Part shown: positions 1 through 64,000 of the stretch, in pieces | Layout: the number at the start of each line of letters is the position of its first letter | How positions within the stretch are numbered: position 1 is the first letter of the stretch | DNA from: Dehalococcoidia bacterium | GTDB lineage: Bacteria; Chloroflexota; Dehalococcoidia; Bin125 | Direction: 5' to 3' | Assembly (NCBI GenBank): GCA_965209205.1 | Contig: CBDBQC010000004.1 | Span: 902,167 to 966,166 of the forward strand | DNA length: 64,000 bases | Notes under the pieces: model-generated | Database searches by the model: none | What the model was told of the DNA's origin: nothing | The model's input: the letters and a program-made list of their open reading frames with translations, nothing else | Made by a program: the position numbers and the translations under genes

Positions 1-263
1 CCGCGGCGCGTCACTTCGACCTTCTCGACCCGCGGCGAGTGGACGAGGAACTTGCGCTCGACGCCGACGCCGCCGGTGACGCGGCGGACGGTGAAGTTGC
101 TCGACGAGCCCTTGCGGCTGAGCGCGATGACGACGCCCTCGAAGACCTGCGTGCGCTCGCGGTCGCCCTCGACGATGCGCACGTGGACGCGCACCGTGTC
201 GCCGGGCTGGAAGTCTTCGATGCCGGGGTTGCGCTCGAGTTCGAGCAGGTCGGATCGGTCCAT
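1..263 (-). CDS. rplS: 50S ribosomal protein L19 (3' end runs off the window)
   Basis: Not in the ORF track because there is no in-window stop. Reverse-strand translation from the ATG at 263..261 gives [87 protein letters not shown]..., a classic L19 sequence. Confidence 0.9.
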
Positions 264-270
264 AGGGGGC

Positions 271-276
271 ATTGTA
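271..276 (-). promoter_or_regulatory. putative -10 box TACAAT, 7 nt upstream of the rplS ATG (leaderless-type geometry)
   Basis: Minus strand reads TACAAT-gccccct-ATG. No Shine-Dalgarno sequence fits in between. Confidence 0.35.
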
Positions 277-396
277 GGCACGGGGCCGGTCGCGGGGCGA
301 GATGCGGCGGTCGGGGTGCGTGTCGGCGGCGTCGTTGGGGGGTCGGGGGGCGCACGATGCCCCCAGCCGGCCGCTCTGCGCCACCGACCGAGCATG

Positions 397-405
397 TGGT
401 AGAAT
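397..405 (+). promoter_or_regulatory. extended -10-like element TGgTAGAAT
   Basis: Plus strand reads tgTGGTAGAATgcc. It is an AT-rich hexamer in otherwise very GC-rich DNA, about 235 nt upstream of the 640 ATG. Confidence 0.35.
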
Positions 406-511
406 GCCAGTGGAGCCGGGGGCGTGACCCCCCGACGCCAGCGGGCCGGTTCGCGGGTTTCCCCCTAGAGGCGCCGGCCCGCCGTTGCCACCCGATAACG
501 GGCGGCCCCAC

Positions 512-543
512 CAGCGCCCCCGACCGTAACGGCGGGGGCGCTG
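512..543 (+). other. perfect 11-bp GC stem hairpin in the long leader upstream of the DarT-like gene
   Basis: Arms CAGCGCCCCCG (512..522) and CGGGGGCGCTG (533..543) with a 10-nt loop. No T-run follows, so it is not a canonical terminator. Confidence 0.5.
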
Positions 544-639
544 CTGCGCCACGCGTCGCTGCCCGCGCACCAGTTGCCCGGACCCACCAGCGTGCACGAT
601 CCCCGAGAGTAGCCTGCCGACACGTCAGGAGGGGCTGGC

Positions 640-1467
640 ATGCCCGTGTGCGAGTTCGAAGCGGGGGCTTGGTACCGCAACGATCGATGCCGCTACCAGG
701 TCCTTGAGATCGACGACGATGTGTTGCTCGTCCGTCTCGACGATGGCTCGGAATGCTTGCTGGACGCTCGGGAGCAGGCAGCAGTCAGCCGGTTCGCGGC
801 GCACCCGTGGTGGTACGGCCGCCCTGGCCCCAGGCAGCGAGCAGCCGAGGAACTGCGCGATCGTGGAATCCAGCACCTCTATCACTTCACGGCGCTTGAG
901 AACCTTCGGGGCATTCGAGACGTGGGCGCGATCTGCTCGAAGGCGACACTCGAACGCCTGGACCGTTGGCCGGTCCCGGTTCCAGGAGGGGACGATGACT
1001 CCCAGTCACTCGACAAACAGAATGGCAACTGGCCCTTCGCATCGCTGAGCATTGCTTGGTACACACCACAGTTCTTCAAGAGGCTTTCCGAACGCCCACT
1101 CGTGAGCTTCTGCATCTCGCCCGAGGTCGCCGGCGCGGGGGGCGCTCGGATCTACGACACCAACGCGAATAGTGACGCCCGCAACCTGCTCCGCCACTTC
1201 GACGAGGCTCTGGACCGTCTCGATCTCGACCTCTTCACGCAGCGGCGCCACATGCCAGCGCAAGACTCGCGAGAATGGCGAGGCATCCAGGCGGAAGTGC
1301 TGATCGATGATCGCGTCCCCCTGGACTTCGTCGAACGGATCGTCGTCGATCGGCGAATTCCCCTGCCTGACGTGGAGCGCGTCTTCGGCGAGCGCTTCCC
1401 GATCGCAGTGGTGAACTTCAAGCAGTGGCGGTACGGCGATCTGCCGCAGCCGAATGATCCGCGTTAA
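640..1467 (+). CDS. DarT-like (DUF4433) ADP-ribosyltransferase domain protein with an ~85-aa N-terminal extension
   Basis: AGGAGG Shine-Dalgarno sequence lies 8 nt before the ATG. Motifs HLYHFTALENLRGI, SLSIAWYTPQFF, IYDTNANS and GIQAEVLIDDRVPLDFVERIVV match the DarT pattern (YHxT..NL..I ... QAExLV ... I..I.V). Confidence 0.7.
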   Translation: MPVCEFEAGAWYRNDRCRYQVLEIDDDVLLVRLDDGSECLLDAREQAAVSRFAAHPWWYGRPGPRQRAAEELRDRGIQHLYHFTALENLRGIRDVGAICSKATLERLDRWPVPVPGGDDDSQSLDKQNGNWPFASLSIAWYTPQFFKRLSERPLVSFCISPEVAGAGGARIYDTNANSDARNLLRHFDEALDRLDLDLFTQRRHMPAQDSREWRGIQAEVLIDDRVPLDFVERIVVDRRIPLPDVERVFGERFPIAVVNFKQWRYGDLPQPNDPR

Positions 1468-1550
1468 CGGCGCTCGGCGTCGTCTGTGAGCGAACGCTGC
1501 CCGCAGGGTACGGACGCAGCTAGACTCCTGCGACGATTGGAAACCCCCTC

Positions 1551-2366
1551 ATGATCAGCATCACTCGCCCGCTTCCCCTCGCCCTCCTGATCGGCCTCAC
1601 CGTTGGAATCGCGATCGGCGTCGCCGTGACGGCCATCGCCGGCGCGCAAGGGCCCACCGTGGCGGCGGACGTGCGGATCACGGCGCGGCTCCTGGAGAAC
1701 GGCAAGGTGGAGTTCGGACTCCAGCAGCGGGAGGGCACCGGCTGGGGCGAGATCATCCTGCCCCGCGTCAACAAGTTCCCCTACGCCACCGCGACCGTTG
1801 ATCGATGGCTCTACAGCTCGCCCGTGCCCGTGGCCGTCGCGGCGCCGCGCGCGTCGGCGCACGTGGGGCCGCCGCGGCCGCGGGGGTGGCTGCGCATCGC
1901 GGACGGGTCGATTCCGCACGTCCAGATCGTCGATTGGACCCTGGCCGGGACGGGGGAGTACGCCGCCGACGGGCGGGTCGGCTACGACTTTCCCGCCAGC
2001 CCGCAGTTGTTGTTGCGCTGCCTGACGTACTCCGACGGAAACCAGGCGCTCGCGGCCAGGTTCACCGCGGAGAGTGGCCATCCCTATCCAGGCTCGGCCG
2101 CGGGCACACACACCCTCAGCGCGCGCGTCGCGGGGGGCGAGACGAACTGGATCCGAGCGCTTGGCGGGGCTAGCATCTTCCCCAGCTACGCTCCGTGGTC
2201 CGATCTCGCGTTCCTCGACTGGTTGGCCATGAACTACGTGCGCAACGCGCACAACCCGATTCTGACCCTCGCCGCCCACGACGCGGATGGGAGGCTCTAC
2301 TTCGAGGGGACGTTCGACCTGACAGGCCTGCCCGCGGTGCTGGCGGACCTGCCGTGCTACGAGTGA
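1551..2366 (+). CDS. hypothetical membrane-anchored/secreted protein
   Basis: N-terminal hydrophobic helix PLPLALLIGLTVGIAIGVAVTAIAG. The composition looks natural (K, N, F, Y, W present), whereas the antisense ORF 1464..2432 is Arg-rich junk. Confidence 0.65.
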   Translation: MISITRPLPLALLIGLTVGIAIGVAVTAIAGAQGPTVAADVRITARLLENGKVEFGLQQREGTGWGEIILPRVNKFPYATATVDRWLYSSPVPVAVAAPRASAHVGPPRPRGWLRIADGSIPHVQIVDWTLAGTGEYAADGRVGYDFPASPQLLLRCLTYSDGNQALAARFTAESGHPYPGSAAGTHTLSARVAGGETNWIRALGGASIFPSYAPWSDLAFLDWLAMNYVRNAHNPILTLAAHDADGRLYFEGTFDLTGLPAVLADLPCYE

Positions 2367-2389
2367 CGGCCGACCGCCCCTTCTGTGCA

Positions 2390-2429
2390 CTGCCCCAGCA
2401 GCACGATCGTTGAGGCCCAGACGCGACAC
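2390..2429 (+). repeat. direct repeat copy 1 (ctgccccagcagcacgatcgttgaggcccagacgcgacac)
   Basis: About 34/39 identical to 2925..2963. The two copies bracket the 2449..2883 gene. Confidence 0.7.
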
Positions 2430-2436
2430 CATGCGC

Positions 2437-2442
2437 TAGACT
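2437..2442 (+). promoter_or_regulatory. putative -10 TAGACT, 6 nt before the ATG (leaderless-type)
   Basis: Sequence reads gcgcTAGACTgccccaATG. Confidence 0.35.
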
Positions 2443-2448
2443 GCCCCA

Positions 2449-2883
2449 ATGCCCCTCCAGCATCCGCACCCGCCCGGCCCAGCGCCGGGGGACGAGCCCG
2501 TGGCCGCCCTGGCGGATTGCCCGGTGTGCCAGATGATGGCCTACCACGCGGAGGCCGGCGACGCCGTGCAGGCCACGACGGCCGCGTTCACAGCCGCGCT
2601 AGCCGCCGCAGACCTCCCGGAGGACGATCCGGCGCGGCCCTATCTCGCGCACGTCGGCGTGTCGCTCACCAGCGCGATCGACCTGTGGGCCGAGATCGCT
2701 CCGTCGCTCATTGCCTTAGCCGTGCAGTCGCGCGGCGGCGATCCCGACGAGGCGGCGGAGCGCGCGCTGGAAGCCCGGGAGATCGGCATCGCCAAGGTCG
2801 AGCGGGAGCGGCGCGCTACCGCCCCGCCCGAAGCGGCGCCCCGCCCGAAGCGGCGCGCGATCTGGCGTCGCCGCGGGCGCTAG
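2449..2883 (+). CDS. hypothetical protein (Ala/Asp-rich with an Arg-rich C-terminal tail)
   Basis: 144-aa ORF with strong GC bias at the third codon position. No recognisable family motif (no macrodomain or NADAR signature seen). Confidence 0.55.
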   Translation: MPLQHPHPPGPAPGDEPVAALADCPVCQMMAYHAEAGDAVQATTAAFTAALAAADLPEDDPARPYLAHVGVSLTSAIDLWAEIAPSLIALAVQSRGGDPDEAAERALEAREIGIAKVERERRATAPPEAAPRPKRRAIWRRRGR

Positions 2884-2924
2884 GCCGTTCGCCCTACACC
2901 GTCCCCCTGCGCCCCTGCTGCCAA

Positions 2925-2963
2925 CTGGCCCAGCAGCACGATCGTCGCCCCCAGACGCGACAC
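2925..2963 (+). repeat. direct repeat copy 2 (ctggcccagcagcacgatcgtcgcccccagacgcgacac)
   Basis: See 2390..2429. It is followed by a degenerate gctag element instead of TAGACT. Confidence 0.7.
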
Positions 2964-3084
2964 GCCCCCGACCGCCTGCTAGCGTCCGGGGGCGCGTGTC
3001 GGAGTCGCCCCGCGCGCGGGGAGCGGCCACGTTTGTCTACCGGCTAGCGGATTGTACAACACTGCCGCACGCTGTAGCTCGCTC

Positions 3085-3789
3085 TCACACCCCCCGACGA
3101 CCCAGCAGGTCCGGGCGACGCACGGCCGTCCGATCTACCCGCTGCTGGCGGCGCCAGGCGTCGATGCGGGCGTGGTCGCCGCTGAGCAGGACGTCGGGGA
3201 CACGCCAGCCGCGGAAGTCGGCCGGACGGGTGTAGTGGGGGTACTCGAGCAGGCCGTCCTGGTGTGACTCCTCGACCAGCGACGCGGGGGAGCCCAGCGC
3301 GCCGGGCAGCAGGCGCACGATGGCCTCGACGAGAACCATGGCCGGGATCTCGCCGCCGCTGAGCACGTAGTCGCCGATCGAGATCTCGTCGTCGGCGAGG
3401 TGGGCGCGGACGCGCTCGTCGATGCCCTCGTAGCGGGCGGCCATGAGGATGAGGCGGGGCTCGGCGGCGAGTTCGCGGGCGAGGGCCTGCGAGAAAGGGC
3501 GGCCCTGCGGGGTGAGCAGGACGGCGCGGCCGGGCGGCGCGACATCGGCGCGCAACGACTCGACGGCGGCGAACCAGGGCTCGGGGCGCATGACCATGCC
3601 CGCGCCGCCGCCGTAGGGCGCGTCGTCGACGCTGCGGTGCTTGCCGGTCGTCCAGTCGCGCAGGTCGTGGCTGTGGATGCCGATGAGGCCGGCCTCGCGG
3701 GCGCGGCGCACGATGCCGGTGTTGAGCGGCGCGTCGAAGACCTCCGGGAAGATCGAGAGGATGTCGATGCGGGCGGGGGCGGCGGTCAT
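3085..3789 (-). CDS. trmD: tRNA (guanine37-N1)-methyltransferase
   Basis: [30 protein letters not shown]... and [13 protein letters not shown] are typical TrmD motifs. Confidence 0.95.
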
Positions 3790-3802
3790 GACGGGGGGCC
3801 GC

Positions 3803-4315
3803 TCATGACTGGGCGGCGGGCGCGGGCGGGTGCTCGGTGACGCCGGCCAGCAGCTCGACGGCGTGCGCCAGGACGGGCAGGACGGCGCCCAGGTTCTCGC
3901 GCACGCCGCGCTCTGAGCCGGGCAGGTTGAGGATCAGGGTCGTGCCGCTGGCCCCGGCAAGGCCGCGGCTGAGGGCGGCCTTGGGCGTGTGACGCAGGCC
4001 CTCGGCGCGCATGACCTCGGCCAGCCCGGGGATCTCGCGCTCGATGACGGGACGCGTCGCCTCGGGCGTGACGTCGCGCGGGCCGAGGCCGGTGCCGCCC
4101 GTCGTGACGATCAGGTTGACGCCCGGCGCGGCGACCCATGCGCGCAGTTGCGCGGCGATGCGATCGGCCTGATCGGGCACGATCGCTCTTTCCACGATCT
4201 TGGCCCCCAGCGGCGCCAGCAGCTCGGCGATCGCGGGGCCCGACGTGTCCTCGCGCTGGCCGCGGGCGCCGCGGTCGCTGACGGTGAGAATGGCGACGCG
4301 GAGGCTTATCGCCAT
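3803..4315 (-). CDS. molybdenum cofactor biosynthesis protein (MogA/MoaB family)
   Basis: An internal ATG at 4315 gives [29 protein letters not shown]...[14 protein letters not shown]. The longer track ORF (to 4729) has an implausible N-terminus. Confidence 0.85.
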
Positions 4316-4409
4316 CTGGCGGGGCCCTTCAACCGACGCCGCGGGGGGGCGCAATGGGGCGAACAATGGGGGCGAAAAAGATTTTTCCTGCGAAGTCTTG
4401 ACGAAGGTG

Positions 4410-4438
4410 TTGACAAGAGTGGGGGATAGTGGCACGAT
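4410..4438 (+). promoter_or_regulatory. candidate dcw/mraZ promoter (TTGACA-17 nt-CACGAT)
   Basis: Perfect -35 hexamer at 4410..4415 in an AT-richer patch (gaaaaagatttttc lies upstream). The -10 is weak. Confidence 0.35.
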
Positions 4439-4464
4439 GTGTCCTGTTGTGGGGAGAAGTGGGG
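4419..4464 (+). promoter_or_regulatory. phased GTGGGG direct repeats, candidate MraZ operator
   Basis: GTGGGG at 4419, GTGGCA at 4429, GTGGGG at 4449 and GTGGGG at 4459, all on a 10-bp register just upstream of mraZ. Confidence 0.5.
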
Positions 4465-4540
4465 ACCTTGGTCGGAGGTCACCACAGGGGAATCGAACTC
4501 CTCCTCCCTCAGGAAAGCGACCGGAAACGGATGTCGCGCG

Positions 4541-4978
4541 TTGGCCTTCCGAGGCACCTTCGCTCACTCCCTGGACAATCGCGGCCGGATGGCCGTGCCG
4601 GCGCGCTATCGCGCGGCGTTCGCGGAGGGTGGCGTCGTCACGCCCGGGGCGGACGGCTGTCTGGAACTCTATACCGCCGCGGAGTTCGACCGCACGGCGG
4701 AGGACCTGACCAGGGAGTCGGCGAGCCAACCGCGTGGCCGCCGCCTCCGCCGCGTCCTGTACGGCAGCTCGACGGAGGTCGAGCTGGACGGGCAGGGGCG
4801 GATCTTGCTGCCGGCCCGCTTTCGCGAGCGGGCGCAGTTGACGGGGCAGGCCGTCCTGCTGGGCCGTCGCGAGTGTCTGGAGATCTGGAACCCCGAGGCC
4901 TGGGAGCGCGAGTCGGCGCTGGTCGAGAGCGAGTTCCCGGCCGACCTCGAGGCCAGCGGGGGGGAGACGCCGTCATGA
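4541..4978 (+). CDS. mraZ: transcriptional regulator MraZ
   Basis: In-frame TTG at 4541 gives (M)AFRGTFAHSLDNRGRMAVPARYR, the canonical MraZ N-terminus. The ATG at 4439 in the track would place the operator repeats inside the CDS. Confidence 0.85.
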   Translation: MAFRGTFAHSLDNRGRMAVPARYRAAFAEGGVVTPGADGCLELYTAAEFDRTAEDLTRESASQPRGRRLRRVLYGSSTEVELDGQGRILLPARFRERAQLTGQAVLLGRRECLEIWNPEAWERESALVESEFPADLEASGGETPS

Positions 4979-5903
4979 GCGCCCCGCCGCACAACCCACT
5001 GCGAAGTGACCCCGCGCCGCACCAGCCGGTGATGCGCGACGAAGCGCTGGCCTACCTGAACGTGCGGCCCGGCGGACGCTACATCGATTGCACGACCGGG
5101 GCCGGCGGCCACAGCGCCGCGATCCTGGACGCCTCGGCGCCGGACGGGCGCCTGCTCGCCAACGACGCCGACCCGGCCGCTCTGGCGGTCGCGCGGGAGC
5201 GCTTGGCCGGCTACGGCGACCGGGTGCGCTTCACGGAGGGCTACTTCGACGAGATTACGGGCAGCACCGGCGCGGCGGGCATCGTCCCGGCCGACGGCGT
5301 GCTGCTGGACCTGGGCGTGTCGAGCATGCAGCTCGAGACGCCCGAGCGGGGCTTCTCCTTCCGGGAGCGCGGCCCCCTGGACATGCGCATGTCGCCGGCG
5401 ACGGAACTGACCGCCGCGGCGATTGTGAATGAATACGAGGAGGCCGATCTGGCCGACCTCCTCTACCGCCTTGGCGATGAGTGGCGATCGCGCCGCATCG
5501 CACGCCAGATCGTGGCTCGCCGACCGTTGGCGACCACAACGGATCTTGCCAAAGCCGTCGAGCAGGCTGCGGGGAAAGGCCGCAAAGCCAGTACTTCTAG
5601 TAGAGTTCACCCCGCCACCAAAACCTTTTTGGCCCTTCGCATGGCGGTCAACCAGGAGCTTCGGCGCCTGGGCGACTTCCTTGCCCTGGCCCGCAGCCTG
5701 CTCGGCTTTGGATCCCGCCTCGTCATCATCAGCTTCCACTCGCTGGAAGATCGACTGGTCAAGCAATTTCTCCGCGACGCGTCGCAGGGCGACGCGCCCG
5801 CGTTCCGGGTGCTGACCCGCAAGGGGTGCGTCCCAGCGCCGCCGAAGTGGAGCGCAACCCTCGCAGCCGCAGCGCGCGGCTGCGAGCGGCCGAGGCGCGT
5901 TAG
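4975..5903 (+). CDS. rsmH: 16S rRNA m4C1402 methyltransferase RsmH, with an apparent -1 frameshift near 5821..5826
   Basis: The ATG overlaps the mraZ stop (ATGA). HQPVMRDEALAYL, TTGAGGHS, DLGVSSMQL and FHSLEDR are present. The conserved C-terminus VRPSAAEVERNPRSRSARLRAAEAR-stop is in the next frame after the run aagggg. Confidence 0.85.
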
Positions 5904-5905
5904 CC

Positions 5906-6355
5906 GTGCCCGGCGCACAGGCCATGCCGTTGCCAGTGGCGCGGCGGGCCGCGATGCGGGTCCCCCCGCCGATTCGTCGTGCGCGGCTGCCGCTGTGGGT
6001 TTGGGTGGGGGTCGTGGGGCTGGCGATCGCCGCCGCCCTGCCCGTGCTGCAATCCAGCGACGCCACAGCGACCGGCGCCGCGCTGCGCGATCTGGAGCGC
6101 CAGCGCGCCGCGGCGCAGGCCGAGGTCCGCGAGCTGGCCTCGCAGGTCGGCGAGCTGACATCGCTGGACCGCGTCGCCGCGGTCGCCGAGACGCGGCTGG
6201 GGCTCACCCCGGCCCGCCCAACCGTTCTGCTCACGGTCGATACGGCGCCACCGGAGCGCCTGCTGCCCGCCCGATTTCTCCCGCGGCGGGAGGCGGCCGT
6301 TCCGGAGAGCGCTGCCTGGTGGCAGCGCCTGCTGGAGGCGTTGATCGTGCGTTAG
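5906..6355 (+). CDS. ftsL: cell division protein FtsL-like
   Basis: Position between rsmH and ftsI. Single TM helix (LPLWVWVGVVGLAIAAALPVL) followed by a coiled-coil (LRDLERQRAAAQAEVRELASQV). Start uncertain: GTG at 5906 or ATG at 5924. Confidence 0.7.
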   Translation: MPGAQAMPLPVARRAAMRVPPPIRRARLPLWVWVGVVGLAIAAALPVLQSSDATATGAALRDLERQRAAAQAEVRELASQVGELTSLDRVAAVAETRLGLTPARPTVLLTVDTAPPERLLPARFLPRREAAVPESAAWWQRLLEALIVR

Positions 6356-6464
6356 GTCGTGCGACGGGGAACGGCGCGGCGGGCTGGTCGTGCGGCCGCA
6401 GCGCCGGGAGTTGGTTCCGCCGGGGGCGCATCGCCTGGCCGCCGGCGGGCAGGAGTGAGGAGTC

Positions 6465-8354
6465 ATGGAGCGGGCAGGGCTCAGTCCCTGGCGACTGCGT
6501 CTCGTGGCGACGATTTTCGTCGTGTTCGGGGTGCTGCTCTGCCTGCGGCTGGTACACGTCCAGATCCTCGATCACCCGCAGTTCGAGGCCGAGGCCCACG
6601 ACGCGCACTTCTGGGCGCAGGAGGTGGCCGGGCCGCGCGGCGCGATCCTCGATCGCAACGGGCTGCCGCTGGTGACGGGGGTCGACACGTTCGAGATCCA
6701 CGTCGACCGCGAGGCCTGGGAACTGGAGCCGCGCAACGAGCGTCAGGCGGTGCAGGAGTTGTCGCGGCTGCTGGGCGTCGATCAGCAAACGATCCGCGCG
6801 GTGGTGGGGACGGGCGGGGGCCGCGACATCCTGCTGGCGCTGAACGTGCCGTTCGCGCTGGGCGAGACGATCACGGCGGCGGGGCTGCCGGGAGTGAAAG
6901 TGACGCCGGCCAGCCTGCGCCGGTACGCGGAGGGCGGGCTGGCGAGCCAACTGCTGGGCTTCGTGGGCCGCGACAACCAGGGACTCTCGGGTGTGGAGTT
7001 CGACTTCGACACGATTCTGGCCGGCAGCCCGGGGCTGCTGGTCTTCGAGCGCGACAGCATCGGCAACCCGATCCCGTTCGGGGCGCAGGCGCAAACCGAG
7101 ACCGAGTCCGGGGCCGACCTGGTGCTGACGATCGACAAGGGCCTGCAGCGCATCGCCGAGCAGCACCTGGCGCAGGCGCTGGCCGACACCGGCGCGCGCG
7201 GCGGCTCGATCCTGATGATGGACCCCAACACGGGCGACATCCTGGCGCTGGCGGCCTCGCCGACGTTCAACGTCAAGGAGTTGAACCTGGCCGACCCGGG
7301 CACCGACTTCTCGCTGATCCGCAACCGCGTCGTCACCGACATGTACGAGCCGGGCTCGGTGTTCAAGGTCTTCACGATGGCGGGCGCGATCGACGCGGGC
7401 GTGGTGTCGCCCTACACGACGTTCATCGATACCGGCGCGATCGTCGTGGGGGCGCGGACGATCCGCAACTTCGACCTCTCGTTCCACGGCGAGCAGACGA
7501 TGACGCAGGTCTTGCAGCGCTCGCTGAACACGGGCACGGCCTGGGTGGCGACGGAGATGGGCGCGTACCGCTTCTACGACTACGTGACCGCGTTCGGCTT
7601 CGGCGACGTGACGGGCTCGGGCATGGCCGGGGAGTCGCCGGGCATCCTCAAGCAGCCCGGCAACCTCTTCTGGTCGGAGGTCGACCTGGCGACCAACTCG
7701 TTCGGGCAGGGCATCTCCGTGACGCCGCTGCAGATCGTGCGGGCCTACGCCGCGATCGCGAACGGGGGCGAGCTGCTGCGGCCGCGCATCCTGCGCTCGG
7801 TGATTACGAAGGACGGCGTGCAGGACTTCCCGGTCGTCAGCGACGGGCGGGTGATCAGCGAAGAGACCGCGGCCAGCGTGCGCCGCATGATGCAGGCGGT
7901 GGTCGACGGCGTCAGCGGGCACCCGGCGCAGACGCCGGGCTGGCCGGTGGCCGGCAAGTCGGGCACCTCCGACGTCGTCGAGAACGGCGTCTACCTGGAG
8001 GACGAATCGATCGCGTCGTTCGCGGGCTTCGCCCCAGTCGACGACCCGCGCGTCGTGATCCTGGTGAAGCTCGACCGGCCGCAGGGGGAGATCTTCGGGG
8101 GCGTCGTCGCGGCGCCGGTGTTCTCGGCGCTGCTGGCCGACGTGCTGCCGGCGCTGGGCGTGCATCCGTCGTCGTACGTGGCGCAGCCCGACCTCTTCGA
8201 CGGCGCGCCGGGCGAGACGGCGCCGGTGGCGGACGCGACCGCGTCGGGCGCCGACGCGGCGGCGGACGGCGTCGAGGTCGCGGAGCCGCTGACGGAGGCG
8301 GATCGCGATACGGAGACGGGCGGCGCGGAGCCGGAGGGAGCGGGAGCGGGATGA
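6465..8354 (+). CDS. ftsI: penicillin-binding transpeptidase FtsI/PBP2 class
   Basis: GGAG Shine-Dalgarno sequence and an N-terminal TM helix. Motifs GSVFK (SxxK), SLN (SxN) and KSGT (KTG-like) are present. Confidence 0.9.
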   Translation: MERAGLSPWRLRLVATIFVVFGVLLCLRLVHVQILDHPQFEAEAHDAHFWAQEVAGPRGAILDRNGLPLVTGVDTFEIHVDREAWELEPRNERQAVQELSRLLGVDQQTIRAVVGTGGGRDILLALNVPFALGETITAAGLPGVKVTPASLRRYAEGGLASQLLGFVGRDNQGLSGVEFDFDTILAGSPGLLVFERDSIGNPIPFGAQAQTETESGADLVLTIDKGLQRIAEQHLAQALADTGARGGSILMMDPNTGDILALAASPTFNVKELNLADPGTDFSLIRNRVVTDMYEPGSVFKVFTMAGAIDAGVVSPYTTFIDTGAIVVGARTIRNFDLSFHGEQTMTQVLQRSLNTGTAWVATEMGAYRFYDYVTAFGFGDVTGSGMAGESPGILKQPGNLFWSEVDLATNSFGQGISVTPLQIVRAYAAIANGGELLRPRILRSVITKDGVQDFPVVSDGRVISEETAASVRRMMQAVVDGVSGHPAQTPGWPVAGKSGTSDVVENGVYLEDESIASFAGFAPVDDPRVVILVKLDRPQGEIFGGVVAAPVFSALLADVLPALGVHPSSYVAQPDLFDGAPGETAPVADATASGADAAADGVEVAEPLTEADRDTETGGAEPEGAGAG

Positions 8355-9823
8355 TCGATCCGCGCCAACTCGCCGAGGCCCTGGGGCCGCTGCTGCTGAA
8401 CCCGGACGCGCCGCGCGAGGCGGCGCCGTTCAACGACATCGTGATCGACTCGCGCAAGGTGACGCCGGGGGCGCTGTTCGTGGCGCTGCGCGGCGAGCAG
8501 ACGGACGGGCATCGCTTCCTGGCCGACGCCGTGGCGCGCGGCGCGACGGGGCTGCTGACGCGCGTGGCCCCGCCCGATCTGCCGGCGCGGGCCGGGGTCT
8601 TCCTGGTCGAGGACACGCTGGCCGCCTTGCAGCAGGCGGCGAAGCGCTGGCGCGCGTCGCGCACGGCGCGCGTGATCGGCATCACCGGCAGCGTGGGCAA
8701 GACGACGACGCGCGAGGCCGCGGCGACCGTGCTGCGCTCGCGCTACGAGACGCTCGAGAGCCCGCGCAACTTCAACAGCGACATTGGCCTGCCGCTGGCG
8801 CTGCTGGGGCTGTCGCCGTCGCACGAGTGGGCGGTCATCGAGATGGGGCCCTACGACCGCTGCGAGATGGAGCTGCTGGTCGACGTGGGCGCGCCCGACA
8901 TGGGCATCGTGACGAACGTGGGCCCGACGCACCTCGAGCGCTTCGGCTCGATCGAGGCGACGGAGCAGATCAAGGGGCTGCTGCCGGCCTCGCTCCCGCC
9001 CGACGGCGTGGCGATCCTCAACGGCGACGACGCCCGCGTGCGGCGCATGCGCGCCCGGACCGCGGCGCGGACGCTGCTCTTCGGCCAGGGCGACGACGTG
9101 GATGTGCGGGCGACCGACATCGTCTCGCACGGGCTGGACGGGATCGCGTTCACGCTGCACCTGCCCGACGCGCCGCAGCCGATCGCGGTGCGCACGCCGC
9201 TGGCCGGGGCGCACCACGCGATGACGGCGCTGGCCGCGGCGGCCGTCGCGCACGTGGCCGGGCTCTCGCCGGGCGACACGGCCGAGGCGCTGTCGCGGTT
9301 GCACGCGGGCAGCCGGCTCAAGCCGCGCCGCGGCTACTCGGGCGCCACGATCCTCGACGACACCTACAACGCCGCCCCGCTCTCGATGCGGGCGGCGCTC
9401 GACCTGCTGGCCGGGATGGCCGGGCATCGCATCGCGGTGCTGGGCGACATGCTGGAGCTGGGCCAGGAGGAGGCCGCGTCGCACCGGGCGGTGGGCGAGT
9501 ACGCCGTGGGCCGCTGCGACCGGCTGATCGCGATCGGGCGGCGGGCGCGCGGCATCACCGACGGCGCCTGGGACGCCGGGCATCGCCACATTCAGTGGTT
9601 CGCCGACAAGAACGAAGCCACCGACCTGCTGCGCAACGAAGTCGGCGCCGACGACGTTGTGCTGGTCAAGGCGTCGCACGGGCTGGCGCTGGAGACGGTG
9701 GTGGCGGGGTTGATCACGCCGCCCGGACCGGCGCAGCGCCCGGCCGCGGCGAACGGCCCCTCGACTGGCCCATCGGATGGCCCATCGACTGGCCCATCGA
9801 CTGGCGAGGAGCGGCCGGCATGA
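8351..9823 (+). CDS. murF: UDP-MurNAc-tripeptide--D-Ala-D-Ala ligase
   Basis: ATGA overlap with the ftsI stop. IVIDSRKVTPGALFVALRGEQTDGHRF, GITGSVGKTTT and DDTYNAAPLSM are present. Confidence 0.9.
   Translation: MIDPRQLAEALGPLLLNPDAPREAAPFNDIVIDSRKVTPGALFVALRGEQTDGHRFLADAVARGATGLLTRVAPPDLPARAGVFLVEDTLAALQQAAKRWRASRTARVIGITGSVGKTTTREAAATVLRSRYETLESPRNFNSDIGLPLALLGLSPSHEWAVIEMGPYDRCEMELLVDVGAPDMGIVTNVGPTHLERFGSIEATEQIKGLLPASLPPDGVAILNGDDARVRRMRARTAARTLLFGQGDDVDVRATDIVSHGLDGIAFTLHLPDAPQPIAVRTPLAGAHHAMTALAAAAVAHVAGLSPGDTAEALSRLHAGSRLKPRRGYSGATILDDTYNAAPLSMRAALDLLAGMAGHRIAVLGDMLELGQEEAASHRAVGEYAVGRCDRLIAIGRRARGITDGAWDAGHRHIQWFADKNEATDLLRNEVGADDVVLVKASHGLALETVVAGLITPPGPAQRPAAANGPSTGPSDGPSTGPSTGEERPA
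9755..9802 (+). repeat. four tandem 12-nt units (ggcccMtcgRMt) encoding (GPSTGPSD)-type repeats at the murF 3' end
   Basis: Units read ggcccctcgact ggcccatcggat ggcccatcgact ggcccatcgact. They are in frame (4 codons each). Confidence 0.8.
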
Positions 9824-10782
9824 CGACGTTCTCGCTGGCGACCGCCGGGATCGCGTTCGTGATCGCGCTGGCGATCGGGCGGCCGCTGCTGGCCACGCTG
9901 CGGCGCCGCGCGATCGGCAAGGCGATCAGCGACGAGGGCCCCGACTCGCATCACGTCAAGGCCGGCACGCCCACCATGGGCGGGCTGATCATCTTCGCCA
10001 CGGTGGCCGTGCTGACGCTGGCCACCAACATCATCGACCGCGAGTCGATCCTGCTGCCGCTGGTGGCGATCGTCGTGCTGGGCGGCATCGGCCTGATCGA
10101 CGACCTGGGCACGCTGCAGGGGCGCGTGCAGTGGGGGCTCAGCTGGCGGCTCAAGGTCGTGCTGCTGCTGCTGTTCGCGCTGGGCGCGGCGCTGACGCTG
10201 TTCTACGGGCTCGACACGAAGAGCATCAACGTGCCCTGGGCGGGCCAGTACTCGCTGGGCGAGTTCTACATCCCCATCGCGGTGCTGGTGATCCTGGCAA
10301 CCACGACGTCGGTCGCGATCACGGACGGGATGGACGCGCTGGCCGGCGGCACCCTGGCCATCGCCTTCGCCGCCTACGGCGTGATCGCGGTGGGGCAGGA
10401 GCAGGACTTCCTGGTGCGCTTCGCCTTCACGACGGTGGGGGCGACGCTGGGCTTCCTCTGGTACAACGCGCACCCGGCGCAGATCTTCATGGGCGACACG
10501 GGGGCGCTGGCGCTGGGCGGCACGCTGGCGATCGTGGCGCTGATGACGGGCCATTGGCTGCTGCTGCCGATCATCGGGATCGTCTTCGTGCTCGAGGCGT
10601 GCTCGGACATCATCCAGATCGGCTACTTCAAGCTGACGGGCGGCCGGCGCGTCCTGCGCATGGCGCCGCTGCACAACCACTTCGAACTGCTCGGCTGGTC
10701 CGAGCCCCAAGTCGTGACGCGGGCGTGGCTGCTGGGGATCGCGGGGGCGATCCTCGGCGTCGCGCTGGCCCTGCAGGTCTGA
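9820..10782 (+). CDS. mraY: phospho-N-acetylmuramoyl-pentapeptide transferase
   Basis: ATGA overlap with the murF stop. HHVKAGTPTMGGLIIF, DDL..L and MGDTGALALGG are present. Confidence 0.95.
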   Translation: MTTFSLATAGIAFVIALAIGRPLLATLRRRAIGKAISDEGPDSHHVKAGTPTMGGLIIFATVAVLTLATNIIDRESILLPLVAIVVLGGIGLIDDLGTLQGRVQWGLSWRLKVVLLLLFALGAALTLFYGLDTKSINVPWAGQYSLGEFYIPIAVLVILATTTSVAITDGMDALAGGTLAIAFAAYGVIAVGQEQDFLVRFAFTTVGATLGFLWYNAHPAQIFMGDTGALALGGTLAIVALMTGHWLLLPIIGIVFVLEACSDIIQIGYFKLTGGRRVLRMAPLHNHFELLGWSEPQVVTRAWLLGIAGAILGVALALQV

Positions 10783-10820
10783 GGGGGCGACGCGATGACG
10801 GCCAACGGGAAGCGCAGGCG

Positions 10821-12302
10821 ATGACCACCATGACCGCCCCGGCCCCCGATCGCCGTGCGCCGCGCCTCTCCGGGGCCGCGCCGGGCGAGCCGCTGCGCTT
10901 CGCCGGGCTGCGCGTGGGCGTGGTGGGGCTGGGCGTCGAGGGCCTCGACATCGTGCGCTTCCTGCACGCCGAGGGGGCGGCCGAGATCGTCGTCTCGGAG
11001 CGCAAGCCGATCGACGCGCTGCGGTCGCAAATCCGCGCGCTCGACGGCATCCCCTGCGCGATCGAGGCGGGGGGCAACCATCCGGGCCTGGCGTCGCGGG
11101 TCGACGTGCTGTTCGCGAGTCAGGGCGTGCCCGACGACCTGCCGCTGCTGGCCGCCGCGCGCGCCGCCGGCGTGCCGATCACGGCGATGATGCGGCTCTT
11201 CCTGCGGCGCTGCCCCGCGCCCGTGATCGGGATCACCGGCAGCGCCGGCAAGACGACCGTGACGTCGCTCGTGGGCGCGATGTTCGCGGCCGCCGGGCGG
11301 CCGGCCTTCGTGGGAGGCAACATCGGCCGGGGGCTGCTGAGCGCGCTCGACGGCATCGGGCCGGAGACGACGACGGTGGTCGAGATCAGCCACACGCAAC
11401 TGGCGCGCACCGATCGCAGCCCGCGGCTGGCGGCGGTGCTGAACGTGACGCCGAACCACCTCGATCAGTTCGGCTGGGACGCCTACGTCGACCTGAAGCG
11501 CAACCTTGTGCGCCACCAGCGCCCGGGCGACATCGTGGTGCTGCCCAGCGACGAGCCGGTCGCGGCGGGCTTCGCGGCCGACACGCCGGCGACGGTCCAC
11601 CACTTTGGAACGGGGCCGTTCGACGGCCCGGGCGCGACGATCGCCGGCGGCCGGATCGTCTGGCGCGACGGCGACGCCGAGCACGATATCTGCCCGCTGG
11701 CGTCGATCCGGCTGCCGGGGGCGCACAACCGCGACAACGTGCTGGCGGCGGTCGCGATCGGGGTGGCGTGGGGGCTGCCGCCGTCGGCGATGGCGGCCGC
11801 GATCCGCGACTTCGCGGGCGTGCCGCACCGGCTGGAGACGGTCGCCGAGATCGGCGGCGTACGCTACGTCGACGATTCGATCGCGACGACGCCCGAACGC
11901 GCCGTCGCGGCGCTGCGCGCGCTGGACGGGCCGATCGTGCTGCTGCTGGGCGGCCGCGAGAAGCGGTTGCCGCTGTCGCCGCTGGCCGAGGCGGCGCGCG
12001 GCCGGCTGCGGGCGGCGATCGGCTTCGGCGAGGCGGGCGCGCACTTCACGGCGGCGCTGCGCGACGCCGGCGCCGCGCCCGACACCGCCGTCCACGACGA
12101 CCTGGCGGCCGCAGTGGCCGCGGCGCGGGCGCGGGCGCGGCCGGGCGACACGGTGCTGCTGTCGCCGGCGGGCACGTCGTTCGACGCCTACGCCAACTTC
12201 GCGGCCCGGGGCGACCACTTCCGCTCGCTGGTGCTGGGGCCCTCGCCTGAGCAACGGCCCTCACCCGAGCAATGGGAGGAGGGGGCCGATGGCGCGGGCT
12301 GA
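10821..12302 (+). CDS. murD: UDP-MurNAc-L-Ala--D-Glu ligase
   Basis: VGVVGLGVEGLDIV and GITGSAGKTTVTS are present, in the dcw position. The C-terminus carries a PSPEQR/PSPEQW 18-nt tandem duplication (12240..12275). Confidence 0.9.
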   Translation: MTTMTAPAPDRRAPRLSGAAPGEPLRFAGLRVGVVGLGVEGLDIVRFLHAEGAAEIVVSERKPIDALRSQIRALDGIPCAIEAGGNHPGLASRVDVLFASQGVPDDLPLLAAARAAGVPITAMMRLFLRRCPAPVIGITGSAGKTTVTSLVGAMFAAAGRPAFVGGNIGRGLLSALDGIGPETTTVVEISHTQLARTDRSPRLAAVLNVTPNHLDQFGWDAYVDLKRNLVRHQRPGDIVVLPSDEPVAAGFAADTPATVHHFGTGPFDGPGATIAGGRIVWRDGDAEHDICPLASIRLPGAHNRDNVLAAVAIGVAWGLPPSAMAAAIRDFAGVPHRLETVAEIGGVRYVDDSIATTPERAVAALRALDGPIVLLLGGREKRLPLSPLAEAARGRLRAAIGFGEAGAHFTAALRDAGAAPDTAVHDDLAAAVAAARARARPGDTVLLSPAGTSFDAYANFAARGDHFRSLVLGPSPEQRPSPEQWEEGADGAG

Positions 12303-13569
12303 AGTCCTGGGGCGCGCCGCCCCGGCGACGCGGCGCGAAGCGCCGGTCGCCGGCCGGGTGGTGCGCGACGAGGAGGCCGTGGGGCGCCGATCGGCGGGCT
12401 CGCCCGACTGGGCGCTGATCGCCACGGTGCTGGCGCTGACGCTGATCGGGCTGGTGTTCGTCTTCAGCTCGTCGTTCGCGGTGGGGCAGGAGCTGTTCGG
12501 CGACCCGCGCCACTTCGCGATCCGGCAGTTGCAGGGGGCGGGGCTGGGCGCGATCGCGTTCCTGCTGCTGGCGCGGCTCGATTACCGGCGGCTGCGGGCG
12601 TTCAGTCCGCTGTTCATGATCGTGGCGGTGGTGGGGCTGATGGCGGTGCTGGTGCCGGGCATCGGCATCGAGCAGAACGGGGCCCGGCGCTGGATCCAGA
12701 TCGAGGGGGCGCCGGCGGTGCAGCCGTCGGAGTTCGCGAAGCTGGCGGTCGTGATCTACGTCGCGGCCTGGCTGGCCAGCCGCGGCGACGCGATCCGGCA
12801 CGTGACCCTGGGGCTGGTGCCGTTCTCGCTGATCGTGGGCTTCCTCGGCTTCCTGCTGATGGCCGAGCCCGACCTGGGCACCGGCATCGCGATCACGATG
12901 ATCGCGGGCACCATGTTCTTCGTCGCCGGGGCGGCGATCCGGCACATCCTCACGCTGGGCCTGCTGGGCGGCGGCGTGCTGTTCGGCATCGTCGCCATCG
13001 CGGGCTACGGCCTGGATCGATTCACGCAGTTCGTCTCGGCCGAGTCCGACCCCGAGGCGGGCGGCTTCCAGGTCTTGCAGCTGCTGATCGCGCTGGGCAG
13101 CGGCGGCATCACGGGCGTGGGGCTGGGCGAGAGCCGGCAGAAGTTCTTCTACGTCCCGTCGGCCCACACCGACGGCGTCTTCGCGATTATCGGCGAGGAG
13201 ATCGGCTTCATCGGCACGATCCTGGTGCTGCTGCTGTTCGCCTTCCTGGCCTACCGCGGCATCCGCATCGCGCAGCGGGCGCCCGACAAGTTCGGCACCT
13301 TGCTGGCCATGGGCATCGTGGCCTGGATCACCCTGCAGGCGTTTTTCAACATGGGCGGCATCACGCGCACGATCCCGCTGACGGGCATCCCGCTGCCGTT
13401 CATCTCCTTTGGCAGTTCGGCGCTGGTCTCGACGCTGGCGGGCGCGGGGCTGCTGGTCAGCGTCTCCCGCTTCGCGGTGGGCCGCATCGACGACGAGGGC
13501 GTCGTCGCGCGCCGCCCGACGGACTTCGTGCCGCGCGCGGCGCGGCGCGACGCCGGAGGTGCGTCATGA
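12289..13569 (+). CDS. ftsW: SEDS peptidoglycan glycosyltransferase FtsW
   Basis: Multi-TM protein with QPSEFAKLAVVIY and the ...TGIPLPFISFGSSAL motif. Confidence 0.9.
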   Translation: MARAEVLGRAAPATRREAPVAGRVVRDEEAVGRRSAGSPDWALIATVLALTLIGLVFVFSSSFAVGQELFGDPRHFAIRQLQGAGLGAIAFLLLARLDYRRLRAFSPLFMIVAVVGLMAVLVPGIGIEQNGARRWIQIEGAPAVQPSEFAKLAVVIYVAAWLASRGDAIRHVTLGLVPFSLIVGFLGFLLMAEPDLGTGIAITMIAGTMFFVAGAAIRHILTLGLLGGGVLFGIVAIAGYGLDRFTQFVSAESDPEAGGFQVLQLLIALGSGGITGVGLGESRQKFFYVPSAHTDGVFAIIGEEIGFIGTILVLLLFAFLAYRGIRIAQRAPDKFGTLLAMGIVAWITLQAFFNMGGITRTIPLTGIPLPFISFGSSALVSTLAGAGLLVSVSRFAVGRIDDEGVVARRPTDFVPRAARRDAGGAS

Positions 13570-14657
13570 GGCTCGCGCTCGGCGGGGGCGGCAGCGGGGG
13601 GCACGTCTTCCCGGCGTTGGCGGTGGCGCAAGCGCTGTCGGCGTGCACACAAGAGAAGGTGGAGCTGCTCTACCTGGGCCGCGGCGACGGCGTCGAGGCG
13701 ACGCTGGCGCGCGACGCGGGCGTGCCCTTCCGCGACGTATCGGCGCGGCCGATCCGGGATCGCAACATCGTCGCGAAGCTGTGGTCGCTGGGGGCCGTCG
13801 CGCTGGGCGTGGTCGACGCGGCGCGCGCGCTCTGGAGCTTCCGCGCCGACGCCGTGCTCGTGACCGGCGGCTTCGCGAGTGTGCCGGTGGCGATCGCCGG
13901 CCGGCTGCTGCGCATCCCGGTGATCCTCTACCAACCCGACATCGAGCCGGGCTGGGCGGTGCGACAGATCTATCGCGTGGCGCGGCGCGTCTGCCTCACG
14001 CACGAGTCCTCGCTGGCGGGAGCGCCACGCGGCAAGTCGGTGGTCACGGGCTACCCGCTGCGGGCGGTCTTCGCCGAGGTCGACCGGCCGATGGCGCGGG
14101 CGCACTTCGATCTCAACGGCTCGCCCACGGTGCTGGTGGCCGGGGCGGTCCAGGGCGCGCGCCGGATCAACGACACCCTGGCCGACGACCTCAGGGGCTG
14201 GATCGAGACGGCGCAGGTCATCCACGTCACGGGGCCGGACGACTTCCGGCGCATGTCGGCGCTGCGCGAGGCGCTGCCGCCGACGCTGCAGCATCGCTAC
14301 CGGCCCTTCGAATACCTGGGCGACGACTTCCCGGTCGCGCTGGCGGCGGCCGATCTGGCCGTCTCGCGGGCCGGCGCGTCGGTGCTGGGCGAGTACCCGG
14401 CGACGGGGCTGGCGGCGATCCTGGTGCCGCTGCCGATGGCCGGGGGGCATCAGCTGGCGAACGCGCGGATGCTGGCGGCGGCCGGGGCGGCGGTGGTGGT
14501 CGAGGACGCGGCGACGCCGGAGACGCTGCTGCCGTTGGTGCGCGAGATCCTGGCCGACGCCGAACGGCTGGATGGGATGCGTCAGCAGTCGGCGGCGGCG
14601 GCCGCGCCCGACGCGGCGCGCAACATCGCGCGGGTCATCTGGGAGGCGCGGCGATGA
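13566..14657 (+). CDS. murG: UDP-GlcNAc--MurNAc-pentapeptide GlcNAc transferase
   Basis: ATGA overlap. GGGGSGGHVFPALAVA and the ...SRAGASVLGE motifs are present. Confidence 0.95.
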   Translation: MRLALGGGGSGGHVFPALAVAQALSACTQEKVELLYLGRGDGVEATLARDAGVPFRDVSARPIRDRNIVAKLWSLGAVALGVVDAARALWSFRADAVLVTGGFASVPVAIAGRLLRIPVILYQPDIEPGWAVRQIYRVARRVCLTHESSLAGAPRGKSVVTGYPLRAVFAEVDRPMARAHFDLNGSPTVLVAGAVQGARRINDTLADDLRGWIETAQVIHVTGPDDFRRMSALREALPPTLQHRYRPFEYLGDDFPVALAAADLAVSRAGASVLGEYPATGLAAILVPLPMAGGHQLANARMLAAAGAAVVVEDAATPETLLPLVREILADAERLDGMRQQSAAAAAPDAARNIARVIWEARR

Positions 14658-16000
14658 GCGCCCCCCGCGGCCACGCCCGCGACACCGCCGGCGGCGGCCT
14701 GCCCGCCGGGCGCGTCCACTTCGTGGGTGTGGGCGGGATTCACATGAGCGCGCTGGCGGGACTCGTGCTCGACGCGGGCGGCGCGGTGAGCGGCTCGGAT
14801 CTGACGCCCAGCCCGCTGACCGACGCGCTGGCGGCGCGCGGCGCCACGATTCGCGCCGGCCACGACGCGGGCGCCGTCTGCGGCGCGGCGCTGGTCGTGC
14901 GGACGGTCGCCGTCCGCGACGACAACCCCGAGATCGTGGCGGCGGCGCGCGCCGGCATCGAGACGATCACGCGCGCGCAGATGGTCGCGCGGCTGGTCGC
15001 GGGGCGGCGGGTGCTGGCGGTGGGCGGCAGCCACGGCAAGACGACCGTCTCCACGATGCTGACGCTGATCCTGCGCGCCGGCGGTCGCGACCCCGGCTAC
15101 ATCCTGGGCGGCGAATCGCTCGACCTGCCCTGGCACGCGGCCTGGGGCGCCGGTCCGATGGTGCTGGAGGCCGACGAGTACGGCCGCGCCTTCCATCACT
15201 ACGCGCCGTCGGTGGCGGTGATCACCAACATCGACGCCGACCACCTCGACTACTACGGCGACGCGGCGGCGCTGGCGCAGGCCTTCGAGACGTACGCGCT
15301 GACGCTGCAAACGGGCGGCCGGCTGGTCGTGGGGGCCGAATCGGCCTGCGCGATGGGCGTCGCCGAGCGGGTGCGCGCGCGCCGTCCCGACATCCGCATC
15401 GAGACGTTCGGGCTGGGCGACGCCGCGGCGGCGGGGCTCGACCTGCGCACGCCGGGGGCGCACAACCGGCGCAACGCCCTGGCGGCGCTGGCGGCCGCGT
15501 CGGAGGAGGGGGTGCGCGAAACGGACGCGCGGCGGGCGCTGTCGGCGTTCCGCGGCGTGCGCCGCCGCTTCGAGTTGCTGGGCGAGGCGGCCGGCGTCAC
15601 GGTGATCGACGACTACGCGCACCACCCGCGCGAGATCGAGGCGACGATCGCGGCGCTGGCCGATCGCTACGCGGGCCGGCGCATGGTCGTGCTGTTCCAA
15701 CCGCACACCTACAGCCGCTCGGCCTACCTGCTCGATGGCTTCCGCACGGCGTTCCGCGGCATCGACCAACTGCTCATCGCGGAAACGTATGCCGCGCGCG
15801 AGGCGCCCGAGGCGGGCATCGACGGGGCGGCGCTGGCGGCCGAGATCCGCCAGCCGGCGGCGGAGTACGCGGGCGACCTCGATGCGGCGGCGGAGGTCGT
15901 GGCAGCGCGGCTGCGCGACGGCGACGTCTTCGTCGCGATGGGCGCGGGCAGCGTCGAGCGGACGGGCCCCGACGTCCTGGAACGGCTGCGTGCCCGATGA
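14654..16000 (+). CDS. murC: UDP-MurNAc--L-alanine ligase
   Basis: ATGA overlap. VHFVGVGGIHMSALA, GSHGKTT and DDYAHHPREI are present. Confidence 0.9.
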   Translation: MSAPRGHARDTAGGGLPAGRVHFVGVGGIHMSALAGLVLDAGGAVSGSDLTPSPLTDALAARGATIRAGHDAGAVCGAALVVRTVAVRDDNPEIVAAARAGIETITRAQMVARLVAGRRVLAVGGSHGKTTVSTMLTLILRAGGRDPGYILGGESLDLPWHAAWGAGPMVLEADEYGRAFHHYAPSVAVITNIDADHLDYYGDAAALAQAFETYALTLQTGGRLVVGAESACAMGVAERVRARRPDIRIETFGLGDAAAAGLDLRTPGAHNRRNALAALAAASEEGVRETDARRALSAFRGVRRRFELLGEAAGVTVIDDYAHHPREIEATIAALADRYAGRRMVVLFQPHTYSRSAYLLDGFRTAFRGIDQLLIAETYAAREAPEAGIDGAALAAEIRQPAAEYAGDLDAAAEVVAARLRDGDVFVAMGAGSVERTGPDVLERLRAR

Positions 16001-16962
16001 GCGCGCCGCAGGTCGTGACACAGATGCGATCGATCGTGGAGGCCGGCGGGGGCGTCGTGCGGGAGCGCGAGCCGATGTCGCGGCACACGACCTTCGGCGT
16101 CGGCGGGCCGGCCGACGTCTACGCGCGGGTGCACGACCGGGACGCGCTGCGGCGCGCCACGCAGGTCGCCGCCGACGCCGGGCTGCACCGCTTCATCCTG
16201 GGCTCCGGCTCGAACATCCTGGTCGGCGACGGCGGCATCCGCGGCATCGTGATCGAGAACAAGGCGAACGTCGTGGCGGCGCCGGAGGAGGCGGCGGGGC
16301 AGGTGCGGCTGCGGGCCGAGGCGGGGGCGTCGTTCGCGCGGCTGGCCCGCTCGACGGCCCGGGCGGGGCTGCACGGCCTCGAGTGGGCGGCGGGCATCCC
16401 CGGCACGCTGGGCGGCGCGGTGGTCTACAACGCCGGCGCCTACGGCGGCTGCCTGGCCGACGTGCTGCTGTCGATCGACACGTTCGACGCCGGCGGCGAG
16501 GCCATGCGGATGGACGCCGCCGACCTGGGGCTGGCCTACCGCTCGAGCGCGTTCACGCGCGGGCGGCTGGGCGATCGGGTGATCACGAACCTGGAGTTCG
16601 CGCTGGAACCGGGCGACGCCGACGCGGCGCTGGCCCGCATCGCGGCGCTGGAGGCGCGTCGCAAGCGCTCGGCGCCGCGCGGCCGCAACGCCGGGTCGGT
16701 GTTCAAGAACCCCCCGGGCGGCGAGGCCGACGGCCGCCCGGCCTGGTGGCTGATCGATCAGGTGGGGCTGCGCGGCCACCGCATCGGCGACGCGCAGATC
16801 AGCGAGAAACACACCAACTACTTCCTCAACCTGGGCGCCGCGCGCGCGGCCGACGTCGCGGCGCTGATGGAGCTGGCCCGGACACGCGTGCGGGAGCAGT
16901 TCGGCGTCGAGCTGCAGCGCGAGGTGACGCTGGTCGGCGAGCACGGAGGGGGCGCCGCATGA
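15997..16962 (+). CDS. murB: UDP-N-acetylenolpyruvoylglucosamine reductase
   Basis: ATGA overlap. HTTFGVGGPAD, ILGSGSNILV and GSVFKNP are present. Confidence 0.9.
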   Translation: MSAPQVVTQMRSIVEAGGGVVREREPMSRHTTFGVGGPADVYARVHDRDALRRATQVAADAGLHRFILGSGSNILVGDGGIRGIVIENKANVVAAPEEAAGQVRLRAEAGASFARLARSTARAGLHGLEWAAGIPGTLGGAVVYNAGAYGGCLADVLLSIDTFDAGGEAMRMDAADLGLAYRSSAFTRGRLGDRVITNLEFALEPGDADAALARIAALEARRKRSAPRGRNAGSVFKNPPGGEADGRPAWWLIDQVGLRGHRIGDAQISEKHTNYFLNLGAARAADVAALMELARTRVREQFGVELQREVTLVGEHGGGAA

Positions 16963-18074
16963 GCCACCGCCGTACGTCTCCCGATCGGTCGCAGCCGCTG
17001 CGCATGGCGGTGCTCTTCGGCGGCGCCTCGACGGAGCACACGATCTCCGTGCGATCGGCGCGGGCCGTCCTGGCGGCGGCCGACCCGGCGCGCGTCGCCG
17101 CGGCCCCGATCGCGATCGGGCGCGACGGCTCGTGGCGCGACGCCGCGGCCTCGCGGGCGCTGATCGCGGCGATCGATCGCGGCGCGCCCGAGTGCGTGCC
17201 GCCGGCGCCGGGCGACCGCGGCGGCCTGCTTGCCGCGCCCGCGGCGCTGTCGGCGCTGGCGGATGCCGATGTCGTCTTCCCGCTGGTGCACGGCCAGACC
17301 GGCGAGGACGGCAGTCTGCAGGGGCTGCTGGAGCTGTGCGGCGTCCCCTACGTGGGCGCGGGCGTCGCGGCCTCGGCGATCGGCATGGACAAGGCGCTGA
17401 TGAAGGCGCTCTTCGCGAAGGCCGGGCTGCCGCTGCCGCGGACGCGGGTCGTCACGGCGGCGCAGTGGGCGTCGGGGCGGGAGTCGCTCGAGCGCGAGTT
17501 GGCGTCGCTGCCGATGCCGCTGTTCGCCAAGGCCGCGAACGGGGGCAGCAGCGTGGGCGTCGTCAAGATCCACGACCGCGAGGAGATCGGCGCGGGTGTC
17601 GCGGAGGCGCTGCGCTTCGACGCGAAGGTGGTCGTGGAGGAGGGCATCGAGGGGCGCGAGATCGAATGCGCGGTGCTGGGGCGTCCGGCCGCCGACGGCG
17701 GCGGCGCCGAGGCCACGCCGCCGGGCGAGATCCGCACGGCGCGCGACTTCTACGACTACGTCGCCAAGTACGAGGACCCGGCGACCGAGCTGATCCTGCG
17801 GCCGGGCCTCGCCCCTGGGGTCGCGGCGCGGGCGCAAGCGCTCGCGGTGGCGGCGTTCGAGGCGATCGGCTGCGCCGGCTTCGCGCGGGTCGATCTCTTC
17901 CTGCGCGGCGAGGACGAGTTGTTCGTCAACGAGATCAACACGCTGCCCGGCTTCACCAGCATGAGCATGTTCCCGCGACTCTGGGAGGCGGAGGGGCTGG
18001 CGTTCCCGGCGCTGATCGAGCGGCTGGCGCGGCTGGCGCTGGAGCGCGCCGAGGGGAGGCGAGCCCATGCCTGA
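16959..18074 (+). CDS. ddl: D-alanine--D-alanine ligase
   Basis: ATGA overlap. AVLFGGASTEHTISVRSA, HGQTGEDGSLQG and VNEINTLPGFT are present. Confidence 0.9.
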   Translation: MSHRRTSPDRSQPLRMAVLFGGASTEHTISVRSARAVLAAADPARVAAAPIAIGRDGSWRDAAASRALIAAIDRGAPECVPPAPGDRGGLLAAPAALSALADADVVFPLVHGQTGEDGSLQGLLELCGVPYVGAGVAASAIGMDKALMKALFAKAGLPLPRTRVVTAAQWASGRESLERELASLPMPLFAKAANGGSSVGVVKIHDREEIGAGVAEALRFDAKVVVEEGIEGREIECAVLGRPAADGGGAEATPPGEIRTARDFYDYVAKYEDPATELILRPGLAPGVAARAQALAVAAFEAIGCAGFARVDLFLRGEDELFVNEINTLPGFTSMSMFPRLWEAEGLAFPALIERLARLALERAEGRRAHA

Positions 18075-18098
18075 CCCCGCGCGGCCCAACCCCTTCAA
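18053..18098 (+). repeat. 46-bp direct repeat copy 1 spanning the ddl stop / next-gene start junction
   Basis: Sequence ggggaggcgAgcccatgcctgaccccgcgcggcccaaccccttcaa, 45/46 identical to 19392..19437. Confidence 0.9.
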
Positions 18099-19413
18099 GC
18101 GTGACGAGGTGGAGGCGGCGATCGACCGCTGGCGTGAAGCGGATCTGATCTCCGAATCGACGGCCGACGCGGTGCGCCTCTTCGAGCGCGCACGGAGGTC
18201 GGCTGGTCCGGCCGCGGGCGCGGCGTCTCGGGTCGCCGACGCGGGCGCCGTGCTCGGTGTGGCGTTGGTCGTGGCGGCGGCGTTGGTACTCGCGTTCGGC
18301 CAGTTCGAGGGGGACTTCGGGGCCCGCATGGCGGTGCTGGGCATCGCCGGCGTGGTCGTGCTGGTTGCGGCCGGCGCGGCGCGGCGCCTGCAACTGGCGG
18401 CGACATCGGACGCGCTCGCAGGCGCCGCCGTGCTGCTCTTGACGATCTGCGTGGTCGCCGGCCTCGAAGAACTCGGCGACCCCGGCGACGAGGGCATCGG
18501 CTGGGCGCTGACCTGCGCCGCGGGCGTGGTGATCGGCGCCGCCGTCGCGTGGTGGACGCGTTCGCGGTCGGCCGCCGTGCTGGCGGTCCTGGCCTGGGTC
18601 GCGCTGCCGGCGGCGCTGCTCGTCAGGGAAGGCACCGGCGGCGACCCGTTCGAGGGCCCGTTCGACTACCAGGCGTCGGCGGGCCTGGCCTGGGCGGCGC
18701 TGGCGCTGATGGTGGCCGCGGCGGCGGTCGCGGCGGTCGGCGCGCAGTTCGCGGCGCGGCGCGGCTCGCTCGGCGGCCGCGTCGATCGCGACACCGCGGT
18801 GTGGATCGCATTCGTTGCATCGGCGGTGCTGACGGTAGCGCTCGTCGTCGTGGCGATCGGGCAGGACCAGCGCGGCTTCTACGCCGCCGTGGCGGTGGGG
18901 GCGGCCGCGGCCACGGGGATCGCCGTATGGCGGCGCGAGTGGGTCTGGTTGCCGTCGGCCGCCGGGCTGTACTTCGCGGCCTGCGGCTTCGCCCTGGGCG
19001 GGCTCGGCGAGCCGGAGGGGCGAGCGCTGGGCGTGGCCGTGTTGGTGATGAGCTTCTTCACGTTCGCGCCGCTGGCGCGACGGCTGCCGGGCCACTGGAT
19101 GACGCGGGTGTGGGAGCTGGTCGTGTGGCTGATGGCGTTGTGGGTGGCATCCTGGTTCGCCTTCGAATCGGCCGGCTGGCCGGCGGTCGGGGGCGTGTGG
19201 GCGGCGGCGACGATGGTGGCGGCGGCGATGCTGCGGCGCTGGCCGGCGCTGGCGGTGGGCGCGCTGGGGTTGTACGTGACGTTCCTGGCCGTCGTGATCG
19301 AGACGTTCGATGCGAGCGTCGGCGCCGGTTTCGGCACGCTGCTGTTCGGCGTGCTCGTGCTGGCCGCGGCGATCGCCTGGCGGCGACGAGCGGGGAGGCG
19401 GGCCCATGCCTGA
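18067..19413 (+). CDS. polytopic membrane protein, DUF2157-like
   Basis: 448 aa. Soluble N-terminal segment (VEAAIDRWREADLISESTADAV) followed by about 10 hydrophobic helices. Both termini are encoded inside the 46-bp repeat copies. Confidence 0.75.
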   Translation: MPDPARPNPFKRDEVEAAIDRWREADLISESTADAVRLFERARRSAGPAAGAASRVADAGAVLGVALVVAAALVLAFGQFEGDFGARMAVLGIAGVVVLVAAGAARRLQLAATSDALAGAAVLLLTICVVAGLEELGDPGDEGIGWALTCAAGVVIGAAVAWWTRSRSAAVLAVLAWVALPAALLVREGTGGDPFEGPFDYQASAGLAWAALALMVAAAAVAAVGAQFAARRGSLGGRVDRDTAVWIAFVASAVLTVALVVVAIGQDQRGFYAAVAVGAAAATGIAVWRREWVWLPSAAGLYFAACGFALGGLGEPEGRALGVAVLVMSFFTFAPLARRLPGHWMTRVWELVVWLMALWVASWFAFESAGWPAVGGVWAAATMVAAAMLRRWPALAVGALGLYVTFLAVVIETFDASVGAGFGTLLFGVLVLAAAIAWRRRAGRRAHA

Positions 19414-19437
19414 CCCCGCGCGGCCCAACCCCTTCAA
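19392..19437 (+). repeat. 46-bp direct repeat copy 2 spanning the membrane-gene stop / ftsQ start junction
   Basis: Sequence ggggaggcgGgcccatgcctgaccccgcgcggcccaaccccttcaa. Confidence 0.9.
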
Positions 19438-20314
19438 CCGGGGCTCGTTCACCGAGAACCGCGGGCCCAGCGACCCGCTGTACCGCGACCAGATCTCGAC
19501 GACGGCGGACGCGCCGCTGTCGCCGCCGGACGTCGAGGGGGCGGGCTGGCGGCCGCGCTGGCTGACGCTGATCGTGCTGCTGCTGCTGGGGGCGGCGGCG
19601 GCGGCGGTCGTGGGGGTGCTGAACTCGCCGATGATGGAGATTCGCACGGTCAACGTGAGCGGCGCGGAGCGGGTGTCGCCGGAGGCGATCGCGCAGCTGG
19701 TGGCGCTGACGGGCGAGAACATCCTGCTGGCCGACGTCGGGGCGGCGCGGGCGCGGGTCCGCGAACAGCCGATGATCCTCGACGCGACGGTGCGCCGCGA
19801 GTGGCCCAACACGATCCACGTGCAGGTCTGGGAGCGCACGCCCTGGGTGCGCTGGCAGGTGCAGGGCGAGGTCTGGGCGGTGGACCGCAACGGGGTGGTG
19901 CTGGAGGGGGTGGAGGCGCCCGCCGACAGCATCATCGTGCGGCAGGTGTCGTCGCTGCCGGCGATCCGCGCGGGCGAGCACGTGGGCCTCGACGCGGTGG
20001 AGCTGATCCAGCGCATCGAGGAGGCGGGGCCGCCGCGGCAGGGCCCGGGCATCGTGGCCTACGAGTGGTCGCTGCGCACGGGGCTGACGGTCGTCACGCG
20101 GCACGGCCGGGTGACGTTCGGCGACGGCCAGGGCTTCGACTTCAAGTACGGGGTCTGGGAGCAACTCGAGTTCGAGGCGCAGCGGCGGGGCGAACCCCTG
20201 CTGACGGCCGACCTGCGTTTCGGAACGCGGCCGGCCGTGGAGATCGGTTTGGGATTGGGCCGGGCGACCCGGATCACGCCGGAGAGTGTGGCCGCCGGAG
20301 ACGGGGCGTCGTAA
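19406..20314 (+). CDS. ftsQ: cell division protein FtsQ (POTRA domain)
   Basis: TM helix WLTLIVLLLLGAAAAAVVGVL followed by a POTRA-like segment IRTVNVSGAERVSPEAIAQLVALTGENILL, in the dcw position. Confidence 0.85.
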   Translation: MPDPARPNPFNRGSFTENRGPSDPLYRDQISTTADAPLSPPDVEGAGWRPRWLTLIVLLLLGAAAAAVVGVLNSPMMEIRTVNVSGAERVSPEAIAQLVALTGENILLADVGAARARVREQPMILDATVRREWPNTIHVQVWERTPWVRWQVQGEVWAVDRNGVVLEGVEAPADSIIVRQVSSLPAIRAGEHVGLDAVELIQRIEEAGPPRQGPGIVAYEWSLRTGLTVVTRHGRVTFGDGQGFDFKYGVWEQLEFEAQRRGEPLLTADLRFGTRPAVEIGLGLGRATRITPESVAAGDGAS

Positions 20315-20395
20315 GGGCGCCGCAAGCGGCCACGCGGATTGCGTGGCCGGCCGAGGCCGTGTCGCGGGGCGCGGTCGCTGGAAAAGGAGACGGGG

Positions 20396-21649
20396 ATGGC
20401 CAGAGGCAGCGCCATTGCGGCGATCGATCTGGGCAGCACGAAGATCGCCACCATCGTGGGCGATACGTCGGACGCGGGGATGCTGCGCATCCTGGGCGCC
20501 GGCGTCGTGCCGTCCGCGGGGATCGAGAAGGGCCAGATCAGCAGCATCGGGCAGGCGACGGAGGCCATCAACGCCTCGATCGAGAAGGCGGAGCGGGCCT
20601 CGGGCACGCGCATCCTCTCGGCGGGCGTGAGCGTCTCGGGCGCGCACCTGTCGTCGCTGAACAACCGCGGCATCGTGGCCGTGCCCGACGTGGGCCGCCC
20701 GATCAGCGTCGATGACGCGCAGCGGGTGATCGACGCGGCGCGCAACGTGAGCCTGAAGAGCAACCGCGAGCTGATGCACGCCCTGCCGCGCTACTTCGTC
20801 GTCGATGGCCAGGACCGGGTCTCGGACCCGGTGGCCATGCACGGCCAGCGCCTGGACGTCGAGATGCATATCGTCACCGGCGGCGTGAACGCGCTGCAGA
20901 ACGTGATGAAGTGCGTCGAGGGCGCGAACGTGCAGGTCGAGGCGCTGGTGGCGGGGCCGGTCGCGATGTCGGCGGCCGTGCTCGACCCGGAGGAGCAGCA
21001 GGAGGGCGTGGTCGCGATCGACATCGGGGGCGGCACGACGGACATCGCCGTGCACCTCGACGGGGCGATCGTGCACACGGCCTCACTGCCGATCGGGGGC
21101 ATGCACGTCACGCGCGACCTGGTCGCCGGGCTGCGCTGCCCCTTCATGGTCGCCGACCAGGCGAAGATCCGCTACGGCGCGGCGCTGTCGGCGGCGGTCC
21201 CCAAGGACGAATCGGTGGCGCTGACGGCCTTCGGGCAGGACGAGCGCCGGGAGGTGTCGCGGCGGCTGATCGTCGAGATCGTGGAGGCGCGGGTGGAGGA
21301 GATCCTCTCCATGGCGCTGGGCGAGGTGAAGCGGGCGGGCCACCTCGAGGCGATCGCGGCGGGGCTGGTGATCGGGGGCGGGACATCGGAGTTGGAGGGC
21401 ATCACGACGCTGGCGGAGCAGCGCACGGGCCTGCCGGCCCGCATCGGCCAGGTGCCGGAGGTCTACGGCCTCGCCGACCAGGTGGCGGGCCCGGCCTACG
21501 CGACCAGCCTGGGCGTGTTGCGCTGGATGACGGAAGCGTTCGTCGTACCGATGGGGCAGCCCTTGCGGCTGCGTATGCCGGCGGGTGGCAGTGTCTTTGG
21601 CCTGTTCCGCAGCGTCGGCCGATTGGGGAGGGTCTTTCTGCCGCAATAG
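20396..21649 (+). CDS. ftsA: cell division protein FtsA
   Basis: AAAGGAGA Shine-Dalgarno sequence. AAIDLGSTKIATIVGD and VVAIDIGGGTTDIAV (actin-fold phosphate loops) are present. Confidence 0.9.
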   Translation: MARGSAIAAIDLGSTKIATIVGDTSDAGMLRILGAGVVPSAGIEKGQISSIGQATEAINASIEKAERASGTRILSAGVSVSGAHLSSLNNRGIVAVPDVGRPISVDDAQRVIDAARNVSLKSNRELMHALPRYFVVDGQDRVSDPVAMHGQRLDVEMHIVTGGVNALQNVMKCVEGANVQVEALVAGPVAMSAAVLDPEEQQEGVVAIDIGGGTTDIAVHLDGAIVHTASLPIGGMHVTRDLVAGLRCPFMVADQAKIRYGAALSAAVPKDESVALTAFGQDERREVSRRLIVEIVEARVEEILSMALGEVKRAGHLEAIAAGLVIGGGTSELEGITTLAEQRTGLPARIGQVPEVYGLADQVAGPAYATSLGVLRWMTEAFVVPMGQPLRLRMPAGGSVFGLFRSVGRLGRVFLPQ

Positions 21650-21743
21650 CACGCACGACGCACGCGGACGGCTCAACTGGGGGAGCCGTCCGGCCGGCGA
21701 TCAACCACCCCAACAACTGGTGGCGGGGTAGCAGGAGAGCCGG

Positions 21744-22832
21744 ATGTCTGGATACGACGATCGCAGTGGCCTGCCGCCGATCAAGGTGATCGGGGTGGGC
21801 GGAGGCGGCTGCAACGCCGTCAATCGGATGATCGAGGAGGGGATCACCGGGGTCCACTTCCTGGCGGTGAACACCGACGCGCAGCAGCTCGAACACAGCC
21901 GCGCGCCGGAGACGATGCGCATCGGCGACCGCGTGTCGCGGGGGCTGGGCGTCGGCGGCGACGCGGCGCTGGGCGAGAAGGCCGGCGACGAATCGCGCGC
22001 CGACCTGCTTGAGTCGGTGCGCGGGATGGACATGGTGTTCGTCGCGGCCGGCATGGGCGGCGGCACCGGGACGGGCGCGGCGCCGGTCGTGGCCGAGGTC
22101 GCGAAGCAGGCCGGGGCGCTGACCATCGCGGTGGTGACCAAGCCGTTCGCGTTCGAGGGCGCCAAGCGCCGCCAGACGGCGGTCTCGGGCGTGCATCGCC
22201 TCGAGAAGCACGCCGACACCGTGATCACGATCCCCAACGATCGGCTGCTGAGCCTGGCCGAGGAGAACATCTCCGCCAGCAAGGCGTTCGCGCTGGCCGA
22301 CGACGTGCTGCGCCAGGGGATCAGCGGCATCGCCGACATGATCACCACGCCGGGCGAGATCAACCTCGACTTCAACGACGTCAAGAAGGTCATGGGCGAG
22401 GGCGGTCAGGCGCTGATGGCGATCGGCCGCGGCGCGGGGCCGAACCGGGCCGTCGACGCGGCGCAGGCGGCGATCGCCAGCCCGCTGCTGGAGACCGACA
22501 TCACGGGCGCCCGCAAGGTGCTGTTCAACGTGGCGTCGGGCGGCGACCTGGGGCTCATGGAGCTCAACGTCTCGGCCAAGGTCATCCAGGAGATGGTCGA
22601 CCCGGACGCCGAGATCATCTTCGGGACCGCGGTCAAGCCCAACCTGGGCGAAGAGATCATGGTCACCGTGATCGCCACCGGCTTCCCGGGCCACTCGACG
22701 ATCGAAGAAGAGATGCCCGTCGCCGTCGAAAACGACCGCTGGTCGCCCGACCTGCTGGACGAGATCGGCCTGGACGGCGACGACGTGGAATTGCCTGCCT
22801 TCCTGCGCCGGCGACGCGTCGCGGCGCGGTAG
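21744..22832 (+). CDS. ftsZ: cell division GTPase FtsZ
   Basis: IKVIGVGGGGCNAVNRM, GMGGGTGTGAAPV and NLDFNDV are present, plus the C-terminal peptide DDVELPAFLRRR. Confidence 0.97.
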   Translation: MSGYDDRSGLPPIKVIGVGGGGCNAVNRMIEEGITGVHFLAVNTDAQQLEHSRAPETMRIGDRVSRGLGVGGDAALGEKAGDESRADLLESVRGMDMVFVAAGMGGGTGTGAAPVVAEVAKQAGALTIAVVTKPFAFEGAKRRQTAVSGVHRLEKHADTVITIPNDRLLSLAEENISASKAFALADDVLRQGISGIADMITTPGEINLDFNDVKKVMGEGGQALMAIGRGAGPNRAVDAAQAAIASPLLETDITGARKVLFNVASGGDLGLMELNVSAKVIQEMVDPDAEIIFGTAVKPNLGEEIMVTVIATGFPGHSTIEEEMPVAVENDRWSPDLLDEIGLDGDDVELPAFLRRRRVAAR

Positions 22833-22914
22833 CCACCCGGCAGGAGAACGCGACCAATAGAGAAAGGAGGGCCGGACTCGCAAACACTTGGCTCCTCACG
22901 AGCCAGCACGACCA

Positions 22915-22965
22915 GGGGGAGCGGCGTCATTGGGAGATAGCGCCGCTCCCCCGCTTCGTTTCTTG
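22915..22965 (+). terminator. intrinsic terminator-like hairpin after ftsZ
   Basis: Perfect 12-bp stem, gggggagcggcg (22915..22926) / cgccgctccccc (22941..22952), followed by T-rich gcttcgtttctt. Confidence 0.6.
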
Positions 22966-23024
22966 GGGGAACCGCCTCCCCCGGGCGGGCTATCATGCAC
23001 GCAGCAGTTGCGGGAGGGAACATC

Positions 23025-23348
23025 ATGGCGACGTCCGAAGTCGGGCCGATGAAGTTCAAGGCCGGCGAAGCGACGATCACGATCGGGTCACCCGACTCCG
23101 CGGAGGCGAAAGAACTGCGAGCGTTGTTCGCCGAGGGCGACGCGAATGATCGGAAGCTCCAAGCGATCCGGGCGGACGCCCTTCGGGAGCACTACGGAGA
23201 GTTCGTGGCCGTCACCGACTGGGGCAAGAAGGTCTGGTACGACTCCAGCATGGACGCCCTGGTCACCGCCATCCCGGAGAGCGAGCGTCCGGCGGCGGCG
23301 CACGCCTACCTCGTGGAGTGGCCGGAGCCGCTCATCCTGGTCGCCTGA
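23025..23348 (+). CDS. hypothetical small protein
   Basis: GGGAGGGA Shine-Dalgarno sequence 5 nt before the ATG at 23025. 107 aa with natural composition (KFKAGEATITIG...GEFVAVTDWGKKVWYDSS). Family not recognised with confidence. Confidence 0.55.
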   Translation: MATSEVGPMKFKAGEATITIGSPDSAEAKELRALFAEGDANDRKLQAIRADALREHYGEFVAVTDWGKKVWYDSSMDALVTAIPESERPAAAHAYLVEWPEPLILVA

Positions 23349-23380
23349 CCCCACCCCGACCCGCCGCGACCCGACGCCGT

Positions 23381-23386
23381 TATGAT
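23381..23386 (+). promoter_or_regulatory. putative -10 TATGAT, 6 nt before the nrdR ATG (leaderless-type)
   Basis: Sequence reads gtTATGATcgacgcATG. Confidence 0.35.
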
Positions 23387-23392
23387 CGACGC

Positions 23393-23947
23393 ATGGAGTG
23401 CCCGCAGTGCGGCGGTGACGACACGAACGTGATCGACTCGCGCCCGTCGCGAGACGCGATCCGGCGGCGGCGGACCTGCGGGCGCTGCGAGCACCGCTTC
23501 ACGACCTACGAGCGCATCGCGGAGTTGGAGCCCGTCGTCGTCAAGCGCGACGGGCGGCGGGAGCCGTTCCAGTACGACAAGATCCGCCACGGCGTCCGCC
23601 TGGCGGCGGCGAAGGGTGCGCTGCCGGAGCCCGAGATCGACCGCATCACGGAGGCGGTGCGCACGCGGGCGGTGCAGACGGCCCGGGCCGAGATCGCCGC
23701 GACGACGCTGGGCGAGTGGGTCTGGGAGGCGCTGCAGGCGGTCGATCGGGTGGCGGCCTTCCGCTTCGGCGCGGTGTTCGCGCGGCCCGGCGACCTGGAG
23801 GCGGTGCGCCGTCAACTGGCGGCGGCTGAGAGCGGCCGGCCCGCGCCGACGCACGCCGACGGCGCCGACGCGACGCAGCCGCGGCTGCCCGGTATCGGCG
23901 GCGACGCCGCCGCGCCCGACGCGACGCCGCCGGCCGCCGCCGACTGA
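23393..23947 (+). CDS. nrdR: transcriptional repressor NrdR
   Basis: [43 protein letters not shown]...: zinc ribbon plus ATP-cone. Confidence 0.9.
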   Translation: [184 protein letters not shown]

Positions 23948-23962
23948 CGGGAGGGTGGGGAC

Positions 23963-25741
23963 ATGCCGCAGCCCGCGCCCAGCCCGGACGGCGAGCCCGC
24001 CCTGACCGATGCGGCCCGCATCGTGCTGGAGCGGCGCTATCTGCGCCGCGACGACGCGGCGGGGACGGTGGAGACGCCGCTGGCGATGTTCCGGCGGGTG
24101 GCCGACGCGGTGTCGCTGGCGGAGGCGTCGCACGGGGCCGACCCGGCGGCCTTCGCCGATCGGGCCTTCGCGCTGATGCGCGACCTGCGCTTCCTGCCCA
24201 ACTCGCCCACGCTGATGAACGCCGGGCTGCCGCTGCAGCAGCTGGCGGCCTGCTTCGTACTGCCGGTCGAGGACTCGCTGCCGGGCATCTTCGACTCGCT
24301 CAAGCACGCGGCGCTGATCCATCAGAGCGGCGGCGGGACGGGTTTCGCGTTCTCGCGGCTGCGGCCGCGCAACGACCGCGTGCAGACGACGCACGGCGTG
24401 GCCAGCGGGCCGGTCTCGTTCATGGAGGTCTACGACGCGGCCACGGACGCGATCAAGCAGGGCGGCGCGCGGCGCGGCGCGAACATGGCCATCCTCGACG
24501 TGCACCACCCCGACATCGAGCGCTTCGTGCAGGCGAAGGACGCCAGCGGCGCGCTGCGCAACTTCAACCTCTCGGTGGCCGTCGACGACGCCTTCATGCG
24601 GGCCGCGCGGGACGGTGGCGACTTCGCGCTGATCAACCCGCGCACCGGACGGGAGGTCGGGCGGCGCGGCGCGCGGGCGCTGCTCGACCTGATCACCGCG
24701 CAGGCCTGGCAGCACGGCGACCCCGGGCTGGTCTTCCTGGACCGCGTCAACCACGACAACCCGACGCCGCAGCTGGGGCCGATCGAGTCGACCAACCCGT
24801 GCGGCGAGCAGCCGCTGCTGCCCTACGAATCCTGCACGCTGGGCTCGATCGATGTCTCGAAGTTTGTCGCGGCCGACGGGGCCGACATCGACTGGCAGGC
24901 GCTGGGCGAGGCGATCGACGTGGCGGTGCGCTTCCTCGACGACGTGATCGACGTGAACCGCTATCCCTCGCCGGAGATCGAGCGGATGACGCTGAGCACG
25001 CGCAAGATCGGGCTGGGCGTGATGGGCTTCGCCGACCTGCTGTTCGCGCTGGGCACGCCGTACGACTCGGCGGCGGCGATCGAGCGGGCGCGAGAACTGG
25101 CCGCGTTCGTGCAGGCGCGCGCCAACGCGGCCTCGCAGGCGCTGGGCGCCGAGCGCGGCGCGTTCCCGGCCTGGGCGGGGTCGATCTTCGACCCGGCGGG
25201 GCCGCGCTACCGCAACGCGACCCGCACGACCGTGGCGCCGACGGGCACGATCAGCATCATCGCGGGCTGCTCAAGCGGGATCGAGCCGGCCTTCGCGCCG
25301 GCCTACGACCGCCGCCACTACCTCGACGCGGACGACCCCGCCCTGCTGACCCGCCTGCGCGACGTGCATCCCGCGCTGCGACGCCAAGCCGAGCGGGAGG
25401 GGTGGTGGTCGGACGAGTTGGGAACGCATCTGGCGTCGGGCGGGGGGCTGGCCGACGCGCCGGGGGCGCCCGCGGGGGCGGCGCGGGCCTTCGTGACGGC
25501 GCACGAGGTCGGCTGGGAGTGGCACGTGCGGATGCAGGCGGCGTTCCAGCGGCACGTCGACAACGCGGTCTCGAAGACGATCAACTTCCCCCGCGAGGCC
25601 CGCCGCGACGACGTGGCGGCGGCGTTCGCGCTGGCCTGGCGCGAGGGCTGCAAGGGCATCACGGTCTACCGCGACGGGTCGCGGGCGCAGCAAGTGTTGT
25701 CGCACCCGACGCCGGACGCGGCCCTGGAGGCGGAAGCGTAG
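23963..25741 (+). CDS. nrdJ: adenosylcobalamin-dependent (class II) ribonucleotide reductase
   Basis: [58 protein letters not shown] and KTINFP are present. Confidence 0.9.
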
Positions 25742-25770
25742 GCCCAACGCGCACCTATATCCCTCGTGCG

Positions 25771-25776
25771 TATAGT
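25771..25776 (+). promoter_or_regulatory. putative -10 TATAGT, 6 nt before the ATG (leaderless-type)
   Basis: Sequence reads gcgTATAGTggggccATG. Confidence 0.35.
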
Positions 25777-25782
25777 GGGGCC

Positions 25783-27438
25783 ATGGCGAAACGCAGCGAG
25801 CAATCCGGCGTGGCGACGGCGCGGGCGCGGCTGTCGCGCGAGCGCGGCGGCGTGCGCAAGGACTGGGGCGGGCGGCTGCCCTTCGCGCTGGTCTACCCCA
25901 ACAGCTACCGCATCGGCATGTCCAACCTGGGCCTGCAGGTGATCTACCGCCTGCTCAACGCCAAGCCCGACGTCGTCTGCGAGCGCGCCTTCTACGACCC
26001 GCCGCCGTCCGGCGAGCGGGCCGGCCCGATCGTCACGATCGAATCGCAGCGCCCGCTGATGGACTTCCCGGTCGTCGCCTACACGCTGACCTACGAGATC
26101 GACTACTACCACGTCGTGCGGTCGCTGCAGGCGTCGGGGCTGCCGGCCTTGGCGGCGCACCGCGACGAGCGCCACCCGCTGGTGATCGCCGGCGGCGCGG
26201 CCGTGATCACCAACCCGATGCCGCTCTCGGACTGCTTCGACGCCTTCGTGATCGGCGAGGCGGAGCCGATCCTCGATCGGCTCGTCGAGACGATCCGCGA
26301 CGGCATCGCGGGCAACCGCGACGACCTGCTGGCGGCGCTGGCGGCCGTGCCGGGCGTGTTCGTGCCGGCGCTGGGCGCGCCGGGCGGCGTCGAGCGGCAG
26401 TGGGTGCGCGAGATCGGCGAGACCGAGGCGATGTCGGCCGTGCTCACCGACGACACCGAGTTGTCGAATATGACGCTGATCGAGGCGGCGCGGGGCTGCG
26501 GCCGCGGCTGCCGCTTCTGCATCGCGGGGTACGTCTTCCGGCCGCCGCGCTACCGGCCGCTCGAGGGGCTGCTCGACCAGGTCGAGCGCGGGCTCGAGAC
26601 CTCGCCGCGGGTGGGGCTGCTGGGGGCCGCCGTGGCCGACCACCCGCAGCTGCCCGAGTTGGCCGTCGAGGCGGCGCGACGGGGGGCGCAGGTGTCGGTC
26701 AGCTCGCTGCGCGTCGACAACCTCTCGCCGACGCTGCTGGGCGTGCTCAGCGAGGGCGGGACGCGGACGGTGACCGTCGCGCCGGAGGCCGGCAGCGAGC
26801 GCATGCGCACCAAGATCAACAAGGCCGTCGGGCACGACCAGATCCTCGAGGCGGCGGAGAAGGTGGGCGCGGCGGGTATGCGGCGCATGAAGTGCTACTT
26901 CATGGTCGGCCTGCCGGAGGAGGAGGACGCCGACGTCGAGGAGATGGCGCGGCTGGGCCGCGAGATGAAGGCGCGCCTCGACGCGGCCGGGCACGGCACT
27001 GAGCTGGTGATGAGCGTGGGGCCGCTGGTGCCCAAGCCGGCGACGGCCTATCAGCACCTGCCGCAGACCGACGCGCGGGTCGTCAACGGGCGCTTGCGGA
27101 TGCTGCGCGACGCTTTCAAGGGCACGGGCATCGTGCTGCGCGGCGACAGCCCGGCCTGGGCCCGCATCGACGACATCTGCTCGCGGGCCGACCGGCGGCT
27201 GACCTCGGCCATCCTGTCGATGCCGGACAACTCGCGCGCCTCGTGGATGCGGGCGGCGGCGGAGTGGGGGCTCGACGGCCCGCTGCCCTGGGGCGAGGGC
27301 CCGATGCCGTGGAGCGGCGTCGACACCGGCATCACGGCGCGCTTCTTCGACCGCGAGTGGGACAAGCACCTGCGCTCGAAGTTCACGATCGCCTGCCCGC
27401 CGCCCGAGATCGGCTGCAAGCTCTGTGGGGTTTGCTAG
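25783..27438 (+). CDS. B12-binding-domain radical SAM protein (TIGR03960-like)
   Basis: [17 protein letters not shown] and [17 protein letters not shown] (CxxxCxxC cluster) are present. The track ORF from 24799 is an artefactual N-terminal extension overlapping nrdJ. Confidence 0.85.
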
Positions 27439-27457
27439 GCGGGACTGCCAGGGCGCG

Positions 27458-28168
27458 ATGCCCCAGGATTCGTCGTCGCAGGATTGGGAGCACGTCGCCG
27501 GGAACCTGGCGACGGTGCGGGCGCGCATCGCCGCGGCGGCCGAGGCGGCCGGGCGCGACCCCGCCGGGGTCGAGTTGGTGGCGGTCTCGAAGACGTTCCC
27601 GGTCGCGGCGCTGCAGGCGGCGATGGCGGCGGGACAGTCCGTCTTCGGCGAGAACCGGGTGCAGGAGGCGCTGCCCAAGATCGAGGCACTGGCCGCGACG
27701 CTGGACCCCGGCGGGGCGGAGCCCCGCTTCCACCTGGTGGGCCACCTGCAGACCAACAAAGCGAAGCACGGGTGGGCCTTTGATATGATCGAGAGCGTCG
27801 ATTCGCTGCGGCTTGCGGCCGCGCTGGAGCGACGCCTTCCCCGCCCCATGCCGGTGCTGCTGGAAGTCAACGTGGCGGGGGAGGCGAGCAAGCACGGCTT
27901 CGCCCCGGACGAAGTCGGGCCGGCGCTGGCGGCGATCGCGCCGCTGGCCACACTGGACGTCGTGGGCCTGATGACCGTGGCGCCGCTGGTCGCGGATGCG
28001 GAGGCGGCGCGCCCGGTCTTCCGCGAGTTGCGCCGCCTGCGCGACGCCGAGGCGGACCGGCTGGGCCCGGGCCACCTGAGTATGGGGATGAGCGATGACT
28101 TCGAAGTCGCGATCGCGGAGGGGGCGACGATCGTGCGGCTGGGCCGGGCGATCTTCGGCGATCGCTGA
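27458..28168 (+). CDS. yggS: PLP-binding protein YggS family
   Basis: [11 protein letters not shown] (PLP lysine), [18 protein letters not shown] and [11 protein letters not shown] are present. Confidence 0.9.
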
Positions 28169-28192
28169 GCGGCGCGGGGAACGGAGCCGGGC

Positions 28193-29020
28193 ATGCCCGA
28201 CCAGACGATGACCGACAAGGCGTTCTGCGTCATCGGCGGCGGCGTCATGGGGCAGACGATCACCCGATCGCTGATCGGCAGCGGCTTGGCCGCGGCGCCC
28301 GCGATCACCGTCTGCGAGGTGGCGGCGCCGCGCCGGCAGTCGCTGGAGGCGGACCTGGGCGTCGCGGCGACGGGCGACGCGGTGGCCGCGGCGGACGGCG
28401 CGCCGGTCGTCGTGCTGGCGGTCAAACCACAGGACTTCCCGGCGGTCGGCGGCGCGCTGCAGGGCTTCATCCTGCCCGAGCAGCTCGTCCTCTCGATCAT
28501 GGCGGGCGTGACGATGCAGACGCTGCGCGATCGGCTGGGGCATCGGGCCGTGGTGCGCGCGATGCCGAACACGCCGGCGCAGATCGGGCAGGGGCTGACG
28601 GCCTGGACGGCGTCGGCGGAGGTGACCGAGTCGCAGCGGGCGCTGGTCGGCCAAATGCTGGCGACGCTGGGCCGGGCGATCCCCGTGCAGGATGAGCGCC
28701 ACATCGACATGGCGACGGCGGTGAGCGGCTCGGGGCCGGGCTTCTTCTTCCTGATCCTGGAGGCGCTGATCGACGGGGCGGTGCAGATCGGCATGCGGCG
28801 CGAGCTGGCGACGGAGCTGGTCTATCAGACGGCGCTGGGCTCGGCGGCCTTCGCGCAGGAGTCGGGCTTGCATCCGGCCGTGCTGCGCGACATGGTGACG
28901 TCGCCCGGCGGCACGACCGCGGAGGGGCTGCGGGCGATGGAGGAGAAGGGCGTGCGCGCCGGCACGATGGAGGCGATCATCGCCGCCTACCGGCGCACAC
29001 GGGAACTGGGCGAAGCATGA
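28193..29020 (+). CDS. proC: pyrroline-5-carboxylate reductase
   Basis: [23 protein letters not shown] and [12 protein letters not shown] are present. Confidence 0.9.
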
Positions 29021-29280
29021 ACCCCATCGGCATCGCGGCGGTCATCCTGCAGCTGTTCTTCTTCATCGTGCTGGCGCGCGTGATCATGAGTTGGATCCCG
29101 CTGGTCACCAACAAGCCGCTCGACTACAACAACCCGATCGTGAAGTTCCTGGTCGACGTGACGGAGCCGCTGCTCGCGCCGATGCGCCGCTTCCTGACGA
29201 TCGGGATGATCGATCTGTCGCCGATGGTGCTGCTGATTGGGCTCAGCATCCTGCAGAGCATCCTGGTGCGCAGCGCCTAG
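29017..29280 (+). CDS. yggT: YggT family membrane protein
   Basis: ATGA overlap with proC. 87 aa, two TM helices, RVIMSWIP motif. Confidence 0.85.
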   Translation: MNPIGIAAVILQLFFFIVLARVIMSWIPLVTNKPLDYNNPIVKFLVDVTEPLLAPMRRFLTIGMIDLSPMVLLIGLSILQSILVRSA

Positions 29281-29301
29281 CGGCCCGACCTCACCCCCTG
29301 T

Positions 29302-29332
29302 CCCCCTCTCCATCTGGACGATGGAGAGGGGG
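29302..29332 (+). repeat. 13-bp perfect-stem palindromic element after yggT
   Basis: Arms ccccctctccatc (29302..29314) and gatggagaggggg (29320..29332) around the loop tggac. No T-run follows. It sits at the left edge of the R-M island. Confidence 0.6.
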
Positions 29333-29453
29333 AACGTGGACGCGGCGCCCCTGGCCCGATGATCGCGGCGCCCTGCGGTACGATGCCCCGGTACCCCGCA
29401 CGCGCGGGCCACAGCCGTACCCCTCCGGAAGCCACGACGGGTGTGAGCGATCC

Positions 29454-32400
29454 ATGCCAGACGACTTCTTCACGAGCCCCATCCTCAACTCTCCCTACGA
29501 GTACCCGGCACAACACTGGGAGCTGGAATCGGGCCAGCCGACGAACCAGATCGTCGGCGATCGCCGGATCGCGGAGTTCATCACACCCATCCCGAAGCCA
29601 AGGAAGCGCCGATCGAAGGGGGAGCAGGCCGGGCTGGCCCTGGGCGACTCGAAGGGCCTCTCCACCGCGGAGCAGCAATACGAAGAGACGGCGTTCTTCA
29701 TCAACGACCTGCGCCGCCAGGTCGACCGCTGGCGCGAGTTGCGCAACCCCGCCGACTGGAGGGTCACGCCCGAGACGGCGCGCCTGCTCCAGCACTGGCG
29801 GAGCGATCAGTTCAGCGGCTACAGGCCCTTCTTCTGCCAGGTCGAGGCTGCCGAGACGATCATCTGGCTGAGCGAAGTCGCGCCCAAGCTCGGCGGCGTC
29901 GGCCGCCGCTTCCTCGATCACCTCGACACGGCCAACGAGGAGGCCAACCCTGGGCTCTCCCGCCTCGCGCTCAAGCTGGCGACCGGCGCCGGCAAGACGA
30001 CCGTCATGGCGATGATCATCGCCTGGCAGACGATCAACGCCGTACGCCGCCCCAGCAGCAGCCGCTTCACGCGCGGCTTCCTCGTGACGACGCCGGGCAT
30101 CACGATCAAGGACCGCCTGCGCGTCCTGCAACCGAACGACCCCGACGCCTACTACGCCAGCCGGGAACTCGTGCCCCGCGACATGCTCGACGACCTGCAC
30201 AAGGCCCGCATCGTCATCACCAACTACCACGCCTTCAAGCCGCGCGAGACGCTCGAACTCTCGCGGGGCGGCCGCGCCCTCTTGCAGGGCCGGGGCCCCT
30301 CGATCGCCACCCAGGAGACCGACGGCCAGATGCTCCAGCGGGTCATGCCCGAACTCATGGGCATGCGCAACATCCTCGCCATCAACGACGAGGCGCACCA
30401 CTGCTACCGCGCGAAGCCCGGCGAGGAAGACGAGGAGGGCACCCTCAAGGGGGACGACCGCAAGGAGGCCGAGAAGAATCGCGAGGCCGCTCGGATCTGG
30501 ATCAAGGGCCTGGAGGCCGTGCAGCGCAAGCTGGGCCTGCAGCGTGTCGCCGACCTCTCCGCGACGCCGTTCTTCCTGCGTGGCTCCGGCTACGCCGAGG
30601 GCACGCTGTTCCCCTGGACGATGAGCGACTTCTCCCTCATGGACGCCATCGAGTGCGGGATCGTCAAGCTGCCGCGCGTCCCCGTCGCCGACAACATCCC
30701 GGGGGCGGACGTGCCGATCTTCCGCAACCTCTGGGAGAACATCCGCCCCAAGATGCCGAAGAAGGGGCGCGGCAAGGGCGGCCCCCTCGATCCGCTGAAA
30801 CTCCCCATGCAGTTGGAGACCGCCCTGCAGGTGCTCTACGGCCACTACGACGAGACGGCCCGACTCTGGGAGCAGGAGGGCGTCGCCGTCCCGCCCTGCT
30901 TCATCGTCGTCTGCAACAACACCGCGACCTCGAAGCTGGTCTACGACTACATCTCGGGCTTCGAGCGCACCAACGACGCCGGCCTCACGACCGTCGAGAA
31001 CGGGCGGCTGCCCCGCTTCCGCAACTTCGAGGACGGGCAGCGGCTCCCGCTCCCGCGCACCCTGCTGATCGACAGCGAGCAGCTCGAGTCCGGCGACGCC
31101 CTCGACCCCAACTTCCGCAGGATGGCCGGCGACGAGATCGAGCGCTTCCGCCGCGAGCGCGTCCAGCGCACCGGCCAGCAGCACGGCGCCGAGAGCATCA
31201 CCGACCAGGAACTGCTGCGCGAGGTGATGAACACCGTCGGCAAGCCCGGGCAGCTCGGCCAGGACGTCCGCTGCGTCGTCTCCGTCTCCATGCTCACCGA
31301 GGGCTGGGATGCCAACACCGTCACCCACGTGCTCGGCGTGCGCGCCTTCGGCACGCAACTGCTCTGCGAGCAGGTGATCGGCCGATCCCTGCGCCGGCAG
31401 TCCTACGACCTCAACGAGGAGAACCTCTTCAACGTCGAGTACGCCGACGTCCTCGGCATCCCCTTCGACTTCGCGGCCAAGCCCGTGGTGTCCAAGCCGC
31501 AGCCCCCGCGCGAGGTGGTGCAGGTCGAGGCCGTCAGCCCCGAGCGCGATCACCTGGAGATCCGCTTCCCCCGCGTCGAGGGCTACCGGGTGGAACTGCC
31601 GGAGGAACGGCTCGCCGCCAAGTTCACCCCCGACTCCACTCTTGTACTCACCCCCGACGACACCGGTCCGACCATCACCAGCAACGCGGGGATCATCGGC
31701 GAGGAGGTCGACCTCACGCTGGTCGACACGGGAGAACTGCGGCAGTCGACCCTGCTCTTCCACCTCACCAAGCGGCTGATCGAGACGAAGTGGCGCGACC
31801 CCGGCGGCGACCCCAAGTTGCACCTCTTCGGGCAGCTCAAGCGCATCACGCGCGAATGGCTGGAGAGCCACCTCGTCTGCAAGGGCGGCACCTACCCGGC
31901 CCAACTGATGTACCAGGAACTCGCCGACACGGCCTGCGAGCGCATCACCGGCGGCATCACCGCGTACTTCGCGGACGAGCGCCCGATCAAGGCCGTGCTC
32001 GATCCCTACAACCCCACGGGCTCGACGCAGCACGTGAGGTTCACCACCTCCGTCCCGACGCGCTGGCAGACCAGCCCGCGGCACTGCCACCTCAACTGGG
32101 CGATCTGCGACAGCGACTGGGAGGCCGAGTTCTGCCGCGTCCTGGAGTCCCATCCCAAGGTGCGCGCCTACGTCAAGAACCACAACCTCGGCTTCACCGC
32201 GCCCTACCAGTCGGGCGGCGAGGCGCGGCGCTACGTACCCGACTTCATCGTGCTGGTCGATGACGGCCGCGGCCCCGACGACCCCCTGCACCTGATCGTC
32301 GAGATCAAGGGCTACCGCGGCGAGGACGCCAAGGAGAAGAAGCTCACCATGGACACCTACTGGGTCCCGGGCGTCAACAACCTGGGGACCTACGGCCGCT

Positions 32401-32528
32401 GGGCCTTCGCGGAGTTCACCGACGTCTGGGCCATCGGCGCCGACTTCGAGGCGCAGGTGGCCGACTTCAACCGCATGATCGAGGGCGCGCTGGCGCCGGA
32501 GTCCGCCGACGTCGCAGGAGGGGCGTAA
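29454..32528 (+). CDS. res: type III-like restriction enzyme, Res subunit (SF2 helicase + PD-(D/E)xK nuclease)
   Basis: MPDDFFTSPILNSPYEYP N-terminus. Walker A LKLATGAGKTTVMA, DEAH box INDEAHHCY, helicase C motifs (SMLTEGWDANTV, QVIGRSLRR) and a C-terminal nuclease YVPDFIVLV...LIVEIKGY are present. Confidence 0.85.
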   Translation: MPDDFFTSPILNSPYEYPAQHWELESGQPTNQIVGDRRIAEFITPIPKPRKRRSKGEQAGLALGDSKGLSTAEQQYEETAFFINDLRRQVDRWRELRNPADWRVTPETARLLQHWRSDQFSGYRPFFCQVEAAETIIWLSEVAPKLGGVGRRFLDHLDTANEEANPGLSRLALKLATGAGKTTVMAMIIAWQTINAVRRPSSSRFTRGFLVTTPGITIKDRLRVLQPNDPDAYYASRELVPRDMLDDLHKARIVITNYHAFKPRETLELSRGGRALLQGRGPSIATQETDGQMLQRVMPELMGMRNILAINDEAHHCYRAKPGEEDEEGTLKGDDRKEAEKNREAARIWIKGLEAVQRKLGLQRVADLSATPFFLRGSGYAEGTLFPWTMSDFSLMDAIECGIVKLPRVPVADNIPGADVPIFRNLWENIRPKMPKKGRGKGGPLDPLKLPMQLETALQVLYGHYDETARLWEQEGVAVPPCFIVVCNNTATSKLVYDYISGFERTNDAGLTTVENGRLPRFRNFEDGQRLPLPRTLLIDSEQLESGDALDPNFRRMAGDEIERFRRERVQRTGQQHGAESITDQELLREVMNTVGKPGQLGQDVRCVVSVSMLTEGWDANTVTHVLGVRAFGTQLLCEQVIGRSLRRQSYDLNEENLFNVEYADVLGIPFDFAAKPVVSKPQPPREVVQVEAVSPERDHLEIRFPRVEGYRVELPEERLAAKFTPDSTLVLTPDDTGPTITSNAGIIGEEVDLTLVDTGELRQSTLLFHLTKRLIETKWRDPGGDPKLHLFGQLKRITREWLESHLVCKGGTYPAQLMYQELADTACERITGGITAYFADERPIKAVLDPYNPTGSTQHVRFTTSVPTRWQTSPRHCHLNWAICDSDWEAEFCRVLESHPKVRAYVKNHNLGFTAPYQSGGEARRYVPDFIVLVDDGRGPDDPLHLIVEIKGYRGEDAKEKKLTMDTYWVPGVNNLGTYGRWAFAEFTDVWAIGADFEAQVADFNRMIEGALAPESADVAGGA

Positions 32529-32530
32529 GC

Positions 32531-35422
32531 ATGCCACGCAAAGCGAAACAGCCCAAGCAGGTCACGGCCCTCAAGCACGACGACGCCAAGCGCCCCAACA
32601 TCCCGACCGCCGAACTCCAGCCGGTCATGCCCGCCGACGACCAGACTCCCATCCAGGTCGCCTACGAGCGCCGCAACCGCGACCTCGACCCCCAGCTCGT
32701 CTGGTCGGGCAAGGACCAGCAGGACGCCGCCGGCCTGACCGTGCAGGCGCCGCCCCTCTTCATCCAGGAGAAGGTGCACCCGCAGGTCCTCATCAGGGAT
32801 CTGATGAGGACGAGTGGTCAGCGGCCGGTGGCCAGTGATCAGGGGGACCGGGCACCGGCCACTCAAATCGGCTTCGCCGATTTGTTCGCCGACTTCAACG
32901 GGCTGGAGGGCGACGCGGCCGCCAAGACGGAGTTCTACCAGCACGACGCCAACTGGACCAACCGCATGATCCTGGGCGACAGCCTGCAGGTGATGGCCTC
33001 CCTGGCCGAGCGGGAGGGGCTGCGCGGCAAGGTCCAATGCATCTACATCGATCCGCCCTACGGCATCAAGTTCAACTCCAACTTCCAGTGGTCCACCACC
33101 AGCCGCGACGTGAAGGACGGCAACGCCGCCCACATCACCCGCGAGCCCGAGCAGGTCAAGGCCTTCCGCGACACCTGGCGGCACGGCGTCCACTCCTACC
33201 TCTCCTACCTCCGCGACCGCCTGGAGGTCGCCCGCGATCTGCTTGCCGACTCCGGCTCCATCTTCGTGCAGATTGGCGATGAGAACGTCCATCGCGTGCG
33301 GGCTATAGCGGATGAAGTGTTCGGGGAGGGGAACTTTTGTAGCCTAATCAGCTACAAGACCTCGGTAGGCCTTGATTCTCAGGGGCTGGATAACACTGCC
33401 AACTACTTGGTATGGTATTGCAAGAACAAGAACCGCCGGAAATTCAGGCCGATCCTTCGACTCACCAAACCGGGGGAAGAGGGAGCGAGCCGATACAAGA
33501 CAGTGCAGCTACAAGACCTCACGGAGTATCGGGTACAGAACCCGGCACTTGAGGTCTTACCGGATGGCGCGAGGCTATTTCGAGATCAAGGGATGACCTC
33601 AAGGACTGGCTCAGCAACTACTACCTTCAGTGTGCGCTTTCGCGGTAGGCAGTATAGCCCGACTTCAGGTGGTTGGAGAACTGGACAACGCGGATTCGTC
33701 CGCGTAGTACGCTCTGACAGGATTCTGCCCACAGGCAACACTCTGTCTTTCAGGAAGTTCTTCGACGACTTCTCAGCGATCTCTGTCGACAATATATGGG
33801 CAGACGTGTCGGGTGGAGTAACAAGCAGGTCTGACCCTAAAGTGTACGTGGTTCAGACTGGCACTAATGTCATCCAACGCTGCCTCCTCATGGCCTCCGA
33901 CCCGGGCGACCTCGTCCTCGACCCTACCTGCGGCTCCGGCACCACCGCCTACGTCGCGGAGCAGTGGGGCCGCCGCTGGATCACCATCGACACCTCGCGC
34001 GTCGCCCTGGCCCTGGCCCGCGCCCGCGTCATGGGCGCGCGCTACCCCTACTACCTGCTGGCCGATTCGCCGGACGGCCGGCGCAAGGAGGCGGAGATCA
34101 GTGGCCGGGCGCCTGTGGTCAGTGGCCAGGGTTCGGTGGCTAGTGACCAGTCGCTGACCACTGATCACTCGCCACTAACCACTGCCTCTATCCGACAGGG
34201 CTTCGTCTACGAGCGGGTGCCCCACATCACGCTCAAGTCGATCGCCAACAACGCCGAGATCGACGTGATATGGGAGCTGTACGAGGAGCGGCTGGCCCCG
34301 CTGCGGGCGGAGTTGTCGGCGGCGAGTGGTCGGTCGGCCACGCTTGAGGAATGGGAGATCCCCCGGGAGCGGCCGGAAGACTGGCCACCGGACACTGACC
34401 ACTGGCTCACTGAATACTGGGAGCTGCGCATCGAGCGCCAGCGCGAGATCGACGCCTCCATCGCCGCCAAGGCCGACTACGAGTACCTCTACGACAAGCC
34501 CTACACAGACAACCGCAAGGTGCGCGTCGCCGGGCCCTTCACCGTCGAGAGCCTCTCCCCCCACCGCACCCTCGGCGTCGACGAGAACGACGAGCTGATC
34601 GACGGCCTCGCCGACGCGACCGGGCCCTACGGCGAGCCGCAGGACTTCGCCTCGATGATCCTCGAGAACCTCAAGTCGGCCGGGGTGCAGCAGGCGCACG
34701 TCGAGGACCGGATCAGCTTCACGTCGCTCACGCCCTGGCCGGGCCAACTCGTCTGCGCCGAGGGCCGCTACGTCGAGGGGGGCGACGCGGACGCCGGGGC
34801 CGAACGGCGGGCGGCCATCTTCATTGGCCCGGAGTTCGGCACCGTCTCCCGGCCCGACCTCGTCCAGGCCGCGCGCGAGGCCGCCGAGTCCGGCTTCGAC
34901 GTGCTCATCGCCTGCGCCTTCAGCTACGAAGCCACCGCGGCCGAACTCGATCAGCTCGGCCGCATCCCCGTCCTCAAGGCGCGCATGAACGCCGACCTGC
35001 ACATGGCGGCCGACCTCAAGGCCACCGGCAAGGGCAACCTCTTCGTCATCTTCGGGGAGCCGGATATCGACATCCTCGATGCGGAGGACGGGCAGGTGCG
35101 CGTCCGGGTCAACGGCGTCGACGTCTTCCACCCCAACAGCGGCGAAGTGCGCAGCGACGGCCCCGACGGCATCGCCTGCTGGTTCGTCGACACCGACTAC
35201 AACGAGGAGAGCTTCTTCGTCCGCCACGCCTACTTCCTCGGTCAGAACGACCCCTACAAGTCGCTCAAGACCACGCTCAAGGCGGAGATCGACGCCGAGG
35301 CCTGGGAGACGCTGCACAGCGCCACGTCCCGCCCCTTCGACAAGCCGGAGTCGGGGCGGATCGCGGTGAAGGTCATCAACCACCTGGGCGACGAGGTGAT
35401 GAAGGTCTTCCGGGTGGGGTAA
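32531..35422 (+). CDS. mod: site-specific DNA methyltransferase (beta-class N6A/N4C), Mod-like, 963 aa
   Basis: Motif IV is IYIDPPYGIKFNS, then a variable region, then motif I LVLDPTCGSGTTAYVAEQWGRRWITID. It starts 3 nt after the res stop. Confidence 0.9.
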   Translation: MPRKAKQPKQVTALKHDDAKRPNIPTAELQPVMPADDQTPIQVAYERRNRDLDPQLVWSGKDQQDAAGLTVQAPPLFIQEKVHPQVLIRDLMRTSGQRPVASDQGDRAPATQIGFADLFADFNGLEGDAAAKTEFYQHDANWTNRMILGDSLQVMASLAEREGLRGKVQCIYIDPPYGIKFNSNFQWSTTSRDVKDGNAAHITREPEQVKAFRDTWRHGVHSYLSYLRDRLEVARDLLADSGSIFVQIGDENVHRVRAIADEVFGEGNFCSLISYKTSVGLDSQGLDNTANYLVWYCKNKNRRKFRPILRLTKPGEEGASRYKTVQLQDLTEYRVQNPALEVLPDGARLFRDQGMTSRTGSATTTFSVRFRGRQYSPTSGGWRTGQRGFVRVVRSDRILPTGNTLSFRKFFDDFSAISVDNIWADVSGGVTSRSDPKVYVVQTGTNVIQRCLLMASDPGDLVLDPTCGSGTTAYVAEQWGRRWITIDTSRVALALARARVMGARYPYYLLADSPDGRRKEAEISGRAPVVSGQGSVASDQSLTTDHSPLTTASIRQGFVYERVPHITLKSIANNAEIDVIWELYEERLAPLRAELSAASGRSATLEEWEIPRERPEDWPPDTDHWLTEYWELRIERQREIDASIAAKADYEYLYDKPYTDNRKVRVAGPFTVESLSPHRTLGVDENDELIDGLADATGPYGEPQDFASMILENLKSAGVQQAHVEDRISFTSLTPWPGQLVCAEGRYVEGGDADAGAERRAAIFIGPEFGTVSRPDLVQAAREAAESGFDVLIACAFSYEATAAELDQLGRIPVLKARMNADLHMAADLKATGKGNLFVIFGEPDIDILDAEDGQVRVRVNGVDVFHPNSGEVRSDGPDGIACWFVDTDYNEESFFVRHAYFLGQNDPYKSLKTTLKAEIDAEAWETLHSATSRPFDKPESGRIAVKVINHLGDEVMKVFRVG
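32812..32864 (+). repeat. heptamer-based (GTGRYCA-like) palindromic insertion inside mod, site A
   Basis: Sequence reads gaGTGGTCAGCGGCCGGTGGCCAGTGATCAggggg...ccggccactc. It is preceded by a 9-bp inverted repeat, cctcatcag/ctgatgagg (32788..32809). Confidence 0.6.
34099..34184 (+). repeat. 12 degenerate heptamers forming an inverted repeat inside mod, site B
   Basis: First half: CAGTGGC CGGGCGC CTGTGGT CAGTGGC CAGGGTT CGGTGGC. Second half: TAGTGAC CAGTCGC TGACCAC TGATCAC TCGCCAC TAACCAC. The second half is roughly the complement of the first. It encodes ISGRAPVVSGQGSVASDQSLTTDHSPLTTAS. Confidence 0.65.
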
Positions 35423-35514
35423 GGCCCCGCCCCTACTCGCCTGGACCCGCGCCTGCGCAACATCCGCTAGCGGCGTAGGCTCTGGGGCGACGCCGCAGTC
35501 CGGGAGGAACCGCG

Positions 35515-36300
35515 ATGAGCCACCAGGACATCCTGACCGAGACGATCGGGCGCGTGGGCGTGATCCGGCTCAACCGGCCGGAGAAGCTCAACGCCTGGAC
35601 CCCCCGCATGGGGCGCGAGATGGTGGCGCAGGTCGACGCCTGGAACGCCGACGACGGCATCGGCGCGATCGTCATCGCCGGCGAGGGCCGCGCCTTCTGC
35701 GCCGGCGCCGACATCGGCGGCTTCAACCAGCGCCTCGCCGACGATCCCGATGCGCAGGCGTCCGGCGGCGCCGCGCGCTTCAACTGGACGCATCTGGTCC
35801 GCGACTCCAAGCCGGTCGTCGCCGCGATGCACGGCTACGCCGTCGGCGTCGGCCTGACGCTGGCGCTGCCCTGCGACGTGCGCTACGCCGCCGAGGGGAC
35901 GCGGCTCTCGATCCGCTTCGTCAAGGTGGGCCTGGTGCCCGAGCTGGGCTCGACGCGGCTGCTGTCGCAACTGGTGGGGCTCGGCCACGCCACCGACATG
36001 TGCCTGTCGGGCCGCATGGTCCCCGCCGACGAGGCCTACCGCATCGGGCTGGTCTCCGCCGTCGTGCCGCCCGAGGAGCTCTTCGCGACCGCGCTGGCCA
36101 AGGCTGACGAACTGGCCACCAACCCCACGCCGGTCGTGCGCAAGATTAAGGCGCTGCTCAACGAGAACGCCACCGAGCCCGACCTCGGCCTCGTCATGGA
36201 GCGGGAGGGCGCCCGCGACCGCGAGTCCCGCCGCCTGCCGTCGCACAACGAGGCGATCGCGGCCTTCCTGGAGAAGCGCCGGCCGGTCTTCAATCGGTAG
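35515..36300 (+). CDS. enoyl-CoA hydratase/isomerase (crotonase) family protein
   Basis: GVIRLNRPEKLNAW, GEGRAFCAGADI, AAMHGYAVGVGLTLAL and FLEKRRPVF are present. Confidence 0.9.
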   Translation: MSHQDILTETIGRVGVIRLNRPEKLNAWTPRMGREMVAQVDAWNADDGIGAIVIAGEGRAFCAGADIGGFNQRLADDPDAQASGGAARFNWTHLVRDSKPVVAAMHGYAVGVGLTLALPCDVRYAAEGTRLSIRFVKVGLVPELGSTRLLSQLVGLGHATDMCLSGRMVPADEAYRIGLVSAVVPPEELFATALAKADELATNPTPVVRKIKALLNENATEPDLGLVMEREGARDRESRRLPSHNEAIAAFLEKRRPVFNR

Positions 36301-36400
36301 GGCCGGCGGCGGCGGGTCCGACTCGGGGCTCTGCACAGGGCGTCGTGGCTGGCCCGGGCGTCGCGGCTGGGGCGCGGCCGGGCAGGGGGTTGCGCGCATA

Positions 36401-36412
36401 GAACACTTGTGC
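36401..36412 (+). promoter_or_regulatory. imperfect LexA (Cheo-type) box GAACACTTGTGC
   Basis: One half-site is degenerate. It lies 19 nt upstream of the perfect box. Confidence 0.4.
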
Positions 36413-36430
36413 GACAGTGCGGACTCACGC

Positions 36431-36442
36431 GAACGCGTGTTC
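36431..36442 (+). promoter_or_regulatory. LexA SOS box GAAC-N4-GTTC (GAACGCGTGTTC)
   Basis: Perfect Gram-positive/Chloroflexi-type Cheo box, about 85 nt upstream of the recA ATG. Confidence 0.7.
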
Positions 36443-36527
36443 TGAACGCAGAGCAGCGGGCGGGCCCCGGCGCCGATGCCGAGGACGCGCCGGTATGCTG
36501 AGCAAGGTCGGGAACGAGGGGGATCCG

Positions 36528-37670
36528 ATGGCGAAATGGAACGGCAGCAAAGCAGCGCGGGGCAAGAAGCAGGAGTCGAAGGCGACCCTGGCGGCGGCAG
36601 GCGACCCGGACGCGCTGAGCAACGTGCTCGACGACATCGAGCGGCAGTTCGGGGTCGGCGCGGTGATGAAGCTGGGCGACGCCTCGCAGAACTTGCAGGT
36701 CGAGGCGATCTCCAGCGGCGCGCTCAGCCTCGACATCGCGCTGGGCATCGGCGGCGTGCCGCGGGGCCGGATCATCGAGATCTACGGCCCCGAGAGCACG
36801 GGCAAGTCGACGCTGGCGCAGCACGTGATCGCATCGGCGCAGCGCGACGGCGGCCAGGCCGCCTACATCGACGTCGAGCACGCGCTCGACCCGAGCTTCG
36901 CGGCGGGGATCGGCATCGACATCGACGAGTTGCTCGTCGCCCAGCCGGACACGGGCGAGCAGGCGCTCGAGATCACCGAGGCGCTGATCCGCAGCAACGC
37001 GCTCGACGTGATCGTGGTCGACAGCGTGGCGGCGCTGGTGCCGCGCCAGGAGATCGAAGGCGAGATGGGCGACGCGCACGTGGGCCTGCAGGCCCGGCTG
37101 ATGTCCCAGGCGCTGCGCAAGCTGACCGCCGTGACGTCGCGCTCGCGGACCTCGCTGATCTTCATCAACCAGCTGCGCGAGAAGGTCGGGGTGGTCTTCG
37201 GCAACCCGGAGGTCACGCCGGGCGGACGAGCGCTGAAGTTCTACTCGTCGGTGCGGATCGAGCTGCGCCGCATCGAGCAGCTGAAGCGCGACCAGATGGT
37301 GATCGGCGGGCGGGTGCGGGCCAAGGTGGTCAAGAACAAGGTGGCGCCGCCGTTCCGCGTGGCCGAGTTCGACATCATGTTCACAGGCCAGACGCGCGGC
37401 ATCTCCCGCGAGGGCGACATCATCGACCTGGGCGTCGAGCAGGGCGTGATCAAGAAGTCGGGCGCGTTCTACACCTACGGCGACACACGGCTGGGGCAGG
37501 GCCGCGAGAACGCGAAGCTGTTCCTCATCGAGCACGCCGAGATGTCGGCGGAGTTGGATCGCATGATCCGCGAGGCCGCCGGCCTGCCGGTGCCGGGCGT
37601 CGCGGCTGCCGCCGAGGGAGACGCCGGCGAGGACACGCCGGCCGCGCTGCCGCAGGCGGGCGCGATCTAG
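36528..37670 (+). CDS. recA: recombinase RecA
   Basis: GAGGGGG Shine-Dalgarno sequence. [39 protein letters not shown] and [17 protein letters not shown] are present. Confidence 0.97.
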
Positions 37671-37705
37671 CGCGCCGCGGCGCCGGAGCGACGGGACGTC
37701 GCGCC

Positions 37706-38335
37706 ATGCCCCGCGTCGAGGCGGTGCGCCGCCGCGGGCGCTCGCTGCGGGTCGATTTCGACGACGGCACGTCGCTGCGTTGCGACCGCGACTTCCTGCC
37801 CGGCCGGCGGCTGGCCGAGGGCCAGGAGATCGAGGCGGCGATCCTGACGCGGGTCGTGTGGCAGGCGGCGCGGCACGACGCCGAGCGCGCCGCGCTCCGC
37901 TTGCTGGCCGTGCGGCCGCGCAGCCGGACGGAGCTCCGGAGGCGGCTGCGGGGCGCCGGCATCGGCGAGGAGGTCGTCGAGGAGACGCTGGAGCGGCTGG
38001 CCGAGCAGGGCTACCTCGACGATCGCGCGTTCGCGGAGGCGTGGGTCGATCGGCGGCAGCGGTCGCGGCCGCGCTCGCGGCGGATGCTGCGGTCGGAGTT
38101 GCGCCAGCAGGGCGTGGAGGCAGACCTGGCCGAGGCGGTCACGGCCGACATCGACGACGAGGCGACGGCGCTGGCCATCGCCGTCGGGCAGCGGGGCCGC
38201 TTCGCGCGGGAGGAGTGGGAGGCGTACCGGCAGCGGACGGGCGGTCTGCTGCTGCGCCGGGGCTTCGCCGGCGGGCTGTCGGAGCGGGCGCTGCGGGCGG
38301 CCTGGGCGCCGCCGGCGCCGGTCGGTCGAGCCTGA
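37706..38335 (+). CDS. recX: recombination regulator RecX
   Basis: RAALRLLAVRPRSRTELRRRL...LERLAEQGYLDDRAFAEAWV, three-helix repeats downstream of recA. Confidence 0.85.
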   Translation: MPRVEAVRRRGRSLRVDFDDGTSLRCDRDFLPGRRLAEGQEIEAAILTRVVWQAARHDAERAALRLLAVRPRSRTELRRRLRGAGIGEEVVEETLERLAEQGYLDDRAFAEAWVDRRQRSRPRSRRMLRSELRQQGVEADLAEAVTADIDDEATALAIAVGQRGRFAREEWEAYRQRTGGLLLRRGFAGGLSERALRAAWAPPAPVGRA

Positions 38336-38402
38336 CGGGCGTCTGAGGTGGATATGCGGGTGCTCGCGGCCGTATGCTTGCATCGGCGATCGAGGGAGAT
38401 AC

Positions 38403-38672
38403 GTGATGGCCATCATGTTCGACACCCGGAACGCCGTGCAACGGCTCATCAAGGGCGGCCTGTCCGAGACACAGGCGGACGCGGTTGTCGACGTGACCAG
38501 CGACGCCACCAGCCAGCTGGTGCCGAAGGACGCCTGGGAAACAGCGCTCGACCGCATGAGGGACCAGTTGCGCGGCGACCTTGAGCACGCGCTCCATGTG
38601 CAGACGTGGCGGATGTTCGGCCTGGGCCTCGCCATCGCCGGCGCCGTGATCGCCATTCTCCGGCTAACCTAG
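38403..38672 (+). CDS. DUF1640-like small tail-anchored coiled-coil protein (full length)
   Basis: MAIMFDTRNAVQRLIKGGLSETQADAVVDV..., then a coiled-coil and a C-terminal TM helix FGLGLAIAGAVIAIL. Confidence 0.75.
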   Translation: MMAIMFDTRNAVQRLIKGGLSETQADAVVDVTSDATSQLVPKDAWETALDRMRDQLRGDLEHALHVQTWRMFGLGLAIAGAVIAILRLT

Positions 38673-38674
38673 GG

Positions 38675-38905
38675 ATGGCCGGACGCGACGGAATCGCCGC
38701 CGCGGCCGGAAGAGGAGTAGGCAGTGCACAGGCGGATGCGGTGGTCGATGTGACCACCGACGCGACGAGCCCACCGGCAACAAAGGACGACATGGAATCG
38801 GCACTCGCGCGCCTCAGGGACCAGTTACGCGTCGAAATCTACCGCGCCCTCGCCGTGCAAACGCTGATCCTGGTCGGCGTGGTGGCAGCGCTAACGCGCC
38901 TGTAG
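38675..38905 (+). CDS. DUF1640-like paralog with a diverged N-terminus
   Basis: The ATG lies 2 nt after the previous stop. It shares QADAVVDVT(S/T)DATS with the upstream gene, then a coiled-coil and the TM helix LILVGVVAAL. Confidence 0.6.
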   Translation: MAGRDGIAAAAGRGVGSAQADAVVDVTTDATSPPATKDDMESALARLRDQLRVEIYRALAVQTLILVGVVAALTRL

Positions 38906-38923
38906 GAGAAAGCAACAACGGTC

Positions 38924-39079
38924 ATGCTCGCGACCCGCGAAGACTGGTATGCGCTCCGGGCGGATTTCGAGGCCCTCCGGGCCGACATCCAGCGCGACCT
39001 ACGCATGCTCACGCTGCAGATCTGTGGGTTCGCCGTCGCCGTGGCGGCCGTCGCCGTCGCCATCGTGAAACTGACCTAG
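38924..39079 (+). CDS. 51-aa coiled-coil + TM protein (C-terminal half of the DUF1640 architecture)
   Basis: Below the track size cutoff. Translation MLATREDWYALRADFEALRADIQRDLRMLTLQICGFAVAVAAVAVAIVKLT-stop, read directly from the sequence. Confidence 0.5.
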   Translation: MLATREDWYALRADFEALRADIQRDLRMLTLQICGFAVAVAAVAVAIVKLT

Positions 39080-39274
39080 CGGCCTCCCGCCCCTCACCGG
39101 ACCGACCAACTCGACCTCCGCGACGCCGCCGCGTCGCGTGGCTTCTGGCGCGCGGGGCCGCGCGGCCGTACGATGGGGGCACGAAGCACACTCGACCGTC
39201 TGAGCCACTCGACGGTTATGACACCCCGGGCGCCCCGCGATTCGCGGCGCCACCGGTCGAACTGAGGAAACACC

Positions 39275-40777
39275 ATGCTGGGAGCCATCATGCGGCTCCT
39301 GCGCGGCGGTGGTCCGGATCCGCGTGAAGAGGCGCGTCTCGAGGCGCTGCGGATCACCGAACGTGCAGAGCAAGAGGCCAAGTCCCGACTGATCGAGGCC
39401 CAGGAGCAGGCGCTGGCCGCGCGCCGCGCGGCGGAGTCCGACCTGCGCGAGGCCGAGGCCGACCTGCGCCGCTCGCGGCAGGACCAGCAGCGGCACGAGG
39501 AGCGCCTGGGCGCCCGCGAGGAGTCGCTCGACCGCAAGAGCGGCGACATCGACCGCCAGGAGCAGCGCCTGCGGACGCGGCACCAGGAGCTCGACACCCG
39601 CCAGGAAGAGATCGAGCACCTGGTGTCGCAGGAGCGGGAGCGGCTGGAGGCCGTCGCGCAGCTGACGTCGGAGGAGGCGCGCGACAAGCTGATGGGCCTG
39701 ATCGAGAACGAGATCCGCGACGACGTGAACCGCCGCGTGCGCGCGGCGGAGGCGTCGATCAAGGAGGAGGCGTCGGACCGGGCGCGCAAGTTCGTCGCGA
39801 CGGCCGTCCAGCGGGTGGCGTCGGAGGTGACGACGGAATCGACCGTCTCCGTGGTGCCGATCCCCAGCGACGAGATGAAGGGGCGCATCATCGGGCGCGA
39901 GGGGCGCAACATCCGCGCGCTGGAACTCGCCACCGGCTGCGACGTGATCATCGACGACACGCCCGACGCGGTGACGCTGTCGGCCTTCGACCCGGTGCGG
40001 CGGCAGATCGGCAAGGTGGCGCTGAGCCGCCTCGTCTCGGACGGCCGCATCCACCCGACGCGCATCGAGGAGCAGGTCGAGAAGGCGACGCGGGAGATCG
40101 AGCAGAACATCCGCGAGGCGGGGGACCAAGCGTCGCTCGACGCGCGCTGCCCCGGCCTGCCGCGCGACCTGCTAAACGTCTTCGGGCGGCTGCTGTACCG
40201 CACGTCGTACGGGCAGAATCAGCTGCGGCACGCGGTCGAGACGGCCCACCTGGCCGGCATGCTGGCCGAGGAGATGGACGCCAACCCGGACATCGCCCGT
40301 CGCGGGGCGCTGCTGCACGACATCGGCAAGGCCGTCGACCACGAGGTCGAGGGCACGCACGCGCTGATCGGCGGCGACATGGCGCGCCGCTTCAAGCTGA
40401 ACGACACCATCGCCAACTGCATCGAGGCGCACCACGACGAGGTCGAGATGACGAGCGTCGAGGCTGTCATCGTGCAGGTCTGCGACGCGATCTCGGGCGG
40501 ACGCCCGGGCGCGCGCCGGGAGTCGGCCGACCGCTACATCGAGCGGCTGCGGGCGCTGGAGGACATCGCCACGTCGTTCGACGGCGTGCGGCAGTCGTTC
40601 GCGATCCAGGCCGGGCGCGAGGTGCGCGTGCTGGTCGACCCGGAGCGCATCGACGACCTGGAATCGATGCGGCTGGCGCGTGAGATCAGCCGCCGCATCG
40701 AGGAGGGGCTGACCTACCCGGGGCAGATCCGGGTGACGGTGCTGCGCGAGATGCGCGCCACCGAAGTCGCGCGCTAG
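39275..40777 (+). CDS. rny: ribonuclease Y (KH + HD domains), no N-terminal TM helix encoded
   Basis: Long coiled-coil, KH (GRIIGREGRNIRALE) and HD (LLHDIGKAVDHE...EAHHD) are present. An in-frame TGA lies 9 nt upstream of the ATG. Confidence 0.9.
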   Translation: MLGAIMRLLRGGGPDPREEARLEALRITERAEQEAKSRLIEAQEQALAARRAAESDLREAEADLRRSRQDQQRHEERLGAREESLDRKSGDIDRQEQRLRTRHQELDTRQEEIEHLVSQERERLEAVAQLTSEEARDKLMGLIENEIRDDVNRRVRAAEASIKEEASDRARKFVATAVQRVASEVTTESTVSVVPIPSDEMKGRIIGREGRNIRALELATGCDVIIDDTPDAVTLSAFDPVRRQIGKVALSRLVSDGRIHPTRIEEQVEKATREIEQNIREAGDQASLDARCPGLPRDLLNVFGRLLYRTSYGQNQLRHAVETAHLAGMLAEEMDANPDIARRGALLHDIGKAVDHEVEGTHALIGGDMARRFKLNDTIANCIEAHHDEVEMTSVEAVIVQVCDAISGGRPGARRESADRYIERLRALEDIATSFDGVRQSFAIQAGREVRVLVDPERIDDLESMRLAREISRRIEEGLTYPGQIRVTVLREMRATEVAR

Positions 40778-40785
40778 CCGCGGTG

Positions 40786-41574
40786 ATGCGGGTGCTGGCG
40801 GTCGGCGACGTGATGGGGCGGCTGGGGCGTGGCACGGCCTGCGCGCTGCTGCCGGGGCTGCGCCGGGAGCTCGACCTCGACTACGTGGTCGTGAACGGCG
40901 AGAACGCGGCGGCGGGCCGCGGCACGACGGACAAGATCGCGCGGGACCTGCTGGACCACGGCGCCGACGTCGTCACGGGCGGCAATCACACCTGGGCCAT
41001 CCCCGACTACGCCGAGACACTGCGGGGCGAGCTGCCCGTGCTGCGCCCGGCGAACTACCCCGCGGGCGCGCCAGGCCGCGGCGTCTGGCACGACGGCCGG
41101 CTGGCGGTCATCAACCTCATCGGCCGCACGTTCATGGAGCCGGTCGACGACCCGTTCGCCTGCGCCGACCGGCTGCTGGCGTCGATCCCGGCGGGCGTGC
41201 CGACGCTGGTCGACTTCCACGCCGAGGCCACATCGGAGAAGCAGGCGATGGGCTGGCACCTCGACGGCCGGGCGACGGCGGTCGTCGGCACGCACACGCA
41301 CGTGCCGACGGCGGACCCGCGGCTGCTGCCCGAGGGCACGGCCTTCGTGACCGACCTGGGGATGTGCGGCGCACGCGACTCGATCATCGGCAGCGAGACG
41401 CAGGCGGTGCTGCACCGCTTCCGCACCGGCCGGCCGTCGCGCATGCCGCCGGAGACGCACGGGGCGGCGATCTTCTGCGCCGTGCTCGTGGAGATCGACG
41501 ACGCCACGAGCCGGGCGACGGGCATCGAGCGGGTGGACCGCGTGATCGAGCCCGACGCGGCGGGGGGCGCCTGA
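40786..41574 (+). CDS. ymdB: YmdB-family metallophosphoesterase (2',3'-cyclic-nucleotide phosphodiesterase)
   Basis: [31 protein letters not shown] and [10 protein letters not shown] are present. It lies downstream of rny, as in Firmicutes. Confidence 0.9.
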
Positions 41575-42470
41575 TGGCGATCGGCGACTTCCACACGCAC
41601 AGCAATCAGTCGGACGGCGTGCTGACGCCGGCGGCGCTGATCCGCCGGGCGGGCGCAAACGGCGTGCGCCACCTCGCGCTGACCGACCACGACACGACGG
41701 CCGGCGTCGCCGAGGCGGCGCGGGCGGCCGCGGCGATCGGCGTGCGGCTGATCCCCGGCGTCGAACTGAGCGCCGACCTGCCCGACGGCGGCGACGCGCA
41801 CATCCTGGGCTACTTCGCGTCGATCGAGCACCCGCGCTTGCAGGCGCAGCTCGCGTCGTACCGCGAGGGCCGCACGGCGCGCGGCCGCACGATGCTGGCC
41901 AAGCTGGCGGCGCTGGGCATGCCGCTGCGCTGGGAGCGGGTGCTGGAGATCGCCGGCGAGGCGGCGGTGGGACGGCCGCACGTCGCGCAGGCGCTGGTCG
42001 AGGGGGGCCACGTGGGCAACGTGCGCGAGGCCTTCGACCGCTACCTGCGCACCGGCGGCCCGGCCGACGCACCCCGCGAGAAGCTGCCGCCGTCGCAGGC
42101 GATCGCGCTGATCCGCGAGTGCGGCGGCGTCGCGGCGCTGGCCCACCCCAGCTTCCTCCCCGACGCCGAAGCGGCCGTGGCGCAGCTGGCCGCCGACGGG
42201 CTGGAGGGGCTCGAGGTGTACTACAAGAACTACGCGCCGGCGGAGGTCGAGCGGTACCGGGCGCTGGCCGACGCGCACGGCCTCGTCCCGTCCGGCGGCT
42301 CCGACTACCACGGCATCCACGACGACGAGCGCGAGCCGGGCGACATCACCTTCGCGGACGCCGACGTCGAGCGGTTCCTGGCGGTGCTCGAGGACGCATG
42401 GGCGTCGCGCGGAGGCGTGCCTGGAGAGACGCGCGGAGGCGGCGCGACGGAGGGGGAGGCGCAGGCGTGA
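41574..42470 (+). CDS. PHP-domain phosphoesterase (TrpH/YciV-like)
   Basis: [29 protein letters not shown] and AHP...GSDYHG are present. Confidence 0.85.
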
Positions 42471-42967
42471 CGACATCGCAAGAGGACGGCGCGACACCAG
42501 CCGCGGAGACGCCCATTCCGGAGACCATGGAGATCGACGAGATCCTGGCCACGATCCCGCACCGCTACCCGTTCCTGCTGGTCGACCGCATCGTCGAGCT
42601 GCACCGCGGCACGTCGGCGGTGGGGATCAAGAACGTCAGCGCCAACGAAGCCTTCTTCCAGGGCCACTTCCCGGGCAACCCCATCATGCCCGGCGTGCTG
42701 ATCGTCGAGGCGCTGGCGCAGGTCGGGGCGGTGGCGGCGCTGAGCGCGCCCGAGCATCGCGGCAAGCTGGGGCTGTTCGCCGGCATCGACGGACTGCGCT
42801 TCCGGCGGCAGGTCAAACCCGGCGACCAACTGCGGCTCGAGGTGTCGCTCGACCGGCTGCGGCGCGGCGTGGGCAAGGCGGCGGCGCGGGCGACGGTCGA
42901 CGGGGAACTGGCCGCGGCCGGGACGCTGACGTTCGCGATCGTGGCCGATCCGGCGGCCGGCGGGTAG
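42467..42967 (+). CDS. fabZ: 3-hydroxyacyl-ACP dehydratase FabZ
   Basis: [16 protein letters not shown] and [23 protein letters not shown] are present. The GTG at 42467 overlaps the upstream stop (GTGA) and has a GGAGGGGGAGG Shine-Dalgarno sequence. Alternative ATG at 42527. Confidence 0.9.
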
Positions 42968-43008
42968 CCCAGCCATCCTCGAACGCATCAGCCTCGGACG
43001 CATCAGCC

Positions 43009-43419
43009 TCAGACCCGCAGGGCGAGCCAGGCGAGCAGCACCGCGCCGACGCTGGCGACGCTGGTCAGCGCGATCCAGCGCAGGTCGGCGTGCACGTAGC
43101 GGAAGTCGTAGATCACCCGCGGGCCGCGGGCGATGCGCTCGGACTCCGATCGCGGACCGCCGCGGTTGCGCCGCCGCAGGCCGGGCCGCCGAATCGCCCC
43201 CACGGCGGCGCGCGAGAGGTCGACGCTGGCGTGGCCGCCCATGATCGACGACGGCAGGCCGTGCGCGCCGGGAGCCGCTGTGGGCAGCTCCTGCTCGGCC
43301 GGCGTCCCGCCGCGGCCGCGGCTGCGTCGCGGCCGGCCGCCCAACTGCTGGGGCGGCGCGGCGGCCTTGCGACCACCCGCCCGTCCACCGCCGCGTCCGC
43401 CGCGCTTGCCTTTGGCCAT
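43009..43419 (-). CDS. hypothetical Arg/Gly-rich protein with a C-terminal TM helix
   Basis: GGAGGGAT Shine-Dalgarno sequence. MAKGKRGGRGGGRAGGRK...VIYDFRYVHADLRWIALTSVASVGAVLLAWLAL. Strong third-position GC bias. Confidence 0.55.
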   Translation of the reverse strand: MAKGKRGGRGGGRAGGRKAAAPPQQLGGRPRRSRGRGGTPAEQELPTAAPGAHGLPSSIMGGHASVDLSRAAVGAIRRPGLRRRNRGGPRSESERIARGPRVIYDFRYVHADLRWIALTSVASVGAVLLAWLALRV

Positions 43420-43515
43420 CGCGATCCCTCCACGTCGACCGTACCGGTTCAGTATACGGGGCCACGCGGCCTGGGTGTGGTGGCGGCGCGCATTGCCCCG
43501 GCTGCGACGCGTTCC

Positions 43516-43521
43516 TACACT
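43516..43521 (+). promoter_or_regulatory. putative -10 TACACT, 8 nt before the mature tRNA-Asp 5' end
   Basis: Sequence reads ccTACACTcggaggacG(tRNA). Confidence 0.35.
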
Positions 43522-43529
43522 CGGAGGAC

Positions 43530-43606
43530 GGCCCCGTGGTGTAGCGGCCTAACACGCCACCCTGTCAAGGTGGAGACCGGCGGTTCGAATCCGCTCGGGG
43601 TCGCCA
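43530..43606 (+). tRNA. tRNA-Asp (anticodon GTC), CCA encoded
   Basis: Acceptor stem GGCCCCG/CGGGGTC, D-arm GTAGCGG, anticodon stem-loop ccacc-CTGTCAA-ggtgg, T-loop GGTTCGAATCC and 3' GCCA are present. Confidence 0.93.
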
Positions 43607-43620
43607 TCGAACCCACATGC

Positions 43621-43651
43621 GGGCCCGCTCGGTCGAGCGGGCCCCATTTTT
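43621..43651 (+). terminator. rho-independent terminator after tRNA-Asp
   Basis: 10-bp stem gggcccgctc / gagcgggccc, loop ggtc, then cATTTTT. Confidence 0.8.
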
Positions 43652-43746
43652 GTCCCTGGGGCCGGGTGCGGCGGTCGCGGAGCGTGCAGCGACCGACGGC
43701 GTGGGCGATACTGGCGCGCGACGAGTCCGACGGCGAAAGGCGCGAC

Positions 43747-45330
43747 ATGGTCTGGCAGCCCGAGATCGACGAGATCGCGAAGCGGCGGGCGCTGGCGGCC
43801 GAGATGGGCGGCCCCGAGCGGGTCGCCGATCAGCACGCGCGCGGCCGTCTGACGGTGCGCGAGCGCATCGACCTGCTGGCCGATGACGGATCGTTCCGCG
43901 AGCGCGGCAAGCTGGCCGGCCAAGCGTATTACCGCGACGGCGAACTGACCGGCTTCCACCCCTCGGGGACCGTGATGGGAACGGCGCGCATCGACGGGCG
44001 GCCGGCGGCGCTGGTGGGGTCGGACTTCACGGCGCGGCCCAAGAGCGGGTCGCAGGCCGAGGGGGGCGCCTCGCAGATCCACAGCGGCGGCGACAAGTCG
44101 GCCCACATCGAGAGCATCGCGCAGGAGCTGAAGATCCCGCTGATCCGGTTGATCGACGGCTTCGGCGGCGACATCCGCGCCACGGCGGAGATGGGCCGCA
44201 CCTACCTGCCCGAGTTGTACTGGCCCGAGCGCTGGACGCGCCTGCTGGCCGAGGTGCCGGTCGTCTCGGCGGCGATGGGCTCGGTGGCGGGGCTGCCCGC
44301 GGCCGAGGTGCCGGCCAGTCACTTCTCGGTCATGGTGCGCGGCACGACGCAGGTCTTCGCCGGCGGCCCGCCGCTGGTCAAGCGGTCGCTGGGCGACCCG
44401 ATCACGAAGGAGGAGCTGGGCGGCTACAAGGTGCACGCGCGGCACAGCGGCGTGGTCGACAACGACGCCGCCGACGAGGCCGAGGCGCTGGCCCAGATCC
44501 GCGCGTTCCTCTCGTACCTGCCGTCGAGCGTGCATGCGCTGCCGCCGGTGCGCCCCTGCGACGACTCCGCCGATCGGCGCGAGGAGGCGCTGGCCTCGAT
44601 CGTGCCGCGGCGCCGCAACCGCGGCTACGACATGCGCGGCCTGGTGCGGCTGGTGGTCGACGCGGGCTCGTTCTTCGAGATGGCGCGCTACTTCGGGCGG
44701 GCGCAGGTGACGGCCTTCGCGCGCATCGCGGGCATGCCCGTGGGCGTGCTGGCCAACGACCCGATGCACTACGGCGGCGCGATGGGGGCCAAGGAGGCGC
44801 GCAAGTTCGAGCGCTTCGTCGACCTGTGCGATGTCTTCCACCTGCCGATCATCAACTTCGCCGACCAGCCGGGCTTCGTGATCGGGCGGGCCGGCGAGTC
44901 GGAGGGGACGCTGCGGGCGGGGGTGCGGGCGTCGTGCGCGATCGACGACAGCCGCGTGCCCTGGGCCACGGTGGTCGTGCGGCGGCTGTACGGCGTCGCG
45001 GGCGGGGCGCACCAGGACTTCAGCCGCTTCTGCTTCCGCATCGCCTGGCCGTCGGGGGAGTGGGGCTCGCTGCCGATCGAGGGCGGCGTCGACGCGGCCT
45101 ACCGGCGCGAGATCGACGCCGCGCCCGACCCGGCGGCGCGCCGCCAGGAGATCGAGCAGCGGCTGATCGCGCTGCGCAGTCCGTTCAACGCCGCCGAGGC
45201 CTTCGCGGTCGAGGACATCGTCGACCCGCGGGACACGCGCCCCATGCTGGCCGAATGGCTGGCCATCGCCTACGAGCAGCAATTGCCGTCGCAAGTGGGC
45301 ATCCGCACGCTGCACGGGATGCGCCCGTAG
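43747..45330 (+). CDS. acyl-CoA carboxylase carboxyltransferase (beta) subunit family
   Basis: GGPERVADQHARGRLTVRERIDLL, IDGRPAALVGSDFT, DQPGFVIG and LYGVAGGA are present. The track ORF start at 43090 would run through the tRNA and is rejected. Confidence 0.85.
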   Translation: MVWQPEIDEIAKRRALAAEMGGPERVADQHARGRLTVRERIDLLADDGSFRERGKLAGQAYYRDGELTGFHPSGTVMGTARIDGRPAALVGSDFTARPKSGSQAEGGASQIHSGGDKSAHIESIAQELKIPLIRLIDGFGGDIRATAEMGRTYLPELYWPERWTRLLAEVPVVSAAMGSVAGLPAAEVPASHFSVMVRGTTQVFAGGPPLVKRSLGDPITKEELGGYKVHARHSGVVDNDAADEAEALAQIRAFLSYLPSSVHALPPVRPCDDSADRREEALASIVPRRRNRGYDMRGLVRLVVDAGSFFEMARYFGRAQVTAFARIAGMPVGVLANDPMHYGGAMGAKEARKFERFVDLCDVFHLPIINFADQPGFVIGRAGESEGTLRAGVRASCAIDDSRVPWATVVVRRLYGVAGGAHQDFSRFCFRIAWPSGEWGSLPIEGGVDAAYRREIDAAPDPAARRQEIEQRLIALRSPFNAAEAFAVEDIVDPRDTRPMLAEWLAIAYEQQLPSQVGIRTLHGMRP

Positions 45331-45440
45331 CGACGCCCGCCGCCACGTCCGGGCGGGCGGCGGATTGCCGCAGCGCCGCCGGTCGGCGAGAATCAGCCGC
45401 AGGCGGCGCTCGACGCCCGGGCGCGCCAAAGGAGGATCCC

Positions 45441-46508
45441 GTGGACTATGCCCGACTGGCCGACAAGGCGTTGGCCGGCGACTGCCTGAGCCGTGAGGAA
45501 TCGCGCGCCGTGCTGGCCTCGCCCGACGCCGACGTGCTGGCGCTGCTGGCGGCGGCCTACCGCGTGCGCCACCAGCACTGGGGCACGACGGTGCAGTTGC
45601 ACGTGCTGCAGAACGCCAAGAGCGGGCTCTGCCCCGAGGATTGCAACTACTGCTCGCAATCGGCCGTGTCGGAGGCGGAGATCGAGAAGTACCCCTACCT
45701 CGAGAAGGAGCAGATCGTCGAGGCGGCGCGGCGGGCCAAGACGGCCGGCGCGATGCGCTACTGCATCGTGGCGAGCGGGCGCGGGCCGACGCAGCGGGAG
45801 GTCGACTTCGTCAGCGACGTCGTGCGCACGATCAAGGACGAGATGGAGATCGAACTCTGCGCCTGCGTCGGCATCCTCGACGGCGACAAGGCGGGGCAGC
45901 TGGCAGCGGCGGGCGTCGACCGGCTCAACCACAACCTCAACACCAGCGAGCGCTTCTCGCCCGAGATCGTCACGACGCACACCTACCAGGACCGCCTGGG
46001 CACGCTGCGGGCGGCGCGCGCGGCCGGGCTCGAGCTGTGCACGGGCGCAATCTTCGGCATGGGCGAGACCGACGAGGACGTCATCGACGTGCTGATGGAC
46101 CTGCGCTCGCTGGGGCCCGACTCGATCCCGATCAACTTCCTCATCCCCATCGAGGGCACGCCCCTGGCCGACGTACACACGCTGACGCCGAACCAGTGCC
46201 TGCGGCAGCTGTCGCTGGCGCGCTTCCTCAACCCGGCGGCCGAGATCCGCATCGCCGGCGGCCGCGAGGTGCACCTGCGCTCGATGCAGGCGATGGGGCT
46301 GTACGCGGCCAACTCGATCTTCGTCGACGGCTACCTGACGGAGCCGGGGCAGAAGACCGCCGAGGCGCACGCGATGATCGCCGACATGGGCTTCACCGTC
46401 GTGGCGGGCGAGGCGGGCAACCCGATGACGGCGGGGTCGCCCGAGACGGGCGTGCGCGAGGCCCCCATGCGGGAAGCCAGCGTCGCGGGGGCGCCGGGCG
46501 GCGGCTAG
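45441..46508 (+). CDS. bioB: biotin synthase
   Basis: AAAGGAGGA Shine-Dalgarno sequence then GTG. SGLCPEDCNYCSQS radical SAM cluster, YCIVASGRG, NHNLNTS and GMGET are present. Confidence 0.9.
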   Translation: MDYARLADKALAGDCLSREESRAVLASPDADVLALLAAAYRVRHQHWGTTVQLHVLQNAKSGLCPEDCNYCSQSAVSEAEIEKYPYLEKEQIVEAARRAKTAGAMRYCIVASGRGPTQREVDFVSDVVRTIKDEMEIELCACVGILDGDKAGQLAAAGVDRLNHNLNTSERFSPEIVTTHTYQDRLGTLRAARAAGLELCTGAIFGMGETDEDVIDVLMDLRSLGPDSIPINFLIPIEGTPLADVHTLTPNQCLRQLSLARFLNPAAEIRIAGGREVHLRSMQAMGLYAANSIFVDGYLTEPGQKTAEAHAMIADMGFTVVAGEAGNPMTAGSPETGVREAPMREASVAGAPGGG

Positions 46509-46628
46509 TCAGGGGCGGTCGCGCCGGGGCCGCGGGGCGAGCGGGCCGGGTTGCGGGGGCACGAGCGCGAGCCCGAGTACGACAGCGCACGGGAACCTCC
46601 GCGCCGCGACGGTCGTTCCCGAGAAGAC

Positions 46629-47726
46629 ATGCTCGACCGCAGGCGGATCATCGCGCTCCTGCTGCCCGCCGTGATCGTCGCGGGCCTCGCGGCTGCGCCC
46701 TCCCAACCCGCCGCCGCGGCGGCGCCCGGCCTCACGTGCGTCGAGTACCTCGTCGGGGCGCTGCTCTGCTCGACGCCCGACGCCGGCCCCACCGGCCTCC
46801 GCTACACCACCTACGACGCGACCGGCCAAGCGACGACCCCCGGCAGCTACGCCTTCCTCGACGCCGATGGCGCAGTCGTCACGACGTACGAAGGCCTGCG
46901 CGACGGTACGACGACCGGTCTGCGCATCCACCAGTCCGATGGCTACGGGGCCTCACAGGCGGACACGTACTCCAGCGTGGCGGTGGGAAACATCTTCGAG
47001 TGGCGCGAGGCGGGCGACTGCTGGGTGCGCTACGAGGTGGGGGAGGTCAAGACGGACCCGGCGGGGACGGCGCCGCGCAAGGAGTTTGCGGTCGAGTGGC
47101 GGGCCTACGCGTTCACGGGCTGTACGGGCACGATCACGACGGATACTGCGGTCATGGTCACCGCGGATCCCGCGAGCTTCTTCGCTCCCACCATCCGTAG
47201 CCCGGTGCGGTACGGCCCCTTCCAGTTCATCCCCCTCAGCTGGGACGGCGCGCTGGAAGCGGTGACCGAGGTCGCGCGGATGTCCAGCGGGGCGTCGGGT
47301 GTGTCGGGGGACTCGGCGGAGCCCGAGTGGCCGTCAAGTGACCCCGCCACGGTCCGCCAGCACCCACTGTGGAACGAACCGACCCTGCCCGCCGGCTGGA
47401 CAATCAGTTCGATGTCGGCGGAGGAATGGTACGTTGGGGTGCGCTACCTCGACGGTGACGGGTACTGGGCTGCGATTACCTGGATTGCGCGGCGGGACTG
47501 GCAGCCTCGGTCGCTGCATGGTGGATATACCCGTGCACGGGAGGTGCTTCGCACGATCGACGGGCATCCCGCGTACGTGTACGACGACCGGGTAACGGCG
47601 GCCGTGTACATCATCAATGAGATTGTAAGTGTCGAGTACTTCGCCGTGGTGTTTGCGAGCGACAGTGACCCGGAGGGACGGGGCATTGATCATGCCATCG
47701 CCCTGGCCCGGAGCTTGTACCAGTGA
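46629..47726 (+). CDS. hypothetical secreted protein
   Basis: The ATG at 46629 gives MLDRRRIIALLLPAVIVAGLAAAPSQPAAAAAP, a signal-peptide-like N-terminus. The 3' third is visibly AT-richer. No family recognised. Confidence 0.6.
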   Translation: MLDRRRIIALLLPAVIVAGLAAAPSQPAAAAAPGLTCVEYLVGALLCSTPDAGPTGLRYTTYDATGQATTPGSYAFLDADGAVVTTYEGLRDGTTTGLRIHQSDGYGASQADTYSSVAVGNIFEWREAGDCWVRYEVGEVKTDPAGTAPRKEFAVEWRAYAFTGCTGTITTDTAVMVTADPASFFAPTIRSPVRYGPFQFIPLSWDGALEAVTEVARMSSGASGVSGDSAEPEWPSSDPATVRQHPLWNEPTLPAGWTISSMSAEEWYVGVRYLDGDGYWAAITWIARRDWQPRSLHGGYTRAREVLRTIDGHPAYVYDDRVTAAVYIINEIVSVEYFAVVFASDSDPEGRGIDHAIALARSLYQ

Positions 47727-47910
47727 AGAGGCTCGTCCCGGTCGCCACGGCCTAGCCCCCGACGCCCCCCACTTCGCTGCGACCGACCGCCCCGTCACCG
47801 TCGCCGAGGTCGAGCTGACCATCCCCGACGCCGCGGAGTCGGGGACCGGGGCGCTCTTTGATACGATCGCCGCATTCGACCAGCGGCCGGCCGCGGTCAG
47901 GAGGTGGCGC

Positions 47911-49092
47911 ATGCGACGCACGATCTGGCGGGGCATCATCACGGCCGGACTGCTGGCGGCGCTGACGGCCGTCGCCGCGGCCTGCGGCGGCGATCCGGCC
48001 GCGCCCGAGCCGTACCGCATCGGCGTGATGGAGTCGCTGACGGGGCCCGGCGAGACCTACGGCACGGTGGCGGTCCAGTCCAAGACCATGGCCATGGACG
48101 AGATCAACGCCGCCGGCGGCATCGACGGGCGACCGCTGGAGCTGGTCGTCGAGGACTCGAAGTGCGGCGCCCAGGACGCGATCAGCGCCTACCAAAAGCT
48201 GACCGACGTGGAGGGCGTGAGGATCATCCTGGGGACATCGTGCAGCGGCGCGATGCTCGGCGTGGCGCCGCTGGCCGAGGCCGACGGCATCGTCCTGTTC
48301 TCCGGCCTGGCCAGCAACCCCGACATCGCCAACGCCGGCGACTACATCTTCCGCACCCAGATCAGCGACATCGAGGTGGGCCTCACCACGGGCGACACGC
48401 TCTGGGCCGACGGCGTCCGCGCGCTGGCCACCATCACCGAGGAGACCGACTACGCCGAGGGCGTGCGCCGCACCACCGTCGCGCGCTTCGAGGAGAACGG
48501 CGGTCGGGTGGTCGCGGCGGAGCGCTTCGCCTCCGACACGACCGACTTCCGCACCCCGCTGACGAAGCTGTTCGCAGCCGAGCCGGACGCGCTGCACATC
48601 GCGCCGCAGTCCGAGTTCGCGGCGGGCACGATCGTCAAGCAGGCGCGGGAGCTGGGCTACGACGGTCCCATCTACGGCGAGACGATCACCGTCGGCGCCA
48701 CCGCGCTCGACATCGCCGGCGACGCGGCCACCGGGCTCAAGGCCATCACCGCCGCCGCCGACCCCGAGAACGCGAAGGCGCAGGAGGTGCTCGCCAACTT
48801 CCGCGAGCGCTACGACTACATCACGCTGCCCTGGCACCTCGGGTCGGCCTACGACACGGTCTACATCGCGGCCGCCTGCCTCGAACGGATCGGCGACGAC
48901 CAGGACGCCGACGGCTTCCGCGATTGCCTGTACGACATCACCTGGAGCGGCGCCATCGGCGACGACTACCGCTTCGACGCCGACGGGGAGGTCGTGGGGC
49001 TCTCGCGGGCCATCGTCGAGGTGCTGCCGCCGGCCGAGCGCACGGCCGAGAACTTCGGCTACGCCGTCCTGCGCCGCGGCGAGCCCCGGTAG
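47911..49092 (+). CDS. ABC transporter substrate-binding lipoprotein, LivJ/branched-chain amino acid type (orphan)
   Basis: AGGAGG Shine-Dalgarno sequence. Lipobox LTAVAAAC-G. YRIGVMESLTGPGETYG...DEINAAGGIDGRPLELVVEDSKC is present. No adjacent permease or ATPase genes. Confidence 0.85.
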   Translation: MRRTIWRGIITAGLLAALTAVAAACGGDPAAPEPYRIGVMESLTGPGETYGTVAVQSKTMAMDEINAAGGIDGRPLELVVEDSKCGAQDAISAYQKLTDVEGVRIILGTSCSGAMLGVAPLAEADGIVLFSGLASNPDIANAGDYIFRTQISDIEVGLTTGDTLWADGVRALATITEETDYAEGVRRTTVARFEENGGRVVAAERFASDTTDFRTPLTKLFAAEPDALHIAPQSEFAAGTIVKQARELGYDGPIYGETITVGATALDIAGDAATGLKAITAAADPENAKAQEVLANFRERYDYITLPWHLGSAYDTVYIAAACLERIGDDQDADGFRDCLYDITWSGAIGDDYRFDADGEVVGLSRAIVEVLPPAERTAENFGYAVLRRGEPR

Positions 49093-49110
49093 CCGGCGGG
49101 CGGCCGCGGG

Positions 49111-49503
49111 TCAGGGACGGCGCCGGCCGGGCCGCTCGGCGAGGATCAGGCCCAGCAGCGCGCCGGCGAACAGGCCCGCGGCGGAGCCGGCCGCGTCGGC
49201 GATGAGGTCGGCGCGCTCGGGCGATCGGTCCTCGACGAGCAACTGGCCGACCTCGGTGAGCGCGGCGAAGGCCAGCAGCCCGACGAGCAGCCCCAGCAGG
49301 TCGCGCAGGACGCCCCGCTGCGGCCCCGCCCCGCGGTACAGCCCCACCACGCCGCCGAGTCCGGCGAAGAGCAGGAAGTGCCCCGTCTCGTTGCCGACGC
49401 CGCCGGGCCGGATGCCGGGCGTCAGCAGCGCGGCCAGCGTGACCACCAGGATGGCGATCCCGGCCAGCACGGCGAAGCTGCGGACGCGCCGGGGGTCGAG
49501 CAT
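49111..49503 (-). CDS. VanZ-like family membrane protein
   Basis: The ATG at 49503 gives MLDPRRVRSFAVLAGIAILVV...GHFLLFAGLG...TEVGQLLVEDRSPERADLIADAAGSAAG, the VanZ E..Q...R...D motif. Confidence 0.7.
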   Translation of the reverse strand: MLDPRRVRSFAVLAGIAILVVTLAALLTPGIRPGGVGNETGHFLLFAGLGGVVGLYRGAGPQRGVLRDLLGLLVGLLAFAALTEVGQLLVEDRSPERADLIADAAGSAAGLFAGALLGLILAERPGRRRP

Positions 49504-49637
49504 GGCTCCTCCCTCGGTCCATGGTAGGGGGCGCGGCCATCGCGGACGGTGGGGTCGCCACAGCGGACGAGGCCGTTCATTATGAGTACTCGGGGGCTGA
49601 GTGCCGACGTCTGGTCGGCAGGGAGGAGTTGCGGATC

Positions 49638-52600
49638 GTGCAGAATGCCGAAATCGTCCCGGGCGCACGGGTTCGAATGGTCCGGCTTGAGCAGGCGGGG
49701 CACGTTGACCGGATCGAAGGGCGTCGAGCGTTCGTCGTGCTGGACAACGGCGACCGACTTCAAGTCGCAGTCGATTCCGACGGACTCGAGCGTGACGTCT
49801 TCAGCGTAGGGACGCAGGTCTCGCGGACCGATGGCACTACTGGCGTCGTCATTGGTGACGTCCGAGCGGCCGACGTACCGATCTGGCAAGTCGCCTGGGC
49901 GGACGGATCCAGCACGCAAGTGCCTGAGCGCGGGCTTCGCCGCGCCGAGATCGTCGATCCTGTCGCGCGAATGAGAGCGGGCATGCTCGATTCCGCGAAG
50001 GCGTTCAACCTCCGTTCCGTCGCCGCGGACCTGTGGGCCCGCCACCGGTCAGAAGAGCTTGTATCGCTCTCGCACGCGCGCTTCGACCTGATGCCGCATC
50101 AGGTGAGCGTGCTGCATCGAGTCATCGAGAATTGGCCCCATCGATTCCTTCTGTGCGATGAGGTCGGCCTCGGCAAGACGATCGAGGCCGCGATGGTGTT
50201 GAAGGAGCTACGAAGCCGGGGGTCGGCGAAGCGGGTGTTGATCCTCACGCCAGCGAACATCCAGCGACAGTGGCAACGCGAGTTGAAGACGAAGTTCAAC
50301 GAGACGTTCCGGATATTCAACCGGGACACCCTTCGGCACCTCGACAACCAGGGCGTGCCCAACCCGTGGCAGACCGAGCAGTCCGTCATCACTTCCCAGA
50401 GCTTCGCTGCGCACAATCCAACACGCCGGGATGAGATTTCCGCCGTGCCTTGGGACTTAATCGTCGTGGACGAAGCGCACCACGCGCGCCGCCGTCGCGA
50501 AGGGAAACGAACCACGCAGACCAATCTGTATCGGCTCGTCCGCAATCTGACGGCCGAACCCGGCCTCGGTCGGCGCTCCGTCCTATTCCTCACTGCGACG
50601 CCCATGCAGCTGCAACGCCACGAACTGTTCTCGCTTGTCGAGTTGCTGCAGCCGACACTGTTCCCGTCCGAGGAGGACTTCGAACAGCATGTCGGACAGC
50701 GTGCCGAACTAACTCGGCTGATCGCCGAGATTGAGGAGCGCGCTCCCGAGGGAGACAAACTCGAAGCGTACATTCAAGAGGCCTCCCCGTGGTTGAACCG
50801 CAGTTCCCGTTCCGAGCTGCATTCGGCAGACGAACTGGTGGATACGTTGCGGGTCACCCACCCCCTCGGCGAGGTAATGCTTCGAAACCGGCGAGCGGCG
50901 GTAGGCGGATTCGCGCAGCGGCAGGCAAGCCAATGGCATGTTGATCTGACACCCAAGGAACAGTTGGTCCAGGAACAGATGGATTCGATCCTGCGCGATG
51001 GATACCGAGCGGCATCCGAAGGCTCCGGCGGTCAAGCGAACGCTGTTGGCTTCCTGATGGTCATATACCAGAAACTCGCGGCGAGTTCGTCTCGCGCGCT
51101 ACTTCGGTCGCTAGAAGGGAGGCGGGAGCGGCTGTTGGCATCGGAGGCAGCCGACATCGAAGAGTCCGAGGCCGAGGAAAGCCTTACAGATGACGTAACG
51201 GCGAGTGAAGTAACAAGGAAGCTGCCGCCGGGCGTTGAACGCGAAGCAGAGCGGATCGGAGAAGTCATCGACTTGCTCCGCGAGATCCCAATCGACTCCA
51301 AGGCGCAGCGGCTACTCGATGGACTGCGCGAATTGAGCGCGGTTGAGCCTGACATCAAGGTGCTCATCTTCACCGAGTTCCGCGAGACGCAGCAAATGCT
51401 GCGCGAGTTGCTGGCCGCCGAGGAGTGGGGCTGCGAGGTCTTCCACGGTCAACTCGACCCTGCCGAGAAAGACCAGGCAGTAGAGCGATTCCGCGACGGC
51501 GTTGGGCGGCAGGCGCTTGTCGCGACCGAGGCAGGTGGTGAGGGAAGGAACCTGCAGTTCGCTCACATCCTTGTCAACTATGACCTGCCATGGAATCCCA
51601 TGCGAGTCGAACAGCGGATCGGCCGCGTGGACCGGATCGGACAAGAGAAGCCGATTCAGATCTTCAACTTCCGCGTTCGCGACACGATCGAGGAACGCAT
51701 CCTGGAGGTCTTGGACGAACGGATCGGCATCTTCAAGGACACCGTCGGTGGTCTCGAGCCGATACTGGGCGACGCCGAAGATCTCATCCGGGCTGCGTTA
51801 CGGAAGGGAGCCGAGGAGCGCGACGAGGAGTTCGAGAAGGTTGGCCGCCGGTATGAGAGCGAAGTTCAGCGCGCGCGAGAACGCGCGCGACAAGCGGACA
51901 GCGAACTTGCCGACATCAACGTGGATTTGAGCGCATACCGGGAAGAAATCGACAAGCTGCTCGGCAAGGCCAGCGCCACCACTGTGACTCAGCGTGATGT
52001 CGATCGGCTCCTATACAATCTGCTGACTGCCGCCAACGCCCGAGTGACGGCTCCCGGCGACGGCATCCGTTTCCCAGAAGGACAGCGCAGTGTCGAGTTC
52101 AGACCGCCGTTCACGGAGGAGCATCGTGACCTGCTCGACGGACAGGAGCGGCGGCTCGTCTGCTTCGATCCAAGGATCTCCGTGGATTCAGAAACCGTCG
52201 AGTACTTCGGATTCGGTCATCCGATCGTTGACGCGTTGGTGCGCAGCGTGACGCGCGACGATTCGAAAGGGAGCGCCGCGATCCGGTGCCTCGCGCGCGA
52301 TGCAGCGCCCGCGCTCCGCGACGGCTGGCAATTCAACTGGAGACTACGCCTGACGGCTGCCGAGCCCCGCGAGTGGATCTTCCCAGTCTTCGTCGATGAC
52401 GACGGTGGCGCTGATCCAGAGATCGCTGCACTATTGCTCAAGGCATCGCGCCGCTTCGAACGAGAGAGACTAGCTAGTGCGCCCCACCCCGTCATTGACA
52501 GTCAGCGTCTGGATTCGGCGTTTCATTCGGCTCAGGCTTCGGTTCTGAAGCGTCAAGGTGAGCTCGCCAACTACTACAGCGAACAGGCAGAGGCCGACTA

Positions 52601-52886
52601 CGACACAGCGCGCAGCCGCCTAGAGAAGCTCTACGAATACCGCACAACTGCCGCACAAGAACGTCTTGACGCCGATCGGGAGGTCCTGGACAGGATGGAG
52701 GCATCGCCAGAACCCGCACACCAGCAAGCCGTTCCGATGCGGCAGTTCCACGTGCGCCGAGCGGAGGAAGAGATAGGGCAGGTCGGTGAAGATCGACGTC
52801 TCGCGCTCGACGATCTCCTACAGTCCCGCAACCCGAGCATCGAGTACGACTTGCTCAACGTCGCACGCATCCTGGTCGCCGATTAG
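49638..52886 (+). CDS. RapA/HepA-like SNF2-family ATPase (RNA polymerase-associated type)
   Basis: GGGAGGAG Shine-Dalgarno sequence before the GTG at 49638 (the track ORF opens at 49521). Two Tudor/SH3-like N-terminal modules, LMPHQV, LLCDEVGLGKTIEA, VVDEAHHAR, LTATPMQ, ATEAGGEGRNLQ and EQRIGRVDRIGQ are present. Sampled 60-nt blocks give about 53-57% GC, against roughly 70%+ in the flanks. Confidence 0.85.
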   Translation: MQNAEIVPGARVRMVRLEQAGHVDRIEGRRAFVVLDNGDRLQVAVDSDGLERDVFSVGTQVSRTDGTTGVVIGDVRAADVPIWQVAWADGSSTQVPERGLRRAEIVDPVARMRAGMLDSAKAFNLRSVAADLWARHRSEELVSLSHARFDLMPHQVSVLHRVIENWPHRFLLCDEVGLGKTIEAAMVLKELRSRGSAKRVLILTPANIQRQWQRELKTKFNETFRIFNRDTLRHLDNQGVPNPWQTEQSVITSQSFAAHNPTRRDEISAVPWDLIVVDEAHHARRRREGKRTTQTNLYRLVRNLTAEPGLGRRSVLFLTATPMQLQRHELFSLVELLQPTLFPSEEDFEQHVGQRAELTRLIAEIEERAPEGDKLEAYIQEASPWLNRSSRSELHSADELVDTLRVTHPLGEVMLRNRRAAVGGFAQRQASQWHVDLTPKEQLVQEQMDSILRDGYRAASEGSGGQANAVGFLMVIYQKLAASSSRALLRSLEGRRERLLASEAADIEESEAEESLTDDVTASEVTRKLPPGVEREAERIGEVIDLLREIPIDSKAQRLLDGLRELSAVEPDIKVLIFTEFRETQQMLRELLAAEEWGCEVFHGQLDPAEKDQAVERFRDGVGRQALVATEAGGEGRNLQFAHILVNYDLPWNPMRVEQRIGRVDRIGQEKPIQIFNFRVRDTIEERILEVLDERIGIFKDTVGGLEPILGDAEDLIRAALRKGAEERDEEFEKVGRRYESEVQRARERARQADSELADINVDLSAYREEIDKLLGKASATTVTQRDVDRLLYNLLTAANARVTAPGDGIRFPEGQRSVEFRPPFTEEHRDLLDGQERRLVCFDPRISVDSETVEYFGFGHPIVDALVRSVTRDDSKGSAAIRCLARDAAPALRDGWQFNWRLRLTAAEPREWIFPVFVDDDGGADPEIAALLLKASRRFERERLASAPHPVIDSQRLDSAFHSAQASVLKRQGELANYYSEQAEADYDTARSRLEKLYEYRTTAAQERLDADREVLDRMEASPEPAHQQAVPMRQFHVRRAEEEIGQVGEDRRLALDDLLQSRNPSIEYDLLNVARILVAD

Positions 52887-52928
52887 ACCCCGTCGCGCGG
52901 CGCACTCTGGCGGGATTAGGGGGAATCC

Positions 52929-53567
52929 GTGACGACCCCACGCGCCCGCTTCTCCCTGACGGCCGCCTACCGGCACCTGCGGGCGGCCGACCCGCGACTG
53001 GCGGCGCTGATCGACGCGCACGGGCCCTATACGCCGCGGCCCAGCGCCGACCCGTACGGGGCGCTGGTGCGCAACGTCTTCCACCAGCAGTTGGGCGGGG
53101 CGGCGGCCAACGCGATCATGCGCCGCACCTTCGCACTGTTCGGCGACGCCGAGGCGACCCCCGCGCCGGCCGACTTCCTGCAGGCCACCGACGCCGAGTT
53201 GCGCGGGGCGGGGCTCTCGCGGCAGAAGACCTCGTACCTGCGCGACCTCGCCCAGCACGTCGCCGAGGGGCGGCTGTCGTTGGACGGGCTGGACGCGCTC
53301 GACGACGCGGCGGTGACGGCGCAGCTGACGGCGGTGCGCGGCATCGGCGTGTGGACGGCGCACATGTTCCTGATGTTCCACCTGGGCCGCCCCGACGTGC
53401 TGCCGGTCGGCGACCTGGGGGTGCGCAAGGGGATGCAGGCGGTCTACGGGCTGGCCGAGACGCCCGACGCGGAGCGCGCGACGGCCATCGGCGCGCCCTG
53501 GGCGCCCTACCGCAGCGTGGGATCGTGGTACATGTGGCGGGCCGTCGAGACGATCACGCCCGACTGA
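52929..53567 (+). CDS. DNA-3-methyladenine glycosylase II-like (HhH-GPD, AlkA family)
   Basis: LRGAGLSRQKTSYLRDLA, VRGIGVWTAHMFLMF and PVGDLGVRKG are present. Confidence 0.85.
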   Translation: MTTPRARFSLTAAYRHLRAADPRLAALIDAHGPYTPRPSADPYGALVRNVFHQQLGGAAANAIMRRTFALFGDAEATPAPADFLQATDAELRGAGLSRQKTSYLRDLAQHVAEGRLSLDGLDALDDAAVTAQLTAVRGIGVWTAHMFLMFHLGRPDVLPVGDLGVRKGMQAVYGLAETPDAERATAIGAPWAPYRSVGSWYMWRAVETITPD

Positions 53568-53650
53568 GGGGCGCCGGCCGAGGGCGGCGGCGGATAGGCT
53601 GCGCGACATCGCGCCGCGCCGTGCGACGCGCGAGGGGAGGGTCGATCGGG

Positions 53651-54514
53651 ATGAGCGCGCCCGCGCTGTTTCAGCCCCAGCCCGACGACGAGGGCCGCAC
53701 GCTGCTGCTGCCCAATCGCTGCGCGCGCAGCGTGTGGAGCCTCGACCTCGTGCACGGCGCGGCAGTGGCGGCGCTGCTGGCGCGCGGCGTCGAGGGGGCG
53801 CTGCGGCCCGAGCTGCGGGTCGCGCGGCTGACCATCGACCTGATGCGCCCGGCGCCGATGGGGCCGCTGGAGGCGCGCACGACCGTCGTGCGGGAGGGGC
53901 GGCGCATCCAGGTCGTGCAATCGGGGCTGTTCACGGCGCGGGGGGACGCAACGGTCGAGGTGGCGCGGGCGACGGCGCTGGCGCTGCGGCCGTCGGACCT
54001 GCCGACCGGCGAGGCGCTCGACATCGACGCGGCCCGCCCGCCCGACCCGGAGTCGCTGCCGCCACGGCCGGCGAACATGATCGGCGGGGCCGAGGCCTAC
54101 CACTCGACGGTCGAGTGGCGGCCGGTCGGCGAGTGGGGCGCGTCGGGGCGGCCGATGCTGTGGATCCGCAACCCGGCCGATATCGTGCCGGGCGAGCCGC
54201 TGAGTCCGCTGGCGCGGGCGGCGGCGACGGCCGACTCGCTGAGCCCCCTGGCCAACGCCGAGCCGTCGCGGCGGCGCGAGGGCGCGGTGGGATTCATCAA
54301 CGCCGACATCACGCTGTACCTGCATCGCGACCCGGCCGGCGAGTGGCTCTGCGTCGTCGCGACGAGCCGCCACGCGGGCGAGGGCTTCGTCGTCTGCGAC
54401 GGGGCGCTCTACGACCGGCGCGGCCCGCTGGGCCGCATCGCACTGGCCGGCCTGGCGCAGACGCAGCAGCCGCTGGGGCTGGCGCCGCCGCCGGCCGGCG
54501 AGGCGAAGGGCTAG
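53651..54514 (+). CDS. thioesterase-like superfamily protein (double hot-dog)
   Basis: VHGAAVAALLAR...REGRRIQVV...ADITLYLHR pattern. The ATG at 53651 is chosen over the long track ORF. Confidence 0.65.
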   Translation: MSAPALFQPQPDDEGRTLLLPNRCARSVWSLDLVHGAAVAALLARGVEGALRPELRVARLTIDLMRPAPMGPLEARTTVVREGRRIQVVQSGLFTARGDATVEVARATALALRPSDLPTGEALDIDAARPPDPESLPPRPANMIGGAEAYHSTVEWRPVGEWGASGRPMLWIRNPADIVPGEPLSPLARAAATADSLSPLANAEPSRRREGAVGFINADITLYLHRDPAGEWLCVVATSRHAGEGFVVCDGALYDRRGPLGRIALAGLAQTQQPLGLAPPPAGEAKG

Positions 54515-54518
54515 CCCC

Positions 54519-55373
54519 ATGCGCATCCCGATCGGCGACCGGGTGCTCGATTGCACGCGCCGCACGGCGATCATGGGCATCGTCAACGTGGCGACCGACT
54601 CGCCGGTGTCGGGCAGCGTCGTCACCGCGGCGGCGGCGGTCGAGCGGGCGCGCGGGCTTGTCGCCGAGGGAGCGGCGCTGGTCGACGTGGGGGCGCACTC
54701 GACGCGCAGCGGCGGCGAGTCACCCAGCGCGCAGGAGGAGATCGACCGGCTCTGCCCGGTGGTCGAGGCGCTGGCCGACGACGGCGTCCTGGTGTCGGTC
54801 GATACCTGGCGGGGGGCGGTCGCGCGGGCGGCCGTCGCGGCGGGGGCGCACGTCGTCAACGACGTCTCGGCCGGCAGCGACGCCGAGACCGTGCGGGTGG
54901 CGGCCGAGACGGGCGTGCCGCTGGTCGTGATGCACATGCGGGGCCGTCCCAAGCAGCACCGCCGGGCCGACCAGCGCTACGCCGACGTGGGGGCCGAGGT
55001 GCGGGCCTTCCTGGCCGACCGGGCCGACGCGCTGGCCGCGCAGGGGGTGTCGCAGGTCTGGCTCGACCCCGGCTACGAGTTCGCCAAGCCGGCGGCCGAC
55101 AACGTGCGCATGCTGCTCGACACGCCGGCGCTGCTGGAGCTCGGGCGGCCGGTGCTGGTGTCGGCCTCGCGCAAGGGCTTCCTGGCCGAGTTGCTGGGCT
55201 CGCCCAAGCTGCCGTCGGCGGCGGTGCAGTCGGTCGCGGGGCTGGCCGAGGCGACGCTGGCCTTCAACACCCTGGCGGCCTGGCTGGGGGTGCACATCGT
55301 GCGCGTCCACGACATCGCCGCCACGGCCCACGCCCTGCGCGTCGTCGAGGCAGTGCGGTCGGTCGGGGAGTAG
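54519..55373 (+). CDS. folP: dihydropteroate synthase
   Basis: IMGIVNVATDS, VDVGAHSTRSG, SVDTW, VNDVSAG and DPGYEFAK are present. Confidence 0.9.
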   Translation: MRIPIGDRVLDCTRRTAIMGIVNVATDSPVSGSVVTAAAAVERARGLVAEGAALVDVGAHSTRSGGESPSAQEEIDRLCPVVEALADDGVLVSVDTWRGAVARAAVAAGAHVVNDVSAGSDAETVRVAAETGVPLVVMHMRGRPKQHRRADQRYADVGAEVRAFLADRADALAAQGVSQVWLDPGYEFAKPAADNVRMLLDTPALLELGRPVLVSASRKGFLAELLGSPKLPSAAVQSVAGLAEATLAFNTLAAWLGVHIVRVHDIAATAHALRVVEAVRSVGE

Positions 55374-55396
55374 GGGCGTGCTTGACGCCGCTGCGT

Positions 55397-55765
55397 CTAC
55401 GTCGGGCCCGCTCCGCCGCGTCCCTCCGCCTCCGCCAGCAGTGCGCGCAGCAGAGGCATGAGCTCGGGGATGTCGCGGCTGACAATGTCCCAGACCTTCT
55501 GCGGGTGGATGCTGCCGTAGCCGTGCACGACGCGGTTTCGCGTCGCCGTGACATTGGCCCACGGGATCTCAGGGTGAGCCTTCTGGATGCCGCCGGGGAC
55601 ATTATTCGCGGCCTCTCCGAGCACCGTGATGTTCCAGAGGACCGCATCATAGGTAAGCGGCGCAGCGACAAGTTGGTTACGGCTGAGACCGGCCGTGTAG
55701 TCCTCGATCCGCACGCAGCAGTCGATCATGTCGCGCACATAGATGTCCCATCGCCGTTCAGACAT
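55397..55765 (-). CDS. hepT: HepT-like (DUF86) RNase toxin
   Basis: The ATG at 55765 gives MSERRWDIYVRDMID... with the Rx4HxY motif (RNRVVHGY). Confidence 0.8.
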   Translation of the reverse strand: MSERRWDIYVRDMIDCCVRIEDYTAGLSRNQLVAAPLTYDAVLWNITVLGEAANNVPGGIQKAHPEIPWANVTATRNRVVHGYGSIHPQKVWDIVSRDIPELMPLLRALLAEAEGRGGAGPT

Positions 55766-56048
55766 AGACGGCATCCGCCTTGATGTAGGGGCGCAATTCA
55801 ACCCGCACGTCGGCGTCCACCACCAAGTCCACGGAGTGGCCGAACAGCCCCTCCAGGTGCTGGAGCACTTCACCGTACCCCGCCCAGCCGCGGGCGCCGG
55901 GCAGGGAGATGAGGATGTCGATATCGCTGCCGGGACCCGCCTCGTCGCGCGCGGTGGATCCGAAGAGCGCCAAGTCGGCCACGCCGAAGCGGTCGGCCAG
56001 CACCGGCTTGTGCTCGCGCAGCAGCGCCAACGCCTCGTCCCTGCGCAT
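55758..56048 (-). CDS. mntA: MntA-like nucleotidyltransferase antitoxin
   Basis: MRRDEALALLREHKPVLADRFGVADLALFGSTARDEAGPGSDIDILI (GS...DxD motif). It overlaps the hepT start by 8 nt. Confidence 0.8.
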   Translation of the reverse strand: MRRDEALALLREHKPVLADRFGVADLALFGSTARDEAGPGSDIDILISLPGARGWAGYGEVLQHLEGLFGHSVDLVVDADVRVELRPYIKADAVYV

Positions 56049-56165
56049 CGCCTGCCCGGCCCTTCCGTCCTCCGCGCACCAAGTGTACCGCGCGTGCGGC
56101 GTGGGGCGGGATCGAGCGGTCGGGGAGTCGGGGGCGGGGCGCGTGACCCTCCCCCCGCCCGACAC

Positions 56166-56171
56166 TAGACT
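56166..56171 (+). promoter_or_regulatory. putative -10 TAGACT, 6 nt before the ATG (leaderless-type)
   Basis: Sequence reads cacTAGACTccgaccATG. Confidence 0.3.
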
Positions 56172-56177
56172 CCGACC

Positions 56178-56354
56178 ATGGACGACGGCGCGAGCAAGCC
56201 ATGGCCGCAATCCCCGGCGCCGGAGTCGGCGCGCGACCGCCGCAGCCGGCTGCTCGACGAGGTCGTCGGGGAGCTCGCGGCGGACGGCGGCGGGCTGCGC
56301 ATGGCCGACAACCTGCCCCGCGACGCGATCTACAACCGCGATGCGCTTCGTTGA
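56178..56354 (+). CDS. small antitoxin-like protein (VapB-position ORF, 58 aa)
   Basis: Below the track cutoff. Read directly: MDDGASKPWPQSPAPESARDRRSRLLDEVVGELAADGGGLRMADNLPRDAIYNRDALR-stop. Its 3' end overlaps the ATG of the PIN remnant. Confidence 0.4.
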   Translation: MDDGASKPWPQSPAPESARDRRSRLLDEVVGELAADGGGLRMADNLPRDAIYNRDALR

Positions 56355-56415
56355 CACCAACGTCCTGCTCTACGCCGACCCGCGGGTCGTCAACCCCTTC
56401 GCCGAGGGTCGCTGA
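56341..56415 (+). pseudogene. truncated PIN-domain (VapC) toxin remnant, 24 codons
   Basis: MRFVDTNVLLYADPRVVNPFAEGR-stop. MRFVDTNVLLYA is the canonical VapC N-terminus with the first catalytic Asp. A normal VapC is about 130 aa. Confidence 0.55.
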
Positions 56416-56569
56416 GTGGGGCGCGGAGGTCGGCGTCGGGCGGCACCCGACGATCGGACCGCAGGGGCCGGGCGACGGGCGCTAGGCCCCCGGCCGCGAC
56501 GTTCGGTACACTGGGGGGCAACGTTCACCAATCCCGACGGCCGAGCGGCTCGCGGAGACAGGGGGATCG

Positions 56570-56779
56570 ATGCCAATCTACGAATACGTCTGCAAGAACG
56601 AGCACGAGTTCGAGCGCATGCTCAAGTTCTCCGAGATCGACAAGCGCGTGCGCTGCCCGGAGTGCAAGACGGCCGGCAAGCGCAAGCTGGTGCAGGACTT
56701 CCTGGATAAGAACTCCAGCAAGGAGCGCCTGAAGGACCAGCCGCGATCGCTGCGGCGCACGCGCTTCACGAACTGGTAG
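56570..56779 (+). CDS. FmdB-family zinc-ribbon protein
   Basis: MPIYEYVCKNEHEFE...RCPECK with paired CxxC motifs. Confidence 0.8.
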   Translation: MPIYEYVCKNEHEFERMLKFSEIDKRVRCPECKTAGKRKLVQDFLDKNSSKERLKDQPRSLRRTRFTNW

Positions 56780-56784
56780 CCGCG

Positions 56785-57657
56785 GTGAGCCCCGTCGCTG
56801 TGGTGGACGTCACCGACGCCAGCTTCGAGCGGGAGGTGGTGGCGCGGTCGCACGAGATGCCGGTGATCGTGGATTTCTGGGCGCCGTGGTGCGGCCCCTG
56901 CCGCATCCTGGGCCCGGTGCTCGAGTCGCTGGCCGAGGAGTTCGCCGGGCAAGTGCAACTGGCCAAGCTGAACACCGATGAGAACCCGTTCGTATCGCAG
57001 CAGCACGGCATCGAGAGCATCCCGGCGGTATTCGCCTACCAGGACGGGCAGCCGGTGTCGCAGTTCCTGGGCGCGCTGCCCGAGCCGCAGGTGCGGGAGT
57101 TCGTCGAGGCGCTGCTGCCGTCGTCGGCCGACAAGGCGGCGGAGGAGGCGGAGGCGCTGGTCGAGCAGGGGCAGCCGGCGGCGGCGCTGGAACGCTTCGA
57201 GCAGATCGTCGCCGACGACCCGAGTCACGAGGGCGCGACGGCGATGCTGGCGCACCTGGTGCTGCAAGGCGGCGACGAGGCGCGCGCCGAGGAGTTGGCG
57301 AACCGCGTGCCCGGCAACAAGGGCGCGAAGCGCACGCTGGCGACGATCCACCTGCGCCGTGCGGCCCGGGGCCAGGACGAGGCGGCGCTGCGGGCGCGGC
57401 TGTCGGCCGACGCGGGCGACGCGGGCGACGCCGCGGAGATGTCAGACGCCGAGGCGGAGTACCGGCTGGGCGCGCTGCTGGCCGATCGGGCGGAGTGGGA
57501 CGAGGCGCTGGAGCGGCTGCTCAACTCGGTGCGGCGCGACCGGTCGCTGCACGACGACGCGGCGCGCCGGCTGCTGCTCGACGCCTTCGTCCTGCTGGGC
57601 GACGACAGCCCGCTGACGCAGGACTACCGACGGCGGCTGGGATCGGTGCTGTTCTAG
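56785..57657 (+). CDS. thioredoxin-domain protein with a TPR-like C-terminal domain (YbbN/CnoX-like)
   Basis: VIVDFWAPWCGPCRILGP active site, followed by a helical Ala/Glu-rich repeat region. Confidence 0.85.
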   Translation: MSPVAVVDVTDASFEREVVARSHEMPVIVDFWAPWCGPCRILGPVLESLAEEFAGQVQLAKLNTDENPFVSQQHGIESIPAVFAYQDGQPVSQFLGALPEPQVREFVEALLPSSADKAAEEAEALVEQGQPAAALERFEQIVADDPSHEGATAMLAHLVLQGGDEARAEELANRVPGNKGAKRTLATIHLRRAARGQDEAALRARLSADAGDAGDAAEMSDAEAEYRLGALLADRAEWDEALERLLNSVRRDRSLHDDAARRLLLDAFVLLGDDSPLTQDYRRRLGSVLF

Positions 57658-57734
57658 CGCCGGCCGCAACGGCCGATGGGAAGCGGGGCGCCGGCGGCGC
57701 CCCGTTCGTCGTCTGTGGGAGTGAGCCGGTGGCC

Positions 57735-58064
57735 CTATTCCTCGGCGGCGTCGTCGCCGGCCTCCTCGCCGGGGCGGGCACGGGCGGAGATGGCCCAGGC
57801 GACGGTCGCGCCGGTTGCGAGGAGGAAGATGCCGGGGACGATGACGGCGATGGCGAGGCCCGCGCCGCTGACGTGGAAGGGATCGTCGGAGGCCTCGTCG
57901 CCGGCGGCGTCGAGGACGGGCGTCTCGGCCAGCGCGCCGTCGGCGGCGGCCGCCGCGACATCGCCCGCCGGCAGGCTCCAGGCGGCCACGACGAGGCCGA
58001 GCATGAGCAGCGCCAGCAGCAGTGTGCGGGGCCCAACCCCATCGCGCAGGCGGACGAGAACCAT
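57735..58064 (-). CDS. hypothetical membrane protein (N-terminal signal/TM helix and C-terminal TM helix with an acidic tail)
   Basis: The ATG at 58064 has a GAGGGGA Shine-Dalgarno sequence. MVLVRLRDGVGPRTLLLALLMLGLVVAAWS...GLAIAVIVPGIFLLATGATVAWAI...EEAGDDAAEE. Strong third-position GC bias. Confidence 0.5.
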   Translation of the reverse strand: MVLVRLRDGVGPRTLLLALLMLGLVVAAWSLPAGDVAAAAADGALAETPVLDAAGDEASDDPFHVSGAGLAIAVIVPGIFLLATGATVAWAISARARPGEEAGDDAAEE

Positions 58065-58100
58065 CGTGGCGACTCCCCTCAAAATCCGGGTCCAGTGTCG

Positions 58101-58135
58101 CGCGGGGGCGGGGACCGGTCAACCGATGGGGCGTC
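58101..58135 (+). repeat. 35-bp direct repeat copy 1 (cgcgggggcggggaccggtcaaccgatggggcgtc)
   Basis: Identical to 59136..59170. An 11-nt cagtgtcgcgc lies immediately upstream of this copy (58093..58103, its last 3 nt overlapping the repeat) and also occurs at 59086..59096, about 40 nt upstream of copy 2. Confidence 0.9.
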
Positions 58136-58213
58136 GGTCGTTGACGTCCGTTCGGCCGCACGGGACACTCGGCGGGCGCTAGACTGGGGGCGCGAGCGAA
58201 TGGGGGCACGACG

Positions 58214-58501
58214 ATGACAATGACCTTCGACACGCGCCGGGCCGTGCAGAAGCTGGTCGGGGTCGGGGTTGACGACAGCCACGCCGACGCGATCGTCGAG
58301 GTGGTCGGAGACGCCACGAGCCCGCTGGTGACGCGGGATATCCTGCGGGCGGAGCTCAAGGATCTGCGGTCGGAGCTAAAGGCGGAACTTAGCGAAGTGC
58401 GGGCGGAGTTCCACCGCGCCCTACTGATTCAGGCCGGCGTCGTGCTGGCGGGGGTGGCCGCGATCGCGGCGATCGCGACGCTCCTGGCCAGGCTCGGGTA
58501 A
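58214..58501 (+). CDS. DUF1640-like small tail-anchored coiled-coil protein (full length)
   Basis: MTMTFDTRRAVQKLVGVGVDDSHADAIVEVV..., then a coiled-coil and the TM helix AGVVLAGVAAIAAIATLL. Confidence 0.75.
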   Translation: MTMTFDTRRAVQKLVGVGVDDSHADAIVEVVGDATSPLVTRDILRAELKDLRSELKAELSEVRAEFHRALLIQAGVVLAGVAAIAAIATLLARLG

Positions 58502-58542
58502 GCGGAGGCCACCTCACCACGCCCTCCGCCCCGGATCCGACC

Positions 58543-58746
58543 TTACCCGGCCAACACCTCGATCGCCGCCACGCAGCTGAGAAACAGGATGGTCTGGCCG
58601 AGCAGCAGTGTGAGCGTCCACACCTTCATCTCGGACCGCATCGCGTCGAGCGCGGCCCTCATCTCTGCCCGCAACTCGTTGATCGCGACATGCAGATCGC
58701 GCACGTCCTCCTTCGTCGCGATGCTGGTGCTGACTGAGTAGGCCAT
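58543..58746 (-). CDS. 67-aa coiled-coil + TM protein (C-terminal half of the DUF1640 architecture)
   Basis: The ATG at 58746 gives MAYSVSTSIATKEDVRDLHVAINELRAEMRAALDAMRSEMKVWTLTLLLGQTILFLSCVAAIEVLAG. A 51-nt block (58669..58719) is nearly identical to 58902..58952. Confidence 0.6.
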   Translation of the reverse strand: MAYSVSTSIATKEDVRDLHVAINELRAEMRAALDAMRSEMKVWTLTLLLGQTILFLSCVAAIEVLAG

Positions 58747-58763
58747 TCCGCGCCGCGGCCAAA

Positions 58764-59072
58764 TCATCCCCAGAGCACGGCTGCGATTGCGAGGCCCGCG
58801 GCCAGGAAGGCCGCCGTTGCGGCGGTATAGGCTCCGAGTTGCAGCCAGAGCAAGCGCGTGAAGCGGGCCTCCATCTGCGCCATCGCCACGGCAAGTTCGG
58901 ACCGCAACTCGTTGATCGTGACATGCAGATCGCGCACGTCCTGCTTCGTCGCCAACCCCTCCTGGGCGTCCACGATCGCCTCCACCACGCCCTCCGCCTG
59001 CTCGGCGGTGTGCCCACGCCCACGCAGCGCCCTCACCGCCTTGGCCGTGTCGAACGTGATCCCAACCATCAT
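58764..59072 (-). CDS. DUF1640-like small tail-anchored coiled-coil protein (full length)
   Basis: MMVGITFDTAKAVRALRGRGHTAEQAEGVVEAI...ATKQDVRDLHVTINELRSE..., then a TM helix. Confidence 0.75.
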   Translation of the reverse strand: MMVGITFDTAKAVRALRGRGHTAEQAEGVVEAIVDAQEGLATKQDVRDLHVTINELRSELAVAMAQMEARFTRLLWLQLGAYTAATAAFLAAGLAIAAVLWG

Positions 59073-59135
59073 TCCCCCTCTGACGCAGTGTCGCGCACGA
59101 TGGCGCGGCCATGCAACGCATTATGGCACTGCGCA

Positions 59136-59170
59136 CGCGGGGGCGGGGACCGGTCAACCGATGGGGCGTC
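59136..59170 (+). repeat. 35-bp direct repeat copy 2
   Basis: Identical to 58101..58135. It is followed by TAGGCT-cgcccg-ATG of the methyltransferase gene. Confidence 0.9.
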
Positions 59171-59189
59171 CACCCGCTAGGCTCGCCCG

Positions 59190-59816
59190 ATGGCGAGTGA
59201 TGCAACCGATGCCGAGGCGACCCGGCGCGCGATCCGCGAGCGGCTGGCGCAGCCGCCCGTGGTCGAGGTGGCGCTGCCGGGCCGCACGCTGCGGCTGACC
59301 AGCGCCTGGGGCCTGTTCTCGGCGAAGGGGATCGACGAGGGGACGGCGCTGCTGCTGGGGGAGCTGATGGCGCTGCCGCCGGCGTCGCGGGTGCTCGACT
59401 TCGGCTGCGGCTACGGAGCGCTGGGGCTGACGCTGGCGGCGCTCTGGCCGGAGGCGGAGGTGGCGCTGATCGACAAGGACGTGCTGGCCGTGGAGGCCTG
59501 CGCGGGCAACATCGCGGCGGCCGGGCTGACGAACGCCCGCGCGTCGCTGAGCCCGGGCTTCCGCGACGCACCGCCGGGCCCGTACGACCTCATCGTCTCG
59601 AACCTGCCCGCGCAGGCCGGCAACGAGGCGCTCGACGCGATCCTGCTCGGAGCGTGGGAGCGGCTGGCGCCGTCGGGGTCGCTGGTGGTGGTGACGGTGA
59701 ACGGGTTGCGTCGTTATGTCCGACGACGGCTCGAGGCGGTGTTCGGGAACTACCACAAGGCGCGCCAGGGGCCGCGGCACACGGTCGCAGAAGGCATGCG
59801 CGGCGAGGACGGCTAG
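59190..59816 (+). CDS. class I SAM-dependent methyltransferase (RsmC/RlmG small-domain-like)
   Basis: VLDFGCGYGALGL (motif I), DLIVSNLPAQAG (in place of NPPF). Its stop overlaps the convergent cofC stop (ctag). Confidence 0.8.
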   Translation: MASDATDAEATRRAIRERLAQPPVVEVALPGRTLRLTSAWGLFSAKGIDEGTALLLGELMALPPASRVLDFGCGYGALGLTLAALWPEAEVALIDKDVLAVEACAGNIAAAGLTNARASLSPGFRDAPPGPYDLIVSNLPAQAGNEALDAILLGAWERLAPSGSLVVVTVNGLRRYVRRRLEAVFGNYHKARQGPRHTVAEGMRGEDG

Positions 59817-60505
59817 CGCAGGCTCGCGCCGCCCCACGAGGGGAAGCCCGGCGAGTGCAGGCAGCGCACGGTCTCGAGTTCCGCGGCGCCGGCCAGGGCG
59901 AGCAGCCGGGCCAAGTCCTCGGGCCAGTCGACGTCGAGCGCCCAGCGCTCCGACCGGACGGCGGCGAAGGCCGCGCCGGCGTCGCGGGCGGCGCGCTCGT
60001 GGCGGGCGGCCGAGCCGGGGCCGTAGGCCGGCTCGATGACCGACGGGGGCCGCAGGCAGAGGCCGTTGGTGCCGCCGTCCTCGGCGGGGGCGAGGGCGAC
60101 GGCGGGGCCCGCCGCTGGGCCGGAGGCGGCGGCGACCAGCGCGTCGATGTCGTCGGGGCGGATGAGGGGCAGGTCGGCCGGCACGATGAGCAGCGCGCCC
60201 GCCGCCGCGACGCGGGCCTGCGCATCGCGGAGGGCGGCATTGAGGCCCGCCTGACCGGGGGCTTGGCGCAGGAACCCGACGCCCAGGCGGCCGGCCTCGC
60301 GGCCGGCGGCGACGTCGCGGCTGACGATCGTGACGCGGTCGACGCGGCGGGCCGCCTGCAGCGCGCGGACCACATCGCCGAGCATGGCGCGGACGAGGCG
60401 GTTGCGCTGCTCGATGGTCAGCAGGCGGGCGAGGCGGGCCTTGCCGGCGGGCAGCCCGCGCACCGGGACGACGGCCTCGACGGGAGCGCTAGGCATCGGG
60501 CTCAC
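59813..60505 (-). CDS. cofC: 2-phospho-L-lactate (or PEP) guanylyltransferase CofC/FbiD
   Basis: AVVPVRGLPAGKARL...LIVPADLPLIRPDDIDAL...DGGTNGL are present. Confidence 0.8.
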   Translation of the reverse strand: MSPMPSAPVEAVVPVRGLPAGKARLARLLTIEQRNRLVRAMLGDVVRALQAARRVDRVTIVSRDVAAGREAGRLGVGFLRQAPGQAGLNAALRDAQARVAAAGALLIVPADLPLIRPDDIDALVAAASGPAAGPAVALAPAEDGGTNGLCLRPPSVIEPAYGPGSAARHERAARDAGAAFAAVRSERWALDVDWPEDLARLLALAGAAELETVRCLHSPGFPSWGGASLR

Positions 60506-61484
60506 CGGTCCCGCGACGGTGGGCCGCGGCCAGCGCCGCCTCGACGGTGCGCTGCGCCAGGGCGCGCTTCTCGCCGGGGCCGTGCATGAGCGTCTGCGTG
60601 GCGAGGCAGCGCACCCCCGTCTCGGCCTCGATCACGGGGGCGAGGTCGGCGTCCTGCGCATCGATGACGAAGACATCGATCAGATCGGCGTAGAGCCGGG
60701 CGACGCCGAGCGCGGAGACATCGTGGCCCAGGCTGCGCATGATCGCGGCGGCGGGCCCCTTGATCGCCGCCCCGGCGACGATGGGGCTCACCGCGGCGAC
60801 CGGCGCGGCGGTCGTGAGGAGGCAGTCGCGCAGGCCGGGGACGGCCAGCACGGGCCCGATCGAGAGGAAGGGGTTGCTGGGCGCGATGACGATGGCGCGG
60901 GCCTGTGTCAGCGCCTCGTGCACGCCGGGGGCGGGCGCGACCGACTCGGCGCCCTCGAAGCGCAGGCCGCGCACGGCGTCGGCCTGGCGGCGGCGCACGA
61001 AGTACTCCTGGAAGGGCAGCTCGCCGGCGTCGGTCTGCACGATGGTGCGCAGACGGCCGTCGGTGACGGGCACGATGGCGCAGCCGACGCCCGAGGCGGC
61101 GGCGATCTCGGCGGTCACGGCGCTCAGCGGGGCGCCGGCCCGGAGGCGCTCGGTGCGGTAGAGGTGCGTGCCCAGGTCGGTGTCGCCCAGCGTGAACCAG
61201 CCGCTGCCGCCCAGGGCGCGCAGGCGGTCGAGGGCGGTGAAGCGGTCGCCCAGGACGCCCCAGCCGGTGTCGGGGTTGACGAGCCCGGCGAGGGTGTAGG
61301 TGACGGTGTCGAGGTCGGGGCTGATGTGCAGCCCGGCGATCTCGAGGTCGTCGCCCACGTTGACGATCGCCACCACGTCGGCGGGGGGGAAGGCCGCGAG
61401 CGCGCCCTCGAGGAAGCGCGCCGCGCCCACGCCGCCGGCGATGACGACGATGGGGCCGCTGGGGGGCTCGGGCGCTGGGGGCAT
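60489..61484 (-). CDS. cofD: 2-phospho-L-lactate transferase CofD/FbiA
   Basis: VVIAGGVGAARFLEG, NVGDDLEIAGLHISPDLDTVTYTLAG, GDTDLGTHLYRT and APSNPFLSIGPVL are present. Confidence 0.9.
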   Translation of the reverse strand: MPPAPEPPSGPIVVIAGGVGAARFLEGALAAFPPADVVAIVNVGDDLEIAGLHISPDLDTVTYTLAGLVNPDTGWGVLGDRFTALDRLRALGGSGWFTLGDTDLGTHLYRTERLRAGAPLSAVTAEIAAASGVGCAIVPVTDGRLRTIVQTDAGELPFQEYFVRRRQADAVRGLRFEGAESVAPAPGVHEALTQARAIVIAPSNPFLSIGPVLAVPGLRDCLLTTAAPVAAVSPIVAGAAIKGPAAAIMRSLGHDVSALGVARLYADLIDVFVIDAQDADLAPVIEAETGVRCLATQTLMHGPGEKRALAQRTVEAALAAAHRRGTGEPDA

Positions 61485-61502
61485 CGGCCGACTCCCGTCC
61501 GT

Positions 61503-61865
61503 TCAGTCGTCGCGCGGCGCGCCGGCGTCCGGCGTCAGCGTCGCGAGGAAGCCGTCGCCGTCGTCGGACTCGCGCAGGTCGAGGCCGATCTCGAAGCCGG
61601 CGTCCTCGAAGGTCGCGAGCAGGCGCAGGGGGCGCTCGGCGCCCGCGCGCTCGACGGCGGCGAGTGCGCCCGACCAGGGGCCGTCGGGCGAGTCCAGCTC
61701 CAGGTCCGCCTCGCGCAGACCGCCCTCGCGGTCGAGGATGGCGTGCAGCGAGCAGTACCATCCGCCCATCGCATCGGCGAGGTCGATGGTGAGGTGGCGC
61801 GAGCCGTCGAGTTGGCGCTCGTCCTCGACGGCGGCCCCCTGCAGCTGGGGGATCGTGATCCGCAT
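61503..61865 (-). CDS. hypothetical acidic protein upstream of cofD
   Basis: The ATG at 61865 gives MRITIPQLQGAAVEDERQLDGSRHLTIDLADAMGGWYCSLH.... Strong third-position GC bias. No family recognised. Confidence 0.5.
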   Translation of the reverse strand: MRITIPQLQGAAVEDERQLDGSRHLTIDLADAMGGWYCSLHAILDREGGLREADLELDSPDGPWSGALAAVERAGAERPLRLLATFEDAGFEIGLDLRESDDGDGFLATLTPDAGAPRDD

Positions 61866-61929
61866 ACAGGGATCGTATGCTCCAGGGAGCGCGCGGACTA
61901 CCAACGAGCCGCCGCCCGCGAGGGACGGC

Positions 61930-62604
61930 ATGTCGACCAGCGACCCAGATCCGGTCTGCGAACACTGCGGCCTGCGCCGGGGCCAGGCGATGGCCTGCCG
62001 AGCCTGCGGCGTGCTGACGCTGGCCGGCGGACAGAGCGTGATGCTGGCCTCTCGCTGGCGGCGGCTGAGCGAGTACCTGCTCGATTCGCTGCTGTTCGTG
62101 GTGACGTTCGGGATCGGCTGGCTGATCTGGATGCACTTCACCGCGCGCACGTCGCAGTCGCCGGCCAAGCGGCTGCTGAACACCTACATCGTCGTGCTGC
62201 ACGAGCAGGAACTCGCGAGCTACGAGCGGGTCTGGGTGCGCGACGTGGGCGTCCTCTGGCTGCTGTTCGGGATCCTGCTGTCGTCGGTGTCGGGGGGCAT
62301 CGTGCCGCTGGTCGACATGCTCTGGATCCTGTTCGACCGCCAGAAGCAGACGCTGCACGACAAGGTGGTGGACACGGTGATCGTGTACGCGCCGCTGGGG
62401 CTGGGCGAGCGGACGGCGGGCCGCGGCCCGGCGGCTGCGCCGTGGTCGCGCGACGGCGGGGGCGCCGCGCCGGGCGGGCCCGAGTCGTACGCGTCGGCCG
62501 ACACGCAGGCGCAGTTGCGGGCGCTGCGGCGGCTGTGGGAGCGCGGCGAGATCGGCGGCGCGGAGTACGAGCGGCGGCGGCGGGAGGTCCTGAACCGGGA
62601 CTAG
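61930..62604 (+). CDS. zinc-ribbon + RDD-family membrane domain + SHOCT-like C-terminus protein
   Basis: CEHCG...CRACG, RRLSEYLLDSLLF...SQSPAKRLL...QKQTLHDKVVDTVIV (RDD pattern) and LRALRRLWERGEIGGAEYERRRREVL (SHOCT-like) are present. Confidence 0.75.
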   Translation: MSTSDPDPVCEHCGLRRGQAMACRACGVLTLAGGQSVMLASRWRRLSEYLLDSLLFVVTFGIGWLIWMHFTARTSQSPAKRLLNTYIVVLHEQELASYERVWVRDVGVLWLLFGILLSSVSGGIVPLVDMLWILFDRQKQTLHDKVVDTVIVYAPLGLGERTAGRGPAAAPWSRDGGGAAPGGPESYASADTQAQLRALRRLWERGEIGGAEYERRRREVLNRD

Positions 62605-62621
62605 CTGGAGGATCGCGATCG

Positions 62622-63569
62622 ATGCAGTACCGCACGGCGACCTGTGAGCGCTGCGGCCTCCCCCGCGGCGAGGGCGCGTTCTGCGCCAACTGCAAGGTGC
62701 TCAACGCCGACCCCGGCGCGGGGCTGTACGCGGCGGCGGGGTCGCGGCGGATGGCCGGCCGCCTGCTCGACCTGGCGCTGTTCGTGCTCTGCCTGGGCGT
62801 GGGCTGGTGGATCTGGCTGGGCGCAACGGCGGGCGGGGGGCAGTCGCCGGCGAAGCGCATGCTGGGGCTGCGGGTCGTGCGGGCCGACGGCTCGGCGATG
62901 GGGGGCGGCGGCGTCTGGTTCCGCGACGGCGTGCTGGCGCTGCTGCTGACGCCGCTGCTGCCGCTGAGCGCGCTCTGGGCGCTGCGCTCGGCGTCGCGGC
63001 AGACCCTGCACGACGTCCTGGCGGGCAGCGCCGTGGTCAACGCCGAGGCGCGGCCGGCGACGGGATACGCCCACCGTTCCCGCGACGGCGGGACGCCGCG
63101 CCGCGCCGACATCGCGCTACCGCCGGCGCCGGTCCGGTCGCAGGCCCCTGCGACGCGCGGCGCGGCCGGCCCGGGGTCGCGCCCGGTCTCACGGCCGGTG
63201 TCGCGGGCGCCGGAGCGATCGAGCGGGCCCGATCGGCCCCACGACCGCTTGCCCGACGACCGGCCGATGTGGCCGGGCGGGGTGCCGCCCTGGCAGCAGC
63301 AGGGGCCGGGCTCGGCCTCGGGGCCGGGGGCGGGGCCAGCGGCGGGACCGGCGGCGTCACGGCCGGGCCCCGGCGCGTCGCCGCCGCCGCGTCGGCCCGA
63401 TCGGCACGCGCCGCCGCGCGCGGGCGGCCCGTCGGGACCGATCGAGTACTCGCCCCGCGCCACGACGACGATGGACAAGATTACGGAACTGGAGCAGCGC
63501 TACCGCAGCGGCGAACTGAGCCGCGTGGACTTCGAGAACGAGCGGCGGCGGTTGATCGCCGAGTCGTGA
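62622..63569 (+). CDS. paralogous zinc-ribbon + RDD + Pro/Gly/Arg-rich linker + SHOCT-like protein
   Basis: CERCG...CANCK, RMAGRLLDLALF...GQSPAKRMLGLRVV...RQTLHDVLAGSAVV and ELEQRYRSGELSRVDFENERRRLI are present. Confidence 0.75.
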   Translation: MQYRTATCERCGLPRGEGAFCANCKVLNADPGAGLYAAAGSRRMAGRLLDLALFVLCLGVGWWIWLGATAGGGQSPAKRMLGLRVVRADGSAMGGGGVWFRDGVLALLLTPLLPLSALWALRSASRQTLHDVLAGSAVVNAEARPATGYAHRSRDGGTPRRADIALPPAPVRSQAPATRGAAGPGSRPVSRPVSRAPERSSGPDRPHDRLPDDRPMWPGGVPPWQQQGPGSASGPGAGPAAGPAASRPGPGASPPPRRPDRHAPPRAGGPSGPIEYSPRATTTMDKITELEQRYRSGELSRVDFENERRRLIAES

Positions 63570-63588
63570 GCGGCGCCGGGCCGCGACG

Positions 63589-64000
63589 CTAGAGCTTCCC
63601 GTCGACGTGATCCACGAACGCGAAGCCGCAGCCGAGCAGCGCGTTGACGTGCTCGACCATCTCGTCGCGCCGGCGCTGGAAGCGCTCGTGGGCGCCGCCC
63701 GCCGGGTTGAGGTCCATCTCATCGACGATCGTGTTGCGGCAGGCGATCGCATCCGCGATCGGCTGGCGGGCGAGCGGGTCGTCGGAGGGGCCGACGGGGA
63801 AGGGCGGCGCGAACTGGTTGGCGACGGAGCGCAGGCGCCCGACCGTCAGGTCGCGCGACGTCATGTCCTCGACGATGAGTGTGTGGACGCTGACGCGGGG
63901 GGGATCGGAACGGAAGACGGCGCCGAGGGCGGTGAGCTCGGCCGATTGCTCGCGCAGGCGGCCCTTCATGTACTCGCTGGCGTGATGGGTGGCCTGGGTG
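63589..64000 (-). CDS. hypothetical protein, 5' end probably outside the window
   Basis: The frame stays open to the window edge upstream of the ATG at 63969 (..TQATHHASEYMKGRLREQ..). C-terminus ...LLGCGFAFVDHVDGKL. Family not recognised. Confidence 0.5.
   Translation of the reverse strand, partial: TQATHHASEYMKGRLREQSAELTALGAVFRSDPPRVSVHTLIVEDMTSRDLTVGRLRSVANQFAPPFPVGPSDDPLARQPIADAIACRNTIVDEMDLNPAGGAHERFQRRRDEMVEHVNALLGCGFAFVDHVDGKL

Follow-up and report, generated by a model that had tools for sequence, protein, structure and literature searches.

To our knowledge, all DarT enzymes characterised so far come with a partner that removes their mark (DarG or NADAR), and annotation tools recognise DarT systems by this pairing. 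How, then, is a DarT-like gene carried and restrained when no such partner stands beside it? This question is raised by the spacer between rplS and trmD of a Dehalococcoidia bacterium (Chloroflexota; assembly GCA_965209205.1, contig CBDBQC010000004.1, positions 902,167-966,166). We refer to this whole 64-kb stretch of analysed DNA as the window, and L-numbers (L001-L009, L090-L100) denote the related loci compared with it.

Insertions in the rplS-trmD spacer vary between relatives

The 5' part of rplS (ribosomal protein L19; Pfam Ribosomal_L19, E 1e-29) occupies positions 1..263 on the minus strand and runs off the window, and trmD (Pfam tRNA_m1G_MT, E 9e-62) lies at 3085..3789 on the same strand. 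The first-pass annotation of this DNA had described the two genes as normally adjacent and here divided by 2.8 kb carrying three plus-strand genes. All three open reading frames (genes 1 to 3, described below) are present, and in about 20 Chloroflexota/Dehalococcoidia loci the trmD-rplS gap amounts to ~70-220 nt (140 nt in TK10-74A, the closest GTDB representative in the trmD scan, TrmD 79%).

Comparing synteny in close relatives, as had been proposed, set the boundaries of the insertion. In blastn alignments with the closest relative, L097, window positions 368-558 pair with L097 2987-2796 and positions 3085-4992 with L097 2772-868, and only 23 nt separate the two matched blocks in L097. An insertion, placed by the first-pass annotation at 264-3084, is therefore real, but its extent has to be reduced because L097 lacks only positions 559..3084. 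The annotation had also seen only genes in the spacer, missing a putative promoter and a small-RNA gene at 395-548. The rplS of the window is 95-97% identical to that of L002, L009 and L097. In close relatives (flanks 87-97% identical) the spacer may be empty, or may hold DarT (with gene 2, by itself or broken up by an IS), gene 2 in the absence of DarT, or other cargo; with spacer content varying in this way, the three genes are not clade-wide core genes of the spacer. These comparisons show the rplS-trmD spacer to be a variable insertion site in a narrow Dehalococcoidia-affiliated lineage, with 2.5 kb of cargo built up directly after the small RNA in the window genome by at least three separate events.

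Gene 1 belongs to the DarT family by profile, predicted fold and aligned residues

Gene 1 (640..1467, plus strand) follows a Shine-Dalgarno sequence, AGGAGG, at 627..632 on the plus strand, and the stretch CACGTCAGGAG...CATG is unchanged in five aligned loci. By profile and predicted structure, the product has an SH3-like barrel (aa ~10-55) joined through a linker helix (63-74) to a DarT-family ART domain (aa ~79-258). The Pfam DarT profile PF14487 (DUF4433) matches residues 81-238 with 51.1 bits (E 1.8e-13), above its curated gathering threshold of 22.5 bits, the PADLOC DarT profile gives E 4e-12, and PF14487 is present in all ten members of the gene 1 family. The DarT/DUF4433 signature reported previously is thereby upheld, its four motifs all being found in the translation, as is an extra N-terminal module: the DarT profile does not extend over the first ~78 aa, which contain the predicted SH3-like barrel. 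Against the NCBIfam toxin_DarT equivalog NF048013 gene 1 scores 37 bits, below the 150-bit cut-off. Judged by these profiles, gene 1 is a member of the DarT superfamily outside the canonical NF048013 equivalog.

The AF2 model (pLDDT 82.8, pTM 0.80) predicts a PARP-like ART fold. Its top eight matches in a Foldseek search of the PDB are all DarT (E 2e-7 to 6e-6, probability 1.00), with target-normalised TM scores of 0.59-0.66 and of 0.36 against the 376-residue DarTG fusion chain 7omu. A profile of the gene 1 family finds DarT1 (8baq) as its best PDB match (E 8.7e-6) with the motifs aligned; identity of gene 1 to characterised DarTs is 17-19%. The key residues are H82, S137, N175 and E219. H82 in HFT and E219 in QAEVL align with HFT and Q-A-[E152A] of DarT1; E219 is invariant (10/10 family members), H82 is conserved in at least 90%, and none of the ten departs from the catalytic Asn or the NAD-binding motifs. 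S137 aligns with DarT1 S63 and N175 with N104 in pairwise and profile alignments alike, which points to a DarT1-type active site with Ser at the 'Y' position and a base-coordinating Asn (the roles of E152, N104, S63 and R52 in DarT1 are described in PMC11543638). The loop matching DarT1 R52/D54 aligns poorly and has low pLDDT, so that equivalents of these residues are not mappable. The profile and fold searches called for earlier thus place gene 1 in the DarT fold with His, Asn and Glu aligned, and by Pfam, predicted fold and aligned catalytic residues gene 1 is a DarT-family ADP-ribosyltransferase.

DarT1 of DarTG1 (DarT-NADAR; E. coli C7, PDB 8baq) has the same ART fold (Foldseek E 3e-7), and the alignment covers HFT, an L-S-x-S strand in which Ser takes the place of the 'Y' of H-Y-E, Y-x-T-N-A (base-coordinating Asn) and Q-A-E (catalytic Glu). 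Gene 1 differs from it in its ~18% identity, its extra N-terminal SH3-like domain of ~78 aa, the lack of an adjacent NADAR and its host, an uncultured Chloroflexota lineage; Ser and Asn are matched by alignment, with the R52/D54 equivalents unmapped. DarT2 of DarTG2 (Thermus, M. tuberculosis; PDB 7omv-7omy, 7yk3) shares the fold as well (TM ~0.6-0.66, target-normalised), the catalytic Glu of gene 1 corresponding to E160 of Taq DarT, but gene 1 has no macrodomain DarG and carries Asn for the base-coordinating His and Ser for the triad Tyr. Owing to these two replacements, thymidine specificity is not expected, and the DarT1-like signature makes a guanine-type target the best guess. If active, the enzyme would catalyse NAD+-dependent ADP-ribosylation of a nucleic-acid base, possibly at a guanine-type exocyclic amine on single-stranded DNA.

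Gene 1 is mobile and under purifying selection

The gene 1 subfamily is small (ten protein clusters), and the N-terminal SH3-like barrel is its hallmark. An exhaustive profile search returned 1513 DarT-like clusters; among the best 150, which were inspected, the combination of this N-terminal domain with DarT occurs only in the gene 1 family, other relatives carrying other fusions, e.g., 4x S1, a Zn-ribbon or C-terminal extensions of ~130 aa. The dN/dS of DarT is 0.2-0.45; with 0.28 for the N-terminal domain and 0.38 for the ART domain, constraint on the former is no weaker than on the latter. Between the window and L002 the dS of DarT is 0.69, compared to 0.14-0.15 for trmD and mog. The window DarT is 85% identical to that of L090, 79% to that of L003, which sits at another locus, and 64% to those of the syntenic L002, L007 and L009, and its composition (GC 63%, GC3 0.76) departs from that of the flanks (72-75% and 0.92-0.95). 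Together, these data show a gene under purifying selection, of foreign composition, with a phylogeny incongruent with its flanks and a history of horizontal exchange. The IS-disrupted copy in L093 indicates that DarT is not essential; in some of the clade it might be undergoing decay.

Besides the rplS locus, the subfamily is solitary in four or five other, unrelated contexts, with no conserved neighbour. At a second locus, L003/4/5 carry a 1135-bp segment in which DarT is flanked, in divergent orientation, by a type-B paralogue of the small RNA; the segment is bounded by a 13-nt imperfect direct repeat and is missing from L095/L096, otherwise 95-98% identical to L003/4/5. In some contexts restriction or defence genes lie near DarT, namely GmrSD, HNH and integrases in L006, a DNA methylase, Vsr and a UvrD/PD-(D/E)XK protein in L001, and SmaI-like and MTase genes in L003.

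No eraser adjoins gene 1, and genes 2 and 3 are separate cargo

The first-pass annotation had described gene 1 as lacking a DarG partner. In agreement with this, Pfam, PADLOC and NCBIfam found no macrodomain, NADAR or ARH gene adjoining gene 1 in the window, and none is recorded beside DarT among the neighbours in 11 related loci. The hydrolase search covered the 64-kb window and these neighbours: PADLOC gave no strong DarG among the 64 window ORFs (25 best families), and Pfam no NADAR, macrodomain or ARH in ~30 of the 64 candidate ORFs. The adjacent macrodomain DarG that marks DarTG2 is absent from the window locus, and the adjacent NADAR that marks DarTG1 was found neither in genes 2 and 3 nor in the neighbours or the ~30 Pfam-scanned window ORFs.

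Gene 2 (1551..2366, plus strand) encodes a beta-rich protein that is anchored in the membrane; its family is confined to Chloroflexi, with 47 homologues, none of them annotated. The TM anchor noted earlier is visible in the AF2 model as a predicted N-terminal TM helix (residues 11-30), followed by a beta domain that is presumably extracytoplasmic. No PDB match below E 0.1 and no NADAR-like match was obtained with this model, and gene 2 has no match in Pfam, PADLOC, NCBIfam or PHROGs. With a dN/dS of ~0.8, it evolves almost neutrally. It follows DarT in three loci (window, L002, L007), occupies the rplS-trmD spacer of L100 without DarT, and is missing from the DarT loci L009, L003/4/5, L001, L006 and L008. 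The gap in GC3 between DarT (0.76) and genes 2 and 3 (0.89-0.90) points to separate histories. The comparison shows gene 2 to be independent cargo, unrelated to DarT.

Gene 3 (2449..2883, plus strand) is an ORFan of coding-like composition (GC1/2/3 0.80/0.59/0.89). Its earlier description as a 144-aa Ala/Asp-rich protein with an Arg-rich tail holds, and it falls into no recognised family, with no match in Pfam, PADLOC, NCBIfam, PHROGs or the PDB and only its self-match among 5.8 billion proteins. The gene lies in a segment of ~535 bp between 36-nt direct repeats, at 2394..2429 (CCCAGCAGCACGATCGT..CCCAGACGCGACAC) on its left and at 2929..2963 on its right, both on the plus strand. L002 has one repeat copy only and lacks gene 3, showing gene 3 to be a later, separate insertion and an unrelated passenger.

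A candidate small RNA lies upstream of gene 1

Fold and covariance identify a structured small RNA of ~139 nt, here called type A, at 410..548 on the plus strand. An extended -10 promoter-like motif, TGTGGTAGAAT, at 395..405 (plus strand), of the form TGnTAnnnT, is found at constant spacing from the RNA in each of at least 13 copies, with the variants TAGAAT, TAAGAT, TACAAT, TAGCAT, TAAAGT, TACGGT and TATAGT, and is probably the functional promoter of the RNA. The fold comprises a four-way junction (P1-P4) and then a 10-bp GC hairpin (~513-542) that looks like a terminator, with a folding energy of -89.6 kcal/mol (z = -3.3). The consensus structure is 96% paired and includes four pairs with double changes; helix 5 has nine G-U cells and no A-C, which fixes the RNA strand. 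Covariance model R1 scores 118 bits at 410-548, its one copy in 64 kb. Rfam 15 gave no match at E<=1 for positions 1-5000 and, at gathering threshold across the window, only a tRNA elsewhere; the best match for the RNA at E<=10 was aspS RNA, with 16.5 bits of the 42.5 needed and on the wrong strand, and ARAGORN found nothing in the region. We regard 410-548 as a candidate new lineage-specific small-RNA family with its own promoter motif.

The RNA is found between rplS and trmD both alongside DarT and in its absence. At the rplS locus, each of the six DarT copies follows a type-A RNA at a distance of 90-100 nt; this RNA is intact in five loci and shortened in L007, where the promoter and the 5' two-thirds of the RNA are deleted and DarT is intact. 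L094, L097, L098, L095, L096 and L099 have the RNA without DarT, other cargo adjoining it in L098 and L099, and L001, L006, L008 and L091 have DarT without the RNA. Complementarity between the RNA and the DarT 5' region does not exceed that of shuffled controls. It may simply be that insertions favour the DNA on either side of the RNA.

The order of promoter, structured RNA, hairpin and toxin in the window, L002, L009 and L090 resembles a type III toxin-antitoxin (ToxIN-like) system. Unlike in ToxIN, the window RNA is a single ~139-nt unit with no short-repeat array and gene 1 encodes an ART, not an endoribonuclease; RNA and DarT are each found without the other and are divergent at the second locus. 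The tandem repeats, obligatory linkage and endoRNase toxin of type III systems are thus all lacking.

How gene 1 may be restrained

We favour, with a probability of about 0.5, the reading that gene 1 is a stand-alone DarT1-like mobile toxin or defence gene whose control is built in or acts in trans. Its putative role would be that of a stand-alone toxin or an abortive-infection-type effector, probably kept in check by built-in means and not by the product of a gene next to it. The conserved N-terminal barrel could be a tether or autoinhibitor, as in CapRel SJ46 (PMC9712102), which likewise combines a toxin domain and a conserved extra domain in one gene with no separate antitoxin. Gene 1 is also mobile and accessory, but belongs to another enzyme class and bears its SH3-like extra domain at the N-terminus, and CapRel-like autoinhibition with a phage trigger would be purely hypothetical here. 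Further candidate restraints are low expression of DarT, which lies downstream of the RNA's GC hairpin, and convergent transcription from trmD.

Tentatively, gene 1 could instead be half of an ordinary split DarT1-NADAR (or DarT-macro) pair, a hydrolase elsewhere in the genome reversing the modification in trans, in which case no new mechanism would have to be invoked. The DarT1-like active-site signature would fit, YbiA-type NADARs not linked to DarT also strip guanine-ADPr (PMC11543638, PMC11125620), and the 64 kb seen are part of a contig of at least 1 Mb. However, the 11 loci, drawn from five or six contexts, show no hydrolase beside DarT, the scanned window ORFs include none, and a gene moving alone between genomes would often arrive without its antidote, which leaves a split pair unlikely, if the strongest competitor. 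Treating the ~139-nt RNA as the partner, be it an RNA antitoxin or regulator or a terminator-based read-through switch in a two-part mobile module, would suit the constant spacing at the rplS locus, the joint 1135-bp segment that distinguishes L003/4/5 from L095/L096, the conserved promoter motif, the 96% paired helices with their strand-specific G-U pattern, and the strong hairpin ending the RNA just before the DarT leader. We find this doubtful, given the six loci with RNA alone and the four with DarT alone, the intact DarT beside the truncated RNA of L007, a complementarity no better than in shuffled controls and the other cargo beside the RNA in L098 and L099.

Quite improbable is a gene 1 that is not self-toxic and needs no neutraliser, because it modifies a non-lethal RNA, small molecule or protein or is inactive in vivo. 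DarT indeed stands alone wherever it occurs, fusions with RNA-binding S1 domains are seen among relatives, and both the NF048013 score (37 vs 150 bits) and the 17-19% identity to characterised DarTs are low; yet the catalytic Asn, Glu and NAD-binding motifs are invariant in ten members (H82 at least 90%) under purifying selection, all characterised DarTs are toxic when their hydrolase is missing (PMC5179494, PMC11543638), and mobility, incongruence and IS disruption suit an accessory conflict gene. The original proposal of one three-gene module, with gene 2 or 3 as a new DarT neutraliser, is largely refuted and highly improbable. Shared orientation, tight spacing and the three loci with gene 2 after DarT speak for it, but L100 has gene 2 and no DarT, DarT in most contexts has no gene 2 beside it, the gene 2 product is anchored in the membrane and shows no hydrolase fold, the dN/dS of gene 2 is ~0.8, gene 3 is unique to the window genome in its own repeat-flanked segment, and the GC3 of DarT is unlike that of genes 2 and 3. 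The variant in which gene 2 or 3 is a known ADP-ribosyl hydrolase fares no better, neither family match nor hydrolase fold having been found.

The gene 1 family shows that DarT-type enzymes also circulate as single genes with an SH3-like domain added and no linked eraser, and of the more than 1500 DarT-like protein clusters returned by the exhaustive search, several sampled ones carry other fusions. It is a speculative prospect, and an unlikely one, that the RNA and SH3-DarT form the first RNA-controlled DarT system, a mobile module of two parts whose non-repetitive small RNA gates or neutralises the transferase, or that the SH3-like domain makes the first self-contained, fused DarT-class sensor-toxin. 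Beyond the enzyme, the locus offers a candidate new small-RNA family, beside which cargo genes gather, and a spacer in a ribosomal operon that serves as a hotspot for insertions. Should the enzyme be active, restraint would reside in the protein or its expression, or background immunity would come from generic NADAR/macro enzymes, and either option would change how DNA ADP-ribosylating toxins and defence genes are searched for.

Cargo of the rplS-trmD spacer

The genes rplS (1-263, minus strand) and trmD (3085-3789, minus strand) were identified with Pfam (E 1e-29 and 9e-62, respectively), and the ORF positions of the first-pass annotation were reproduced. A TrmD scan groups the window with Chloroflexota/Dehalococcoidia MAGs, the nearest GTDB representative being 'Chloroflexi bacterium TK10-74A' (79%). 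In TK10-74A and about 20 other Chloroflexota loci, trmD is followed by rplS after a gap of roughly 70-220 nt, and the separation of the two genes in the window, ascribed to an insertion in the first pass, is therefore both real and unusual. Window 559-3084 is without counterpart in L097, a related locus from another genome in which 23 nt lead from the upstream element to the trmD stop codon.

The flanking genes of the related loci L002, L007, L009 and L097 are 82-97% identical to those of the window, yet the contents of the spacer differ. The window carries a DarT-like ADP-ribosyltransferase gene (gene 1; 640-1467, plus strand) together with gene 2 (1551-2366, plus strand) and gene 3 (2449-2883, plus strand); L002 and L007 carry DarT and gene 2, L009 carries DarT alone, and L097 has a small RNA without downstream cargo and an IS upstream of this RNA. 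In further relatives the spacer contains DarT with other small ORFs (L090), a DarT interrupted by an IS after residue ~71 (L093), no cargo (L094), a zinc-finger-repeat ORF (L098) or a DUF5677-like gene with a gene 2 homologue and without DarT (L100). IS5-like transposase genes lie in the spacer at L093 4075-4365 and L097 3076-3850. In another Dehalococcoidia genome (L021, 6690-10180) the spacer is occupied by a different insertion of 3.5 kb, containing a DNA-methyltransferase-like ORF and a 544-aa TnpB-like ORF; the spacer has therefore been struck repeatedly by mobile DNA. We also observed a GC-rich inverted repeat (GACACGCCCCCG...CGGGGGCGCGTGTC) at window 2958-3000, about 90-130 nt past the trmD stop, that is kept in L094 and doubled in L090 and may represent the trmD terminator or an old rplS leader, now parted from rplS. 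A promoter/terminator consensus scan produced no match in the 72% GC DNA of the window.

Gene 1 is a DarT-like enzyme with a predicted N-terminal barrel

Residues 81-238 of gene 1 match the Pfam DarT family with 51 bits (curated threshold 22.5), and the PADLOC DarT profile matches as well; the score against the NCBI DarT equivalog (37 bits) is far under its cut-off of 150. Among 5.8 billion proteins only ten clusters are similar to the full-length protein, all ten of them containing the DarT domain. The alignment of this ten-cluster family was used as input for an AlphaFold model (pLDDT 82.8, pTM 0.80). In the PDB, the top eight hits of this model belong without exception to DarT (E 2e-7 to 6e-6), covering the DarT2 enzymes of Thermosipho, M. 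tuberculosis and Thermus as well as E. coli C7 DarT1. At the sequence level, the family profile is nearest to DarT1 (E 8.7e-6). In the alignment, H82 pairs with the HFT histidine, S137 with DarT1 S63 at the position of the triad Tyr, N175 with DarT1 N104, the base-coordinating residue that corresponds to His119 in DarT2 (residue roles from PMC11543638), and E219 with the catalytic Glu; S137, N175 and E219 are invariant within the family and H82 nearly so. The Pfam score, the exclusively DarT top matches in the PDB and the aligned catalytic residues thus agree with the initial assignment of gene 1 as a DarT-like enzyme.

The predicted structure has a small SH3/Tudor/KOW-like barrel at residues about 10-55, and a copy of the domain that occurs on its own gives a weak match to SH3_15. 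Among the best 150 of the 1513 DarT-like clusters found in an exhaustive profile search, the barrel-DarT architecture is confined to the gene 1 family. In other relatives the additions are C-terminal stretches of some 130 aa, a set of four S1 domains or a Zn-ribbon; no names are on record for the nearest clusters. The neighbouring L19 protein is also an SH3-like barrel, and an origin of the N-terminal domain as a copy of it was rejected, as the two share no sequence similarity. A GTDB genome scan using gene 1 peptides gave no match, relatives were not found on phages, and the sole plasmid match was a remote DUF4433 from Parabacteroides.

Genes 2 and 3 are separate from DarT

Neither gene 2 nor gene 3 has a match in Pfam, PADLOC, NCBIfam, PHROGs or the PDB sequence search. 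The gene 2 family comprises 47 clusters, restricted to Chloroflexi, and has a dN/dS of about 0.8. The gene 2 model has a TM helix at the N-terminus, along with a small beta unit, a linker modelled as disordered and a beta-rich domain predicted with confidence; nothing in the PDB matches it better than E 0.1, and no hydrolase fold is among the matches. For gene 3 no homologue was found, and its codon composition is coding-like. The gene 3 segment (about 535 bp) is bounded by 36-nt direct repeats at both ends (2394-2429 and 2929-2963), a single copy of which is present in L002, where gene 3 is missing. The supposed three-gene insertion was thus assembled in three or more events. The novel three-gene module proposed in the first pass has to be abandoned, given the variable spacer content, the occurrence of gene 2 without DarT in L100 and the separate gene 3 segment; DarT is independent of genes 2 and 3.

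The DarT subfamily is solitary and has its own history

The gene 1 subfamily is also solitary at unrelated sites (L003/4/5, L006, L001, L008 and L091). In L006 the intact DarT ORF belongs to an island that also encodes integrases, GmrSD and HNH, and in L001 and L008 DarT is positioned after protease genes. The latter two (L001 6314-7839 and L008 3339-6419) are the most distant relatives, 49-56% identical, and upstream of them are pairs of an 86-aa (weakly DUF5678-like) and a 150-aa retropepsin-like gene, or an 806-aa trypsin-like gene; a protease link may exist for these relatives. Genes for macrodomain, NADAR or ARH proteins, the hydrolase types expected as DarT neutralisers, were not found beside DarT in the rplS-trmD loci or the other contexts examined, nor among the matches listed for the window (PADLOC on 64 candidate ORFs, Pfam on about 30), confirming the orphan status of the gene here and in related loci.

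Pairwise dN/dS values of 0.2-0.45 for DarT (0.28 for the barrel and 0.38 for the ART domain) indicate purifying selection. Between the window and the syntenic L002, dS is 0.69 for DarT and 0.14-0.15 for trmD and mog, and the DarT allele of the window is 85% identical to that of L090, 79% to that of L003 at another locus, and 64% to those of L002, L007 and L009. The history of DarT thus departs from that of its genome; weaker codon bias may account for part of the dS excess, an explanation that does not extend to the incongruence. GC3 is 0.76 for DarT, 0.89-0.90 for genes 2 and 3 and 0.92-0.95 for the flanks, and GC content around gene 1 is 63% compared to 72-75% in the flanks.

A structured small RNA upstream of DarT

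The insertion region described in the first pass also contains a small RNA that had been overlooked, a structured element of about 139 nt at window 410-548 (plus strand). It is preceded by a promoter-like motif, TGTGGTAGAAT (395-405, plus strand), of the form TGnTAnnnT, whose distance from the RNA is constant in all copies and whose inner bases vary. Its fold comprises a four-way junction and a 10-bp GC hairpin (z = -3.3); across 13 copies, 96% of cells are paired, with double changes at four pairs. The terminal helix contains nine G-U and no A-C cells, which fixes the transcribed strand, and the central arm varies in length and sequence. No match was obtained in Rfam and tRNA searches, and a covariance model confines the element to this lineage, with one copy in the window. 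A metagenome-wide RNA pattern scan pointed to 80 loci (out of 104 stretches that matched); the covariance model confirmed not one of them, and all 80 were dismissed as chance matches.

The RNA has two paralogous types. Type A copies always occupy the rplS-trmD spacer, with DarT present or absent, and type B copies occur at a second locus, either singly or as tandem copies. At this second locus, L003/4/5 have a 1135-bp segment that contains one type B copy and DarT in divergent orientation and has a 13-nt imperfect direct repeat at its ends; the segment is missing from L095/L096 (95-98% identical). L099 has both RNA copies and, where DarT would be, three lipoprotein genes. The DarT genes of L001, L006, L008 and L091 have no small RNA alongside, and L007 has lost the promoter and 5' part of the RNA and kept DarT. 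Pairing of the RNA with the DarT 5' region was rejected, the predicted RNA-mRNA duplex being no better than shuffled controls. RNA and DarT thus each occur without the other. We consider the RNA a real and probably new element, with cargo gathering at its flanks; it may be functionally linked to DarT, and the data do not require such a link. Variable cargo genes adjoin the RNA in several genomes.

A conserved ORF of ~48 aa (consensus MPxxDDREWxxLLRYGERRARELGIRPxDVxRLxxEYRAE..GKG..; no Pfam match) lies between rplS and the promoter of the RNA, on the same strand as the RNA, in L090 (277-426), L094, L097 and L098, with only its C-terminal part in L002. It was rejected as a small antitoxin candidate, being missing from the window (264-409) and L009 and not tracking DarT.

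Candidate defence-like genes elsewhere in the window

An ORF of 1121 aa (49521-52886, plus strand), in which helicase-like motifs were recognised by eye, coincides with a stretch at 49.5-52.9 kb of about 61% GC inside the ~72% GC window; this stretch may have been acquired as a further island. The genes of a HepT-like ribonuclease and an MNT-type nucleotidyltransferase (55397-55873 and 55758-56360, both minus strand) form a HepT/MntA-type toxin-antitoxin pair. PADLOC on 64 window ORFs returned a type III methyltransferase (E = 0) as well as PDC-S09 and mad2, which suggests type III restriction-modification and further genes of a defence-like kind; the large ORFs 29091-32528 and 32531-35422 are candidates for these matches, the output giving no ORF-to-match assignment.

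Possible restraint of a solitary DarT

A DarT family member with intact catalytic residues, under purifying selection, mobile and without a linked hydrolase, gene 1 is best explained as a stand-alone DarT1-like ADP-ribosyltransferase with an added SH3-like domain, located in an insertion hotspot. By analogy to DarT1, the enzyme would act on a nucleic-acid base of the guanine type, with guanine-N2 as the predicted site, and it would have a role in toxicity or defence. Its activity might be restrained by the N-terminal domain, for which fused toxin-antitoxins such as CapRel SJ46 (PMC9712102) provide a model, or alternatively by weak expression, with the gene placed behind the hairpin of the small RNA and opposed by transcription converging from trmD. 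The main competing explanation is a NADAR or macro enzyme encoded in trans, which is plausible because unlinked YbiA-type NADARs strip guanine-ADPr (PMC11543638, PMC11125620), although neither the neighbourhoods of related DarT genes nor the scanned ORFs of the 64-kb window yielded a macrodomain, NADAR or ARH. Most worth following are the candidate small RNA and the way in which a DarT without a partner is tolerated.

Follow-up and report, generated by a model that had tools for sequence, protein, structure and literature searches.

A membrane-protein gene probably inserted into the ddl/ftsQ overlap of uncultured Dehalococcoidia, with duplication of a 46-nt target

Gene organization of the ddl-ftsQ region

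The window, which is the whole 64,000-nt stretch of DNA analyzed here, belongs to a metagenome-assembled genome (G000; 2.71 Mb in 4 contigs, 89% complete). It carries a dcw (division and cell wall) cluster in which murC, murB, ddl, an inserted gene, ftsQ, ftsA, and ftsZ follow one another on the plus strand (Table 1). The D-alanine--D-alanine ligase gene, ddl, was assigned on the basis of Pfam Dala_Dala_lig_N and Dala_Dala_lig_C (E values, 1e-28 and 2e-60) and of NCBIfam NF002528 (380 bits; cut-off, 262), and ftsQ was assigned from a POTRA_1 domain (E value, 1.6e-15) together with FtsQ_DivIB_C (E value, 2e-4; over the gathering score). The N-terminus of FtsQ, MP(D/E)P.RP.PF(N/T)RG, is kept in relatives without the insert. 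The open reading frame (ORF) of ftsA opens upstream of the start adopted here, at TTG 20339.

Table 1. Features of the ddl-ftsQ region (positions in the window)
Feature	Position	Strand	Description
ddl (D-alanine--D-alanine ligase)	16959..18074	+	371 aa; C-terminus ...AEGRRAHA-TGA
Repeat copy 1	18053..18098	+	Read as the ancestral ddl/ftsQ junction; now the translation start of the inserted gene
Signals in copy 1	GGAGG, 18055-18059; ATG, 18067-18069; ddl stop TGA, 18072-18074	+	
Inserted gene	18067..19413	+	448 aa; begins MPDPARPNPFK, ends ...RRRAGRRAHA-TGA
Unique inserted segment	18099..19391	+	1293 nt, 431 codons; residues 12-442 of the membrane protein
Repeat copy 2	19392..19437	+	GGAGG, 19394-19398; ftsQ ATG, 19406-19408; inserted-gene stop TGA, 19411-19413
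ftsQ	19406..20314	+	302 aa; begins MPDPARPNPFN
ftsA	20396..21649	+	Start is the ATG giving the 417-aa product called in relatives
ftsZ	21744..22832	+	Assigned from sequence; Tubulin/FtsZ_C in orthologous loci

No match to a promoter or terminator consensus was found in or beside the insert. Between 15.5 and 23.5 kb, the sole terminator-like match is a weak 5-bp stem (21576-21590) near the 3' end of ftsA, and such matches are fewer in this interval than shuffles give. We infer that ddl, the inserted gene, and ftsQ are probably co-transcribed, and the three genes are predicted to be translationally coupled by termination-reinitiation at the stop/start overlap ATGCCTGA.

A direct repeat at both ends of the inserted gene

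The inserted gene starts and stops within a 46-nt direct repeat, GGGGAGGCG(A/G)GCCCATGCCTGACCCCGCGCGGCCCAACCCCTTCAA, whose two copies are identical at 45 of 46 positions, match at 47 of 49 when stretched to 18101 and 19440, and lie 1339 nt apart from start to start. When the entire 2.71-Mb assembly was searched with a 36-nt core of the repeat and up to 3 mismatches, 2 matches were obtained (reversed control, 0); the repeat is a unique pair in the genome, with no dispersed repeat family. By our own calculation, which takes a per-base match probability of about 0.30 at 73% GC, the number of pairs of such quality expected by chance within 6 kb is about 1e-12 genome-wide and hence negligible.

Both junctions consist of the identical 8-nt overlap ATGCCTGA, with GGAGG upstream at 7-nt spacing; at the first of them, the TGA of ddl lies 2 nt past the ATG of the next gene. 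Each copy of the repeat also holds ftsQ codons 1 to 10 in full and the first two bases of codon 11, those in copy 1 being former ftsQ codons. The upstream flank of copy 1 runs on into ddl, like the empty sites of the relatives G002, G005, and G006 described below, and the downstream flank of copy 2 (ccggggctcgttcaccgag...) runs on into ftsQ, again like empty sites. The repeat had been recognized in a sequence-only reading of the window, and its coordinates and 45/46 identity were reproduced, as were the chimeric gene termini described there: Ddl and the 448-aa protein both end in GRRAHA, and the 448-aa protein and FtsQ both begin with MPDPARPNPF.

The inserted segment and its protein

In alignment, the unique segment between the repeat copies represents nearly the whole family-conserved core of the membrane protein, without a start or stop codon of its own and without any non-coding ends, and its reading frame runs on into the repeat copy on either side. 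Residues 1 to 11 of the protein are copied from FtsQ and its last 6 from Ddl. The insert (GC, 0.753, versus 0.742 in the flanks) is filled by one supported coding ORF, the other long ORFs being alternative frames of 75% GC DNA.

The protein is predicted to begin with a helical domain of about 58 aa on the cytoplasmic side, followed by about 14 transmembrane helices and an Arg-rich C-terminal tail. An earlier label, "DUF2157-like," was not upheld: Pfam DUF2157 (PF09925) gives a weak hit to residues 20 to 133 only (18.1 bits; E value, 0.0023), which is below the gathering threshold of 32.4, and the protein is therefore not to be filed as DUF2157. NCBIfam yielded no match, and a profile search added no further homologues to a family that has 36 representatives among 1.84e9 proteins. 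The AF2 model, made from 8 sequences, was poor (pLDDT, 64; pTM, 0.52), and its only Foldseek matches in the PDB were designed helical repeats (TM, <=0.33), which we judged meaningless. At 90% identity, the protein belongs to a cluster of 33 members found on contigs of up to 2.9 Mb; one of these, the 1113-aa P0053, was considered as a fusion protein and rejected, as an alternative frame that is open upstream had misled the gene calling. The inserted protein may act in the cell envelope or in division, which makes this rare membrane-protein family a candidate for such a role in an uncultured group of Chloroflexota.

Homologues and possible source of the gene

Homology within the family extends from residue 12 or 13 to about residues 441 to 446 of the inserted protein. 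Homologues begin with M(I/S/A)(L/F)(R/W)R..D and end with WRRR and an unrelated tail. Five homologue loci have a common context, comprising two PGM/PMM genes, the membrane gene in 1 or 2 copies, an alpha/beta hydrolase gene, and DUF2332; the homologues elsewhere are ordinary chromosomal genes in conserved context and without such repeats. The distribution of the family is patchy (8 of the 24 genomes searched), and G000 has a single copy.

The nearest homologue outside the clade that carries the insert is 55 to 57% identical, and the search yielded no sequence that could be named as the donor. Identity to the homologue of G024, which is from another genus, is 55%, the level reached by housekeeping proteins of the same genomes (ddl, 51%; ftsQ, 59%; murB, 55%), so that nothing points to a recent transfer from any genus sampled. 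No orthologues of the alpha/beta-hydrolase and DUF2332 neighbors were found in G000, and no emptied native site was identified there. The gene may have moved within the same genome from a resident position or may have come from another lineage, and the data fit either. At this distance from the closest outside homologue, microhomologies at the junctions and the molecular pathway cannot be read from the sequences.

Empty and occupied sites

The order murB-ddl-ftsQ-ftsA is uninterrupted in seven relatives, of which G002, G003, G005, and G006 belong to the same genus and G008, G010, and G024 to other genera. In G020, ddl and ftsQ are contiguous and ftsA is in two pieces, and in all four of the other genera examined ddl adjoins ftsQ. 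The junction occurs once in G002, G005, and G006, where it reads GGGGAGGCGGGCC(C/G)ATGCCTGAGCC... and contains the overlap ATGCCTGA, and G003 has the equivalent overlap GTGCCTAG. Dropping one repeat copy and the 1293-nt segment from the G000 sequence gives the junction type of G002, G005, and G006, in keeping with the sequence-only reading, in which such a deletion was expected to leave a clean ddl-ftsQ overlap. The scenario that had been set against an insertion, in which relatives carry the gene at this position with no repeat and with unrelated termini, did not occur; none of the relatives compared has the gene at ddl-ftsQ with unrelated termini.

Occupied sites with both repeat copies are present in G000, G001, G004, and the assembly behind L042, so that the insert is common to three GTDB species and at least one further assembly, and gene callers set identical 8-nt overlaps in these assemblies. 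In a tree of ddl and ftsQ, ((G000,(G001,G004))100,((G005,G006),G002)100)98 with G003 basal, the occupied genomes form one clade (bootstrap, 100), which makes a single gain most parsimonious. The empty sites in relatives, together with the different conserved neighborhood in which the homologues of other genera lie, bear out an insertion into the ddl/ftsQ overlap with duplication of the 46-bp junction. The description of this insertion as recent did not hold, as a clade of three species carries it and dS between them is 0.11 to 0.25. We regard it as very probable that a 1293-nt membrane-gene core was inserted at the ddl/ftsQ overlap in the ancestor of the three species, that the 46-nt target was duplicated, and that the gene was retained.

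Selection and gene conversion

Across the three species, the inserted gene has a dN/dS of 0.17 to 0.22 (dS, 0.16 to 0.25), with corresponding values of 0.22 to 0.26 for ddl (dS, 0.15 to 0.20) and 0.17 to 0.21 for ftsQ (dS, 0.11 to 0.18). The inserted gene is under purifying selection, at a rate like that of its neighbors.

In G000, the 24 nt past the overlap are identical between the repeat copies, yet every orthologous copy in G001 and G004 departs from them at 2 to 3 sites. In 14 strain variants, the initial MPDP of the membrane protein is followed by ARP (8 variants), ARL (3), TRL (2), or TRP (1), and the strain variants of FtsQ have TRL (10), ARP (1, this genome), GRL (1), or GQL (1). All states of the insert at those two codons (A/T and P/L) are thus also present in ftsQ, and the additional G and Q of FtsQ have no counterpart in the insert. 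Such exchange of variants indicates repeated gene conversion between the copies with the insert retained, and it blurs any dating of the duplication from repeat divergence. Since exchanging repeats would otherwise delete the insert by crossover, the insert has presumably been kept by selection; that gene conversion between the 46-nt repeats has gone on for so long without loss of the 1.3 kb argues indirectly for a benefit from the captured gene.

Origin of the arrangement and alternatives

In the ancestor of a subclade within this uncultured genus of Dehalococcoidia-class Chloroflexota, a segment very probably entered the 8-nt ddl/ftsQ overlap, and the target duplicated in the process comprised the Shine-Dalgarno sequence, ATGCCTGA, and the first ftsQ codons. 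The newcomer thereby took the ribosome-binding site, the start codon, and the first 11 residues from ftsQ, and the last 6 residues and the stop from ddl. Because the junction was copied on both sides, all three genes are intact and ddl and ftsQ are unchanged, and the outcome is a chain leading from ddl to the new gene and on to ftsQ via two identical overlaps. Candidate origins of the duplication are a single crossover with a circle bearing a copy of the 46-nt target, template switching during replication, and fill-in of a staggered break. A Ku gene, which would bear on end joining, was not found in G000 (89% complete). A segment that is in frame at each end and trimmed to almost exactly one ORF is unlikely to have come from a single random event; the fit would imply either that many such events were strongly selected or that deletions trimmed the segment afterwards.

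The insertion might instead be older, dating from the base of the genus or earlier, with the bare ddl-ftsQ genomes being revertants that arose by crossover between the 46-nt repeats. The conversion pattern shows repeats that recombine, a crossover would restore exactly the observed empty junction, and in so patchy a gene family losses would be common. We nevertheless consider this improbable: the tree would need the gene to have been lost precisely and independently at least twice, on the stem of G002, G005, and G006 and again in G003, versus one gain, and in the four other genera examined ddl and ftsQ are contiguous while their membrane-gene homologues occupy other loci with a conserved context. 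Moreover, both copies carry subclade-specific states (GAC and AAC) unlike the junction of G002, G005, and G006, although conversion could mimic this.

Six other inserts in G000 are bounded by duplications of 44 to 162 nt, and relatives have the corresponding empty sites with one copy of the sequence; across the other G000 sites, the duplications measure 34 to 162 nt. One other repeat pair in this genome duplicates a tRNA 3' end, and accessory genes of toxin-antitoxin-like type make up several of the other inserts. A type III restriction-modification island in the window (29.3 to 35.5 kb) has no flanking long duplication.

These sites bear on a mobile cassette moved by site-specific recombination, either by an integrase in trans or in an integron-like manner, in which case the repeats would be attL and attR. 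Elements that integrate at the ends of genes bring their own copy of the end and leave direct repeats of 15 to more than 100 nt, and the duplicated tRNA end and the toxin-antitoxin-like cargo elsewhere in the genome would suit such an element. At ddl-ftsQ itself, however, Pfam and NCBIfam detected no transposase or integrase gene within the 1.3-kb insert, no inverted repeats among those reported pair its ends, and folding of the repeat into a hairpin or an attC-like structure is no better than that of shuffles (z = 0.58). The repeat occurs just twice in the genome, the insert has no non-coding ends outside the in-frame fusions, the homologues elsewhere are repeat-free genes in conserved context, and duplications of 34 to 162 nt at other sites misfit one recombinase. 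A mobile cassette is accordingly a very improbable source. An assembly artefact (a mis-join or an expanded repeat), which had been raised earlier and could be imagined for a long-read metagenome assembly in 4 contigs, can be set aside almost entirely, since at least four independent assemblies hold both copies, the orthologous copies have diverged from each other with an intervening gene that is 90 to 91% identical, the 33 members of the 90% cluster lie on contigs of up to 2.9 Mb, and the inserted ORF is intact and under purifying selection.

Significance of the duplicated overlap

Insertion with duplication of the overlap provides a route by which a new gene may enter a tight, essential operon, for which coupling is predicted, without harm: neither resident gene has its ends altered, and the new one is supplied with a working ribosome-binding site, a start, and a stop. 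A broader proposal, which we hold to be doubtful, is that overlap duplication is a general "plug-in" capture route, unusually active in this lineage, and that the captured protein is a new membrane component of division or cell wall synthesis. If this were true, the copied 46 nt would be a portable translation-initiation and -termination module for promoterless ORF cores; at least seven verified inserts in 2.7 Mb, with duplications of 44 to 162 nt and no mobility genes, would hint at dedicated or lineage-specific recombination; and these Dehalococcoidia-class Chloroflexota would make the captured protein strictly in step with Ddl and FtsQ.

Comparison with known systems

Campbell-type insertion-duplication, in which a circle integrates by a single crossover, resembles the locus in its order of homology, insert, and homology, in the intactness of both copies, and in the scope for later conversion or excision. 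A length of 46 nt exceeds the minimal homology usually quoted for RecA recombination. This mechanism is a candidate only, and it would require a circle with just the junction and the ORF core. Template switching (FoSTeS/MMBIR), which copies a distant segment and returns upstream of the exit point, has been described mainly in eukaryotes. It likewise gives an insert with flanking duplications of variable length and needs no mobility gene; it predicts that a donor copy persists at first, whereas G000 has one copy only.

Integrative elements at the 3' ends of tRNA and protein genes also place direct repeats over gene termini and leave the target functional, but they rely on site-specific recombinases and fixed att sites, and the ddl-ftsQ insert has neither. 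The insert differs from transposons and insertion sequences in having no transposase or terminal inverted repeats and in its 46-nt duplication, there being no fixed duplication length genome-wide. In Arabidopsis, single non-transposon genes that have moved have direct repeats on both sides (Woodhouse et al. 2010, PMC2869330). As far as they are described there, these transposed genes differ in being eukaryotic and in the lack of an operon or translational-coupling context.

Judged from sequence features, the locus comes nearest to a described class named insertion with long target duplication (Nobusato et al. 2000, Gene 259:99, as cited in Furuta, Abe & Kobayashi 2010). The 2010 survey (NAR 38:2428, PMC2853133) described inserts with unique target duplications of >30 bp and no mobility genes, including two Haemophilus influenzae cases of 46 bp that overlap a gene's 3' end; the cargo consisted of restriction-modification genes, and DNA breaks made by the encoded enzymes were suspected by the authors of playing a part. 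As features of the class we took repeats of >30 bp, one copy at the empty site, a unique repeat, no mobile-element gene, and an insert of <20 kb. The ddl-ftsQ insert has all of these, with a duplication of 46 nt, a single copy in G002, G005, and G006 (GGGGAGGCGGGCC(C/G)ATGCCTGA...), and a length of 1293 nt, and it shares with the class a duplication length that varies between events. Restriction-modification cargo, which is missing here, was a screening criterion of the 2010 survey and is no mechanistic requirement. In contrast to the surveyed cases, the cargo at ddl-ftsQ is a single membrane-protein ORF that brought no start, stop, or non-coding DNA and continues in frame into each repeat copy, the insertion hit a stop/start overlap within the essential dcw string, and the event is old and fixed in several species, with gene conversion between the repeats. 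The class thus now extends beyond restriction-modification cargo, which makes it less likely that a nuclease encoded by the cargo is what drives the insertion.

Junction repeats around a membrane-protein gene in the dcw cluster

The sequence-only reading had described a 46-bp duplication on either side of a membrane-protein gene between ddl and ftsQ, and this duplication proved to be real. Reading of positions 17900 to 19600 and a repeat finder placed the direct repeat, GGGGAGGCG(A/G)GCCCATGCCTGACCCCGCGCGGCCCAACCCCTTCAA, at the ddl/insert and insert/ftsQ junctions (see table), with 45 of 46 positions identical, or 47 of 49 when the copies are taken three bases longer. The 36-nt core of the repeat, searched with up to three mismatches, matched exactly twice in the 2.71-Mb assembly of the source genome, G000 (four contigs, 89% complete, about 73% GC), and the reversed control did not match; by our own estimate, about 1e-12 such pairs would be expected by chance. 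An 8-nt overlap, ATGCCTGA, is present at either junction, and GGAGG lies seven bases 5' of it. Ddl and the 448-aa protein share the C terminus GRRAHA, the latter shares the N terminus MPDPARPNPF with FtsQ, and the unique segment between the repeats comprises 431 codons with no start, stop, or noncoding DNA of its own.

A folding test found no hairpin in the repeat, and neither inverted repeats nor mobility genes were found with the insert by the repeat finder and a family scan. A consensus scan of 15.5 to 23.5 kb found no promoter-like site; the sole terminator-like match in this interval was a weak 5-bp stem near the 3' end of ftsA, and shuffled sequences gave more. Owing to the high GC content, an alternative frame 5' of the insert start is open for about 1 kb. 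One public gene call, P0053 (1113 aa), extends through this frame, so that murB/ddl sequence read out of frame is joined to the membrane protein; annotations in this clade should be watched for this artefact.

Features of the ddl-ftsQ region and of other repeat-flanked loci (bare positions refer to the window, except in the rows for L027 to L032, L038, and L039, where they refer to the locus named; C1 to C4 are contigs of G000; genes of the dcw cluster are from the ORF listing and family scans)
Feature	Position	Position in G000	Description
murB, murC	upstream of ddl		
ddl	16959-18074		
448-aa ORF (insert gene)	18067-19413		
ftsQ	19406-20314		
ftsA, ftsZ	downstream of ftsQ		
Repeat copies	18053-18098, 19392-19437		46-nt direct repeat
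Unique insert	18099-19391		
Alternative frame	17132-18148 (+)		
Terminator-like match	21576-21590		
Direct repeat	58101-58135, 59136-59170		35 nt, perfect
Coiled-coil genes	58214-58501 (+), 58764-59072 (-)		weak CCDC90-like/DUF1640-type matches, both below threshold
Nested repeat	58669-58719, 58902-58952		51 nt, 2 mismatches
L027	1007-1168, 2137-2298	C2:36306-36467, 37436-37597	162-nt repeat, 3 mismatches
L028	1036-1121, 2001-2086	C1:114635-114720, 115600-115685	86-nt repeat, 879-nt insert
L029	1017-1101, 4760-4844	C4:672616-672700, 676359-676443	85-nt repeat, 3.7-kb insert
L030	931-984, 2451-2504	C4:682430-682483, 683950-684003	54-nt perfect repeat near gene 3' end
L031	1049-1096, 3768-3815	C3:17848-17895, 20567-20614	48-nt perfect repeat
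L032	1059-1102, 1899-1942	C4:309058-309101, 309898-309941	44-nt perfect repeat, 796-nt insert
L038 (genus g8)	3974-5305, 5808-7049		tandem paralogues
L039 (genus g8)	5202-6076		fragmented second copy
tRNA-end repeat		C4:1043824-1043861, 1044715-1044752	38 nt, outside window
Palindromic element		C3:623128-623193, C3:600381-600435, C4:583258-583312, others	outside window

Occupied and empty sites in related genomes

Two other species of the genus, G001 and G004, carry the membrane gene between ddl and ftsQ together with both repeat copies, their proteins being 90 to 91% identical to that of G000, and a further independent assembly (L042) has a ddl-insert-ftsQ structure identical in layout. The order murB-ddl-ftsQ-ftsA is contiguous, with no insert, in four congeners (G002, G003, G005, and G006) and in three genomes of other genera (G008, G010, and G024); in G020, also of another genus, ddl and ftsQ are contiguous and ftsA is in two pieces. 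A single junction, GGGGAGGCGGGCC(C/G)ATGCCTGAGCC..TTCAAccgg, is found in G002, G005, and G006, and G003 has the equivalent overlap GTGCCTAG. Removal of one repeat and the 1293-nt unique segment from G000 would yield the junction structure of G002, G005, and G006, as had been anticipated from the repeat. In a maximum-likelihood tree of Ddl+FtsQ (LG+G4, 1000 ultrafast bootstraps), the three insert-bearing species form a clade (support, 100) whose sister is G002/G005/G006 (100), with G003 basal. From this topology and the empty sites, a single gain is therefore the most parsimonious history, and the comparison of junctions confirmed a real and precise insertion rather than a loss.

The sequence-only reading had also called the insertion recent, and on this point it was mistaken. 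Pairwise Nei-Gojobori estimates among G000, G001, and G004 gave dS values of 0.16-0.25 for the insert, 0.15-0.20 for ddl, and 0.11-0.18 for ftsQ, with dN/dS values of 0.17-0.22, 0.22-0.26, and 0.17-0.21, respectively. Given its presence in three species at these values, the insertion is older than their split, and the segment has been coding since. The insert's GC content (0.753) equals that of its flanks (0.742), and the G000 and G024 homologues are 55% identical, the same as ddl, ftsQ, and murB between these genomes (51-59%). The gene may have been resident already and changed its place, or it may have been transferred from a lineage at an equal distance.

The membrane protein and its chimeric termini

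A hydropathy scan and AF2 secondary structure indicate that the protein starts with a helical, cytoplasmic domain of some 58 residues, followed by about 14 transmembrane helices and a tail rich in Arg. The earlier label "DUF2157-like" was not upheld, the DUF2157 match being below threshold. The protein belongs to a very small family, with 36 representatives in 1.84 billion proteins; the AF2 model was poor, and a Foldseek search with it returned no meaningful match. A role in the envelope or in division is favoured solely by the present operon context.

Alignment and exhaustive search placed homology to other family members between residue 12/13 and about residue 441. The N termini of the homologues (MILRRGGD..., MSLWRRDD...) are unrelated to that of the G000 protein, and their C termini have a conserved WRRR followed by unrelated tails. 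Because homology is confined to this core, the first 11 and last 6 residues of the G000 protein are the copied parts; judged from these sequences, the FtsQ N terminus and the Ddl C terminus are ancestral. GRRAHA, the borrowed tail, is in keeping with a cytoplasmic end that follows the positive-inside pattern. At five loci of other genera the family lies in a neighbourhood that is conserved but different, made up of a pair of divergently transcribed PGM/PMM genes, one copy of the membrane gene or a tandem pair, an alpha/beta hydrolase, and DUF2332; none of the five is in the dcw cluster. The family occurs in genus g8 as two tandem paralogues at one locus (L038), and at another (L039) only fragments of the second copy are left, which is probably a pseudogene in decay.

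Probable concerted evolution of the two repeat copies

The 24 bases 3' of the overlap are identical between the two G000 copies, and each G000 copy differs from its G001 or G004 orthologue at two to three of these sites; within genomes, the copies differ at one site in G004, one in L042, and three in G001. This region is not strongly constrained, since G000 and the empty G002 junction differ at 7 of 24 sites. Among the listed variants (90% clusters), membrane proteins continue after MPDP with ARP (8), ARL (3), TRL (2), or TRP (1), and FtsQ with TRL (10), GRL (1), GQL (1), or, only in G000, ARP; insert-protein and FtsQ variants were assigned to the same contig by its length only. At two codons the insert varies solely among states also found in ftsQ (A/T, P/L), FtsQ alone also has G and Q, with no counterpart in the insert, and in G000 FtsQ the two codons have switched together to the insert's version. 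We read this pattern, seen at few sites and in small numbers, as probable gene conversion in short tracts that has recurred between the two repeats, which lie 1.3 kb from each other. A crossover between these repeats would delete the gene, and its retention in every listed member would fit selection for it.

Other repeat-flanked inserts in the genome

A genome-wide scan of G000 found about 30 isolated direct repeats of 30 to 162 nt spaced 0.2 to 6 kb apart, and for all six that were tested (L027 to L032; duplications of 44 to 162 nt) there is a relative with a single copy and no insert. GC content is below that of the flanks in most of these inserts, the cargo ranges from a toxin-antitoxin pair to pentapeptide/AAA and fn3 proteins and a DUF2442 gene, and two inserts have counterparts of 91-92% identity that sit elsewhere in other species. 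The dcw insertion is thus one example of a process that recurs in this lineage, and it stands apart from the others in G000 in that it is old, matches its flanks in GC, keeps the frame at either end, and lies within a string of essential genes.

The L027 repeat duplicates the last 53 codons and stop of a gene and flanks a 968-nt low-GC insert (0.58 versus 0.73); in G001 a single copy is present with nothing inserted, in G004 this place is taken by a different insert of about 2.3 kb, and the site may be a hotspot. L028 carries a Gp49-like toxin and HTH_3 antitoxin pair; its site is empty (about 105 nt, single copy) in G001, G004, and G002, and the insert lies at another position in G005 and G006 (91-92% identity). 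The L029 repeat contains a -10-like TATACT and a start codon, and its insert encodes an fn3 protein of 942 aa and also carries a DUF2442 gene, the site being empty in G004 (108 nt, single copy). L030 holds 1.47 kb with a 467-aa fn3-like protein; G002 is empty, and G001 and G005 have other DNA there. The L031 insert (2.67 kb; GC, 0.57) encodes a 782-aa pentapeptide-repeat/AAA-like protein, and the site is empty in G001, G004, and G002. The L032 site is empty in G002, G005, and G006, and its insert belongs to a multicopy family found at many places in all genomes at 70-75% identity, with 91% at another G002 position.

Further repeats were observed. In the window, a 35-nt repeat brackets 1 kb with two small convergent coiled-coil genes, and a 51-nt repeat is nested inside this pair. 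Elsewhere, a 38-nt repeat that includes the T-arm and 3' end of a tRNA (TCGGTTCAAATCCGA...) brackets a low-GC insert of 853 nt and resembles an att scar left by an integrative element that is small or has decayed, and a palindromic element, CCCCCTCTCCATC...GATGGAGAGGGGG, dispersed many times, looks like a REP-like family.

Mechanism and comparison with known insertions

That the duplications differ in length speaks against a dedicated transposase or integrase. Candidate routes would be a RecA-mediated single crossover with a circular molecule on which a short stretch of the target is copied, template switching during replication in which the return lies upstream of the exit, or capture of a fragment at a staggered double-strand break that was filled in; no Ku gene was found in G000 (89% complete). 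So exact a match of the segment to one ORF core, with the frame kept at each end, suggests that selection acted among many events or that deletions trimmed the segment later.

Furuta et al. 2010 (PMC2853133) described inserts flanked by unique duplications of >30 bp, the sequence being single copy in a relative, without mobility genes, including two from Haemophilus influenzae in which the duplication is 46 bp and overlaps the 3' end of a gene; its authors pointed to a possible connection with DNA breaks made by the restriction-modification (R-M) cargo. The ddl-ftsQ insert has the structure of such insertions with long target duplication but carries no R-M genes. It is a known kind of event in a new variation, real, precise, and old rather than recent.

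Follow-up and report, generated by a model that had tools for sequence, protein, structure and literature searches.

Direct repeats around a reshuffling cluster of small DUF1640/CCDC90-like genes in a Dehalococcoidia genome: probably an old promoter duplication homogenised by gene conversion

Introduction

In the genome of a Dehalococcoidia bacterium (assembly GCA_965209205.1, contig CBDBQC010000004.1), two identical 35-nt direct repeats bracket three small genes at the edge of a methyltransferase gene. A variable slot in which direct repeats enclose small genes resembles an integron cassette as well as a transposon insertion that has duplicated its target site, and the locus raises the question of whether the genes arrived here recently on a mobile element or have a longer history at this site. 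The former had been proposed in a sequence-only reading of the 64,000-nt stretch of DNA analysed here (the window), which described a mobile cassette inserted into the methyltransferase promoter with duplication of the target. Comparison across the genus leads us to consider it likely that the repeats are old duplicated promoter DNA, homogenised by gene conversion, around a resident cluster that reshuffles through recombination between paralogs; because the repeats are old, homogenised in this way and set around such a cluster, they would not mark a newly inserted mobile cassette.

Results

Position and copy number of the repeats

The 35-mer CGCGGGGGCGGGGACCGGTCAACCGATGGGGCGTC is present in two identical copies, left (L) and right (R), and 100 shuffles gave no match. 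These are its only copies in the whole 2.71-Mb assembly with up to three mismatches allowed, and its 25-nt core is confined to one locus; a common dispersed repeat is thus ruled out. An independently assembled contig from the same species (L032, 98% identical) has the same right-hand 35-mer. The features of the locus are collected in Table 1.

Table 1. Features of the repeat-bracketed cluster and its flanks, in window coordinates.
Feature	Positions	Strand	Description
Membrane-protein gene, 109 aa	57735..58064	-	Conserved left flank; acidic middle, no family match
CAGTGTCGCGC (11-mer), left copy	58093..58103		Invariant in clade
Left copy (L) of 35-nt direct repeat	58101..58135		Core is first 25 nt, 58101-58125
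D+ gene, 95 aa	58214..58501	+	Full-length DUF1640/CCDC90-like: head TFDT..ADAIVE, neck variant LVTRDI, stalk, C-terminal anchor
Headless gene (B anchor)	58543..58767	-	74 aa if started at the ATG at 58767, 67 aa if at 58746; neck IATKED, stalk, anchor, no head
Shared 56-nt block, headless-gene copy	58664..58719	-	Encodes ATKEDVRDLHVAINELRAE, beta-layer neck and stalk start
H1-A gene, 102 aa	58764..59072	-	Head H1, neck LATKQD, short B-type stalk start, then A-type stalk and anchor
Shared 56-nt block, H1-A copy	58897..58952	-	ATKQDVRDLHVTINELRSE; central 30 nt missing in G004 orthologue
CAGTGTCGCGC, second copy	59086..59096		Upstream of head-bearing minus-strand gene (H1-A)
Right copy (R) of 35-nt direct repeat	59136..59170		Core 59136-59160
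Methyltransferase gene	59178..59816	+	Conserved right flank; TAGGCT box 59178-59183, ATG 59190; MTS-type (RsmC/RlmG-like)

Both copies lie in what may be promoter DNA. The reverse complement of the L core contains TTGACC, a candidate -35 box for the membrane-protein gene, and that of the overlapping left copy of CAGTGTCGCGC supplies GACACT, a candidate -10 box 17 nt away. The 11-mer was found at both of the places where it had been reported; it is not rare by itself, with seven copies in the genome against 4.2 expected. A conserved 39-nt insert separates its second copy from the R core, and the minus strand of this insert carries TTGCAT, spaced 18 nt from GACACT, and TGCCATAAT. On the other side, R sits beside the methyltransferase start as previously described, with 7 nt between its end and TAGGCT and a further 6 nt before the ATG. 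The candidate promoter role of the repeat and its boxes is suggested by conservation and hexamer spacing; since a strict sigma-70 and terminator scan of the locus returned no match, we infer these assignments and go no further. An Rfam search over 57500-59400 gave one match, a chance miRNA (E=0.18).

The three genes and their protein family

The cluster proteins belong by sequence to the DUF1640/CCDC90-like family, as had been suggested. In these proteins a head is followed by a beta-layer neck, a coiled-coil stalk and, at the C-terminus, a membrane anchor, an architecture described by Adlakha et al. (2019) according to the summary in PMC8224590. A profile built from 17 family members matched PDB 6H9M (CCDC90B) over the head with E=1.1e-5, with TFDT..L...G....QAE aligned, and 9 of the 17 members matched PF07798 (best E=3.5e-8). 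The two full-length proteins of the window scored E of about 1e-4 against it (21-22 bits, below the curated 33.5-bit cut-off), with E=2.6e-4 for the D+ protein. The neck motif, [aliphatic]-A-T-K-[polar]-[D/E] (PMC4786415), stands at the stalk start of both minus-strand proteins and, as a variant, of the D+ protein. An AlphaFold2 model has a single helix over residues 43-101, with pLDDT of 84-95 over residues 41-100 and a whole-model mean of 84.4. Every copy ends in 25-30 hydrophobic residues, and the anchor is read from this hydrophobicity. A Foldseek search of the AlphaFold2 monomer against the PDB gave no significant match, a single-sequence PDB search returned noise only, NCBIfam and PADLOC held no match for the three cluster proteins or the membrane protein, and PHROGs gave weak matches only, to an unannotated family.

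The full-length genes on the two strands are as first described. The half-length gene also stands, with a different start: the ATG at 58767 is the more likely one on sequence grounds, rather than a start at 58746. This ATG overlaps the stop codon of the upstream gene as ATGA, the same 4-nt overlap is called by the gene caller in L035, and the orthologue in G004 has no internal methionine, so that there the start can only be upstream. The headless gene may be translationally coupled to the full-length gene before it, and the proteins would be expected to form trimers. For the D+ orthologues dN/dS lies at roughly 0.04-0.4 (mostly 0.1-0.3), and their stalks differ in length by 7 or 11 residues (81, 88 and 92 aligned residues).

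The repeats predate the present species

Ten further genomes or contigs of the genus have the cluster at this site, between the membrane-protein and methyltransferase genes, and each of them has both repeat copies. In the 11 that share this layout (the source genome G000, G001, G004 and L033-L040), L and R lie at orthologous positions and have the 25-nt core in common. Identity over 35 bases is found in this species only; elsewhere the last 10 nt are side-specific, of an L type (CGGGGGCGTC or variants) or a distinct R type (ACGTCGGCTC or CGGCGAGCGA). The two copies mismatch at 6-10 of 35 positions in the eight genomes whose right copy was found by a fuzzy 35-mer search, and in L033-L035 they are still more diverged, with only the core in common. 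Because relatives hold the same arrangement with diverged copies, the duplication of the repeat predates these species.

Among seven genomes of the genus, the core is present twice in G000, G001 and G004, once in G002 and G005, and not at all in G003 and G006, always at this locus; it was not found at the other family loci, which number 12-29 copies per genome. The L core is kept in 13 genus genomes or contigs, and its 11-nt centre is present in another genus too. The left copy also lies upstream of the membrane-protein gene where R or all of the cluster genes are missing (G002, G005 and G011), and, judged from these sequences, L is the original.

The identity of the two copies in the source genome has a chimeric origin. 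Its R differs from that of G001 at 8 of 35 positions, within about 80 nt of flanking sequence that is almost identical, and all eight differences match the source genome's own L. Its L in turn has R-type bases at A14, A26 and T27, so that both copies are the same L/R chimera. The presence of this chimera on both sides, in this species alone, points to short-tract gene conversion. We propose that part of the upstream control region of the membrane-protein gene was duplicated long ago, giving rise to the two repeats; the original duplication probably took in the CAGTGTCGCGC element as well, and the conserved core has now come down to 25 nt. The duplicated segment has enclosed the cluster since a time before these species split, and in this species alone short-tract, bidirectional conversion would then have homogenised the copies over 35 nt, which would account for their perfect identity.

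Selection could also keep the copies alike, if they were a shared operator or promoter co-regulating the membrane-protein/D+ and H1-A/methyltransferase gene pairs and the 35/35 match were convergence under constraint. Across the clade both divergent intergenic regions are almost invariant and better conserved than the flanking genes (the right-flank identity comparison leaves out the L034 and L035 rows), and the core contains the TTGACC box and the element CCGGT-CA-ACCG. Against this, the outgroups G002, G005 and G011 express the methyltransferase without any R copy, and eight clustered changes all directed toward the genome's own L are the signature of conversion and not of independent mutation. 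Moreover, constraint does not demand identity, because in every other genome the last 10 nt of L and of R are stably different. We regard selection as an unlikely explanation of the identity as a whole; since both intergenic regions are so highly conserved, it could maintain part of the similarity of the core in place of conversion.

Recombination within the cluster

The near-identical block noted earlier in the two minus-strand genes was found again and extends to 56 nt at 93% identity, with a 51-nt core at 96%; no other pair among the 18 family members of the source genome is as similar. Beyond the block the two genes are unrelated. Of the recent duplication or gene conversion first offered to explain it, conversion is supported and duplication is not; a recent 233-bp tandem duplication is ruled out, as the likeness is limited to 56 nt. 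The H1-A gene of the source genome has 30 nt of B-type stalk, and that of G004 is without them. The block is probably a conversion patch, in which B-type sequence was copied into an A-type gene.

There are at least seven gene arrangements at this single site. Head H1 sits on anchor A in some genomes; in others it carries anchor B, which is unrelated to A. The single gene of G001 consists of the head and neck of the source genome's H1-A gene joined to the stalk and anchor of its headless gene, and the stretch covered by both matches is exactly the shared block. One relative has lost precisely the 233 bp from one shared block to the other, which fuses the two genes. Among the 18 paralogs of the source genome, heads and anchors are shared in mosaic fashion. 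The family was thus aptly called actively shuffling. The slot between the membrane-protein and methyltransferase genes would, on our reading, be a long-standing home of the small DUF1640/CCDC90-like cluster, whose interior changes through homologous recombination between paralogous modules. The neck block would serve as a substrate for this, with loss of the 233 bp between blocks in some relatives placing a head on the other anchor.

An integron-like scheme, in which a recombinase encoded elsewhere uses the 25-nt cores as att-like sites and the cluster excises as a circle and re-inserts or exchanges, would account for the different contents of the slot and for the permuted order in G002, where D+ and the minus-strand genes have changed places. 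The sequence between them there resembles a circle junction (R left flank, 11 nt of core, L right flank), the 35-mer of the source genome has the R-like left part and L-like right part that such a junction would have, and the core is kept at both ends in 11 of 11 genomes. The arrangement in G002 is equally explained by tandem duplication followed by deletions, and excision with re-integration alone cannot turn both sites into identical chimeras. The structural breakpoints between genomes fall inside genes, in the neck and stalk, and not at the cores; no genus genome has the core elsewhere, and L is just as conserved in G005 and G011, which have nothing to excise. Arrays of integron cassettes are marked by an IntI integrase, an attI site and imperfect attC palindromes bounding each cassette; at this locus there is no integrase, and the repeats are direct, one per side, and do not separate individual genes. 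We consider the scheme quite improbable.

A recent insertion with a 35-bp target-site duplication is very improbable, despite the 35/35 identity of repeats unique in the genome and a slot that varies in the genus and family, with other or almost no content in G005, G003, G009 and G011: relatives keep the same cluster with repeats that have diverged side-specifically, the left copy occurs without the cluster, the repeated sequence is a chimera on both sides and not a duplicated target, its core is specific to the locus, and 35 bp far exceeds the usual target-site duplication. The reading of the cluster as mobile is not supported either, the same arrangement being present in relatives with diverged repeat copies. 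The remark that no recombinase lies nearby was correct: within about 5 kb we found no transposase, integrase or recombinase, and the genes there are a glycosylase, thioesterase, DHPS, toxin-antitoxin pairs, zinc ribbon, thioredoxin-TPR protein, methyltransferase, CofC, CofD and RDD proteins. A precise empty site was not found among the cluster-less genomes, whose slots hold other content. At the recX-rny cluster (38.4 kb), flanking repeats match at 16 of 19 positions, conserved over about 12 nt around two different -10-like boxes, and are unconvincing as a duplication.

Discussion

The tempting conclusion from identical direct repeats around small genes is a fresh mobile insertion, and the comparison corrects it to an old, fixed duplication with gene conversion. 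The likeness to integrons and transposon insertions ends with the absence of integrase, transposase and attC-like palindromes, the age and locus specificity of the repeat, and rearrangement breakpoints that lie inside genes. A closer parallel is concerted evolution by ectopic gene conversion in bacteria, in which clustered changes make copies identical and the tracts are chimeric, together with deletion between direct repeats, here the exact loss of the interval between two repeats of 51-56 nt. At this locus, unlike in ectopic conversion generally, two such tracts fall within 1 kb, both very short at about 35 and about 50 nt, the mechanism being read from sequence. The mechanism is an ordinary one, and the family is of modest interest.

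The cluster proteins share with known DUF1640/CCDC90-like proteins (PF07798; human MCUR1 and CCDC90B, and prokaryotic members) the TFDT...QAE head, the neck at the stalk start, a long single helix for stalk and anchor, and the hydrophobic C-terminal anchor. They differ in being much shorter (67-102 aa), in the number of copies in the genus (12-29 in genomes of 2-3 Mb) with heads, stalk lengths and two unrelated anchors recombined between them, and in the headless copies, whose start codons overlap the stop codons of the full-length genes lying directly upstream. The locus gives a single-site view of bacterial evolution in a poorly understood and very widespread family, that of human MCUR1 and CCDC90B, and documents that modules are swapped at the neck, that stalks change length in steps compatible with a coiled coil, and that headless copies arise. 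A genus with so many copies in a small genome is a possible natural data set for the role of the prokaryotic members.

A bolder proposal, which we hold to be unlikely, is that the family is a modular, fast-diversifying repertoire in which the neck, conserved at the nucleotide level, is the recombination joint through which the 12-29 copies exchange heads, stalk lengths and anchors. Coupled headless genes would then yield mixed trimers that tune the number of heads per stalk, and the duplicated promoter would co-regulate both ends of the cluster and might drive cycles of cluster duplication and deletion.

Within this one cluster, full-length genes stand beside headless ones, and a conserved duplicated segment of putative promoter DNA encloses them.

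The repeat pair and the genes that it encloses

The 35-mer CGCGGGGGCGGGGACCGGTCAACCGATGGGGCGTC occurs identically on both sides of three small genes (see table), as the sequence-only reading had reported. No match to it was found in 100 shuffles, and these are its only copies in the 2.71-Mb assembly of the window genome (4 contigs, 89% complete) when up to three mismatches are allowed; a dispersed repeat is therefore ruled out. The right-hand copy is also present in L032, a conspecific contig (98% identical) that was assembled independently.

Features of the locus and gene content of its variable slot. G000, window genome (window positions; window at G000:C4:902167-966166); G001-G005, other genomes of the genus; L033-L040, further contigs of the genus; G009 and G011, two other genera of the family. 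D+, plus-strand gene; H1-A and H1-B, head H1 on anchor A or B; headless B, B-anchor gene lacking the head.
Source	Feature or layout	Position	Strand	Product or remark
G000	Left repeat	58101-58135		35 nt
G000	D+	58214-58501	+	95 aa
G000	Headless B	58543-58767	-	shorter gene; start most likely ATG at 58767
G000	H1-A	58764-59072	-	102 aa
G000	Right repeat	59136-59170		35 nt
G000	Methyltransferase -10-like box to ATG	59178-59192
G000	D+, headless B, H1-A
G004	As G000			H1-A of 92 aa
G001	D+, DUF5678-like gene, H1-B			DUF5678-like gene of 85 aa; L026 (G001:C1)
L033	D+, second D+ paralog, B remnant, H1-A			H1-A of 105 aa
L034	Like L033			fragments included
L035	D+, D+ C-terminal half, headless B, H1-A
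L036, L037	D+, partial-head B gene, H1-B			H1-B of 101 aa
L038, L040	D+, second D+ paralog, H1-B			H1-B of 97 aa
G002	Both minus-strand genes, then D+
G005	DUF5678-like gene and retropepsin-like aspartyl protease gene, in place of D genes			112 aa and 148 aa; L028 (G005:C256)
G003	Gene without Pfam match	L029:1932-4313		~800 aa
G009	Gene without Pfam match	L031:1840-4239		~800 aa
G011	Non-coding sequence			~400 bp

At its most likely start, headless B overlaps the stop of H1-A as ATGA, which suggests translational coupling; its G004 orthologue has the upstream start only, and in L035 the called gene has the identical 4-nt overlap. Orthologues of D+ have dN/dS values of roughly 0.04-0.4, mostly 0.1-0.3, and are therefore real, selected genes; stalk length varies among them by 7 or 11 residues.

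D+ and H1-A match the Pfam CCDC90-like family PF07798, formerly DUF1640, weakly (E ~1e-4, below the curated cut-off). A profile of 17 members from G000 and relatives matches the human CCDC90B structure 6H9M (E=1.1e-5) with the head motif TFDT..L...G....QAE aligned, and nine of these members match PF07798 individually (best E-value 3.5e-8). In prokaryotic and mitochondrial DUF1640 membrane proteins the stalk is reported to begin with a beta-layer motif, [aliphatic]-A-T-K-[polar]-[D/E] (Hartmann et al., eLife 2016, PMC4786415); at exactly this place the motif reads LATKQD in H1-A and IATKED in headless B, and D+ has the variant LVTRDI. The AlphaFold2 model of H1-A (mean pLDDT 84) comprises two short head helices and a long helix, residues 43-101. 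The products of the cluster share the head-neck-stalk-anchor build that PMC8224590, where it cites Adlakha et al. 2019, describes for MCUR1 and CCDC90B.

Age of the repeat pair

The comparison of the locus took in six genomes from the genus, one each from two other genera of the family, and eight more contigs that were retrieved by way of H1-A homologues. The flanks are collinear in every compared genome: a thioredoxin-TPR protein and a membrane protein, then a methyltransferase and CofC. In 11 genomes or contigs (G000, G001, G004 and L033-L040) D+ adjoins the membrane-protein gene and an H1-type gene adjoins the methyltransferase gene, and all 11 carry the left and right repeat copies at the same positions. 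These copies have a common 25-nt core, CGCGGGGGC[G/C]G[A/G]G[G/A]CCGGTCAACCG, followed by 10 nt that are side-specific, CGGGGGCGTC or a variant on the left and ACGTCGGCTC or CGGCGAGCGA on the right; G000 alone has ATGGGGCGTC on both sides. The right copies of G000 and G001 differ at 8 of 35 positions within 80 nt of almost identical surroundings, and all eight changes match the left copy of G000, which itself holds three right-type bases (positions 14, 26 and 27). Both G000 copies are therefore the same left/right chimera.

We read this chimeric 35-mer as the signature of short-tract, bidirectional gene conversion rather than as a duplicated target, and the repeat pair as old and not left by a recent insertion. 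The sequence-only reading had proposed a mobile cassette inserted with target duplication, which the comparison does not support: relatives hold the same arrangement with diverged, side-specific repeat copies, the kind of pattern that it had itself named as marking an ancient, non-mobile arrangement. Its statement that no recombinase lies nearby is borne out by the gene lists within about 5 kb of the cluster.

The repeat as part of the locus

Judged by its distribution, the repeat belongs to the locus and not to the DUF1640-like gene family. Across seven genomes of the genus the 25-nt core (2 mismatches allowed) is confined to this locus, with two copies in G000, G001 and G004, one in G002 and G005, and none in G003 and G006; all of these genomes except G003 have 12-29 profile matches to the family. 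The left copy is kept upstream of the membrane-protein gene in G002, which lacks the right copy, and in G005, whose slot lacks D genes; its 11-nt centre is kept even in G011. Read on the minus strand, the left copy gives TTGACC-17 nt-GACACT before the membrane-protein gene, and GACACT recurs ahead of D+ (TTGACG-17-GACACT) and of H1-A (TTGCAT-18-GACACT, plus TGCCATAAT). From this conservation and spacing we infer that the repeat duplicates part of the promoter of the membrane-protein gene. A strict sigma-70 scan gave no match, and the 11-mer CAGTGTCGCGC is not rare in the G000 genome (7 copies observed, 4.2 expected). Both intergenic regions are close to invariant within the clade, and so are under constraint. 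G005 still carries GTTGACG, a remnant of the putative D+ promoter.

Exactly 6 nt separate a -10-like box, TAGGCT, from the ATG of the methyltransferase gene downstream. The arrangement is kept as TAGCCT-CACCCG-ATG in G002 and G005 and as TAACCT-CGGCCG-ATG in G011, which suggests that the mRNA of this gene is leaderless.

Recombination inside the cluster

The block shared by the two minus-strand genes extends to 56 nt at 93% identity; its 51-nt core, 96% identical, is the closest pair among the 18 family members of G000. A 30-nt stretch of B-type stalk (DVRDLHVTINE) is present in the H1-A gene of G000 and absent from that of G004, and the shared block of G000 is therefore a conversion patch. 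Of the two origins offered by the sequence-only reading, gene conversion thus holds, and recent duplication does not: the two genes do not align outside the block, and we rejected a remnant of tandem duplication.

The picture of an actively shuffling small-gene family also stands, given the multiple layouts at this one site. One head (MVGITFDTAKAV...EAIVD) occurs on anchor A (...FTRLLWLQLGAYTAATAAF...) or on the unrelated anchor B (...MKVWTLTLLLGQTILFLSCVAAIEVLAG). At the nucleotide level the single gene of G001 is G000 H1-A as far as the neck and G000 headless B from there on. Its matches to these two genes overlap by precisely the shared block, which leaves G001 233 bp short. Recombination between two direct 51-56-nt repeats would give exactly such a loss. 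Dispersed paralogs also show mosaic sharing of heads or anchors. The shuffling proceeds by homologous recombination and gene conversion of the ordinary kind, acting between paralogous modules.

Three contigs from one sample (L033-L035) have identical H1-A genes and different interiors. L034 (ERZ21829562 ctg258033l) contains decayed fragments of a second D+ gene and an A-type anchor; its D+ gene has an extended, probably frameshifted C-terminus.

Family copies and neighbouring variation

An iterative search found 18 family ORFs, full-length and headless, in G000. The profile matched 12-29 times in five of the six remaining genus genomes (genus genomes, 2.2-2.9 Mb); for the family's other genera the number is 0-4 in most, and 9 and 12 in two. 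In 16 further families of the class there was no DUF1640-like match to the profile, which was built from this genus and may miss distant members. G003, the most divergent member of the genus, has no profile match, and its recX-rny site, the place of the other cluster in G000, is empty, which argues for a spread of the family to many intergenic sites after G003 had split off. The flanks of the recX-rny cluster resemble each other in only some 12 conserved nucleotides, which surround two -10-like boxes, and we did not count this as another instance of flanking duplication. The paralog G000:C3:356020-356568 carries a head in common with D+, at 76% nucleotide identity across 144 nt, and encodes a 182-aa product with a long stalk of tandem 11-residue-like repeat units (AEFAEFRAATKAEAEAFRTDMR...).

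Identities between G000 and L033, L035, L038 and L040 disagree between the two sides of the cluster (56.6-57.9 kb on the left, 59.2-60.4 kb on the right), for L033 79% on the left and 90% on the right; recombination between lineages near the locus may be responsible. A second variable spot lies beyond the thioredoxin and zinc-ribbon genes (window 55397-56415; in L033-L040 beyond the zinc-ribbon gene), where relatives have a Type IIG/ISP-like restriction-modification gene (N6_Mtase/Eco57I) and G000 has HepT/MntA and VapBC remnants.
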